DNA of 64,000 nucleotides from Mytilus trossulus (Eukaryota), in NCBI RefSeq assembly GCF_036588685.1, contig NC_086376.1:15872001-15936000 (forward strand). Reading direction: 5' to 3'. The notes beneath the pieces were generated by a model. That model was not told where the DNA came from. It worked only from the letters and a program-made list of their open reading frames with translations, and searched no databases. This document shows positions 1-64,000 of the stretch, in pieces (position 1 is the stretch's first letter; each line of letters begins with the position of its first letter). Position numbers and translations under genes: made by a program.

Positions 1-489
1 TCATTGCGCATAGTATAGCTAGTTATAGTTTTTAATATTGTCATATTGTTTGTGGACAACTTGGATCCAAGTAATTACTGGAACGGACGTTTGAGATATA
101 AACGCCTGGTTACACGTTACAGCTCTAATATATCCAGGTATCAAGGATTGAATCAAAACATTAAAAAAAATAGTAAATGTCTTCTTCGGGTCCGTTAATA
201 TTTTGACATTTGAAATGTCTTTCTGAACATAATACCTGTCAGAAAAGAAATATTGACTATTGTTCAAAATAATATTTAAACATACAATAATTTCCAGCTA
301 AACAAGATTTCAAAGATGTCCAGATAGAGAAATTAACGATAAACAAAATAAAATCAATGAAAACAAAACAAAACAACAAGCCAGAATCATTTTAGATACC
401 AGAATTAATCTAATTTAGTTATAATTAAAACCAAAGTTAATGTCTTTAAGATTTTTTTAATCTTTAAATGTATAGTCGGCTATGCTATA

Positions 490-628
490 TAAATAAACTC
501 ATCATAGATACCAGGACTAAATTTAGTATAAACGTCAGACTCGCGTTTCGTATGCTAAAGTCTCATCAGTGACGCTCGAATAAAAAAAAGTTTAAAATGC
601 CAAATAAAGTACGAAGTTGAAGAACATT
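490..628 (-). mobile_element. Penelope-like element repeat fragment containing a minimal hammerhead ribozyme motif (533-574)
   Basis: Minus strand reads CGTCA-CTGATGA-GACTTTAGCATAC-GAAAC-GCGA-GTC-TGACG: CUGAUGA and GAAA core boxes, perfect 5-bp stem I, GUC site, mismatched stem II. Related fragments at ~4762-4820 (+) and ~10245-10325 (-). Confidence 0.6.
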
Positions 629-1097
629 CCTCATACTTTTCTAAGACATCAAATCGGATGTATTCGACCATAAGTGTTCATAATTAAAGGCAGTAATATC
701 TAGAGTTTCTACGTGATTTAAAACAAAAGCAATTTTATTCAAAACATTTATTTAATCTACTATTAAAATTGTTGAATATCGTTTAAACTGTTATTAATAT
801 TTATTCAAACAAAATAAACAGGAAACCAACAATAATGAAAAGGAAAGTGTCAATGACAGATAACTAAAAGTTATGTTGAAAATCTTTAACAATCAATTGA
901 CGAAATGTAAGATGTCAACAGAAATAATATACAATCACCAACAAGGCAAGCCAAAGCACATGTTGTGTTAAGTTGCACAGACTTCCGTTAATCTTTCTTG
1001 ATTATTATTGAGTAAAACAGCACATGAAATGTACCTACAAATTGAAGGTTTGTTTGAAAATTGTGATTATTTATATTCATAATTGTCTATATACAAG

Positions 1098-3121
1098 TTA
1101 CTCAAATGATTTTTTGTTTTTCGACGATGGCGTGTTTACAGCATATGTTGACATTCGTCCGTTCAGATAGTGTGGATCTTTCTTAGTTGAACCCATTGTG
1201 TTTTCTCTCCTCAGTTGATGATGTTTAGGTCCACTGATTTTATAACTCTCGCCTTTGTTGTTGGCATTCTGAAAAGCTTTGGTTAATGCTTTGATATCTT
1301 TTGATTGGCTAGTCAGTCTATCCATAAGTTCTTTGCAAACCCCATGAGTTTCTTGCTGCTGCCCCCTCAGATCTTGCATGGCTTTTGTGTGCTCACTGTC
1401 AGTTTTTCTCCTATCATTCTCCATTCGCTCAATCGCAAAGTCTTTCAATTGTATTTCCTTCTTAAGGTAATCAATATGAGCATTCAGATTTTGAATTATT
1501 CTCTCGAGTTCTTCATTTTTTGTGATTAGCGCTCTGATATCACTATCTCGCTTGCCTGTGTGTTCTTTGAGTTCCTTTATATCTTCTAGAGTTTTTATTC
1601 TTTCCACATGTGCCTCTTCAACCTTCTCCGACTTCAGCAGAAGCTGGCCCTCTAATTTGTTGACCCGACTTATCAAATCATTAATGGTTTCGTTTTTCTC
1701 AGAAATATTTTCTTCCATTGATTCTAATTTCCATTCTTCAGCTCCTATAACAGATACAATAAAAATATTAGTATATGTAAATTTTAAACGTGCATAGTGT
1801 TTCTTTATTTAGGATGTTTTCTGTTTTTTATTTCTTTGCTGCTATGCAAAAATATTTTTCGAGAAGTGAGGATATACTATTTAAGATTATTAGCATATGA
1901 TATTTACATAATGTGTCTAATAACATAATTAAACAAGAATGTGTACATAGTATACACGGATGACCAAAACGTACTATAATTTTCTATGTTCAGCGGACCA
2001 TGAAATTGGAATCAAGACTCTAATTTGGCATTACAATTAGAAAGATCATATCATAGGGAACATTTTGTACTCAGTTTCAAGTTGATTGAACTTCAACCTT
2101 TTTCAAAAACTATTTTGACCAAAAACTTTAACCTTTAGCAGGACAGATGGACGGATCGACTAACGGACGGACGGACGAACAAAATCGAAAACATAATGCT
2201 CATAAATGAGTCATAAAAATAAATAAGGTGCTATAAGAAAAGTGAAATACCGAAATCCGAGGAGAAATAAAAACGGAAAGTCCCTTATCAAATTGCAAAA
2301 ACATAAGCTCAAACACATAAAATGAACGGATAACAAGTGTCATATTCTTGACTTGGTACATGAATCCACTTATATAGAAAATGGTTGATTGAACCTGCTT
2401 CTACAGCTAGATAAACTGCTGACTTATATGACAGTCGCATAAAATCTAATCATATTGACAACGATGTGTGAACAACACAAAAAGACAAAATAGGTGAAAA
2501 TGTCAAAACGGGGTACAGCAGTCAACATTGTGTTATAATCTAAGTCTCTATAAAATCAATCAAATATGTAAGTAAGAAACAGAAGAAAATAATAGTTTCA
2601 ATTTTATTCAAAATACACTTTTCGGTTTCATGAGTTGATCAATTTGTGTGATTACGAAATGAACAATTAAAGAAGAAGAAAATTCAAATGAGCAACACAT
2701 GATTCCCAATTAGATTGTAAGCGAGATACCTATTAAAGTTACTGATAAATGAACAACATTTTGACTACCAGTCATATATTTCAGACTTTATCATCTGTTA
2801 GAAAGTTTCAGTATGTAGATATAGTATCAATTGTGTACCTTTTTCGTGCGTATTCTTTATTTCCTCTGCAATGTGATTATTTCCCGAAGAAGTTAATGCC
2901 ACCAAAAAATATTCATAACATTTCCTTCCTCTCCGAATCATAACATCTAGAAGATGTTGGCATTGTTCATCTGAAGATTTTTCCATACCAATTCTGTTCC
3001 TTTCATCCCAAGTCAGACAACCATACTGCAGTAAAAAATCCAGTACCTCGCCAAGATTCGTAATATTTTTCTTCAATATTCTGTTGCATTTTGAAAGAGC
3101 TATTTTTTGTGACGTCTCCAT
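1098..3121 (-). CDS. CARD + coiled-coil protein, paralogue 1 (~309 aa, 2 coding exons)
   Basis: Exon 1 3121-2839 (METSQKIALSKC...LGEVLDFLLQ...LLDVMIRRG...FLVAL, CARD-type death fold), phase-1 GT donor at 2838; AG acceptor at 1746-1745; exon 2 1744-1098 continues in frame into a heptad-rich coiled coil and a basic tail. Confidence 0.85.
1931..2218. mobile_element. Non-autonomous Helentron-associated/MITE-like repeat with (GGAC)n microsatellite, in the intron of CARD paralogue 1
   Basis: Shares sequence with the oppositely oriented element at ~62025-62497; ggacggac microsatellite near 2150-2180. Confidence 0.55.
2238..2580. repeat. Abundant interspersed repeat family (SINE- or PLE-derived); further copies at ~4605-4930, 7146-7315, 10740-11035, 14828-15110
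   Basis: Shared core ...aacaactgtcatattcctgacttggtac...gaaaatggtg...aacctggtttt...aaacctctcacttgtatgacagtcgc, seen five times in the window with varying divergence. Confidence 0.7.
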
Positions 3122-3329
3122 AGCAAAACATTTATGGAACCTCTGACACCAAACAAAAAACCACAACTGACTAAACAAGAACTTATAATTCTGTTATAAT
3201 GATTTGAATCAATTTCAATATATGACTGTTCATTAGATCATATAGGATGTGTGACTCTAATAAAGAGATAGTCATCTAATCATATTTGTCATCTTTAAAC
3301 TGTACATTGATAACAAGTATGATAACTTA

Positions 3330-4269
3330 TAGTCCAGTCAAACTAAGATTTAACCTCAAACTAATTGCAACAGAAAATGTTTTAGTTCTAATCTAAAGTA
3401 TTATGCCCTTTATATACACAGAAAAAAGTCCCATAAAATCTAACTTGAGGAAAACTCAAAATCAGCATTTTAAATTTCCTATGGAAATTTACATTGGGAG
3501 GGGAGATAACTCTTACAAAAATGAGTCTTTTTTGTCAGTTTTTGGTTGTTTTTCTTGAAATTTATGTAGAGTATGATACTTTGATGGTGTTATAAGTTTG
3601 TATTTGACAAAATTATATAATCTTCTGCTCATGAAATGTACAAAACCTAAGTGTTATGGGTAGTTTTATTTTTTTCATGCATTTTTCATTAAAGAAATTG
3701 CAAATTTGAAGCTTTGTAACCATTTTGAAAAAATAATGTGAAAATTTGGTATTGTTTATATCTGTATATTATATTTTTTCAGCAACTTACTTATCTAAAG
3801 AAACTTTAAACCACAAAAAGAAGAAAACATGCTTTATTATTTTTATTAAATTTGAGATTCTTTACTTTGACATGTTGAAAAATTCAAAAAATGGTCAACT
3901 AATAAATTAAGAAATCTAGATTATAGCTTGATAAAATATATGAAAACACCTTAAATGTTGTTTGTTATACTCTAAAGACTGCTAAAAAATCAAGAATCAA
4001 TACATTCTGATGAATAGAAGCGGTAAAGTTATAATTTTGTATCAATTTTTATTGAAATTTCTGCCTTTTTTGCAAGAGTTATTTCCCTTTTCAATGCAAA
4101 TCTCCATAGGAATTTTAAATGGTACTTTTTTTAGTTTTCCTCAAGTTAGATTTTATGGGACTTTTTTCTGTGTATATTTGGGGTATAATGCTAAAGATTA
4201 AAACTTAAAAATCTTCTGTTGCAATTACTTTCAGGTTAGGATCAAATTTATGCTAGATTGACTGGACTA
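3330..4269. mobile_element. Non-autonomous DNA transposon, Academ-like (TAG...CTA ends, 3-bp TSD)
   Basis: Termini TAGTCCAGTCAA / TTGACTGGACTA; imperfect inverted repeats extend ~200 bp inward (cacagaaaaaagtcccataaaatctaacttgaggaaaact and its reverse complement at ~4133-4172); TTA on both flanks. Confidence 0.8.
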
Positions 4270-7200
4270 TTATAGATCTTTATCATTGATATTCCCCGAA
4301 AAATATATGACAATAGTTAATATTAACAACTAGGTTACAGAGGACCCTTAACTTATCATGTAGAATTCCACCTCCGCTTACCGCATTTTGAGCAAATACT
4401 AGTAATAGGTTGTCAACTTAATACCCGACTTATGATATGACGAATGCTGTAAGGGCGACCTGATATCTAAATTCGGTTTTTAGGAAAGAGAAACAACTAA
4501 TTAAGATTTGGTTAACAAAAAATAAAGGTCATGGTCACATAAGCTTTAGCTCTATTTTTTTATTCGTGCGTAACTGATGTCAAATAAATAGCCTTTGGTG
4601 AAAAGTATAGTCATACAAATACTTAACTCCGAGGAAAATGCAAAACGAAAGTTTCAGAAATAAATGGCAAAATCAGAAACCTCAATCACACCAAACGAAT
4701 GGATAACAACTGTCATATTCCTGACTTGGTACAGACATTTTTTTATGCAGAAGATGATGGATGTAGACGAAACGCGCGTCTGGCGTACTAAATTATAATC
4801 CTGGTACCTTTGATAACTATTTATAGCTAGTTAAACCTCACACGTATATGACAGTCGCATACAATTACATTATATTGACAACGATGTGGGAACAAAACAA
4901 ATAGACATAATAGGCAAAAATATCAACATTAGTTTCTTTTGCCATACCAACATATCAACATTTACCAGACTTGGTTTGATGATAATCCATGAAATTAAGA
5001 ATAACGGTGGGGAAAAAATGTAACACAAATTAAAAATTATATTTTGTATTAATACGTCTATTTGATGGTGGCTAAAAATATGTGTTTTAAAATTGAACCT
5101 AAAGGGATGATTATTTAAATTATTTTTACATTTGTCAATAAAGACAAGTTATATTGCAATAATGTCATGATTGAAACATAAAAAAAAATTGTTTAGGTAA
5201 TTCTTGTTTTAAATCAGCCAGAACATTCCGGTGACAGAAGCGGACCATGACATTCGGGTCCTCTCGAAACATCAGAGTGCATATCGGGTTTACGTGTGGT
5301 TCGTTTAGCTAACCCTCTAGATTAATGTGTCGGAATACGATAGTGTATTTGCGTTATTTGATTTTATTATTTTTATATCGACTGTTCTTTTCCTCCCAGA
5401 CTGTTGTAGAATGTATGATTGTCTTGTCTTATTGCAATACATCACCACATAACCTTCCATTAGTCGTATAGTCAATTAAAATCCTAGAATGATCTACTAT
5501 AGTATGTTGTCACTGTAACGGGATACTGCTATGTACCATTCTTACCAACTCAAAAATACTGATTCGTTAAATTTCTCAAGGTTTGTAACCCATTACACAG
5601 CAGTAATTAATAAATACGTAAATCATATAACTGCATGACACGTTCATTATTATTTTCTGTTTGTTATGTATATATTTTATATCAAGGGATTAACCTTTAA
5701 TGATATGACGATTTAAAACAATGACAGGTTGTTTAAAATTAAAATATCAAAGAATGTATGACTACATGCAGATGACATATTTGATTGTATAGTAGAGTCT
5801 AGATTTAAGAAATTCCAATCAAAATTATCGTACATAAACAAGGCCGTTAGTTTTATTTTTTTAGTTTTTGAATTGTTTTACTTTGTCATTTCGAGGCCTC
5901 TAATAGCTGACTATGCGGTATTGGCTTTGCTCATTGTTGAAGGCCATATAGTGATCTATCGTTGTTAATGTATGTGTTAGTTGTTCTCTTGTGGAGTATT
6001 GTCTCATTTCCTATCATACCTCATCTTCTTTTTTATACTATCTTTTGTTATAAAATTAAAAAGTGATTTACTTTATAATCTTCCAGCATATCATCACTCA
6101 ATTGAAACACAAACATTTTTGTTATGCTATCTTTTGATCCATAGAGCAGAAAAAAAATCAAAACCGATTAGTTAAGGTTGCGTACAAGTTATCATTTTGT
6201 CCAGATTATAATTTTTATTTTGACTTTGTGCAAATTGTAATTTTTACGAAAATTGCTCGTCAAAATTTGACTAAAATTCACTTATAACTTGAAAAATAAT
6301 TAAAAGTGTGGATTTTGTTATAAAAAAGCATAAACAAACACTATAGATTGTTCATTCAATGACCACACAATAACTCTTATTCACAAAATAAAATAAAAAA
6401 TACTCAGATGGAGACAAAAAATGTAATTGATACACGCATATCAATTGATTATGATAGTACAAAAGAAATTGGCTTCAATTACAATTCTGATAGAATAATA
6501 AAGTTTGGCCCAGTGCATGGTAGTATAATAGACATTTTTTCCTGTTATTATTCTGAGAGTTTGATAGAAGTTTACCGAATAGACAATCAGAAGGACACTG
6601 ACGTCGACACACCAATAAGCGTTCCAGAAAAAAATGAGCTGTCTGGTCAACAGATCCAAGCCGCACATTTAATCAATGAAAAGAATGAAACGGAAATAAT
6701 CCAGACTAGCTGTGAGGGATTATTTCATTTAACCAATTTATTAGTGTGATCGTGCCCTATGATCCTCTAATTATCTAAGAGGGGTAATTACTTTGTATAG
6801 AGAATATTGGAACAGCTATACTAGTTTTAAGAGCATATTTGTCGAGGAATCAAATTGAAGCTGTTGAAGACTCATTTTTATTACCATCAACAGTTACCGA
6901 ACTCCAGCTTTCGCTAGGTGAGCATTTACAAAGCTTTCAAAAACTTGTGTTCAGTGATTTTTTCATGTAAATGGAAACGGGGGTGCACCACTTCTGAATG
7001 TCAACGTCAAAAGCAAAAGATGCTGTGCATTTTCGATGCCATAATCCACTCACATGCTCAAATAAATGATACAGAACTATTCATATATTTTGGAAATAAG
7101 GTTTATTTGTGTGGTCATTGATCAAAAATTCTTAAGTGTGTATCAAAAAGTAAAATCACAAAGATACTGGATTCCGACGAAAATTCAACATCAAACGAAT

Positions 7201-8178
7201 GAATAACAACTGTCATATTCCTGACTTTGATACTGGCATTTTCTTATGTTGAAAATGATGAATTGAACCTGGTTTTTATAGCTAGCTAAACCTCTCACTT
7301 GTATGACAGTCGCTTAGAAAGGGTTCATACATGTATAAATATTTATTTTATCATTCTTTAGTAACTGTTTACAGATAAATCAATGTGAAAATAATGCTCC
7401 AAAGAATAAGTTTATTCCAAGACAGCAATCATTTATAATTCATGGAAAGAATCTATTCATAAACAACATCAAACATCTCGTGTGCTTATATTGCCTCTTG
7501 AATTACAGAGGAAGGAGTGTTTTTCCAGTACTAATTTTTATAATATACTCATAGAAATTAGAATGGGAGGATTGACGTTTACCCACCTATCTTTTACTAA
7601 ATTATATTCCCGGTACCTTTGATAACTAACTACTTTTACTCATATTTTTATTTTGTTTTAAAATTTGATGTATCAGTTCACATTTCTTAATTCTAAAATA
7701 CTAATTCATCAAATTTTACAAAACATTTTCATCAAAAAAAGTTTAAATTAAAACTAAAAATCAAAAATATAAAAATGAGCCATCAAATATTATGTGCCGC
7801 TTAATTATATGCAATCGATTATTGTATCTACAAAGTTGAACAGGGGGTTTACCATTAATGATTTGACAATTTGAAACAATGAGCAGATGTTTAAATCTTA
7901 AACATAAAAATAAATTATGACAACGTTTAGATGGCATATTTGATTGTATTATAGGTTTTGGAAAATCCAATTAAATTTATTTCATTTATTTTAATAATAA
8001 ATAACGATTTCCAAACAAAATATATCCCTTCACAACAAACGATCAATTAAAAGCAGTTTTTCTTCCGATTATCTTTCCACATGTTCCATCCACAATGTAG
8101 ATAAAAGTCAAAGCTGACGAATATACAGTACATACAGATAATGAATTTAGTTGTTTTTTCATTTTATTTCAAAATATA

Positions 8179-9668
8179 TCACCGGTTTGACTTTTTGTTT
8201 TTCCATGCTCCTTCGCCAAAATTACAAGTTGACACTTTATGCGGCAATGTTCTGAGGCTTTTATTGACAAGATTTTGTTTATCTCGCCTTGGCTGTTGAA
8301 TTCTCGGTGTCTCGTTTGACATATCTAGTTGATACTGTCTTGGCTGTTCCTTTGATTGTTGTGTTTTTATTTCGGCATGTAAGGAAACGACTGCTTTTGT
8401 TAGAGCGACAACATTTTCCGATAATTTTTCACACGTTTTCTGTGTTTGGTCCTGTTTTCTTTCTAAATTTTGAATAGCCCTTGTATGTTCAACTTCCAGC
8501 TTTCTTTTTTCATCCGCTACTCTTTTTAACGCGGCATCTTTCAGAGTAATTTGTTTCTGTAAATAGTCAATTGTTTGCTTAAGTCTACTGATTTCCCTTT
8601 CCATGTCTTGATTTTTCATTTCCAGTATTCGTATTTCTCCTCCTTGGTTGTTGGCCTTGTCCTTCAACTTCTTTAAATCTTCAAGCGCTCTTATTTGCTG
8701 GTCATGCACTGTAGACAGCTTTTCCTTTTTATTATTTAACTTTTCTTCTAATTCAATAACTCGTAATTTTGCGTCATCCATGCACTTTTTCCTATCTTCA
8801 AAGAGATTTTCTGCTGATGGGAATTTTCTACCACTGTTGGCTATAAAAATGAAATCAAATGATTTTAATTTATCTATAACAAAATATTTCACCAGTTGGA
8901 ATCATTTGATATCTTTTGTTCCAAAACATTTCTGTGAAGTGAAGTTTTTACCATCTATTTTCAACAAGGTATTTTGCAACAACCTTACAACAAAAAAGTT
9001 TAAATTAAGAGCAATCAAGAATGATAAAAGAGGGACGAAAGATACCGGAGGGAGAGTCAAACTCGTAGATAGAAAATAAACTGACGACGCCATGGCTTAA
9101 ATAAAAAGACAAACAGACAAATGATAGTGCAAGAAAGAAGAATATACAGTGCAGGAGAATTTATCAATCCGTTAAGTTAGTAGTCATTTAAAATGGTTTC
9201 TATTAAATGGTTTCTATTTTCAAAAGAAAAATAAATCAATTGACATCTAGAAGTATATCAAATTTATATTTACGACAACTATAAACTTCTAAATCGTATT
9301 CAACAAAATTCTACCTAAAAAAGATATCTGAGTATTTTACGTAAAGAATTACATAATATATCATATAAAACATCCTTCTTACCAATTTTTTTTGCGGCCT
9401 TTTCAATTTCATCTACAATATGGTTGTTTCCAGAAAGAGACAGAGCGTCCAAAAAGTTATTATAGTTGTTTCCACCTCTTCTTATCAATATTTCTAGGAG
9501 AATTTGACATTGCTCATCGCTGTCTTTTTCTAAACCTATCTTACTCCTTTCGTCCCAAGTCAGACTGTCATCTTTTAGTAAATTGTCCATCACTTCACCA
9601 ATGTTTGTGATATTTTTCTTAATAAAAAGATTGCATTTTGAAAGTGCTGTTTTATAGTTTGAATCCAT
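8179..9668 (-). CDS. CARD + coiled-coil protein, paralogue 2 (~315 aa, 2 coding exons)
   Basis: Exon 1 9668-9383 (MDSNYKTALSKC...IGEVMDNLLK...LLEILIRRG), phase-1 GTAAG donor; AG at 8842-8841; exon 2 8840-8179 is an in-frame coiled coil ending STCNFGEGAWKNKKSNR. Confidence 0.85.
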
Positions 9669-11355
9669 TGTTTGGAAGCGTGGGCACCAACCGCTGTTTA
9701 TATCTTAATGAACCCGCAAACATTTAATATTTCGTAGATTAGTCATAATGAAGTAATAGCTTCTTTTATCTCAATTAGGTGTTTAAATCTTAATTATAAT
9801 CGAGCATGTCATCTGCAAGTCATTCGAGAAGTAATGAAGAAAAGAAGTTATAATGTAAAGTTTCGGTACATTACGGAATAGTTAAAATATATAAAGAATT
9901 TTGTGCGTAGGAAATATTTGTTTTAATTATGAATGTACTTCGTTCATGTCATTTTTTTCCCCGTGCCCAATCAGGTTAGGTCTTACTTATTCTGTCCAAA
10001 TTATATTTGCTCAAGTCGGTGCTAGGCGTCGTCTTAAACTTGTAGGAAATTGGGAGGTTTTTAGCTCCATGTTTAAGACCTCACTGTGACTCGCAATGAA
10101 GAACAGCAATAAAAGCGATTTCCTTTGCTTTTTTTGTTGTTGTGCATGTACTTATTTTGTGTCATGGATAAATACACCATATTCGTTGTTTTTTTTTCTA
10201 TTACAAAAATCACTACTAGTATATAAAAACCACAAAAATAACCAAAGATACCAGCTTAAACATCTGTATGTCTGACGCGCGTTTCGTCATCAATAGATTC
10301 AATAGAACAGTACATGACGCTCGAAAAAAAAAGTCCAAATCAATTACGAAGTTAAAGACTATATGGAATTTAGAATTAGTTTATAAGAAATGACTGAGAT
10401 TTTATTACAGTCATTCCTATGGACTTTCCGGACTAAATTATTATGGACTTTACGAATTGATTTTCCTCCAAGTTCAGTATTTTTGTGATTTTACTTTTTA
10501 AAAAGAAAGCACATACATCGGCTAAAACAGCTTGTGTTAGATAAATCATGCAAACGAATAAAAGGGTTTACCCTTTCGAAATATCTGCGTTCAACCACAA
10601 GTATTCTTAAGGCTGGTACCTTTCATTTTGTTGTATAGGTTTTTGCTGTGTTTTGTATGTTAGTTGGGTTGTTTATAAGACTGAAAAAATGTTTTATTTT
10701 GCGGTCGTATAAGAGTATTAAGTAAATGACCAAAAAAATTCCAATGAAAAAATCAAAAGCTCAAACAAATTAAACAGTCAAATGCATATTGAACACGGTT
10801 TATAGCGGTGACCTTTATAGATCTTTAGCTAGGTAAGTACCTCACGTGTATGACAGTCGCGTAAAAATATTGATAACAATGTGTTATCAAATCATACAGA
10901 CATTTTTTGTTATAGGGTAAAAATGCCAAAAGTACAGGTACAGCAGTCAGCATTGTACATATTACAATCTTGATCACTATAAAAACAAAAAAATATTTCA
11001 ACAAAGAAATACACACAAAAAAAACCACATAGATAAAGTACATTAAATGGGGTTGTTTAATGTGCTGTGTTTGTAGATTTTGGATCTTGACACGGTTTTT
11101 AAATTGGTCCACTTAGAGGTTCAAAAGCTCCCCAATTAAATTTTATTTAATTTCATCAACAATTTAATTATTGAGGTTGTTTAATATGTCGAATATAAAT
11201 AAATGCAACAGTAGTATACCGCTGTTCTCAAGTCATAAATCAATTGAAAGAAAACAAATCATCCGGGTTACAAACTAAAACCGAGGAAAACACATCATCT
11301 ATAGGAGGAAAACAATCAAAACAACAGAAGATTGATGTACAATCGTGTATTCATA

Positions 11356-13510
11356 TTTTTGTCAGCTAAACTTTTCTTCCTGTCCAAATAAAGACATGAA
11401 AATGGAAACCAAGGATGCGAGTTCATTTGCAGAATAGCTAACTCAAGATTTGTGAAAAAGGTCATTTATTCAGAATATCATAAAGCATTATATAACTGAC
11501 AGTGATGGACAATTATGTCATCAAACAAAACTGAATAAATGACAACAATTGCAAAGGTGGGGAATAAATACCGCCACTCAACAATAAACAAATTACAAAA
11601 CATAAACAAACAATTATATACAATCAACATATATATGATAGAATAATAATACTAAAACTTTTTTAAAAAAAAGAGGGTGTAGGTGGGTGGGAAATTGAAA
11701 ATCTTTACTTTTCTGGCAAAACAAAAATAGCGTCTAGTAGCATTCAGTGCAATTGCGATAATGCGGGCGCAACTTGACGCTTGTTGAAAGTTAGCATGCA
11801 CTTTAACCTCATTGGTCAATTAAAATATTTGTGGCCAATGATAATTAGTATTGACCCTGATCATGCCATGACCATGCTGACCTTGACTGCCTGTAATCGA
11901 AAACTTGCATAATTCCTAGACAAAGACCATGGAAATTTTCGGTTTCTTATTACACCATTGATAAGAAATAAAACCTACACAAGTTGAAACAGTAGCCCAT
12001 AAAGCTAAAATTTAGTGTATAAAAATTTACTGCCAAAAATGTTTTTATTATAATAAAACTTATTTTTTGTCAGCTAAACTTTTCTTCCTGTCCAAATAAA
12101 GACATGAAAATGGAAACCAAGGATGCGAGTTCATTTGCAGAATAGCTAACTCAAGATTTGTGAAAAAGGTCATTTATTCAGAATATCATAAAGCATTATA
12201 TAACTGACAGTGATGGACAATTATGTCATCAAACAAAACTGAATAAATGACAACAATTGCAAAGGTGGGGAATAAATACCGCCATGATCCCCAAGTCCCT
12301 GAGTTGGGGAGACCGCCACCCGAGACATCCTTGGAGACTACTTTTTATGACAAAAGGAAAAATTCAGAAAAATAACATATCTTTCAACTCAAAACATTAG
12401 TGTAAATAACAAAATTAGGCAGAGCAAGCCCTGTTGACCTCTACCGTAACTGTTTGGCCAGTAGAAATGCCAATGTAAAGCAAACCCTTTTGACCTTTAC
12501 ATTCCCATGTCATACTGTTTGAAGTTCATCCTATTACCAACATTAAAGTAACTTAAATGTGTAAGGTACGCAGAGTGAAACAATATAATCAAAGACAAAA
12601 TACATAGTTATATATAAAAATTAGCAAAAATGAAAAAATACAATACAAATATATTTACATATCATTTTGCAAACAATATTGAACAATGGATTGAGCAAGC
12701 CCTGTTGACCTCTATCCATATTGACATAAAAGTCTACTCTAAATAAACGCAATGACGTAATTAAAAGAAAATAGTAAAAGATAGAGCAAGCCCTGTTGAC
12801 CTCTACCAGCTTAATTAATACATAATGGAAAAATATAATTTATTTGGCAGAGCAAGCCCTGTTGACCCTCGTCAAATCACAGTCAAAAATTATCCATTCG
12901 AATGTAATTTTGCAATGCATTTGATTTCCATCTACCCATTTGTTGTATAACAGATAAAGATGTGCCTTTAGCTGCTTCACTTGTTGCAGCGCCTATTCTA
13001 AAACTATGACCCTTGTAAAGCTCTGGGCTTAAACCTATACAAATTAATAGGGACTTCAAAGAGGAATTGAAATAAGTGTATGATACTGGTGTACCACAAA
13101 GAAATTGAAAAAGGGGACCTGACTTGTGTTTTGCTACCTTTATATAATCCATCATTGTTTTTACAGGGCAAAACGAATACCTCGGCAGTAATTGCCCAAC
13201 GATCACGTGACCAACACCATACACAGTGATTATGTAATCACAGAATGACGCGATGTCTCGAGCCAATTTCTCAGGATTCTTCTCGCTTGTCAAGTCATTA
13301 CCGCCAATTTGAATAAATACAGAATCTGGTTTAAAAGTGTCAAACACTTGCATAAATTCTGGTTTCTGAATGCATTTACGACCCGGACGCAATGTACTAC
13401 CACCGAAACCGGCAAATTGAACCTGAATTTCGGTACCATCGAATCCTAAATTGTATAGCCCTTCTGCACGATTCTCGTACAAAAATGATTCTAATCTATG
13501 TACAAATGAA
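11356..13510 (-). mobile_element. Internally deleted Ngaro/DIRS-type tyrosine-recombinase retrotransposon remnant
   Basis: ORF 12883-13482 joins an SGNH-hydrolase segment (VFIQIGGNDL...VIVGQLLPR) to a tyrosine recombinase C-terminus (GHSFRIGAAT...GRWKSNALQNYIR). Apparently identical 221-bp direct repeats at 11356-11576 and 12064-12284 fit the split direct repeats of Ngaro elements. Confidence 0.8.
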
Positions 13511-14080
13511 TGACAAAAGGCCCTTGGGGAAACTACTCAGCTAAAAAATTAAATTTTTTGCTCCATGCCTAAACCAAGAGCCTAGCTATGTGCATACTGA
13601 AAAGTAGCAAAGTATAGACCCCTGGCTTGACATCACACCAATCCAATTGGAACGATGGTTCAAAATAAATGCATGAGGCTATCAGGAAGCCTATGAGGCT
13701 ATCATTCCTAGAGGCTATCATGCCTATGAGGCTATGAGGAAGCCTATAATGAGAAAAAAAATACCTTAGATTTAAAAAAAAATGAATAATTGGGGTTCTT
13801 TGATAAGCCAAATTTAACTGTGTATTTTGGGCCCGGTTTTCAAATTGGTTCGCTTTGAGGACAAAAAGTTCCAAAATTGGTCCGCACTGAGGACACAAAA
13901 TTTTTAGTTTCTTTGATTTGCTGATCTAATCATATATCTAGATTTTGGATATTGGTCCAGATTAGGTAAATGTCCAATTTTAAAATTTGAAGTCTAAGCT
14001 ACCATTCATTTTTTGCCAGAAACGTTAGCTGTGTCGACTAACTTATAGTTTTAAATAAATGAATCATAAAACTGACTTAA

Positions 14081-14590
14081 AAGAGGGACGACAGACACCA
14101 TAGGGACAGTCAAACTCATAAATCTAAAACAAACTTACAACGCCATGGCTAAAAATGAAAAAGACAAACAGACAAACAATAGTACATATGACAAAACACA
14201 GAACACTAAAGAATAAACAACACGAACCCTACCAAAAACTAGGAGTGATCTCATGTGCTCCGGAAGGATAAGCAGATCCTGCTCTACATGTGGCACCCGT
14301 CGTGTTGCTTATGTGATAAGAAATCCGGTAAATAGTCTAATTCGGTAGGTCACATTCATGAAAGGGTAGGGGATTGTAGTTAAGAAGTAAGGACCATATC
14401 CAATATCATTTGTGAAACGGTTATTCCATAACAGTCAACCAACTCGTGATGGCGTCCGTAAAATTTACGAAGGGATGATTTCAACTCCACCATTTGGAAC
14501 TCTTGGTTTAATAGCTTCCTTGTGAGCAGCAACTCTCTACCATGATAAGAAATGCAAGCACGGGAATATCGTATCAATTGGGAGATATGA
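14081..14590 (-). mobile_element. Penelope-like retroelement 3' fragment (RT C-terminal remnant plus 3' region); shorter copies at ~9026-9135 and ~17767-17981
   Basis: ORF 14380-14577 (IRYSRAC...LLLTRKLLNQ...LKSSLRKFYGRHHELVD) resembles the C-terminus of invertebrate PLE reverse transcriptases; the end aagagggacgaaagatacc... occurs three times. Confidence 0.65.
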
Positions 14591-15566
14591 TACTTAAATC
14601 ATCAGATATAAAATAGAAAGTACCGAACATGAAATACTGGCAATTATTGAAACGACTATAGTTCAAAATTAAAATAAGGATATGTGGTATGAGACAACTA
14701 TCCACTTGAGTTCAAATGACGTACATGTGAGTAATTATAACTCAGTATACCTTTAACTAAATCGAATTGTCGGAGACTAAAATATTTATTAGAATACTGC
14801 TGACGGATTTCGAGAAACGACAAAAAAAAATGAAATCACAAAAATACTCAAACTCCGCGGAAAATTCAGTCGGAAAGTCCCTAATCACATGGCAAAATCA
14901 AATGACAAAACACATCAAAAACGAATGGAAAAACAACTGTCATATTCCTGACCTGGTACACACATTTTCAAATGTAGAAAATGGTGAATTGAACCTGGTT
15001 TTATAGCGCTAAACCTCTCACTTGTACAACATTGTCATCAAATTCCGTTATATTTACAACGATGCATAATAAATAAAATAGTCAAAATATGGGTACAGCA
15101 GTCATCAAAATGAATAGTCTGAGAATACAGTGACATTGTTCAATACCAAGATGTAAGCATTGAGAGGATGAAGGATAGTAAGGGTTCATAAATGTATAAG
15201 ATTTATTTAATTTTGCTGAAACTTATTCATCTCCTCTTTCTAAGCATATTATGTATAAGTCTGATGACGCGCGCTTTCTTTGTTGTTCGTTTTTCGAAAA
15301 GTGCTAAAATTATAGACCAAAAACAATATTTTTTGTTTATTTCATCTTTTAAATACAATAAATAATCCATAAATCACCGTCTCTAGATCCATTTGAATAT
15401 CAAGATAATAGTTCATGATCATCTCAAATGAGAAAAACTATTTAGTTTTATCGATGCAATTGTTACGTCAAATCTTTCATAAATAAACGAATTCATGGAA
15501 ATGAGTCGGCAAATCAAAGAGAAAAAACCCAAACGATGTCAGTTTAAACATGAACTTAAGTTCAGA

Positions 15567-16895
15567 TTATCGAGGTGTTCTTGCGTTTCTCCAGTCGGCA
15601 GCATCACTAAAATTACAGGTAGATAATCCACGTCGTCTCTGCCGGCTATTAAACTTCTTTGGTGGGGACGGTTTTTGAACTTCGTCTTGAGCTTCTTTTA
15701 TGGCTTGAGCTTTTTGGTTTGGAACTTTGACTTCAGCTTGCATAGGGAAATTCTTTGAAAAATCTCTCGCAAAATTGGTGAAATTTTCACATAACTTTTC
15801 GCACGTTTTTTGAGTGGCATCCTGCTTTCTTTCCAGATTTTGAATAGCTCTTAACTGCTCGTTTGCAGTCTTTTTCTTTTCTTCCTCGACCCGCCTGAGT
15901 TGTTTCTGGATATTTTCAATAGTGGTTTTCAACTTATTTATTTCTTTTTCCAAGTCATGATTTTTCCTTTCTAAAACTTTTATTTGCGAATCTTTTTCAG
16001 TATTTTTCTCTCTCTGTTTCCTTAGATCATCTAAAGCTCTGCGCTGTTGGTCTCTGAGCAGCTTTAGCTTGACGTTCTTATCCTCGAGTTCCGATGTTAG
16101 CTCATCAATCCGTACTCTAAGATCCGTTATTGTTTTGTCCTTTTCGTCATCGGTATCTGATTCTGACATCAGCTTTTCATCACCTGTAAGTAAATTTATA
16201 CTAAACCTTTATTGGGGGCTATTGATTTAAAATGGAATGCTTATTTGGCAAACGATATGATGTTACCTTCAAAGGGTTAAAAATAAAATATTAAGTCAAT
16301 ATCCATTTTCTTAGAGTTATTGAATCAACTAAAATAAGAAAGCAGCTTTGTAAAAAAAGCGTGTTATATTTGAACCAAACAGATGCTTATATTTAAACAT
16401 AGATGCAATAAGTTAGCAGACCTAACATAAGTTAGTTCTGTTGTTCTTACATTTGAAATAAGATGAAGAATTATCCATTTGTTTTAAATTATTTTCTAAA
16501 GGAATCAGTTTCAGTTTGCTATGTATGTAAATTTTAATAAATTGTTCTTCTTAATAGTTTTGTCATTTCATTCAGGTATAATATATATACGGTATATTGT
16601 TACCTTTACGAACGGACAGAGCATCTTCAATTTCTTTCGCAATATGTTCATTTCCGGTTGACTTCAGTGAATCTATGAATGTTTTATAGCATATCCCGCC
16701 TCGCCTGACCAATATTTCCAGAAGAGTCTGGCATTTGTCATCTGAAGATTTTTCGCCTCCACTGAACTGTATTCTTTCGTCCCACAGCAAACATCCCTCT
16801 TTTAATAGAATATCAAGAATACGATCTATATTGGTCAAATTTTTCTTTATATAAAGATTGCATTTCGTAAGCGCTGTCTTTTGAGTTGGGTCCAT
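15567..16895 (-). CDS. CARD + coiled-coil protein, paralogue 3 (~302 aa, 2 coding exons)
   Basis: Exon 1 16895-16604 (MDPTQKTALTKC...IDRILDILLK...LLEILVRRG), phase-1 GTAAC donor; CAG acceptor at 16186-16184; exon 2 16183-15567 is an in-frame coiled coil ending STCNFSDAADWRNARTPR. Confidence 0.85.
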
Positions 16896-17984
16896 GGTTA
16901 GCCACAACTAGCTATACATATTATTGTACTAGTTTCTTCTTGCCCCGAATATAATTAACACTTGTTTAATTGCAATCTATTTAATCATTTTTGTTATTTT
17001 TTAATTATCCAAACTGTTGGCTGATATGCTTAGCACGTGACGTTTTTTTGAATGAAGTGACTTATCAAATATCTTTCTACCTCATAAGTTGTGATCGAAA
17101 AGTGATACTATTTGTAATTATTACAATAATCGTTATAATAGATAAGAGGAAGATAATAGAAACGTTTTGTCATCACGTCTGTGAATCCTAACCGTGTTAT
17201 AATTGTATTGTCATACTTCTAGAAATAGCAGTTCTTGACAAGATCGCAAAGTTTATAACTGAAACCATTGTATCTGTCGACACTATCTAACCTTAGAATT
17301 AAAGAAGTATTTTATACCTTTTTGTGATTTAATAACATGTTTGATTATGTTAAAGTTATGTATTCATATGTTGCATGCAAGTGGATAGGAGTGTATACAT
17401 TTATGGATCTTCTGTCTATATTTTCCTAATCAAAAATTTTGATCTGAAAAACCAAGATTTTAGTTTGGAAATTCAAATAAATTTAATGCGATATCACTGT
17501 GAATTTGGGCTGGAAAGGGAGTGGTTGGTATGATAATTATCTAATAAACTTGTTCAGATACATCACCGTACATGGATCGCTGCAAAAATGGAAAATCATT
17601 TAACATATTATCTTTCTAAACAAACCGTGAATATTAAGAGATACTCTTAGTGCACCCTTTTAGTAGAAATATCTTTAAAAAAAATGTGGAATGAGTTCAT
17701 AGGGACACAGATGATGCCCCCGCTAACATTTAACATAATAAAGGGAAATTACTCAAGGACTGTAAAAGAAAAGAGGGACGAAAGATACCAAAGGGACAGT
17801 CAAACTCGTAAATCTAAAACAAACTGACAACGCCATGGCTAAAAATGAAAAAGACAAACAGAAAAACAATAGTACACATGACACAACATAGAAAACTAAA
17901 GAATAAACAACACGAACCCCACCAAAAACTAGGGGTGATCTCAGGTGCTCCGGAAGGGTAAGCAGATCCTGCTCCACATGTAAA

Positions 17985-18303
17985 AGTGACGCTTCCAAGT
18001 CTTTCAACAGTTTTAGGTTATTTGCACCTCTTTTCACCTCAACTATCTCCGGGAATTTTTTTTCTTCAAATGCTCATTAACTCAAATGTATATGAATAAA
18101 TATACAGCCTTCGTCAATATTTTTAAAGGGTTTTTAGAGGGTAAATTCCTAAACGATCGAGACCATCACACATCCCCGGTATGGTTGGGACAGGGGAAAC
18201 CCTTTCCTTTTTTTCAATTAGATGCTGAATGATGTTATTGCATGATTCTAGGGTTCTAGTGCAAATAACCTGAAACTGTTGAAAGACTTAGAAGTGGATT
18301 TCA
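17985..18303. mobile_element. MITE with ~40-bp inverted repeats; ~140 bp of its interior recurs at ~18980-19120
   Basis: cttccaagtctttcaacagttttaggttatttgcac versus gtgcaaataacctgaaactgttgaaagacttagaag. Confidence 0.6.
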
Positions 18304-18419
18304 CGGCATTTCTCGTTTTTGGCTCAATAGATATAGGAAGATGTGGTGTGAGTACCAATGAGACAACTCTTCATCTAAATAACAATATATAAAAGTAAAC
18401 CATCAAGCATTGATTCATT

Positions 18420-18895
18420 TTTTTGAACCCGCCGTATAGTGGAGGGGGCATTTAATTTTACCCTTGTCCTTCTGTACATCCATACGTCCCAAAATTGGTA
18501 TCCGTTCTCTAACTTGAGTTTGTCTCAACCAAATGTTATGAAAATTATACACAATGCTTATAACCGCAAATCACAGATCGAGTTTAAATTTTTGTGGCGT
18601 CACTTAACCTTAAAGAGTTCTAGGTAATTGGAAAAAATGCAAAACATTAAGTTTCCGTTCTCTTACTTAAGTTTGTTTCAACCAAATGCTTTGAAACTAA
18701 CAAAGAATGCATATTACCATAAAACTAAGAATTATTAGAATTTTGATGGCGTCACATATACGGTTGTTGAGTTATGTCCCTTGGCAAATGAAAAAATGCT
18801 GCCATCGGATTTTTTTGTTTCCGTTCTTTAACTTTAGTTTGCCTCAACCAAATATTATTACACAATACTTCTTACCTAAAAATACAGACTAAAAA
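18420..18895. mobile_element. Helentron-associated/MITE-like element with internal ~150-bp tandem repeats
   Basis: Three diverged copies of ccgttct..aactt.agtttg..tcaaccaaat at ~18502, ~18655 and ~18821, following a short terminal hairpin. Confidence 0.45.
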
Positions 18896-19610
18896 AAAAT
18901 GTATATATATAATGCTTAATACCGCTTAACTCAGTTAAGCGGTATTAACCATTATATTTACATTTTTTTTTAAATCTCATTTCACCTCAACTATCTCAGG
19001 GATTTTTTTTTCTTCAAATGTTCATTAACTCAAATGTATATGAATAAGTAAACAGCCTTCGTCAATATTTTTAAAGGGTTTTTAGAGGGTAAATTCCTAA
19101 ACGGTCGAGACCATCACACACAAAAACAATCCCGACCTTCCTTTTATGGTATTGAAGCTTTTGCTTAAATTTCACAGAGATCCTTATCTCGAGATCCATA
19201 TACTGAAACTAAAGTTATTCTCTGGAAACCAAATTACAACGACGCCGACGACGACGTGATAGCATTTCTTTTTTGAGGTCGTTGAACAATCAGTCAACCT
19301 CTTTGATGAAAACCACAGTGACAGTGCCAGTTTTTTTCCCTCTTATACAGTTTACTTGATCAAAGTTTATTAAACCACATCTTAATAAAAAAAATCTTTA
19401 AAAGTGACAAGACAACGACTCCAACCATTGAATTTGTACATATTATATCTTGTATGTTTGTATATAAAATGACATATATGGTATATTTTTTGAAAACTGA
19501 CAACCACATTGGGCAATTGTTCGTATCTAGTTGATGTAAAAAGCATTTACATTATTAACAAAATCATTGTAAAATAATATGCGCTGAAGATGAAGTCGGA
19601 GACCGTTATT

Positions 19611-19975
19611 TAAGAATTGAATGCTTCTTTTTGTAAATTTATTGGGGTGTAAAAGCGTTGACCGAAGTACATTTTGTATGAAGCGCGGAAGCGTTTCTTT
19701 CTAAAAATGTACGCACGGTCAACGCCTTTACAACCCTATAAAGTTACAAAAAGAAGCATTCAATACTTATAATTACATTTTTTTAGCTAGGATTATAAAA
19801 ACACGATTTTCATGTAGTTTAATTTTTAAATTCACCTGTGCACTTTATTGTGGGACCTCGTGTCATCATGAATGAAATGTTATTGTCTCATGCAATTGCT
19901 TACGGAATAACATGTGATGTGCAATTAGCCAATCAGAATAACGTATTATAATGAAACATACATCTAATGTAATTA
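19611..19975. repeat. Long imperfect palindrome (~160 bp, 19611-19770) at the start of a probable non-autonomous DNA element
   Basis: aagaattgaatgcttctttttgtaa...ttacaaaaagaagcattcaatactt with centre gaagcgcggaagcgtttc; ataattacat...atgtaattat bounds the adjoining segment. Confidence 0.65.
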
Positions 19976-20806
19976 TGAACCTATACTAGATAAGGCTCAA
20001 GGTTGGTGAATGTATCAAGTAGTAAGGTCATATAATCCATGGCAATGATTTCTTGAGAAATAATTCATTTTTATCAAAAAATAGAAAAAAGTATACCAGT
20101 TGTCAAGTGTGTCCTACAGGATGAAGAAATATAGTTCATTTTCAATTTAAATACGACTGATTTTGCGAGTCTTGTACTTGTAAAATAATCATCATTCAAT
20201 CTATATCAATTCTTGGTTTGCAATTTGAACACGTAGATATGTAAGCTTTTTAATGTTGGGTTGTTCGGAATCTCTGAATGCTCTGAATTTATAGACTTTG
20301 AATCAGTGAATCTGCGAACCCTAGAGAAGATACTTATTTCTCTTATGTAGAAATGTTGAAGGGACACTGGACGGCAAAAAAGTTTGAGATAATGGAACAC
20401 ACACCAAACTGTCTTGGTACATGTGTATACCGCTGTTCACGAAGAGGACACATTTTTTTACCTTTTGTTGTTAGATTTGTTTTGATTATTTGTGTTGTGG
20501 GGGTGCTGTCTCATCGACATGTATTCCACATCTCATTTAACTCAGTGACCTTAAACTGAAAAAAAAACCAATACCGATCACTGTCGACTCGTGTAATTTT
20601 TAAGGTCTTTAGATAGGTGGTTATAAAGACTGACACGACCGAATGTAATTTCTCTGTTACTAAATACTATAACATATCTACATAACATTTTATTACAAAA
20701 GATAAATGAAATAACTAAAGTTAACAAAATGTAATTACAAAAGTTAACAAGTTAATAGATTACCATCGTTTAAGTCCGTTTGTGCTTTTTAATCCAAATA
20801 TAGGTA

Positions 20807-21385
20807 TCAGTGTTTCTTAAAAGATTTCACAATCATTTTGTTCAAGTAATTTCCAAAAGTTTCATTTTGAGGACAATACTTGATAGTGTGAGCGTTATCG
20901 CCACGGGAACCACACATCGGACAAGTGTACTTCCTCAGAACTGGACAAAGTACTTTTCCATCCGGGTCTTTCAGGATATGGCTTTTATAAACTGAATACG
21001 ATTCCTTATTGTTCTTACAAAATACACAGAAGGTTTTCGTTTTCTTTCGATTTTTCGTGGTAATTGTAGGTTGAATGATATGTTGTGATGGATTATTTAT
21101 TATTCGATTCTGCATTTGGTAACGGTCAAGTTCGTCTAAATCACATTCTCTGCCATTTAATCGAAATTCCTCAAGGGCACCAGAACTAACTTCATCGATG
21201 TCTTTCACAGAGAAACATTCCAGTCCTGGATTCGTTAAACTTACATTTAAATACGTTTCACTTTTTCTCCAATCATTCGTATATTGACTACAGGATTGTC
21301 CGCTAGAGTCCTTCGTAGGGTTTCTGAACGTTGAAATTTCCATAGCTCTTAGCAGTTTGCCTAAAAAGATGCGTTGTGACTGCAT
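20807..21385 (-). CDS. nanos: Nanos-family CCHC zinc-finger RNA-binding protein (192 aa, single coding exon)
   Basis: [52 protein letters not shown] matches the zf-nanos spacing C-x2-C-x12-H-x10-C-x7-C-x2-C-x7-H-x4-C exactly; AATAAA on minus strand at 20693-20688. Confidence 0.95.
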
Positions 21386-23039
21386 TTGAATTTACCGTAA
21401 ATTTTACGGTATTCCCAACTTTCTATTTTGGGTGATTTGACCATATCGTTCAGGTTACAGTTGCAAAATACTCTTGCCCCACTTTTACACGGAATGATAA
21501 TTTATTATTTTTTCAAAGTTTTATAGGAGAGTGAGCTTGGGGATATATATATATAATATCAAAAATCAAATCAAACATAAACATATTTGATTTATATATA
21601 ATACGATTACTTTAACGGTATTCAAAAGAAATTCGTTAATCCAGCTGCATGAATTCATACAATACTTTTCAAAGTCATACTGATTACGTGAAAAGTGAAC
21701 ATTTGCTGCTATAAAGTTGTCTAATTCAAGCATAAAACGTGCAGTGCCCCTCTAAATGCCCTCTTTGCTGGTGGTATGACCAAACTGTTGATCAAATGAC
21801 ACATTTACAGGTTGTTTATTGCATTAATTTTATTTCAGTGTAGAAATGAACGTTGACAGAGAGGCTGAGGTTCATTAAGTTTTTATCTGGAGAAAAATTA
21901 AACAGAACATTTTCCTTGATTTACGGATGTTACCACTATTATTGTGTATATCCTGTGCTGTACGGTGGAATGCAAGGTTAACCATAAAAATGTCCAAATT
22001 GTCAAGATGGCACGATTGCAAAACAAATATATTGTTCCGTTTATTTTAGATTATCTAGACTAAACTAAACAACTTTCTACGAACACATTTACCAATACAT
22101 TGCTATGGATATTATTTTTAGTAAACTTTTTTTTATTAATTTATCTGGAATGCTTGGAACAAAAATTTCGGACAGTCACTTTTATAACGAAATTTCACTA
22201 AACTGATACAGCCAAATTCATCACCCTGCCATATATATCTCTGCCAGTCTAAATCTAAAGGAGGCAATATTGTAACTCATTAAAAACTGGATTTTTAAGG
22301 GGGTCACTAACTGTTACATTGATTTCCTTTGTGTACGTTTATTGTCATAATATATGTAGTAAATGAACCCGGCTTAGCGCTATGCAGTGTGAAATATTTC
22401 ATGCACGTTCAAATGACGACAGAAAATTAACATTTTAAAAGAGGAAGTTTAGACTGCCAATGGAAAATTAATGATATGGATAGTGACAGACATTGTGCTT
22501 TGCAATAAGACATCTCAAGGAGTTTTTGCTGATCGGCCTAAGTTACCATTTTTTCAAGCCCGTCATACTTCAGGGTTGTTGAAAAAGAAGTAAGCTTTAC
22601 AGGGGCGAATCTAGCCAGTTTTAAAAAGGGGGATATCAACTCAGAATTAAAGGAGACCCAACCATATGTCGGACTCCCCATTCAAAAGCATTCTAGATCA
22701 TTATAGAAGGGATTTTCCAACCCCCTTTTTCATAAATCCGCAACCGCTTTACATATATATCAAATTACAAACCGTTAATTTTTCCATTATTTTATTTGAA
22801 TAATTTAGATTGAGGGTGTATGTAAATTGTATAATGCAACTGTATTAGGATTTGATCGAAGTCTGTCATCGAAGCAAATTAGCTCGCTTAAAAATTTGGT
22901 TAAGTGATATTATGGCAATCTTCATGACAGAATACATAATCTTCATATTTATTTTCTTATCAACATTTATCGATATAGTTTTCCAGCTTTTTGTTAAATG
23001 GTTATTTATGTCATTTTGTTTCTGCTGGGACCATAATAT

Positions 23040-23172
23040 CAGTGGCGGATCCAGAAATCATATATGAAGGCCCACTGACTGACCTAAGGGGGGCCGCGCC
23101 AGTCACGCTTCAGTGATTCCCTATATAAGCAACCAATTTCCCCCCTGCCCCCCCCCCCTAAATCCGCCTATG
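23040..23172. mobile_element. Short GC-rich MITE; related copy in opposite orientation at ~59618-59772
   Basis: cagtggcggatcc...aaatccgcct ends; internal ggcccactgactgacctaag shared with the reverse complement of ~59722-59741. Confidence 0.6.
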
Positions 23173-23774
23173 AATATAATAACAACTTATTGCTTGAACA
23201 TTTAAATACACGTCGGAAAAAAATGTTTCCGAGACACATCCGTTCGTGGTTTTGTGTGTTAGTATAGAATCTTCCGTGTATAATTATATGAAGCGTCATT
23301 GGATACAAACAAGGAAGTAATTTAAATCAATATGCGACTGACAATTTAAACAACTAAATGTAAGTTTATTGACTGGTTTTTGCACCATTCAATATTTTCA
23401 TTTGTCGAAAGCTATTATATTAAGTCATTAATGAGCACAAATTTTGCTACAAAAATCTCACATAATTTTATCCCTTCTGTATTCATGGTATTCAGTTTGT
23501 TGCAGATTTTTGTTTAATGTATTGTTAAGACGGTTTATTGTTTGTTGTTTGTGTCGGTAAAATGCTGCTGGTTCTCGACTTGACCAATGCATCTCACTTT
23601 TAATTTAAATATGCAGTCTAAAACTATGAAGACAAAAATAAATTAACTACTGAAGTATTACTGAAACAATTAGTTTGCAATAACTTGAAACGGTCTTGTA
23701 AGTGCCTAAAACTCATGACAATTAATCATGTATGTCATGTTTAGAAATTTTGTTCTAACAGTATATATGTTTAT

Positions 23775-23996
23775 GAGGGTTTGGATGGGGTTAAATGATT
23801 AAAGAATAATTAATCAGCCCTTAAAAATTGAAGATTAGAGAATAACGGGCCAAAAAATAGAAGATTAGAGAATAAAAGGGTTAATTTTTGGAAAATTAAA
23901 GAAAAAAGGGGATATTTTTTTAAAGATTAGAGAAAAAAAGGGTGAAAATTAAATGTTTACAGAATAACAGACCCCCCCCCCCCAATCCAGACCCTC
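23775..23996. mobile_element. MITE with GAGGG...CCCTC ends and 6-bp TSD
   Basis: gagggtttggatgggg / ccccaatccagaccctc; GTTTAT on both flanks; internal repeats aagattagagaataa. Confidence 0.6.
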
Positions 23997-24074
23997 GTTT
24001 ATGTTACTTAATATTAAAATATGGAATTGGCTGATCAAATGTCTGTGGTCTCATCTGCATAGCATTTTGTAAAT

Positions 24075-26330
24075 CCACAGCTCCTCAAAAACGGCTACAT
24101 AATCATGTCAGAATCCAACATTAACAGCTTCACAGGATTAAATCAAAACAGCTTTACAGATTTCAATCAATACAGCTTCATAGAAATTAATTAAAACAAC
24201 TTTACACAATTCAACCAAAACAGCTTCACAGAATTCAATCAAAACAGCTTCACAGAATTCAATCAAAATAGCTTTACAAAATTCAACCAGCACAGCTTTA
24301 CAAATTTCAACCAAAACAGCTTGACACAATTCAACGAAAACAGCTTCACATAATTCAACCAAAACAGCTTAAAAGAATTCAATCAAAACAGCTTTACAAA
24401 ATTCAACCAAAACAGCTTCACATAATTCAAAACAGATTGACTTATTAACCATATCAGCTTCAAAGAATTTAACCAAAACAGCTTGACAGAATTCAACCAA
24501 AACAGTATCAAAGAATTCAATCAAAACAGCTTTACAACTTCAACCAAAACAGCTTCACAGAATTCAAAACAGATTGACCTATTAACCATATCAGCTTCAA
24601 AGGATTTAACCAAGACAGCTTTACAGAATTGAATCAAATCAATTTTGCAGAATTCAACAAAAAACAGCTTATTAAAATTCAACCAAAACAGCTTGACACA
24701 ATGCAACCAAAACAGCTTGACATAAAAATAACCAAATCAGCATCACATAATTCAACAAAAAAAGCTTGACAGAATTCAACCAAAAAATATTTTAAGATTT
24801 CAACCTAAAAGAGCTTGACTTAACCAAAACAGCTTTACAGAATTAAACCAAACTGATTAACTGAACCAAAACAGCTAGACAAAAATCCAACCAAAACAGC
24901 TTGATAAAAATTCAACCAAAAAAGCTTCACTGAATTCAATCAAAACAACTTCACATAGTTCATCCAAAACATCTTCACATAATTCAACCAAAACAGCTTG
25001 ACAGATTCCGACCAAAACAGATTCATATATTTCAACCAAAACAGCTTGACAGAATCCAACCAAATTGATTAACTAAACCAAAAACAGCTTCCAAAAATTC
25101 AACCAAAACAGCTTGACATAATTCAACAAAACAGCTTCACAAAATTCAACCAAAACAGTTTCACAAAATTCAACGAAAACAGCTTCACAGAATTCAAACA
25201 CAACAGTTTCACAGGATTCAACCAAAACATTTTCACATAATGCAACCAAAACAGCTCCACAGCATCCAGAAAAAATAGATTGATAAATTCCAACCAAATG
25301 AGCTCCACATAACTCAAATTAAACAGCTTGACAGAAATAAACCAAAACAGTTTCACAAAAGTAAACTAAAACAGCTTCACAAAGTTCAACCAAAACAGCT
25401 TTACAGAATTCAACTAAAACAGCTAAACACAATTCAACCAAAACAGCTTCACAAAATCCAACCAAAACAGCTTCAAAGAATTCAATCAAAACTGCTTTTC
25501 AAAATTCAACCAAAACAGTTTCATAGAATTCAAAACAGATTTACTTATTAACCATATCAGCTTTGAAGGATTAAACCAAGACAGCTTGACACAATACAAC
25601 CAAAACAGCTTGACATAAAAATAACCAAAACAGCATCACATAGTTCAACAAAAACAGCTTGACACATTCCAACCAAAACATAATTTAAGACTTCAACCAA
25701 AAAACAGTTTGACTTAACCAAAACAGCTTAAAAGAATCAAACCAACTTGATTAACTAAACCAAAACAGCTAGTCAAAATCCAACAAAATAGCTTTACTGA
25801 ATTCAATCAAAACAACTTCACATAGTTCAACCAAAACATCTTCACATAATTCAACCAAAACATCTTGACAGATTCCAACCAAAACAGATTCATATATTTC
25901 AACCAAAACAGCTTGACATAACCAAAACAGCTTGACAGAATCCAACCAAATTGATTAACTAAACTAAAACAGCTTGACATAATTCAACCAAAACAGCTTG
26001 ACAGAATTCAACCAAAACAGCTTCACAGAATTCACTCAAAACAGCTTCACAAAATTTAACAAAAACAGTGATCAAATCCAATCAAAACAGCTTCACACAA
26101 TTCAAACACAACAGCTTGACAGAATTCAACCAAAACAGCTTCACATAATTTAACCAAAACAGCTTCACAGAATTCAACAAAAATAGATTGATAAATTCCA
26201 ACCAAAAGAGCTTCACATAAATCAACTAAAACAGCTAGCCAGAAATAAACCAAAACAGCTTCACAAAAGTAAACTAAAACAGCTTCACAAAATTCAACCA
26301 ATACAGCTTGACAGAATCTAACCAAAACAT
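24075..26330. repeat. 24-bp minisatellite (~90 diverged copies), consensus AATTCAACCAAAACAGCTTCACAG
   Basis: Directly visible; the minus-strand ORFs are 8-aa repeats (VEFCEAVL), confirming the period. Confidence 0.95.
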
Positions 26331-27210
26331 AAAAAAAGAGTTGTTATGAACAAAAATAGCAGAGATTGAATTATTTTTTTTGTTAATATGATTCAGGCTT
26401 ATCATGATCCCCTAAGTTCAATAAAGGTGTCATGCATTATAAATATCAGCGTGTGGGTGTATTAGGGATTTATTTCAGGGACAGTGACCAAACTTGTCAT
26501 TTGTCACTGAATATTTATGTCAAAATACCTTTTTTTTAACAATTGCAAGTTGGGACAGAATTTTAAACATTTGAATAATATATGGAAAATTTTGAGTTAT
26601 TATAATCAAGTACCTCCACTTGTTTTGCCAGGTGTGCTCTACTCTGATCTTCAGTGGCTGGTATTACCAGTTTTCCTGCAGAAGGTCAATAGTTCTTTCT
26701 ATGGTGCCACCTAGCATCTACAAATACGTATTAGCCACCACAATATAGCCAAGCATGCTGATTGTGGGGTTTAACACAATCATCCAAGAATATTAAAACT
26801 AAAAAAAAAGTTGAAAAAGTTTGACTCATTAGATTGGCATTAAGCACGCACAAAAATACTACCAAAAGACAAAAAACACAAAGAGTATTGAAAACTAATA
26901 ACTTATAGAGATGTTTTTATTGTTACGAAAAATGCAACAGGGTTATAATGGCAATAATTTAAACTTTCATTTTGAATTTTTTTATATGAATTATAACTGT
27001 ATGATTATTCTCAATATCACAAAGATTTAAATGCATTTTCGTCTAAAATGATTAGATCCCAATAATTATGCACGCAATAATTTCTGAATTTAAAGTAATC
27101 AAAGTTCCTGGTGGTGCTTATACTTTCTTCTCAAACAGATTTCCCTTTACATTTAATTTCATTGACCATGCCTTAATTTCATTTTGCAGATCATATGGAC
27201 ATTTTCCCAT

Positions 27211-30200
27211 ATGGGTGCTGCATGTAGCTCAGAGCCAGAGTATAAGCAGATTCCTAATTCAGCTGTAAAAGAACCTCTCCACCCATCAGATTTACATCCA
27301 AATCCTGCAAAAGTAGTGCAAAAACCTCATGTAGAAAAGAAAGTAGAATTTAACCAAGATACAAAGATAGATACACCATCAAAAATGTCTACTTTAAGTC
27401 CTGGTAAAGCTCCTCCTAAAAGGACAATTTCTGTTCTGAAACAGATGGGAGACGATGAGCGAATGAAGAGAAATCCTGAAATAAAACAATTCTTGACAGA
27501 TTTCATCAATGTTCGTGTTTATATAGAAAATCTTCTAAAAAAAGCTGAGTGTGATGAGTATGAAGAATTACATAAGATGTTAACAGACAAAATCATTGAA
27601 CCATTCAATAAACAGACCAAAGATGAGGGACGATTGTTGATGGGGGATCATCTAGCTAAAATTAGGTAAGATACTTATCCTACAGATATTGTTATGAATT
27701 ATAGTAGACTCCAGCAAATGTGATACAAGTGTAAAAGGGTAGATTACTGTGGATCCATTGATATTAGTTGGATATCAATTTCCGTGAGTTTGGTGGCTAA
27801 GAAAGAACCACAAAGTTAGATGTTCTATAAATAACATATTTTCTAAAGGAATGAATACAGACTTTGCCACAACCACTAAATTAAATATCCACGTATATGC
27901 AAGTTTTCCTCAAACCACGAAAGTTGGTATCAACGAAAGTAAATGAATCCACAGTATATCCATTTAGACAAGCTACTGGAATTATTAAAAAATTTCAAGC
28001 ACAAGAAATTATGCAAATTCCATTATTAAAAATAATTCCAACTTATTAATAGCCGGTTATGCAAACTTTGGCAAAATGAAGAAATCAAATATTCACGAAA
28101 TTTATTCCTCAATCCATGAAAATTGGTACTCAAGAAAATAAAATGAATTCCCAATATTACAAAAACTTCGCTCTCAGTTTAAATCAACTGTCATAAACTA
28201 AAATTGCCTCTATTGGTTTCTCCCCTACTTTTTTTCACTCTAGTTGATACTTCATTTGTTTGAAATAAATGCCATTTTTTTCTAGTTTTGTGAAGCCAGT
28301 TGTAGATTTATACAATAGAATACTAGAGGAGCATGATATCCATGAAGGTATTTCTCCAAGCCTAGATGATGATGATAGTGAGCAACCATATTATATAGCT
28401 ATCGTAGATATCAGATCAATACTCTGGAACTTCTCTGATACCAGTAAAGACTTTGGAATGTCCATTGCTCAAGATACAGATTTCTTTCAGTCTATTGTGA
28501 AGGACTTGCAAATTACTTTTAAAGAAGGACTGGAAAATTTGGTAAGTTTATAAAAAATTGTTTATAAACATTTTTTTTAATACACAACCACCATGAACAG
28601 TGCCTGTTTTCAGCTTTCGTTGTAAAATACTATACTATACTGAATATGTATATATATTAATTATTGTGGAATAAATTTTCATTACCAAATTTTTGGACAA
28701 AATGAAAAAGTGTACAATTTTTGGAGGTATTTTCTAGCATCTTTTTTTCCCTATAGTATTGTAAATGCAAATCAGTGGTTTATAATCCATGACACTTTTT
28801 ATTTCAGACAGCAGGTGAATTTTCCTTCAATTCAGCTGTTGCCATAACAACAAACTGTGGACGAGCTGGAGTACAAAAGTCATCTTTCAATGTAGAGGTC
28901 AAAAAGGACAACTCTGATCCAGTTTCTGTCCACATGGTGGATGTTCTTACTCCTTTTCTCAAGTCAAAAGAACAATGTAAGCATTAATAACAAGGAGATG
29001 AGCATTATACCTTCACTAACTTTACACACTTCTTTTATTCAATGTTTCCAAAATACTTTGTTGATATTGTTCTAGGTCATATCATGATCATATCATGACA
29101 CATTAAGCTGGGTTTTTTTTATATAGAAATTCATGATTTAAAAATATAGGAATTAATCAAACACTTTCTATTACAAAGAAGATAGCACATTTATCAATAG
29201 GATTTACTGTGTCGCGCACAACACTATCTGTACAAAAACAATGGTATGGAAAGTTTATGCGCCACTCAAATTATTAAAACACAGAATAAATATGGAATTT
29301 ATTAAAAATTTCAAACACATGAAACTATGCAAATTCCATCATTAAGAATAATTCCAAATTGAAATAATAGCCTGTTATATATATAAAACAGTACAAGAAA
29401 CCATACAAACAGCTATATATATAAAACAGTACAAGAAACCATACAAACAGCTAACTGAAGACTACTGTAAATTTAGAAATTATTGCATGCATTTTATTTT
29501 ATTATTACCATTTTGTCATTTGTTTTCAATATCTATTGATAATATTCATTTATTTCTAGTTGTGAAATTAACAACCTTGTTGGCATTGTCTTACATGGTA
29601 AATGAAGATCAGAATAGGTTTTTAACTGCAGACCTGTCGTTGTTTGATTTCCTGCTTGAGATGATCAAACTAGCCATGAAAGACAAGGACAGACGTTACT
29701 CTGGTTTCAGTGTTCATGAACTAATTGAAGGACTTGCTGGTCTAGCCAAAAATGATGAGAATAAATTAAAGATAATGGAAAAGAAAGATACATATCCTCT
29801 ACTGAAGAAATCCATTATGCAGAATAAAGCTGAGCAAGAACAGCTAGCAGCAGTCAGGGCTGTATGGGAGTTATCCTTCGTTGAAAAGAACAAAAAGATT
29901 TTAGCTGTAAGTATTTGAATCTGACATATTTGTGGATATATCAATCATCCTTAATTAGAACGATAGTTGTATGTGTGAGTGTATGCAAGTGGGAGAGAAA
30001 GGCTTTTTATTTTTACTTTATGTGATTACATGCTTGTTATGAGCCCTATGATTAAGAAATAAAAATACCTTATCTTTATCTTTATATGTTTTAGTAGGAA
30101 CAGTTTAATGTTGATTTATCAAAGTCATCCGTTTTTTTTTTTAAATTCTGAAGGGTTGAATGTTCAGAATCAGACATGACATTTGCCAAGATGCAGTGGC

Positions 30201-33200
30201 AGATCCAGGCAATGTTTTATTTGACTTGCATGTGATGAAACCTTCCCTTTTCAAAAATGGTTGGATCTGCGACTGAAACTGTTAACATTTATTTAAACAT
30301 TTTAAATTAAATTGAGATGGAAGAGAAAAACACTTTTTATGAGCTATTCAATTTATCCAAAATTTTTGTATAAACAAATAAAGTTTAGAGAAATTTTACA
30401 CAGTTGATTAGTATCCTTTTTAACAGCAGTTCATGTTTTGGTCAGGCATTTACATTAATAAATATGCTTACTAGTACATTACATTCATTCTGTAATTTAA
30501 AGTATGGAAAATTGTTTCATTCACAAAGATAATGCTATTCAACAATATTTTTATATTTGCAGTTTTACATGTTTATGATTTTCATTTTTTGGAATTCAGA
30601 AAGATAAAGATCTGATGTCAAGGTTAGAGAGTTTACAAAAGCATGACAATCAAGATATAGCTAACTCAGCAGGGAGAGCATTGTTTGTTATCAATCCTGA
30701 CAGTGAGTTATCTTTCTGTTGTTTAATCATTGGTGAACACATTAAAACACTAGAATATGCAATAACAAAACATTATTTCTATTTTAAATAAGGAGATATG
30801 GTATGATTGCTTATGGGACATATATTCACTAAAGGATAGACGTAAGCAACTACATGTTTAGGTCACCATGCAAATTTCATCATTGACCAACCCTTTACTA
30901 TATAATCAGCTGCAATAAAGTCAGCCATGGAATAAAAAAATGTGAAATCCTTTAAAACAAAAACAAAACAAAACAGCAACCTAATTTATGACAGAAAAAT
31001 GATGGAAATATAATGGCACCCACTGATTTACAGGCTCCTAACATGGGATAGACACTTAAAGAATGAATTGTCTCCCCTTGTTAATCTTAATTTATTGTAT
31101 GATTCTTAAACTGCATTTAATTCAAAGGTTAAAGCAATGAAGAAATAAAAAGTAAATGATCAAACATGCAATAAGGGAAAGCATTTAAAATTTACTTTAA
31201 AAAAAAAAATCCTTTCATATATTTATTATTAATATAATATATTTTGGCGGAAACATATTTAGTTCCGTGAATATATACTTCCGCTATTGTATTCATTTGT
31301 TGAATTAAGTTTTTTTTTATAAATTAGATGAGAAAAATCTGATGAAGTCGGTAGCTGATTCTCACTCTAAGCTGGAACACCCTGAACAAGAACATATCAT
31401 GATAAGTTACCAGTGGAGTAACCAGAAAACTATACTTCAGGTCAGTTATCTCCCCTTACCCTGAACAAGAACATATCATGATAAGTTACCAGTGGAGTAA
31501 ACAGAAAACTAAACTACAGGTCAGTTATCTCCCCTTACCCTGAACCAGAACATATCATGATAAGTTACCAGTGGAGTAACCAGAAAACTATACTTCAGGT
31601 CAGTTATCTCCCCTTACCCTGGACAAGAACATATCATGATAAGTTACCAGTGGAGTAACCAGAAAACTATACTTCAGGTCAGTTATCTCCCCTTACCCCT
31701 GAACAAGAACATATCATGATAAGTTACCAGTGGAGTAACCAGAAAACTATACTTCAGGTCAGTGATCTCCCCTCACCCTGAACAAGAACATATCAGGATA
31801 AGTTACCAGTGGAGTACCCAAAAAACTATACTCCAGGTCAGTTATCTCCTCTTACAAGAACATATCATGATAGGTTACCAGTGGAGTAACCAGAAAAATA
31901 TACTCAGGTCAGTTATCTCCCCTTACCCTGGACAAGAACAAATCATGATAAGTTACCAGTGGAGTAACCAGAAAACTATACTACAGGTCAGTTATCTCCC
32001 CTTACCCTGGACAAAAAGGTATCATGATAAGTTACCAGTGGAGAAACCAGAAAACTATACTACAGGTCAGTTATCTCCCCTTACCCTGGACAAGAACAAA
32101 TCATGATAAGTTACCAGTGGAGTAACCAGAAAACTATACTACAGGTCAGTTATCTCCCCTTACCCTGGACAAAAACGTATCATGATAAGTTACCAGTGGA
32201 GAAACCAGAAAACTATACTACAGGTCAGTTATCTCCCCTTACCCTGGACAAGAACAAATCATGATAAGTTACCAGTGGAGTAACCAGAAAACTATACTAC
32301 AGGTCAGTTATCTCCCCTTACCCTGAACAAGAACATATCATGATAAGTTACCAGTGGAGTAACCAGAAAACTATACTTCAGGTCAGTTATCTCCCCTTAC
32401 CCTGAACAAGAACATATCATGATAAGTTACCAGTGGAGTAACCAGAAAACTATACTACAGGTCAGTTATCTCCCCTTACCCTGGACAAAAACTTATCATG
32501 ATTAGTTACCAGTGGAGTAACCAGAAAACTATACTTCAGGTCAGTTATCTCCCCTTACCCCTGAACAAGAACATATCATGATAAATTACCAGTGAAGTAA
32601 CCAAAAAACTATACTCCAGATCAGTTATCTCCACTTACAAGAACATATCATGATAAGTTAGTTACCAGTGGAGTAACCAGAAAACTATACTTCAGGTCAG
32701 TTACCTCCCCTTACCCTGAACAAGAACATATCATGATAAGTTACCAATGGAGTAACCAGAAAACTATACTTCAGGTCAGTTATCTCCCCTTACCCTGAAC
32801 CAGAACATATCATGATAAGTTACCAGTGGAGTGACCAGAAAACTATACTACAGGTCAGTTATCTCCTCTTACAAGAACATATCATGATAAGTTACCAGTG
32901 GAGTAACCAAAAAACTATACTCCAGGTCAGTTATCTCCTCTTACAAGAACATATCATGATAAGTTAGTTACCAGTGGAGTAACCAGAAAACTATACTTCA
33001 GGTCAGTTACCTCCCCTTACCCTGAACAAGAACATATCATGATAAGTTACCAATGGAGTAACCAGAAAACTATACTTCAGGTCAGTTATCTCCCCTTACC
33101 CTGAACAAAAACATATCATGATAAGTTACCAGTGGAGTAACTTGAAAACTATACTTCAGGTCAGTTACCTCCCCTTACCCTGAACAAGAACATATCATGA

Positions 33201-36200
33201 TAAGTTACCAGTGGAGTAACCAGAAAACTATACTTCAGGTCAGTTACCTCCCCTTACCCTGAACAAGAACATATCATGATAAGTTACCAGTGGAGAAACC
33301 AGAAAACTATACTTCAGGTCAGTTATCTCCCCTTACCCTGGACAAGAACATATCATGATAAGTTACCAGTGGAGTAACCGGAAAACTATACTTCAGGTCA
33401 GTTATCTCCCCTTACCCTGGACAAAAACAAATCATGATAAGTTACCAGTGGAGTAACCAGAAAACTATACTTCAGGTCAGTTATCTCCCCTTACCCCTGA
33501 ACAAGAACAAATCATGATAAGTTACCAGTGGAGTAACCAGAAAACTATACTACAGGTCAGTTATCTCCCCTTACCCTGGACAAAAACAAATCATGATAAG
33601 TTACCAGTGGAGTAACCAGAAAACTATACTTCAGGTCAGTTATCTCCCCTTACCCCTGAACAAGAACGTATCATGATAAGTTACCAATGGAGTAACCAGA
33701 AAACTATACTTCAGGTCAGTTATCTCCCCTTACCCCTGAACAAGAACATATCATGATAAGTTACCAGTGGAGTAACCATAAAACTATACTACAGGTCAGT
33801 TATCTCCCCTTACCCTGGACAAAAACGTATCATGATAAGTTACCAGTGGAGAAACCAGAAAACTATACTACAGGTCAGTTATCTCCCCTTACCCTGGACA
33901 AGAACAAATCATGATAAGTTACCAGTGGAGTAACCAGAAAACTATACTACAGGTCAGTTATCTCCCCTTACCCTGGACAAAAACGTATCATGATAAGTTA
34001 CCAGTGGAGAAACCAGAAAACTATACTACAGGTCAGTTATCTCCCCTTACCCTGGACAAGAACAAATCATGATAGGTTACCAGTGGAGTAACCAGAAAAC
34101 TATACTACAGGTCAGTTATCTCCCCTTACCCTGAACAAGAACATATCATGATAAGTTACCAGTGGAGTAACCAGAAAACTATACTTCAGGTCAGTTATCT
34201 CCCCTTACCCTGAACAAGAACATATCATGATAAGTTACCAGTGGAGTAACCAGAAAACTATACTACAGGTCAGTTATCTCCCCTTACCCTGGACAAAAAC
34301 TTATCATGATTAGTTACCAGTGGAGTAACCAGAAAACTATACTTCAGGTCAGTTATCTCCCCTTACCCCTGAACAAGAACATATCATGATAAATTACCAG
34401 TGAAGTAACCAAAAAACTATACTCCAGATCAGTTATCTCCTCTTACAAGAACATATCATGATAAGTTAGTTACCAGTGGAGTAACCAGAAAACTATACTT
34501 CAGGTCAGTTACCTCCCCTTACCCTGAACAAGAACATATCATGATAAGTTACCAATGGAGTAACCAGAAAACTATACTTCAGGTCAGTTATCTCCCCTTA
34601 CCCTGAACCAGAACATATCATGATAAGTTACCAGTGGAGTGACCAGAAAACTATACTACAGGTCAGTTATCTCCTCTTACAAGAACATATCATGATAAGT
34701 TACCAGTGGAGTAACCAAAAAACTATACTCCAGGTCAGTTATCTCCTCTTACAAGAACATATCATGATAAGTTAGTTACCAGTGGAGTAACCAGAAAACT
34801 ATACATCAGGTCAGTTACCTCCCCTTACCCTGAACAAGAACATATCATGATAAGTTACCAGTGGAGTAACCAGAAAACTATACTTCATGTCAGTTATCTC
34901 CCCTTACCCTGAACAAAAACATATCATGATAAGTTACCAGTGGAGTAACTTGAAAACTATACTTCAGGTCAGTTACCTCCCCTTACCCTGAACAAGAACA
35001 TATCATGATAAGTTACCAGTGGAGTAACCAGAAAACTATACTTCAGGTCAGTTACCTCCCCTTACCCTGAACAAGAACATATCATGATAAGTTACCAATG
35101 GAGTAACCAGAAAACTATACTTCAGGTCAGTTATCTCCCCTTACCCTGGACAAGAACATATCATGATAAGTTACCAGTGGAGTAACCAGAAAACTATACT
35201 ACAGGTCAGTTATCTCCCCTTACCCTGGACAAAAACAAATCATGATAAGTTACCAGTGGAGTAACCAGAAAACTATACTTCAGGTCAGTTATCTCCCCTT
35301 ACCCCTGAACAAGAACATATCATGATAAGTTACCAGTGGAGTAACCAGAAAACTATACTTCATGTCAGTGATCTCCCCTCACCCTGAACAAGAACATATC
35401 AGGATAAGTTACCAGTGGAGTAACCAAAAAACTATACTCCAGGTCAGTTATCTCCTCTTACAAGAACATATCATGATAGGTTACCAGTGGAGTAACCAGA
35501 AAAATATACTCAGGTCAGTTATCTCCCCTTACCCTGGACAAGAACAAATCATGATAAGTTACCAGTGGAGTAACCAGAAAACTATACTACAGGTCAGTTA
35601 TCTCCCCTTACCCTGGACAAAAACGTATCATGATAAGTTACCAGTGGGGAAACCAGAAAACTATACTACAGGTCAGTTATCTCCCCTTACCCTGGACAAG
35701 AACAAATCATGATAAGTTACCAGTGGAGTAACCAGAAAACTATACTACAGGTCAGTTATCTCCCCTTACCCTGGACAAAAACGTATCATGATAAGTTACC
35801 AGTGGAGAAACCAGAAAACTATACTACAGGTCAGTTATCTCCCCTTACCCTGGACAAGAACAAATCATGATAAGTTACCAGTGGAGTAACCAGAAAACTA
35901 TACTACAGGTCAGTTATCTCCCCTTACCCTGAACAAGAACATATCATGATAAGTTACCAGTGGAGTAACCAGAAAACTATACTTCAGGTCAGTTATCTCC
36001 CCTTACCCTGAACAAGAACATATCATGATAAGTTACCAGTGGAGTAACCAGAAAACTATACTTCAGGTCAGTTATCTCCCCTTACCCTGAACAAGAACAT
36101 ATCATGATAAGTTACCAGTGGAGTAACCAGAAAACTATCCTACAGGTCAGTTATCTCCCCTTACCCTGGACAAAAACTTATCATGATTAGTTACCAGTGG

Positions 36201-39200
36201 AGTAACCAGAAAACTATACTTCAGGTCAGTTATCTCCCCTTACCCCTGAACAAGAACATATCATGATAAATTACCAGTGAAGTAACCAAAAAACTATACT
36301 CCAGATCAGTTATCTCCTCTTACAAGAACATATCATGATAAGTTAGTTACCAGTGGAGTAACCAGAAAACTATACTTCAGGTCAGTTACCTCCCCTTACC
36401 CTGAACAAGAACATATCATGATAAGTTACCAATGGAGTAACCAGAAAACTATACTTCAGGTCAGTTATCTCCCCTTACCCTGAACAAGAACATATCATGA
36501 TAATTTACCAATGGAGTAACCAGAAAACTATACTTCAGGTCAGTTATCTCCCCTTACCCTGGACAAGAACATATCATGATAAGTTACCAGTGGAGTAACC
36601 AGAAAACTATACTTCAGGTCAGTTATCTCCCCTTACCCTGGACAAAAACATATCATGATAAGTTACCAGTGGAGTAACCAGAAAACTATACTTCAGGTCA
36701 GTTACCTCCCCTTACCCTGAACAAGAACATATCATGATAAGTTACCAATGGAGTAACCAGAAAACTATACTTCAGGTCAGTTATCTCCCCTTATCCTGGA
36801 CAAGAACATATCATGATAAGTTACTAGTGGAGTAACCGGAAAACTATACTTCAGGTCAGTTATCTCCCCTTACCCTGGACAAAAACAAATCATGATAAGT
36901 TACCAGTGGAGTAACCAGAAAACTATACTTCAGGTCAGTTATCTCCCCTTACCCCTGAACAAGAACAAATCATGATAAGTTACCAGTGGAGTAACCAGAA
37001 AACTATACTACAGGTCAGTTATCTCCCCTTACCCTGGACAAAAACAAATCATGATAAGTTACCAGTGGAGTAACCAGAAAACTATACTTCAGGTCAGTTA
37101 TCTCCCCTTACCCCTGAACAAGAACGTATCATGATAAGTTACCAATGGAGTAACCAGAAAACTATACTTCAGGTCAGTTATCTCCCCTTACCCCTGAACA
37201 AGAACATATCATGATAAGTTACCAGTGGAGTAACCAGAAAACTATACTACAGGTCAGTTATCTCCCCTTACCCTGAACAAGAACGTATCATGATAAGTTA
37301 CCAATGGAGTAACCAGAAAACTATACTTCAGGTCAGTGATCTCCCCTCACCCTGAACAAGAACATATCAGGATAAGTTACCAGTGGAGTAACCAAAAACT
37401 ATACTCCAGGTCAGTTATCTCCTCTTACAAGAACATATCATGATAGGTTACCAGTGGAGTAACCAGAAAAATATACTCAGGTCAGTTATCTCCCCTTACC
37501 CTGGACAAGAACAAATCATGATAAGTTACCAGTGGAGTAACCAGAAAACTATACTACAGGTCAGTTATCTCCCCTTACCCTGGACAAAAACGTATCATGA
37601 TAAGTTACCAGTGGAGAAACCAGAAAACTATACTACAGGTCAGTTATCTCCCCTTACCCTGGACAAGAACAAATCATGATAAGTTACCAGTGGAGTAACC
37701 AGAAAACTATACTACAGGTCAGTTATCTCCCCTTACCCTGGACAAAAACGTATCATGATAAGTTACCAGTGGAGAAACCAGAAAACTATACTACAGGTCA
37801 GTTATCTCCCCTTACCCTGGACAAGAACATATCATGATAAGTTAGTTACCAGTGGAGTAACCAGAAAACTATACTACAGGTCAGTTACCTCCCCTTACCC
37901 TGAACAAGAACATATCATGATAAGTTACCAATGGAGTAACCAGAAAACTATACTTCAGGTCAGTTATCTCCCCTTACCCTGAACCAGAACATATCATGAT
38001 AAGTTACCAGTGGAGTGACCAGAAAACTATACTACAGGTCAGTTATCTCCTCTTACAAGAACATATCATGATAAGTTACCAGTGGAGTAACCAAAAAACT
38101 ATACTCCAGATCAGTTATCTCCTCTTACAAGAACAGTTAGTTACCAGTGGAGTAACCAGAAAACTATACTTCAGGTCAGTTACCTCCCCTTACCCTGAAC
38201 AAGAACATATCATGATAAGTTACCAATGGAGTAACCAGAAAACTATACTTCAGGTCAGTTATCTCCCCTTACCCTGAACAAAAACATATCATGATAAGTT
38301 ACCAGTGGAGTAACTTGAAAACTATACTTCAGGTCAGTTACCTCCCCTTACCCTGAACAAGAACATATCATGATAAGTTACCAGTGGAGTAACCAGAAAA
38401 CTATACTTCAGGTCAGTTACCTCCCCTTACCCTGAACAAGAACATATCATGATAAGTTACCAATGGAGTAACCAGAAAACTATACTTCAGGTCAGTTATC
38501 TCCCCTTACCCTGGACAAGAACATATCATGATAAGTTACCAGTGGAGTAACCGGAAAACTATACTTCAGGTCAGTTATCTCCCCTTACCCTGGACAAAAA
38601 CAAATCATGATAAGTTACCAGTGGAGTAACCAGAAAACTATACTTCAGGTCAGTTATCTCCCCTTACCCCTGAACAAGAACAAATCATGATAAGTTACCA
38701 GTGGAGTAACCAGAAAACTATACTACAGGTCAGTTATCTCCCCTTACCCTGGACAAAAACAAATCATGATAAGTTACCAGTGGAGTAACCAGAAAACTAT
38801 ACTTCAGGTCAGTTATCTCCCCTTACCCCTGAACAAGAACGTATCATGATAAGTTACCAATGGAGTAACCAGAAAACTATACTTCAGGTCAGTTATCTCC
38901 CCTTACCCCTGAACAAGAACATATCATGATAAGTTACCAGTGGAGTAACCATAAAACTATACTACAGGTCAGTTATCTCCCCTTACCCTGGACAAAAACG
39001 TATCATGATAAGTTACCAGTGGAGAAACCAGAAAACTATACTACAGGTCAGTTATCTCCCCTTACCCTGGACAAGAACAAATCATGATAAGTTACCAGTG
39101 GAGTAACCAGAAAACTATACTACAGGTCAGTTATCTCCCCTTACCCTGGACAAAAACGTATCATGATAAGTTACCAGTGGAGAAACCAGAAAACTATACT

Positions 39201-42200
39201 ACAGGTCAGTTATCTCCCCTTACCCTGGACAAGAACAAATCATGATAAGTTACCAGTGGAGTAACCAGAAAACTATACTACAGGTCAGTTATCTCCCCTT
39301 ACCCTGAACAAGAACATATCATGATAAGTTACCAGTGGAGTAACCAGAAAACTATACTTCAGGTCAGTTATCTCCCCTTACCCTGAACAAGAACATATCA
39401 AGATAAGTTACCAGTGGAGTAACCAGAAAACTATACTACAGGTCAGTTATCTCCCCTTACCCTGGACAAAAACTTATCATGATTAGTTACCAGTGGAGTA
39501 ACCAGAAAACTATACTTCAGGTCAGTTATCTCCCCTTACCCCTGAACAAGAACATATCATGATAAATTACCAGTGAAGTAACCAAAAAACTATACTCCAG
39601 ATCAGTTATCTCCTCTTACAAGAACATATCATGATAAGTTAGTTACCAGTGGAGTAACCAGAAAACTATACTTCAGGTCAGTTACCTCCCCTTACCCTGA
39701 ACAAGAACATATCATGATAAGTTACCAATGGAGTAACCAGAAAACTATACTTCAGGTCAGTTATCTCCCCTTACCCTGAACCAGAACATATCATGATAAG
39801 TTACCAGTGGAGTGACCAGAAAACTATACTACAGGTCAGTTATCTCCTCTTACAAGAACATATCATGATAAGTTACCAGTGGAGTAACCAAAAAACTATA
39901 CTCCAGGTCAGTTATCTCCTCTTACAAGAACATATCATGATAAGTTAGTTACCAGTGGAGTAACCAGAAAACTATACTTCAGGTCAGTTACCTCCCCTTA
40001 CCCTGAACAAGAACATATCATGATAAGTTACCAATGGAGTAACCAGAAAACTATACTTCATGTCAGTTATCTCCCCTTACCCTGAACAAAAACATATCAT
40101 GATAAGTTACCAGTGGAGTAACCAGAAAACTATACTTCAGGTCAGTTACCTCCCCTTACCCTGAACAAGAACATATCATGATAAGTTACCAGTGGAGTAA
40201 CCAGAAAACTATACTTCAGATCAGTTACCTCCCCTTACCCTGAACAAGAACATATCATGATAAGTTACCAATGGAGTAACCAGAAAACTATACTTCAGGT
40301 CAGTTATCTCCCCTTACCCTGGACAAGAACATATCATGATAAGTTACTAGTGGAGTAACCGGAAAACTATACTTCAGGTCAGTTATCTCCCCTTACCCTG
40401 GACAAAAACAAATCATGATAAGTTACCAGTGGAGTAACCAGAAAACTATACTTCAGGTCAGTTATCTCCCCTTACCCCTGAACAAGAACAAATCATGATA
40501 AGTTACCAGTGGAGTAACCAGAAAACTATACTACAGGTCAGTTATCTCCCCTTACCCTGGACAAAAACAAATCATGATAAGTTACCAGTGGAGTAACCAG
40601 AAAACTATACTTCAGGTCAGTTATCTCCCCTTACCCCTGAACAAGAACGTATCATGATAAGTTACCAATGGAGTAACCAGAAAACTATACTTCAGGTCAG
40701 TTATCTCCCCTTACCCCTGAACAAGAACATATCATGATAAGTTACCAGTGGAGTAACCAGAAAACTATACTACAGGTCAGTTATCTCCCCTTACCCTGAA
40801 CAAGAACATATCATGATAAGTTACCAATGGAGTAACCAGAAAACTATACTTCAGGTCAGTTATCTCCCCTTACCCTGAACAAAAACATATCATGATAAGT
40901 TACCAGTGGAGTAACCAGAAAACTATACTTCAGGTCAGTTATCTCCCCTTACCCTGAACAAGAACATATCATGATATGTATTTTGATATTTCGGAAGTTT
41001 ATATAATATATGTGTTTTAGAGAATGAAAAATTTTGCATTTGTCAAAACAAGAACATATCATGATAAGTTACCAGTGGAATAATTCATGACATTAATTGT
41101 TTTACAGATAAAGGATAAATTAAGACAAAACAATTTCCCAGTATGGATAGATGTAGATTTCATGGAAGGATCTATGCTTCAGATGATGGCTTCAGCTATA
41201 GAAAAGGCATCAGTGGTGTTAATTTGTTATTCAGAAAAATACAAGGACAGTAAAAACTGCAGAACAGGTTTGATAGAAAATTTTCTGTTATTTGATAAAA
41301 AATAGTAATGAAATAATATTGATAATCTTAATTTAAGGGTATAATCTAGCACATGATGACTAATTTAGTTGGTAACCTTTTTCAAGGGTGCCCACTCGTA
41401 CCAATTAAATATTGCAAAACATAGATCATTAATACGAAATACTGCATTTGATTACTTGAAAAAATTGACCTGGACTTTCAAGTCCTCAAAATATTGGATA
41501 CCATTCTAATCAAACGCACCATTATTATTTTTTTGTAAACTATTTAACTAAAGTGGCATATTTGAGATCTTAACAAAATTTTAAAACTTGTTGATCAAAC
41601 ATGTAAAGTAGCATACCCATTTGGAACAACATTCCTAATGCGCCTCGAAATGAAGAACTCAAAAGTCATGTGTAAAGAAAAAATCTCTGTGTAGTGATAT
41701 TGGACATGTATCTATTTTACAAATGACTGAGCTTAACCATTTGTGGTGATTAGGAAAGTAGAGGAACATAGAATAAATGTGTAAAAACTATGGAGCTATT
41801 AATTTACCAAATGGAGCCACATCATAAAAGGATGTTCGGGGTATGCCAATTTACGGGAAAAGTAATCTCACTTCATATGTATAATAGCTATGCAGATTAA
41901 AACAAGTAAAGTAGACTGTTGATATTCCATGTATCATATTTTTTGTTTTGTAGAGGCAGAGTATGCTTTTGCCCGAGACAAAATGATAATTCCTGTCTTA
42001 TTACAAAACCGATACAGACCTGATGGCTGGCTGGGTATTCTTATTGGATCGAAGAAATTCTATGATTTTAGTGGCAAATATGATTTTGAGAAAAAGTTTC
42101 AGGAATTGAAAGGTGAATTAGAAGGCCAGTTGTTACAAAAGGTATATTTTTATATCATATTGAGGTTACTTGAGACCATATACATATAACAGCAAAAAGA

Positions 42201-44976
42201 TATAAGGGAGAAATAAAAAAATAAAAAGTTTTGAACCTTGAAATTGTCATTGTATACTATATATAAAAAGCAGTTGTACATTCTATGACAGTAACAAATT
42301 TATAAATTACAACCAAGCAGGAATAACTTATGACCTAAGTACTATAAGATATAGTTTTATTAACTCACCTGGCCTGAAGGGCCAAGTGAGCTTTTCTCAT
42401 CACTTGGCGTCCGTTGTCCGTCGTCGTTAACTTTTTACATTTTGAACTTCTTCTAGAGAACCACTGAATGGAATGAAATCAAACAAGGCATGAATGTTCC
42501 TTATGAGGTGCTGACCAAGTGTTGTTACTTTGTAGCCTATCCATCATCCAAGATGGCCGCCAGCGGGGGACTTAGTTTAAAATAGGACCCTATGGGAAAT
42601 GCATACAAATGACTTCTTTTAGAGAACCACTTAATGGAATGAAACCAAACATGGCACAAATGTTCCTTATAAGGTGCTGACCAAGTGTTGTTACTTTGTA
42701 GCTGATCCATTATCCAAGATGGCCACCAGCTAGGGACACATTTTAACATTGGACCCTATGGGAAATGCATACAAATGACTTCCTTTAGAGAACAACTGAA
42801 TGGAATGAAACCAAACATGGCAAGAATGTTCCTTATGAGGTGCTGACCAAGTGTTGTTACTTTGTAGCTGATCCATCATCAAAGATGCCTGCCAGCAGGG
42901 GACTTAGTTTAACATAGGACCCTATAAGAAATACAAACAAATTTCTACTTTTAGAGAAACACTGAATGGAATGAACTCAAACATAGCATGAATGTTCCTT
43001 ATGACATGCTGACCAAGTGTTGTTACTTTGTAGCCAATCCATCAACCAATGTGGCTTCCAGCAGGGGGCTTGGTTTAACATAGGACCCTATGGGAAAGAC
43101 ATACAAATGTCTTCTTTTAGAGAACCACTGAATTGAATGAAAGCAAACATAGCATAAATGTTCCTTTCTTAATGAGGTGCTGTTCAAGTGTTGTTTCTTT
43201 GTAGTCAAATTTTATCTTTTTATTTAATTTCAAAACCCCAAGTAGAATCAGGTGAGTGATACAGGCTCTTGAGAGCCTCTAGTTGCAAATCTTGTACAAA
43301 AATGCTCATGTATTTTATATATATATTTTACTCTTATATTAATCATATGTAATTGTCTCATATCTTTTAGGCTAATGCTGCTAAGACAGGAGAAGCTTAA
43401 CATCTAATACATATATATTTCTAAAGATTGGTGATGGTTGGTTGTTTTCTTTAAACTCTTGGCATGTTTAACCCCACTGCCTTTTTGTGCCTGTCAGAAT
43501 TTTAATTCATCTACATGTTTTGAAGTTTTGTTTGGTGTCCATTTTCACTGAACTAATACACAATTTTCTTTAGGGGCCAGCTGAATCAAGCCTCCTAGTT
43601 GGGGATTTTATCACTGTGTTGAAGACACATTGGTGGCCTTCAGCTGTTGTCTGCTCTTTAGTCTAGTTGTTGTCTATTTGACACATTCCCCATTTCTTTT
43701 CTCAATTTCAAACTGTTGGAAAAAATATATTTAGCATTATGTTAACATTTATGAATTACAGAAAAGACAGCCTGCAATGATGAAGGATTTAGTGAATCAA
43801 GCTGTTAATAGTGAACATGCAGATGTGGAGAAAGAAATTGGTGTATTAAGTTGGACAAAACAGGACTTACAAAACTGGTTAAAACAAAATCAATTAGAAT
43901 CGTAAGTTACCTATGTAAATCTATTTGGATGGAGAGTTTTCTCATTGGCACTCATACAACATTTCTCTTTTACATTGATCAAAATAAATATGTTTTAGAA
44001 GTGCAGGTTTTCTTTGAATTTATCAAAAGTAAAAATAACAGGAATTTTATGTACTTCTGAAATTTTGATAATTGAGCAAATTTTGGATTACCCTATACTG
44101 CATAAATATTAAGTGCATTATCATTTAGTCAAAGTTATTCATTTTAAAAATCACACAACATAACTACCAGTACTAATTTTTGTCATATGTTTTATTTCTT
44201 AGGTTTTCTGGCCTTCATTCGCTGACCGGTGAACAAATTGGATTCTTGTACAAATTATTTAGAAGGGTAAGCTATATAAAAACATACAGTATAGTCACTT
44301 TATAGGTAATGTAGAAAGGTGAGATATATAAAATTTACGGTATAAATTATTTAGAAGTGTAAGGACTTATGTCCATTCTTCAAAAATTCTAAAAATAAAT
44401 GCATGCAATAATTTCTGAATAAACAACAGATAAAATCTAAGCCACTAAACAGAACAATAATAACAAACAAACAAAAAATGAAAAATAAATGACCTGTAAT
44501 TTGTAGTTTTAACAACATTTTAGACAAAAATGTGTACTGTACATATTTTTTACTGTAATGTTTACATTTATATCATTGTTGTCACTTTGTAAACACTTTA
44601 ATGTTTGTTTCACTTATTGATCACAAGTTTCTTGGAACAAGGGAACTGTTAGCCTGTCACACATGTGATCTCTCTTTGTCCTGAACATGCATGCAATATT
44701 TGCCACTGGACATTAGGCAACCAACATCTCTTGTTTAATTTTTATTAACTAGTAACAGGAAAAAAGATAGTACAGTCATTATCAATTCTCTGTTACAACA
44801 TTCATGAATTTTTAGTGAAATCTTTAATTTTTTTATTTATACAGGCTCCAGATTTTTTCTACAAATGTTTGGAAGAAAAACTTGGATTGAAGTCTTTAGA
44901 AGATCTGATGAAATTTGACAAAGCTTTAGAAAAACTAAGCAGAGATCATCCAGATATTAACCAACTTCTTTTATGA
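27211..44976 (+). CDS. Intracellular helical/ARM-like - TIR - SAM domain protein (~708 aa, 11 coding exons)
   Basis: Exons 27211-27665, 28286-28541, 28808-28976, 29560-29906, 30600-30702, 31328-31440, 41108-41267, 41954-42141, 43762-43901, 44203-44266, 44845-44976; all introns GT-AG and phase-compatible, total 2127 nt. ARM-like helices (LIEGLAGLAKNDENK, AVRAVWELSFVEKNK); TIR_2 (HIMISYQW...VWIDVD...AIEKASVVLICYSEKYKDSKNCRTEAEYA...IIPVLL...DGWLG); SAM-like (VLSWTKQDLQNWLKQNQL). Confidence 0.88.
31381..40976 (+). repeat. Tandem array of ~120 copies of a ~79-bp exon/intron-junction unit, with higher-order structure
   Basis: Unit CCTGAACAAGAACATATCATGATAAGTTACCAGTGGAGTAACCAGAAAACTATACTTCAG|GTCAGTTATCTCCCCTTAC; the first copy is the real 3' end of coding exon 6. 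Length variants: +1, -7 and +4 bp. Confidence 0.98.
42362..43283. mobile_element. Helentron-associated / pearl(CvA)-like non-autonomous element with ~165-bp internal tandem repeats (about 4.5 copies), in a TIR-gene intron
   Basis: Subterminal inverted repeat ctcacctg...caggtgag, 5' cgtccgtcgtc microsatellite, 3' hairpin aggctcttgagagcct; repeats start at ~42458, 42623, 42789, 42955 and 43121. Confidence 0.75.
43371..43400 (+). CDS. Candidate alternative terminal exon (ANAAKTGEA*) giving a SAM-less isoform
   Basis: Acceptor tctcatatcttttag, phase 0 compatible with the donor at 42142, non-AT-rich codons then TAA. Confidence 0.4.
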   Translation, partial: ANAAKTGEA

Positions 44977-45910
44977 TGAAATGAAACGAATAATCAACAG
45001 CTGCTGTTTCATTCTAAAAGGGACATTTACTACTTTTGAGCACTTACTAAAGAAGGACAGAGTTAGGCTTTTAAGCCACTGGTTTATCTTCAGTAATTGG
45101 CTTATCCATGACAATGTATAACTGCGCAAACACAAGTTGCCATTGATTTAAGTTTTGTCTTTCTTGAGTAAATCTACGATGATATTGTCTTTCTGTATTG
45201 GTGTTATCAATCTGTATGGACTCTGTAATGTTTTTTTTTATGTTTTATGCAAGTTTATATTTTTACTAGACACAGGCTGTTAACAATCCTTAACCAATCA
45301 AAATTAATTAGAAGTGTTACAATTCACCCAAAATGCACTGAATTACAATAATTATAATCAAATGTACATACAGGAATTAAATATGTCTTGATATAAAAAA
45401 CAACCAAATAGCTGCTATCATTTCTTGTGTGAAAAAAGTTCAAAGAAAAGAAAATCACATATCTGTAAATCAAATCAAATAATTTTATTGGTGTAAATTC
45501 CTATACAGAAATGATACCAGCCGACATTTACAAAATACAGATACAAATACAAAAATAAACAAACAAACAGACAAAAGCAAAAAAAAAAAAAAAAACATAT
45601 TTTCTCAATGATAAGAGATACATATTTTATATTTACATTGCGTGGAGGTGTTATTCATACAAAATTATTAATTCAAGCTATTAACAATTAGCTTTAATAC
45701 TATAAAAGTTCTTAACAACATTATGTTTGCTTTAAATGAATGTTCAAATCATACATATCGCTTATTCCAGCTACACTTACAGTACTAATGTCTGTATCAT
45801 TACTTTTCAAAATGAAACTAAACTTATCTTGTTCACACATATTAGCAAAAGATGGAACTATATCTGTATCTTCACTCCTTTGATGTTTATATCAAAATGG
45901 TGTATATTAA

Positions 45911-48900
45911 ATGGACATCTATGAGAAAACCATGCAGATGGTGCTCCATGCAAAGTTGTTTGATTTTGATAAAACTTTGCTAACATGTTCAGATTGACCT
46001 TATATGAAAGTCATGGAAGTTTGAAGCCCTTACACTGCTGGTAACCATGGCAACGATAGGGATTTAGGGTATTTCCCAGTTTATTTATAGATGCATTTAC
46101 TGAAATGCATAGATTTCATGGATTTCTCAAATAGAAATAAATACTATAATACTTCTGAGTGTTTAAATACTTTAATATCACAGATAGGATGTGTATGAAG
46201 TATAAATCACATAATTTTATTAAACATAATGATATATATAGAAAATAAGGGCGTGGCAAAACACATAAAGTGATAAAAAATATGGCCTTTTCATCAAATC
46301 ACACTAAAATAGACACTACAGCCCAAAAGTCGCTTTAATTTACCCTAAATTTCAGACATACATTGCATTTTCTTTGGTTCAAAATATTTTGAAGGGATTT
46401 CGGTTGCAAATTAATTTTATAGATTTTATTGATCATTTAGATAGCCTCCCCCCTTTTTTTTGGGTATTTTTGCAATAAATTGAGGAAAGTCTCATATTTC
46501 AATTAAACCAAGCATTCAAAAATAAATACTTGAATTATACAGATTGTATTATGCAAAATAGGTAATTCAAATAGAAAATTCAAAGTGAAATGGATTTTTG
46601 TGTCACAAACAATAGTAAGCATCAGGCTTAAAACAGGGGGGAGCTGCCAAAGACAAATTCTTTTTGGTATTTTTTTTATTCCAAATTCCTTCAGTACACT
46701 TGTCCTTATTACTTTAAAGAGTAAAATCCTTTCATTTCTTCCTAGTAATCCTATTTTGGTTATTGCAGCCTGCTAATTACTAAAGTTTTATTCTGGTTAC
46801 TCAAAAATGATATGAAATTTAATGTCAAGTTCATCATATTAAAAAATCTTAAGTATTGACATTCAGAATATGTGTTCTACAGGTAAACAAGATAAGACAG
46901 TTGCAACCTTTTACTTGCATGCTGTTAACAATATAAGTCATTTTGATCATGAGTACCTGAGACAGTGATGATAAAATCTGAATTTCTATTGTACAAAGGG
47001 AGATAATCCAATAAAAATGTCGTTTTTTTTAAACCTTAAAATTGCATGTACATATTTATTTAAACTAACATACGCTTCATCAATTTAATAAAATACAAAT
47101 ATATCTCTATTAGGTTATCTGGTGAGAAAGTTAATATTGCAGTTGAGCATATACTATTCGTTTGCTTTTGTTGTAGTACTGTCTTAAATTCTCCTCGAAA
47201 AATGTCTAAATTCCTTTTAGCATTGATATATTTATAAATATTTCAATCTGTTTAAATGATCAGAAATGTTATTTTATTTATACCATTAGTATTATATTTA
47301 ACAATCAATGTAGATGATACAATAACACAAAATGATGCTTAAATGCAAGAATAAAATTACTATAAACATACATAAAAGTTAATTCAAATTGACTTAGCAG
47401 CACAAGACAATTGTTGCATTAGGTATAAAATTTAGGGACATATTAAATTATTTCCATACTATCTGATAAAGATTTACATACATGTAACTACATGAACTAC
47501 GAAAGGTAATTTACTAACAATTCAATCAATAAAACTAGTTAGTCAATCTAAGTAACAAATTCTGACAAATGAAAATATTATAATGTTTATCAAATGGCCA
47601 AGTACAACCGTAATCTTCTTGATTGTCTTCAATATTGATGACCTTTTAATGCAGAAGTAATTTTCAGACTTCTTCTTTGCTGATGAGAAAGCCATTCTAA
47701 TGGTGAGACAGTGAGAACACTCTAAGTCCTTGCAAATGTCTCTCTCTTCTCATTTGTGTTGCAACTGTGTGTTGACTTGGTTGTTGGTAAGACTTCGGCG
47801 AGATTCACATTGCTGTTTATTTCTTTTTTCAAAGCATATCCATGAGTTCCATTTCAATTTATTTTTATTTGAGCTTGCAATTTTTTAACACCAACAGGAA
47901 AAATCAAAGACAGATCAGAGCCTTATTCAAGAATCCGTAATACTATCCAAGTTTTTCTTCATCATAAACATGTTTATCAACAAAAATGTGTCCCAGCAAT
48001 CAGTCTTGTTTCATGAACTCCAGTTATTTTTGGATCACCAAATGTCTAAAAAATAATAAGAAAACAATTGTTATCCATTAAATGATTGAAATTTCCTAAA
48101 AAAGAAATTAATTATTAACTTGGTCTTAGTGTAAATGTGTTTCGATTATCACAACTCTGACATTCCAGTACATAGAATAAGAAATAGAGTAAACTAGCTA
48201 AATAGCTGCAGCAAACTTAATTTTAATGAAGTTAACTTTGCAGATTTCATCTTGTATTTAATTAATGACATTATGACAACACAAAAATAGGGAGATGAGT
48301 ATTGAATACAAATGAGACAAATATACACAAAATATCAAATGAAATGAATGTAAGTCCCCTGTACAACCTTCAACAATGAGATTTAAACAGCTCAAGTACA
48401 TTACAACGCAGAGATTGCACCTTAATGAGGTTGGTGGTGTTTGTATACCAAATATAGTTGACTAATGCATAAAGTATTAGCCAAAATAGACCATAACTCA
48501 AAAACTTAACTTTGACCACTGAATCATAAAAATGAGGTCAAGGTCAGATGACACCTGTCAGCTAGACATGTACACCTTACAATCATTCCATACAACAAAT
48601 ATAGTAGACCTATTGCATATAGTATAAGAAAAACAGACCAAAACACAAAAACTTAACTATAACCACTGAACCATGAAAATGAGGTCAAGGTCAGATGACA
48701 CCTGCCAGTTGGCACCTTACAGTCCTTCCATACACTGAATATACTAGCCCTATTGCTTATAGTATCTCAGATATGGACTTGACCACCAAAACTTAACCTT
48801 GTTCACTGACCATGAAATGAGGTTGAGGTCAAGTGAAAACTGTATGATGGGCATGAGTACCTTGCAAGGTACCCACATACCAAATATAGTTATCCAATTA

Positions 48901-51900
48901 CTTATGATAAGAGAGAATTAAACAATACAAAAATTCTTAAATTTTTTTTCAAGTGGTCTCTGAACCATGAAAATGAGGTCAAGGACATTGGACATGTGAC
49001 CGATGGAAAGTTCGTAACATGAGGCATCTATATACAAAGTATGAAGCATCCAGGTCTTCTACCTTCTAAAATATAAAGCTTTTAAGAAGTTAGCTAACGC
49101 CGACGCCGGATCACTATCCCTATGTCAAGCTTTCTGCAACAAAAGGTGCAGGCTTGACAAAAAAATCAAACTAAGTTTAGTTCTGAATCCCTTATACCTT
49201 GATGTGGTTCAATTTAAAGCTTTTAAGACATGCCCGAAATTAGAAAAATACGACTACAATGCACTGTTTAATTTTGCATAATATCAAAGAACACCAATTA
49301 TTCCATTGTTTTATCAAATCAAGTTTAACTTTATTTAGATTTGAACATATTTTATTTGCTCAAAGCAAAAAAGCATCAGCCACAAGTAAAACATACTTAA
49401 AGTTTAACTTTGGACGCTTTTGACCCTATAGCTGATATGGATCATTTAAAAACAAGCCAAAACATTTGAAATTTGTAAAACAATAAGCATTGAAAACAAA
49501 TATATAATTTATTTTACAGCTAAATTCCAAAGGCATGTAAATCTAAGAATTTGGTTAGCTTGCATGGTTTGTTTGTATATTGTACAATTACAATTGGCAT
49601 AACGTCTAATCAAATTTAAAAGTGCTCTTCAAGAAGATATCAACATTAATTACAAAGCTTGAATTAATATATATACAACGGAGCAAGCAAACCTTCCAAA
49701 GTTTTACTCTACATGCAGTAGGAAAATAGCTGTAATAATGCTTAAAGTGCTTTTTCAAAAATGAAAAATACAAATGTAGTCTTCAGGTTTACAATATACA
49801 AATGTATGCATGTATACTATAAATGAGAATCTGTCAAGCTGACAAGAACATATATATTTTTTTCTAGGTTTAATTCTAATAAAGAAAACAATTTCAATAT
49901 GATGAGTAATGAAAATTTTGTTGTGTAAATTGTACTGATATGGCCTTTACATGCCTTAATTGATTATAAAATAAGAATTTGAGTGTTATGTGTGTTATTT
50001 TTACTTTTTGTTTACCAGATTCAACTTTTAAAATTGAAGGGTTAATCTTATTTCTGAACATTTATCATGTTTTTACAATAATAAATGTAACTGGTCAATT
50101 TCCAATTTCTATATATGATTATATTTCACAAATAATGCCACAACACAGGTCATATTTGCTGTCTATTTAGTAGTCTCTTGTTATGACTTGTTTGATTCAT
50201 TTTTTTATCAATTATATCATATATTTACCTATATGATCTCCTATCATACATGTATCTGCTTTCTTTTTTATATTTTTTTTTGCTTTTCCATCTTCAACAT
50301 TAACCTGTTGATAAGAAATAAAATATTGTATATTTGTGCATTTGCATGATCAGTACAGTGAGTTACATCTACATGTATATGTACATTGTAAATTGAGTTG
50401 GCTTTATAAAATAATGCATTGGATCATTGAAAAAAAGTTTTGTAGATATGATAATTAATCTGTGTAAATGTCATAAATGCTACGATATCAATCACACCAT
50501 CAAGTAATTCATTTCTTCAGTATTGTCATTTTGAATTTGTATTATCTGAGTAATCTGTAATGTTATAATCTCATGTTGCCCGTTCTGTGCCCTTTAATTT
50601 GGATTAGTTTGTAAGCATATTCTATTCTGATTCTATCTTATTAACTGATAGAAGTAAATACATGTACAAGTTCTTTTCCCATGTTTATAACTGTGATACA
50701 TGACCTTCACTTCGAAAATATAAAGAAAAAGATTCACAGTAACAAATATTTAGAGAGAAAAAAAACAAGCTCATAGTCTGTAAAACATGTTTTTGAGTTT
50801 GAGAACCATATATTGAATCAATCTAGTTGCATTGTACAAAGTAGTATCGGCGGAGGAATGAATAAAGAAAGGAAATTCACAACTCTTCCGGAGCTATATT
50901 GTGACTTGAACAGTGTTTTATCAAAACCTTACAAAAATCTTTAGGTAAGGGATAAAAATAATGGTAGGTAAGGGTAGTGCGGTTAACACACATACTTTTT
51001 AGTTGGCCTAAATGTACAGTAGTTTTCGTTATGTTTTTGTACATTAATTTGTACGTGTTTCTTGTTATTCCTTTTTAGACCATTGGTTTTCCTGTTCAAA
51101 GGGTTTTACACTAGTAATTTTGGGGTCCTTTATCATTTTTATTGCTTGTTGTTCCGTGTGAGGCAAGGCTCTGTATTGAAGGCCGTACATTGACCTATAA
51201 TGGTTTACTTTTATAAATTGTTATTTGGATGAATACATGTAGGCACTCATACCACATCTTCCTATATCTATCTACTGAATGTTTACTATTTCAATGGGTT
51301 ATATTTAAAAACAGGGATTTGAAGCAACCATTAATTTTGAATTAGGAGAAAAAAACCTGAGTCAACTGACTCTTATTGACAATTTGGAAAACAAACTCAG
51401 GGCGAAATTTGTAATCGAATATATCTTTTACCATGATTATGATAATTTTCAGAAGAATTCTAAATCATTATAAATGTATGTCAATGAAAATTAAATCAGT
51501 GTTTGCTTCCAGAAAATTATGTAAATAACACCCCCCCCCCCCTTTTTCTCCCAAAGACAAATGGTCAATGCTCTTCTTCCTATATTTATGAGTTGATGTG
51601 ATGTTTCTAAAGTAGGTCTTTTTATGGTGTCAAATTGCTTTTTCTAACCAAAAGAAATAAATAACAAACTTACCAGAACCAAATGAAACTGAAAGTTTTG
51701 CCTACGAATTTCCGTTGCTAGATTTGCAAGGGTCATGAAAGGATGACATCAACTCATTTTGTCTTCTTGTCCACTGCAATCCAACCTCTGTCCATGTTTG
51801 CAGCATATGCATTTAAAATTATGTTATGTGAGTCTGAAACCTAGACATGATTATCAGATAGTGAGTCTAGCCTCATGTCATGTCTAGACTATCTGATCAG

Positions 51901-52663
51901 GATCAGACTTATTCCAATGACAGTTGGAATGTCTTGGCCACATGGTTTACTATGTTTTTGTTACACTCTTTCAATGAAAATAAGTTTTTGGCTACACCAT
52001 ATTCATCAAAAATACCATTATTTTCTATCCTTTTGCACATTTGTTGATTTCCCTCCTTCTGTTATTGACAATAAATCTACCTTTTATTGTGAAGAGTTTT
52101 ACAAAGGGAGATAATTTTAGGTATATTTTTCAGTTTTTCATCATTTATTTAAATAAGCTTATATCAATTTGCAATGAAAATCCCGTTAAGGAATAGTAGT
52201 TTGAAGTGAACCATAACGTTTACCAAAATATTGTTTCAATTTGAGTGACTTTTGAGGTTTTATGGACATTTTCAGTACAGGCTGGATTCAAATTCTAGAA
52301 AAACACATTTATGTCAATAAAAATAAAAACAAAAGTAAAGGTTGAAATAAGATAAAAATTACAGTTTATTTTAGCAGAAAGTCTGAATTTTAAGGTAAAA
52401 CTGTTTTTTTTGTCATATAATACTTTGAACTATTCAAAAAAAAAAAAAAAAAAATGTCCATTTTCAACAACATTTTTCAGCAAATTTGGTACTTTAATAG
52501 AATTGCCCTGTATTCACATATTTTGAGATAAATTGTCATTTTTTATACATAGAACTATTAGATGTACTTAGTACTTTACTAGGAACCCAAAATCAGCTGA
52601 AAACTCCACAACCCCTTTCATAATTTATTTTGGATTTTGCATGGTTTTCTCGTAGACATCCAT
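45911..52663. mobile_element. 6.75-kb degenerate DNA transposon with 26-bp TIRs and TTAA flanks (Kolobok/piggyBac-type target site)
   Basis: Left ATGGACATCTATGAGAAAACCATGCA; right reverse complement ATGGATGTCTACGAGAAAACCATGCA (23/26 match); TTAA at 45907-45910 and 52664-52667; no intact ORF inside. Confidence 0.7.
48440..49165. mobile_element. Helentron-associated repeat with ~140-bp internal repeats (aaaatgaggtcaaggtca), nested in the TTAA-flanked element; older relatives at ~55750-56950
   Basis: Repeats at ~48529, 48676, 48815 and 48970; terminal hairpin tgtcaagc...gcttgaca. Confidence 0.6.
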
Positions 52664-53295
52664 TTAAACATCTAGATACATAAATATCATGATAGATGCC
52701 AAAAACATATTCTAGTATAATATGGTAATATTCACCTTTAGTATAATATATTCAGCGATAGCCCTCACCACCAAGAAGGCTATTGTTAATGTTTTTGTAA
52801 ATGCATGAATACGTATAATGGTCTTCAAGTAAAAAAAATGTACAACTTTACTAAATGCCAAACTACGCAAATAAATACCCCAAAAAATGTAAATATGATA
52901 CAAAATGTTGTCTATGAAAATACATGTACAAAAATTACTCGATTCTGGGGTTACCTGAAGAATTGACACATAGAAAATTTTGCCAAATAAAATATTTGGA
53001 ATAAAAACATTTACAAATCTGACAAGAATCAAAGACTTACAATATAATATGTGTAAGTAAAAGCTGTCAAATACATGTACCCTTTATACCATGAGAAAGT
53101 ATAAAATGTAATTGTAGGAGCTACAGTAGCATAAAGACTCTCCTCTCCAGAATAATTAAACATTATAAAAGTGCTTTTTTTAAAAGATTAAATATTAATT
53201 TTCTTGTACATTGTAAAAGAAATATTTGTAAATTGGTGAAACATATGTTAAAGATAAAACAGCTCAATACAGGATTAACTAAGAATGTGTATTTA

Positions 53296-53602
53296 TAGTC
53301 CAAGATTACTCTGACGTCCAACGGCTGAATCGATGGGTCACTGTGAAAACTGTCTCAATATGAGAAAAAAAGGGTGGCAGGTAAATGATACTTACATAAA
53401 TGAAGAGATAAACGAAAAATGAACAAATTGATACCCGATTTAAATAATTCCATGGCCATTAGTTGGCACCAGAAGTGAGGAAGCAGCACATCTAATTTGG
53501 ATAGGCAAATATCCACTTTTTGATATGGGACGAGCTCCGATGTTCCATGGCCCTTGTTTGTCTGGCAAAACAGCCGTTGGACGTTAGAGTAATCTCAGAA
53601 TA
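53296..53602. mobile_element. MITE with ~30-bp TIRs and 9-bp TSD (AcademH- or MuDR-like)
   Basis: agattactctgacgtccaacggctg / cagccgttggacgttagagtaatct; GTGTATTTA at 53287-53295 and 53603-53611. Confidence 0.8.
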
Positions 53603-54151
53603 GTGTATTTATTAAGCAACTAATTTTTGACAATTGCTGTTTTGCTGTATATGACCTAATGATTTGATTTTAAGACTGTGATAAATCTCCGTCCAAGTAT
53701 ATATATGGCCAGTTTTTTAAACATTTATTTACATATACATGGTTGTTTATGTAATTTTTTCTTGTAAAGAATGGGAGATAACTCTATTTATTTTATTTGA
53801 CTTTTATCTATTTATGGTAAATTAGGCCTTTCTTCTTGATTGTTTTCTTGTTATCTGTTGGTAGAGAACATTAGACTAGATTATAAAAAAAAATTGTTAA
53901 CCCTAAAATGTTGATTTCAAGTTTTTCTATAACAGGTGCATACAACAAAGTCTCTGTGATCTTTTCAAGGTATATTGTATTAAAACTTCTGTACTATCAA
54001 GAATAAATATCTTTTCTGTACCTTAATTTTAATGATGTTGTTAATAAATTCTTAATTTAATAGATATGTGTGCAAAATTTAAAAAAAAAATTTATTGTGT
54101 AAGTAAATTAATTTTGTAACCAAATGATGTTCATGCCAACATTGCTGATAC

Positions 54152-54763
54152 CACTATAACGTAACGGTACCCAAATTGCACCTTTTAAGCAAAAATAGCA
54201 GTGGATAATTTACAAGATTTTCTAGAGACTAAACATGTTGTAATTTTATGATCCGATAGTATGCACGTCTGTCAACATAGGTAAATATATTCCGATATAA
54301 ATAATGTTTACAGTATTTATCAACAGATGAAGTGTTTACTGAAAAGGCAAAATGTACTGAAACATCGCCATGCAACGTCATCAAAACGTCACCTTTTCAA
54401 AATTAGCAAATACAATATGTTTCAAGTATCAATTTCTTAAAAAAAAGAAAAGTAAGCATGGACAAATATCCAATTGTTCAAAATATTTGAAAAAAAATAA
54501 CAAAAGCTCTGTTATTCGACTTTTGACGATGCAAATTTAAGCATGGATGCAATTTGGGTACTCCTCATTACAGAATCATTGATGGTTTGGATGTTAGTTT
54601 AGACCAATTTTTCTATGATTCCATATAAATTGAAAATCAAATTGGTGTACCTATATAATAAATATTATAAAAATAAAATGGAAACGTTTGTCTTGATCAT
54701 AAAAAAAGGTAGTTGAAAAACTGTCAAAATAGGTGCAATTTGGGTACTGTCAAGTTACAGGTG
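54152..54763. mobile_element. MITE with CAC...GTG termini and ~30-bp imperfect TIRs
   Basis: gtacccaaattgcacc near the left end, ggtgcaatttgggtac near the right end, and an internal copy at ~54549. Confidence 0.6.
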
Positions 54764-57378
54764 ATAACATTTGTTTTAAATATCTAAGTTTTTTGCATAT
54801 TTTTTTTTTATCATATATGTACTTTTGAACTTGAATGCAGTTGCCTTCTACATGTTTATTCTAAATAAATAATGTCTAGGACTGGACAATAATGTTAATT
54901 GGTCCTAAACAGTGTAGAAAAGCTTATTTCTCTTCAAAGAAAAGTTCATATCATTTGATAAAATTTGCCATTGGGAGGAGGAAATAAGAAAAATAATTCA
55001 GTATTAACTACAAGCATGATTGGTTATGTATTCAATAATGATAATCAAAATGTTTTATTTTTTTTGTTTTGCATAATAAGTATTTTGGGTCAGTATAGAG
55101 TAATGTGTGTTTTGTCTTTTTACATTTTTAGGTAATTATATAAACATAGATTTGTTATTATTTTTTGACTGCTTGTGACTGTATTAAACAATTGTGCCTT
55201 AAATTTGTTAATGATTTATTTTATGTTTTACAGATATATAATGTTTCTATTTTTTAGACAAATATATATTTACTACAAAAATAAAGAGTTTCATTTAGTT
55301 GTACCCATGTCCTACCTTCTGACGTCACACATTTGTTCACATCATCATACAGATATTGATCTGGATTCTTGATACATTGGTTTATAATTTACAGACCAAG
55401 TTATACATTCCTTCTATTTCCAGTTGACCAACATTTGTCATTTGAACAGAACATTTCTATATTGTACTTGAAGTGCAAGCAGATTAAGAGCTGATATATT
55501 GGTATATAATTGTAGCTGATTTGATTTTTTTTTGGTACATAAGTGTGATGAATAACAGGTTAATTTTGTATTTTGTACTTTAATCAGACTTTTCCTGATT
55601 ACACCAGACTGCATTAAATAAATTGAAACCAGTAAGCCTAAACCATTAACTAAACAGGTTTGCAAATGATCTCATAGATTTTTATAAAGTTTTGTAAGAA
55701 ACAAAGAAAAGTCCATGGTATCCAGGAAACAGACTTGATAATTATGAAAATTGAACATTGACCAATGAACCATGGAATGATGTCAAGGTCAGATTAACCC
55801 TGACAAACAGACAAGTCACCTTGCAACCACTCTATACACCACATGTAGTTGACCTATAGCTTATATGACAAATAGACCTTATAAAAAATATCATTGACCA
55901 ATGAACCATGAAAATGTGGTCATGGTCAAATGAAACCTACTTGGTGCCTTTTATAGGTTATTATGCAGTATGGGCTGTGCTCATTGTTGAAGGCTGTACA
56001 GTGACTCAAAGTTGTTTATTTCTGTGTCATTTAGTCACTTATAGAGAGTTACCTCATTGGCAATTATACCACATCTTCTTTCTTATAGTTAGACATAAAC
56101 AAATTAATTGCATACATCTATTGCTTATAATATCTGAGATATGTATTTGACCATGTTAACTTAACCTTAACCACTGCTCCATGAAATGAGGTTAAAGTCA
56201 GGTGAACACAGTCTGAAGGACAATAAGACCTTGCAAGGAAACCAACCATATACCAAATATACTTATCCTATTACTTGTGTTAACAGAAATTAACAGGACA
56301 AAAAACTTTTCAAGCTATTACTGAACCAAGAAAATGAGGGTCACAAATAACTGACATATGCCAGATCATACTAACAAAATGTCAGGTCTTCTTCCTTCTG
56401 AAACAAAGTATAAGTATCACATAAAGTTAAAATTAACAATGAACTGTTTCAAGTTTTAGATGAACTCTGCTATAACAGAAATGTACATGTTGCAATCATT
56501 CCATATGCATACACAAAATATAGTTGACCTTTTGCTTATTGTTTTCTAGATAAAGCCCTCACCACAAAAACTGGTTATTTACCAAAAATATTAGAACCCT
56601 GAAAGACAGACATTAACACTAACAATCATTAAATATTTAATATGGTTTATCCATTGCTCATGACAATGAAAACTTATCATTCCCCAATTAATCATGTTTC
56701 TGAGACTAAAGTTGGACAGGATAAACCCTGCAACACTAGCATTTGAACCTCACACTTATTCCATACAACTAATACAGTTGACCTATTGCTCATAGATTCG
56801 TAGATATGGATTTGACCCAAGAAGACATATTGACCAATGAATTATAAATTATAAACGGTAAAAGCTGCCAGACTGACATAAAGCCATTGCAAGGCTCTCA
56901 TATATATCAAACACTGAAAACCCTGTTTTTATGTGAATTGTAGACTTTTGACCCAGAAAAAATTTCATTCATACTTGTAATCCTTTGATTTTATTGATGA
57001 AGTTTTGATATAATTAATAATCAAACTTTAGGATAGACATGACCCATGGTTATCTGCAGACCCATGTTTATCTCCAGAACCTTATCAAACTTAAATGAGA
57101 GAATAAAAACTGGTAGATATATAATGATACATCTTGTAATATGTATACACAATATTTAATATTTCAAAAACACATAATTTAGTTTAGATTTTACTAGCTT
57201 TCAATAGACGTTAATTGTTTAATGACACAAGCCATCATCACTGATAGAAAATTACAATTTTGAAGAAATGTCATTAGAAAGAAAGTCATAAATTATAACA
57301 TTGTTTTTGTACTTTTTTCTAATAAATAAGAAATTTAACAAAGAATAGCATCAATGTATTTTTTTTTAATAATTTGAA

Positions 57379-60300
57379 TCACATGCTAGGCTTTCCTGCC
57401 ATTTGACTTTGTAACTGTTGGTTGAAATCCTGAATAGCATTGAACACACGTCTGTTTATTGGTCGGAAATCACATTCCATTGTTTTAGCAGCAATGAATT
57501 CTTTCATAACAAAGTTATTTTGTTCGTGATGCTGCCATTTCCTCTCTAAATTACCAAGCTGCATGTATGTTTCATTATCATCTAGCGACGTCTTCATACC
57601 TTCATATTTAGAGGTCAACTGCTGCATGACCTTTTTAAAGTTTTCTTTGCGTCTTTGAAGTGATATTCTGTCCTCTTGAAGTCTCTTTCTCTTCTTTTCT
57701 GATAGATCCCTTAACTTGTCTAAATCTGAATAAGTTTCTAAATCTTTTTCCATTGTTGAATTCTTTTCTCTTAGCATAACTAATTCTGTTGTAATTTTAT
57801 CTTCCAACTGTTCCACTTTCTGTAAGTCCACTTGTAACTTGTCACTTTCAGCAGCAAGCCCAAGAGTTGTAGTTTCTGATTTTTTCATTTCTCCTGCCTT
57901 AAAAGCTAAATCTTCTTTCATAGTACTGAGTTCTGCTGGGGATGGTAGTGCTGAGAATCGCCCCATGTTTCTACTCATATGTTCCAGAATTGCTATAGTG
58001 TTCTGCTCCAGTTGTGTCACCCTTTGATGTTCCTGGTGTTTAGATTCTTCAAATGAATTAAGGAACTCGTCTATTGTTTCCTCCCTTTTCTTTAATTCTT
58101 TGTACTTTTGATTTCTCTCCCCTTGATTTTCCTCTATATCAATATCTAATTGTCTGATTTCCTCTTGAACCTGTTCTATTTTTTCTTTCAGATCATTTGT
58201 CTGTCGTTCCAAGCTTGCTATTTCCTGGTTATCTTCTTTTACCTGTTTTAGTAACTTTTCTCTCTCTTCGGCTGGTGATGATTGATTCTTAGTTTCTTGG
58301 ACTAAAGCATCTCTCTTCATTTCAAGGTCATTCAATTGTTCATAAAGACGAACAGCTTCTTGCTTTACTTGAGAAAATGATAGTTCCTCATTTGAATTTT
58401 CAATCTTTGAATTAAGTACATCTAGTTCCTGTTGACCTCTTTCCAGCTGTTTCAACATATGTTCATTAACATCTTTGAGTTCAAAATATTTTTTTCTCAT
58501 TTTTGGATTCATGTCATTAACAATATTATCCGCCATTCTTTTTTCTTGGTCCAATTCCTGCTCAATTTGTCTGATCTGATCTTCTTTTTGCTTTTTTATT
58601 TCAAACAGCTCTTCAATTTTTTTTGCCTCCCTTTCATTTGAATTTTTCAGATCTTGTAAGTCCATTTCTACGTCCTGAATGTCTTCATCTGTGGTCAGTT
58701 TATCTACCAGTGTGTTATAGTCACCAAGTTCTCCCTGTAAATCTCTTATTTCTGATGCTAGTACTTCTGCTCTCTTCTCATAGGTCAGAAAAGCAGAATT
58801 TTCTTCTGAATTATTTTCTATCTCTTTATTCAACCTTGTATTTTCACCATTCAATTCATTTATTTTACTCCTAACTAATCCCAGAAAGTAAGTTCTATCC
58901 TTGACAGTTCGGCCTTGACCTTTGACTCCAGTTTTCATTCCTCCTAACCCCTGTTGTGTCATTGGCCTGTCTTCCACTTTTAACTGGGACTGTAAAGCCC
59001 CTCCTCCAGCTACGGATCCCCCTTTGGTTCCTGGTCTAGCTGTACCAGGATTCATTGCTGTGGTCAAACGGGTAGCAGTACCTCCTTGGATAGCAGTTCC
59101 AATAGGTCTAGCACCTAAAATGAATAAATGAGGAAATAACATTGTGTAATTATATCTGATAAAGATACAGTTTTAAACTAAACATGATTGAAATTATTAG
59201 GGTAATATTTATGATTGTGTGCTTATACTTTTGAGTATACTAATTTACTTAACAAGAATAGTCTACTCACCTGACAAATAACTGGAGTGAACACAACTTT
59301 GATGTATTTATTTTTCAGATTCAAAGAGACCATTGCATACATTTCCCTACACCTTTGGTTATGATTGTCTTAGCAGTTTCAGAATATTTAACTTTATATA
59401 AATCCTATTACCCTTTTAATTTCAAATGGTAACCATGTGTTCTTATTGTCACTATGTTTGCTAATTGATTGGGTGTTGACTTTAACCAGATGCCGATTTA
59501 ACCAGTTTCGGATTCAACCAGGTGCGGATTTGTCTTTTTCTATCGGTGCCCATTTTACCAGATGCCGATTTGACTTATGCCTAGAGTGGCAGACATGCAT
59601 ATATATCTTATAAAATCAGAGGCGGATTTAGGGGGGCAGGGGGCCCCGGCCCCCCCTTTTTGGGAAAAAACTTGGTTGCTTATATAGGGAATCATTGAAG
59701 CATGACTGGAGCAGGCCCCCTCTTAGGTCAGTCAGTGGGCCCCCACTTATGAAAATTTCTGGAAACGCCCCTTTAAAAAAAAAAAAAAAAAAAAAAAAAA
59801 CAGTCAATAACATCAACCTTAACAGATGTAAGGGCATGCTCGACTTTATTTCCAAACATCATGAAAGTTCTCTTCTTACTTGCTTTGACGAGCGTCATGT
59901 CAAGCTCCGTCGAAAGAGCTAACTCATCCCTTAAGTTTATCAAGAATGATTTGAGAAGCACCATGAAGGAGGATCGCCTAAATGCTAGATGCTTCTTTTA
60001 TATGTTCACAGAGACATTAAACTTGATTTTGATAAATTATTGACGATTACGCCATGAGAAATCCAAGTAAAATGGTTCTAATGAATCCACTCTAGTAATT
60101 GAAAATGAGAGTCCGTCAGTATTTTTCGGTGTTCATTTTAGGTTTGGCGTCAAGGTACATGTATACTAGAAATATGTATATTTCCACATTAAAGCAATAC
60201 TCAGAACGAAAGAACTTTATTCTTCAGTGTTTATTTGTCTTGTATCATGTGTGTCCTTCAACGAAACCAGAACTTAATCAAAAATAGAGGGATTACTTCA

Positions 60301-60979
60301 TAATTTGATGCTAAATTGTTGAAATTCAGGAGCTTCTTAGCTTCCCCATGGACCCTAAACCGTAATCACGCCTCTCATTCATAAAATCCTGGCCTAAGAA
60401 TTGAAATGTTAAGTAACTCCTTATACCCTTGAGTTTGGAATTTCTCGTTATTGGTCTACTGCTGTTAAGATCCATCCAATCATTTAAATATACCATAGAC
60501 AATTAATGGAGAGAATTCGGCATAAAAAATGTCACACCCTGACACTCTAACTGTAAAATATACATGCTCCAAGTCAGAAACCGTTACAATAGTGCAATTC
60601 TCTTTTATTTTATGTTTTTAAGCCAAAAAAAGGTCAAAAATTTTTTTCGCCTCCCTTCGCTCGGCGAAATATTTTATTCTACGCACCCCCCTTTCAAATA
60701 TCATGGACACGCCCCTGTAGGTTCTTAACCATTGACTGTTTAATCAAAAGTGATTAGTGTTATTGCTCACTAAATGAAATCCACAACTAAACAATAATGA
60801 TAATAGTATTAATACGAAAACCTTCATACCATCCCCCCATTTTTAAAAGTGTAAAATTCCCGAAATAAAACAAATTGATGAGTGAGAAACAGAACCATGG
60901 CTGTCGAACGTGTTTGATTGGTTATTTAAGCACCTGTTCTAGGTCTACTGCCACCGGCGCTGGGTAATCTTCCAGCCAT
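57379..60979 (-). CDS. IFT74: Intraflagellar transport protein 74 homologue (~593 aa, 2 coding exons)
   Basis: Exon 1 60979-60934 (MAGRLPSAGGSRPRT, phase-1 GT), exon 2 59114-57379 (AG at 59116-59115). Hallmarks: basic RPxT N-terminus, DRPMTQQGLGGMKTG, YEKRAEVLASEIRDLQGELGDYNTLVDK, NLERKWQHHEQNNFVMKEFIA, long coiled coil. Confidence 0.93.
59800..60095 (+). mobile_element. hAT transposase C-terminal dimerisation-domain remnant in IFT74 intron 1
   Basis: LLLALTSVMSSSVERANSSLKFIKNDLRSTMKEDRLN resembles the hAT ER.FS.L..IK..LRS.M...RL motif; frameshifted and truncated. Confidence 0.75.
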
Positions 60980-61380
60980 TTCTCTTAAATAATAAACTTT
61001 ATGGTTATAGTTTACTGTTGACAGGAAGCAGGTTGTAGGAATGTTGTCTCTTGATTTGGACTTTTCGGCATATCCGGCAAAGGGGAAGACCTAAAAGGAG
61101 GAAGTCGAAAAATAAAAGGGAAACATTTACAGATTTTAAGTAATTTCTCTTAAACAGATCAAAATGAATTGAGGATGGAAACAGATTCTGATAGCTCATT
61201 AAATAAACTAAAAATTCAATTAAAAATGATATTGATTATGAAATGCAATTTACAAAACAGATGTTCGGAATAAATAAATAAATAAAAAATAAATAAATAC
61301 GTTTTATTTAGAGTCGGCAAGGTATACAAACAGAGACAACATAAGCTCTAATTTCATGAGCTTTTAACCCACATACAAAT

Positions 61381-61505
61381 ACATTTATAACAATACAACA
61401 TTTATAACAATACAACATTTATAACGTCAATACAACATTTATAACAATACAACATTTATAACGGCAATACAACATTTATAACAATACAATATTTATAACA
61501 ATACA
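61381..61505. repeat. 17-bp minisatellite (ACATTTATAACAATACA, ~7 copies)
   Basis: Directly visible tandem copies, some with 3-bp insertions. Confidence 0.85.
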
Positions 61506-61559
61506 AACAATATTTATATTCATTAAATTGAGAATGGAAACATTTATAAATTTATCTCA

Positions 61560-64000
61560 GTGTCCCTTTGACAAATTACTAGAAATTGATGATCCCGATG
61601 AAGCGCTCCTAAGTTTTATAAATATTTTTCTAGAGTGTTGAATCATCATACTCCACTCATTAAAAAGCGAGCTAAACATTTTTATCAAAATGAGTGAAGA
61701 AATGATGAAATGAAAAAACGTGATTATTATCATAAGAAAAAAAAGACACATATAACTAATTTTTTTTCGAGAAACAAGGTTAAATACCTCATAGAAAATT
61801 CAAAACCAAATTTTTATATTGATGTATTAGAACATGAAAAAGGAAACAGTAGCAAATTATGGAAACACTTCCATAATGTAAATGGTTGTGAAAATGATCA
61901 GGACCATGCAATCTCAAATGACTGTAGGCTAACAATAAACAAATTACAGACCCTTTAGAGCATTGGCAGCAGTCCTGTTGCGCCAATTACTGTTTTCAGG
62001 GGTATAATTTGCGCCAATTTGTTTTTGTATGCCCCACCTACGATAGTAGAGGGGTATTATGTTTTCTGGTCTGTGCGTCCGTTCGTTCGTCCGTCCGTCC
62101 GTCTGTTCGTCCGTCCGTCTGTCCCGCTTCAGGTTAAAGTTTTTTGTCAAGGTTGTTTTTGATGAAGTTGAAGTCCAATCAACTTGAAACTTAGTCCACA
62201 TGTTCCTTATGATATGATCTTTCTAACTTTAAAGCCAAATTAAACTTTTGACCCCAATTTCACGGTCCACTGAACATAGAAAATGACAGTACATGTTTCA
62301 GGTTAAAGTTTTTGGTCAAGGTTGTTTTTGATGAAGTTGAAGTCCAATCAACTTGAAACTTAGTACACATGTTCCCTATGATATTATCTTTCTAATTTTA
62401 ATGGCTTATTACATTTTTTTATCCAATTTTATGGTCCATTTAACATGGAAAATGATAGTGCGAGTGGGGCATTAGTGTACTTTTGGCACATTCTTGTTTT
62501 CCAAATGTATCAATTGCGCCAATATTCGGAACTCATTTGCGCCAATTTACCTGCACACATATTTATTCTCCTTTTTGCCTTAAAAGGTATCATATGTTCG
62601 GAGATATTTCACCAAAAAGATGAGCATCTGGAGAGAAATGAGTTACAATGCATTAGAGAATCAATGTAAAGAGAGAGAATAAAACTTATTGCGTTGCAGA
62701 ATATTTAATACTAGAAATGCCAAAAGAGGTGAAAATAGAAGCTTTTGCTCATTATTTTTAGCCACATATGTTGATTACACAGTGCTTTGTTCTCACCATG
62801 CGTATGGGTTGAAACTATCTACCGCAAGACGTACCAGTAATGCAGCAAAAGCAACCTACAGCAATTATAATGAACTTTTTTTTTGCATTTAATCCTCCAA
62901 TGTTTGCGTTATTGGACAATAAAGTGAAATTACATTGTACAAGCTACTACCTCGATACATTAAATTGGCAAGTACCCATGTAGCAGCAGTAACAAGAAAG
63001 GATGTTACAGAAAAGGAAACATTTGCCGTGTAAACTGTCAGTTCCAAGGAGGAGGGAAGTCATTTTTCTTCTAATTGGCACATTCGTATGTTTTATTTTT
63101 TGGCGCAAACGATACCATGTAATTTTAAAACAGGTGGCGCAAACGTAGCATTGGAGAAAAAAGTTGTGGCGCAAAAGGACGCATTTTTTGGTGCAAACGG
63201 ATCTCTCCCAGATTGCTGATACTTTCAATAATTATTTTAAAAATATAACTGAAAAGTAATTCTTAATTCAAACTCAAGCACCAGTTGTTCTACAAAACTT
63301 GATAATTGTATTTCATTTCGTATACCAGAAAATGTTTTTTTTTACCATACCACAAATAACTAATGAATTTGTTCTCCATCAGTTAACCACACTTGATGAG
63401 AAAAAAGCAACATGTCTTGATAATATCAGTGCACAGTTTTATAAAAATGTCATCACAACTAATTTCAGTTTCATTTTGCCATGATATAAAAATAAAAGTT
63501 AAAAACATATGATAGTTTCAACTACAGACCTATTGGAATTTTACCATTACTATCTAAGATCCTTGAGCGACACGTACAAACTCATTTGATTAATTTTCTA
63601 AACAAATGTTATCTATTGTATGTCATGCAATCAGGCTTTCGTGCAAACCATTCCTGTTAAACTGCTATGCCTTCTTTGTTAAATAAATGGTTAAAAGCCG
63701 TTGATGAAGGAAATTTAGTAGGGGCAGTATTTTTATATCTGCGTAAAGCCCTTGATCTTCTAAATCATAAACTGCTCCTTAAAAAATTGCAAAAAATTAA
63801 ATGTTCTTATAATTCAATCCATTGTCGTATCAATTTCAAATATTTTTTCAGATTTATCTACATTAAAAGCAGGTTTACCTCAAGGGTCCGTTTTAGGTCC
63901 TTTATTATTCTTAATATTTGTTAATGATTTGCCTTTGTGTAATACTAATCATAATATTGATCTTTTTGCTGATGATAGCACTATTTTGAATTGGAAAAGA
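61560..64000 (+). mobile_element. Degenerate CR1/L2-clade LINE ORF2, interrupted by nested insertions (~61960-63225) and running off the window end
   Basis: Broken-frame RT motifs KATCLDNIS, YRPI, SKILERHV, QSGFRANHSC, GAVFLYLRKALDLLNH, GLPQGSVLGPLLFLIFVNDLP, LFADDST (63400-63990); upstream linker-like fragments at 61560-61958. Confidence 0.8.
62025..62497. mobile_element. Helentron-associated non-autonomous element with (GTCC)n microsatellite and ~170-bp duplicated core
   Basis: Two copies of ttcaggttaaagttttt...gatgaagttgaagtccaatcaacttgaaacttagt; same family as 1931-2218. Confidence 0.65.

What the first reader, a model, noticed from the sequence alone, without database searches (positions are those of the whole stretch)
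27211..44976. Acylated ARM-like - TIR - SAM protein: SARM1's domain set in a different order, with the catalytic glutamate kept
Seen: the spliced TIR reads SEKYKDSKNCRTEAEYA, with the Glu codon split across an intron (G at 41267, AG at 41954-41955). Established: the alphaC Glu of the S.WC..E-type motif is the catalytic residue of NAD+-cleaving TIRs (SARM1, plant TNL, bacterial TIRs), and SARM1 is ARM-SAM-SAM-TIR with ARM autoinhibition and SAM oligomerisation. Inference: a membrane-anchored, autoinhibited, SAM-oligomerising NADase or nucleotide-signal generator rather than a TLR-type adaptor. Similar intracellular TIR architectures have been catalogued in invertebrates, so the function is more likely to be new than the family.
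Basis: partly seen in the sequence, partly recalled or inferred. Interest (0 to 1): 0.7.

Follow-up and report, generated by a model that had tools for sequence, protein, structure and literature searches.

The report
Mussel ARM-TIR-SAM protein, SARM1 look-alike
This is a real, spliced mussel gene whose protein carries the same three kinds of domain as the nerve-degeneration enzyme SARM1 in a different order; it belongs to a large, already catalogued invertebrate family that likely cuts NAD+ at a membrane but has no tested member that I could find.

Summary
Observation confirmed. Eleven GT-AG exons give a 708-residue protein, and a spliced contig joins them all. ARM, TIR and SAM folds are each supported in a 91%-identical Mytilus orthologue. 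Glu535 is split as stated, aligns with the catalytic Glu of Cat1 and SARM1, and is kept in 159 of 160 aligned relatives. Corrections: (1) the motif is S-x-N-C-x-x-E; the tryptophan linked to cADPR cyclisation is absent in all 131 aligned relatives, favouring plain NAD+ hydrolysis; (2) it is not SARM1: the genome has two SARM1-type genes elsewhere; (3) the family is huge (1,144 clusters) and catalogued as ARM-TIR, and catalytic animal TIRs are in a 2026 preprint, where only 12 of 61 Glu-bearing animal TIRs were active. Autoinhibition, oligomerisation and acylation remain inferred. The scan noted both this family (sea urchin) and such arrays before on other DNA. New member of a known kind.

The parts
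27211..27665 (+). Coding exon 1: MGAACSS myristoylation/palmitoylation-type start, disordered residues 1-75, first ARM-like helices
   Evidence: motif tally
28286..28541 (+). Exon 2, ARM region (conserved WNxxD)
28808..28976 (+). Exon 3, ARM region
29560..29906 (+). Exon 4, best-conserved armadillo repeats
30600..30702 (+). Exon 5, last ARM repeat
31328..31440 (+). Exon 6: linker and start of TIR (HIMISYQW); its last 58 nt are the exonic part of the repeat unit
31379..40976 (+). Tandem array, 79-bp unit, 122 copies: end of exon 6 + donor GTCAGT + intron start; 113 intact CAG|GTCAGT donors; only the first gives a full protein
   Evidence: first donor used
41108..41267 (+). Exon 7: TIR betaB to alphaC (W494, D496, S529, N531, C532, R533) and first base of the Glu535 codon
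41954..42141 (+). Exon 8: rest of Glu535 codon, TIR second half (YRPDGWLG)
43762..43901 (+). Exon 9: linker and SAM helix 1
44203..44266 (+). Exon 10: SAM
44845..44976 (+). Exon 11: SAM C-terminal helices and stop

Best explanation
The locus is an expressed mussel gene for a 708-residue protein built of a likely lipid-anchored flexible tail, an armadillo solenoid, a TIR domain and one SAM domain, and it likely works as a membrane-tethered, ligand-gated NAD+ hydrolase. Shown here: gene structure, splicing, the three folds, the Glu register and family-wide conservation of the pocket. Inferred: Gly2 is myristoylated (Cys5 perhaps palmitoylated) and holds the protein at a membrane. The ARM groove, with conserved Trp/Asn positions, binds a trigger or keeps the TIR apart. 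The single SAM then clusters the proteins so that TIRs meet head to tail and form the two-chain active site known from SARM1 and Cat1. Because the WxxxE aromatic is replaced by Asn, the main product is predicted to be linear ADP-ribose plus nicotinamide, giving local NAD+ loss as an immune or stress output. It is a parallel family to SARM1, not the mussel SARM1.
For: Glu kept in 159 of 160 rows that have a residue there (162 proteins) and in 130 of 131 in the fold alignment. The best solved-structure hit of the 13-sequence profile, and of a TIR-centred profile, is the NADase Cat1 (E 1e-7; E 1e-5). Cat1 pocket residues S7, D33, S68 and E74 (PMC12162218, passages) align to S470, D496, S529 and E535, which are 98-100% conserved. 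MAFFT places NCRTE on WVHRE of the genome's own SARM1-type genes, with equal spacing to the downstream IIP. The TIR is the most conserved part (mean top-residue share 0.59, against 0.43 for late ARM and SAM). The model TIR matches SARM1 TIR at Z 16.2, rmsd 2.1 A over 125 residues. The SAM model (pLDDT 95.9) has SARM1 SAM1 as top match at Z 9.3, rmsd 2.5 A over 76, tied within 1 Z with CNK2 and Hyphen SAMs. An MG-type motif starts 52 of 108 relatives whose N-terminal region is present. The position of the WxxxE Trp holds N 90, S 27, Y 2, W 0 of 131; an aromatic there was found in all 12 cyclising TIRs (bioRxiv 2022.05.07.491051, passages).
Against: No activity, acylation, autoinhibition or oligomer was measured. 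Of 61 Glu-bearing animal TIRs tested in E. coli only 12 were active, and TLR2, IL-1R9 and IL-1R10 keep the Glu yet were inactive (bioRxiv 2026.04.20.719644). Loss of the alphaC Trp lowers activity in AbTir and SARM1 and abolishes it in L6 and ROQ1, so Asn531 could also mean a weak or dead enzyme. Adaptor TIRs fit the model as well as SARM1 does (TRR-2 Z 17.7; MyD88 and TIRAP 15.9). About half of the relatives with an N-terminal region lack the MG motif (56 of 108; some may be mis-called starts). One SAM, not SARM1's tandem pair, is present, and many SAMs do not self-associate (own knowledge). The structures are of an orthologue (91% identical), and the Glu was matched by sequence alignment, not by atom-level superposition.
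Confidence: 0.5

Rival explanations
1. The TIR is catalytic but makes a signalling nucleotide (canonical cADPR or a product not yet described) rather than simply consuming NAD+; the family-specific invariant residues (W473, R533, the YxPDGWLG segment) would shape that product.
For: Most active animal TIRs in the 2026 preprint made cADPR without depleting NAD+, including mollusc, rotifer, echinoderm, lancelet and fish proteins, and ARM is among the partner domains named in its Fig. 3 legend. The family keeps an unusual set of near-invariant residues beyond the common pocket.
Against: No aromatic at the WxxxE position in 129 of 131 relatives, whereas 12 of 12 cyclising TIRs had one. No receptor-like gene was noticed among the window's long ORFs.
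Confidence: 0.22
2. It is a membrane-tethered scaffold or adaptor whose TIR and SAM recruit other proteins; the Glu is retained for structural reasons.
For: Earlier surveys proposed adaptor or regulator roles for ecTIR-DC proteins (PMC6321704, passage). The Glu is kept in inactive TIRs. The alphaC Trp is missing. Adaptor TIR folds match as well as enzymes do.
Against: Conservation is concentrated on the residues that line the Cat1 NAD+ pocket. The nearest solved TIR by sequence is an NADase. Family TIRs group apart from the TLR-like and other mussel TIRs sampled.
Confidence: 0.22
3. It is a rearranged SARM1 orthologue or a recent derivative of SARM1, with SARM1's NMN/NAD+ sensing.
For: The SAM model's top match is SARM1 SAM1. 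A tree forced to hold family and SARM1 TIRs together is not rejected (p-AU 0.287). A fragment-based family profile hits C. elegans TIR-1 at E 1e-8.
Against: The genome has two SARM1-type genes with ARM-SAM-SAM-TIR order on another contig. The SARM1 group motifs PDVFISY, E(R/K)LEAG and H(D/E)YQ (PMC7075850) are absent here. The family TIR profile scores a mussel SARM1 TIR 17 bits against 210 for this protein. All 28 family TIRs form one side of a 96/94 branch without SARM1. The ARM region is nearer to Vac8, ARMC4, beta-catenin and APC; SARM1 is not among the best 60 hits shown.
Confidence: 0.04
4. The gene is broken or mis-assembled, because 122 copies of the exon end and donor site disable splicing.
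For: Any donor but the first leaves a stop at codon 489 (12 of the 113 donors tried). One M. edulis database model ends in this array (P0001).
Against: Spliced contigs join the first donor to exon 7, and orthologues are full length and 98% identical in the TIR.
Confidence: 0.02

Closest known systems
Invertebrate ARM-TIR proteins / ecTIR-DC families (oyster PMC4346834, figure legend and passages; Aplysia PMC9334734, passages, 11 ARM-TIR genes; ecTIR-DC as cited in PMC6321704 and PMC5549309)
   Same: Armadillo fold followed by a Pfam TIR_2 domain, no transmembrane segment, multigene in molluscs, function unknown.
   Different: The passages seen do not mention the C-terminal SAM, the acylation motif or a catalytic role. 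The defining survey (PMID 28109746) was not held, so the exact ecTIR-DC family number is unknown.
SARM1 / dSarm / TIR-1
   Same: ARM, SAM and TIR folds in one chain; alphaC Glu in register; SAM most like SARM1 SAM1.
   Different: Order ARM-TIR-SAM; one SAM; Asn in place of W638; SARM1 group motifs absent; MG-type start; multigene; true SARM1-type genes lie elsewhere in this genome.
Cat1 (CRISPR-associated TIR 1) and related bacterial TIR_2 NADases
   Same: Nearest solved TIR by sequence; S/D/S/E pocket residues align.
   Different: Cat1 has a CARF sensor and keeps the Trp; about 24% identity over 120 residues; K121/Y122 of the second chain could not be aligned.
Toshchakov and Neuwald TIR group 18 (PMC7075850, passages)
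   Same: Protozoan and lower-metazoan TIRs of mixed architecture in cnidarians, molluscs, echinoderms, lancelets, tunicates and bony fish; the named relatives here span most of that range.
   Different: The group's residue pattern was not in the passages seen, so membership is by taxon range only.
Amphioxus 'mirage' minisatellites (PMC3087553, abstract and section 16)
   Same: Tandem copies of an exon-intron boundary with intact splice signals that do not prevent normal splicing.
   Different: 122 copies over 9.6 kb here, against 3-6 units in the globin example.

Membership tests
ARM-TIR (invertebrate) | Armadillo-type fold | tested here: met
   Family profile E 1.4e-32 to Vac8; VIA Z 19.3, rmsd 6.6 over 305 for the best ARM chain
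ARM-TIR (invertebrate) | TIR domain after the ARM region, no LRR or transmembrane part | tested here: met
   TIR_2 E 2e-22 in 13 of 13 members; model secondary structure
ecTIR-DC numbered families | Assignment to one of the published families | not testable with these tools
   Paper not held
SARM1 | Order ARM-SAM-SAM-TIR with C-terminal TIR | tested here: not met
   Order is ARM-TIR-SAM with one SAM
SARM1 | Group 24 motifs PDVFISY, E(R/K)LEAG, H(D/E)YQ | tested here: not met
   Here EHIMISY, DFMEGS, YDFSG; the motifs are present in the genome's SARM1-type genes
SARM1 | TIR falls within the SARM1 clade | tested here: not met
   Family is one side of a 96/94 branch without SARM1 (bootstrap not settled, long branches); a sister relation is not rejected
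SARM1 | NMN/NAD+ allosteric pocket in ARM | tested here: inconclusive
   The family ARM profile scores mussel SARM1 ARM frames only weakly (best E 7e-4 among 458 frames); pocket residues were not mapped
Catalytic (NAD+-cleaving) TIRs | Glu on alphaC in register | tested here: met
   Alignments to Cat1 E74 and mussel SARM1; 159 of 160
Catalytic (NAD+-cleaving) TIRs | betaA Ser, betaB Asp and pre-alphaC Ser pocket residues | tested here: met
   98-100% conserved; align to Cat1 S7, D33, S68
Cyclising TIRs (cADPR isomers) | Aromatic residue at the WxxxE position | tested here: not met
   Asn531; W 0 and Y 2 of 131
Catalytic (NAD+-cleaving) TIRs | Measured NAD+ cleavage on oligomerisation | not testable with these tools
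   Needs an assay
SAM domain | Five-helix SAM fold | tested here: met
   The best 15 VIA rows are all SAM-containing chains, best Z 9.3, rmsd 2.5 over 76; relatives carry Pfam SAM_1/SAM_2 at the aligned place
N-myristoylated proteins | MGxxxS start, conserved | tested here: met
   MGAACS; 60 of 162 proteins, 52 of 108 with the N-region present; the motif definition is recalled, the modification itself untested
Mirage minisatellites | Repeat unit spans the exon-intron boundary and normal splicing persists | tested here: met

The most novel reading that the evidence does not exclude
This family is an old, second SARM1-like system of animals: an acylated ARM sensor that, on binding a pathogen or damage ligand, clusters through its SAM and makes an NAD+-derived product not yet described (set by the Asn and invariant Trp/Arg residues), and SARM1 shares an ancestor with it by reshuffling of the same ARM, SAM and TIR modules.
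Probability: 0.15. Interest if true: 0.75.

Novelty: new member of a known kind. Interest (0 to 1): 0.38.

Why it matters
The family is large (1,144 clusters at 50% identity with E up to 1e-30). Among the relatives whose names were looked up it reaches molluscs, brachiopods, corals, hemichordates, tunicates, lancelets, early-branching bony fishes and a picozoan, yet the records seen are called 'uncharacterized', 'hypothetical' or carry automatic labels. If it cleaves NAD+, animals have a second ARM/SAM-gated TIR enzyme besides SARM1, which bears on how invertebrate innate immunity signals and on how SARM1 was assembled. This locus gives a clean test case: a full-length expressed gene, a clear catalytic mutant, and a sharp prediction (no cyclic product, because the Trp is missing). 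The gene itself is an ordinary member, and the general idea of catalytic animal TIRs is already in a preprint, so the interest is moderate.

Tried and rejected
Complex prediction of ARM (76-458) with TIR-SAM (468-713) of the orthologue: no answer, score 0.00, alignment not used; no evidence either way. SAM self-association was not run (one job). Foldseek of the SAM model: no match at E up to 0.001, though the weak rows were all SAM domains. Pfam on single exons found no SAM and only weak ARM hits; SAM_3 at E 0.05-0.1 on whole proteins. Atlas search of the SAM part gave only leads under 0.9. The whole-protein Atlas search listed mollusc and rotifer TIR_2 clusters first, then green-algal ARM/SAM/TIR clusters of unknown domain order, then SARM1; not followed up. 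A possible alternative last exon at 43371-43400 (would drop the SAM) had no depth in 4 of 4 runs; rejected for now. Shared introns with SARM1: the intron at the Glu is phase 1 here and phase 0 just before the Glu in both SARM1-type genes, one base apart; not counted as shared. The look-up of sequencing runs listed no holder on record as RNA, and the small-RNA run X21 laid no reads; neither bears on expression. Atom-level superposition of the Glu could not be read, as the fold tools give ranges only. PMID 28109746 was not held. Paper searches listed no paper devoted to an ARM-TIR-SAM family or its acylation (judged from listings; passages read only for the papers cited). Subscription papers and the preprint's Table S4 and figures were not visible, and they may hold a tested member.
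Full report
1. Observation. I built the gene from the window by splice signals: 11 coding exons between 27211 and 44976, ten GT-AG introns and one open frame of 708 residues (a one-base slip in my first try was corrected). A search with exon 4 returned 15 proteins among 876 candidates. The Mytilus ones are 91-93% identical to the model over its length and 126 of 128 identical in the TIR, so the source is a Mytilus mussel. In run X1 (assembled contigs, guessed RNA) a 2137-nt record covers exons 1-6 at record positions 18-1478, without introns. A record of equal length and depth covers exon 7 from position 1479 on and exons 8-11. I infer that they are one record; then all ten junctions are as modelled. 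X2, X3 and X15 contigs and 1-5 raw RNA reads of X24 per joint show several of the same joints. The refuting case 'transcripts do not join the exons' is not met.

2. Anatomy. Folds were made on the M. californianus orthologue P0002 (91.4% identical), with 131 of the 162 proteins then held; I left out very long, multi-TIR and short ones. Mean pLDDT is 85.9 and pTM 0.76; residues 1-75 are disordered, 77-447 helical, 473-606 alpha/beta, 630-712 helical. The helical region is armadillo: profile E 1e-32 to Vac8, best VIA Z 19.3 with rmsd 6.6 over 305. The TIR matches Hydra TRR-2 (Z 17.7, 2.3 A/123), SARM1 (16.2, 2.1 A/125), MyD88 and TIRAP (15.9) and Cat1 (14.5, 2.0 A/120), so the fold alone does not tell enzyme from adaptor. 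The last 86 residues, folded alone (pLDDT 95.9), are a SAM: SARM1 SAM1 Z 9.3 (2.5 A/76), CNK2 8.5, Hyphen 8.4, tied within 1 Z. Short relatives carry Pfam SAM_1/SAM_2 at the aligned place.

3. The pocket. The best solved-structure hit by sequence is the NADase Cat1. Its active-site S7, D33, S68 and E74 (PMC12162218, passages) align with S470, D496, S529 and E535, which are 98-100% conserved in the 131-row alignment. The Glu is kept in 159 of 160 rows that have a residue there, out of 162 proteins. In 9 of 10 paralogous loci fetched, the exon also ends C-R-x-G|GT, so the split codon is a family trait; the tenth did not match the pattern. Against the reading: the residue four before the Glu is Asn (90 N, 27 S, 2 Y, 0 W of 131). 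bioRxiv 2022.05.07.491051 (passages) found an aromatic there in 12 of 12 cyclising TIRs, and reports lower or lost activity when it is removed from AbTir, SARM1, L6 and ROQ1. This predicts a non-cyclising hydrolase, or a weak one. bioRxiv 2026.04.20.719644 (parts 1-3 of 6 and passages; figures and supplements not visible) found 12 of 61 Glu-bearing animal TIRs active, mostly making cADPR, and names TLR2, IL-1R9 and IL-1R10 as inactive despite the Glu.

4. N-terminus. MGAACSS fits the N-myristoylation consensus (recalled). 60 of 162 proteins start with such a motif, 25 of them with a Cys in the first ten residues; among rows with the N-terminal region present it is 52 of 108. I ran no null for this; by my own knowledge a few percent of eukaryotic proteins carry the motif. 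Acylation itself is untested.

5. Family and relation to SARM1. The 13-sequence profile finds 9,889, 3,858 and 1,144 clusters at E up to 1e-3, 1e-10 and 1e-30. 120 of the 131 chosen rows cover ARM, TIR and SAM (the rows were chosen for coverage). Names looked up for 20 representatives, include bivalves, gastropods, Lingula, Orbicella, Ptychodera, Saccoglossus, Clavelina, Branchiostoma, Polypterus, Arapaima, Scleropages and a picozoan. A motif search of the genome gave 4 matches, 2 of them SARM1-type genes with SAM exons before the TIR. They carry the SARM1 group motifs of PMC7075850 (passages); this gene does not. In a 50-row TIR tree (28 family, 2 mussel SARM1-type, 20 other mussel TIRs) the family is one side of a 96/94 branch; the bootstrap had not settled and long branches meet. 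Holding family and SARM1 together is not rejected (p-AU 0.287). So it is not SARM1, and a distant sister relation is open.

6. The intron 6 array. Bases 31379-40976 are 122 copies of a 79-bp unit: the last 58 nt of exon 6 plus the donor and intron start, with 113 intact CAG|GTCAGT donors and 50 unit variants. Of the first 12 donors tried, only the first gives the full protein; the others keep a stop at codon 489. The transcript seen uses the first. An M. edulis database model reads into a similar array. This is the 'mirage' type of PMC3087553 (abstract and section 16), a lead taken from earlier notes of this scan. It is probably tolerated and incidental.

7. Mechanism. I commit to a lipid-tethered, ARM-gated, SAM-clustered NAD+ hydrolase giving linear ADP-ribose (0.5). 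Shown: gene, splicing, folds, conservation. Inferred by analogy with SARM1 and Cat1, where the active site forms between two TIRs: gating, clustering and activity. The ARM groove keeps Trp/Asn positions (N206, D209, N259, N368, W403 in P0002 numbering) that suit a peptide ligand, which is an inference. Rivals: signal generator (0.22), scaffold (0.22), SARM1 derivative (0.04), broken gene (0.02).

8. What is known. ARM-TIR proteins are listed for oyster (PMC4346834, legend and passages) and Aplysia (PMC9334734, passages). TIR-SAM is noted in amphioxus (PMC2575513, passages). ecTIR-DC families are cited in PMC6321704 and PMC5549309 (passages); the defining paper was not held. PMC5094078 and PMC9153377 (passages) added context only. 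Searches listed no study of this three-domain family; the unseen supplements of the 2026 preprint may hold a tested member.

9. Verdict. A real gene, correctly read, and a new member of a known but functionally untested kind. Interest 0.38; the boldest open reading has probability 0.15 and would merit 0.75.

Noticed in passing
window 1101-3193, 8182-9704, 15570-16907 (minus strand): Three tandem genes, each with a CARD exon (Pfam E 6e-11, 1.5e-8, 5e-10) followed by a long coiled-coil ORF; possible caspase adaptors.
   Followed up: partly
window 20810-21391 (minus strand): Nanos zinc-finger ORF (Pfam E 3e-27).
   Followed up: partly
window 57382-59172 (minus strand): A 597-codon uninterrupted coiled-coil ORF that looks like IFT74 (name recalled; Pfam gave no specific hit); intronless, perhaps a retrocopy.
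   Followed up: no
window 12886-13536 (minus strand): ORF with weak GDSL/SGNH and tyrosine-recombinase hits; likely a mobile-element remnant.
   Followed up: no
window 27195-27227: An out-of-frame upstream ATG in the spliced 5' leader opens a 10-codon frame overlapping the main start; it could damp translation.
   Followed up: no
window 24109-26329: A 24-bp tandem array, about 95 copies, strongly strand-skewed, just upstream of the first coding exon.
   Followed up: no
L015 and L016: Two paralogous TIR loci also carry 2-3 tandem copies of an exon end plus donor, here at the Glu-codon intron.
   Followed up: no
L009-L013: Five paralogues have the first half of the TIR in one exon, i.e. they lack the intron that holds the array in this gene.
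   Followed up: partly
L005-L008 (G000 C8, near 33.0 and 61.3 Mb): Two separate SARM1-type genes in this mussel genome.
   Followed up: partly
L026: A mussel TIR of another architecture also has the S-x-N-C-x-x-E motif and groups next to the family.
   Followed up: no
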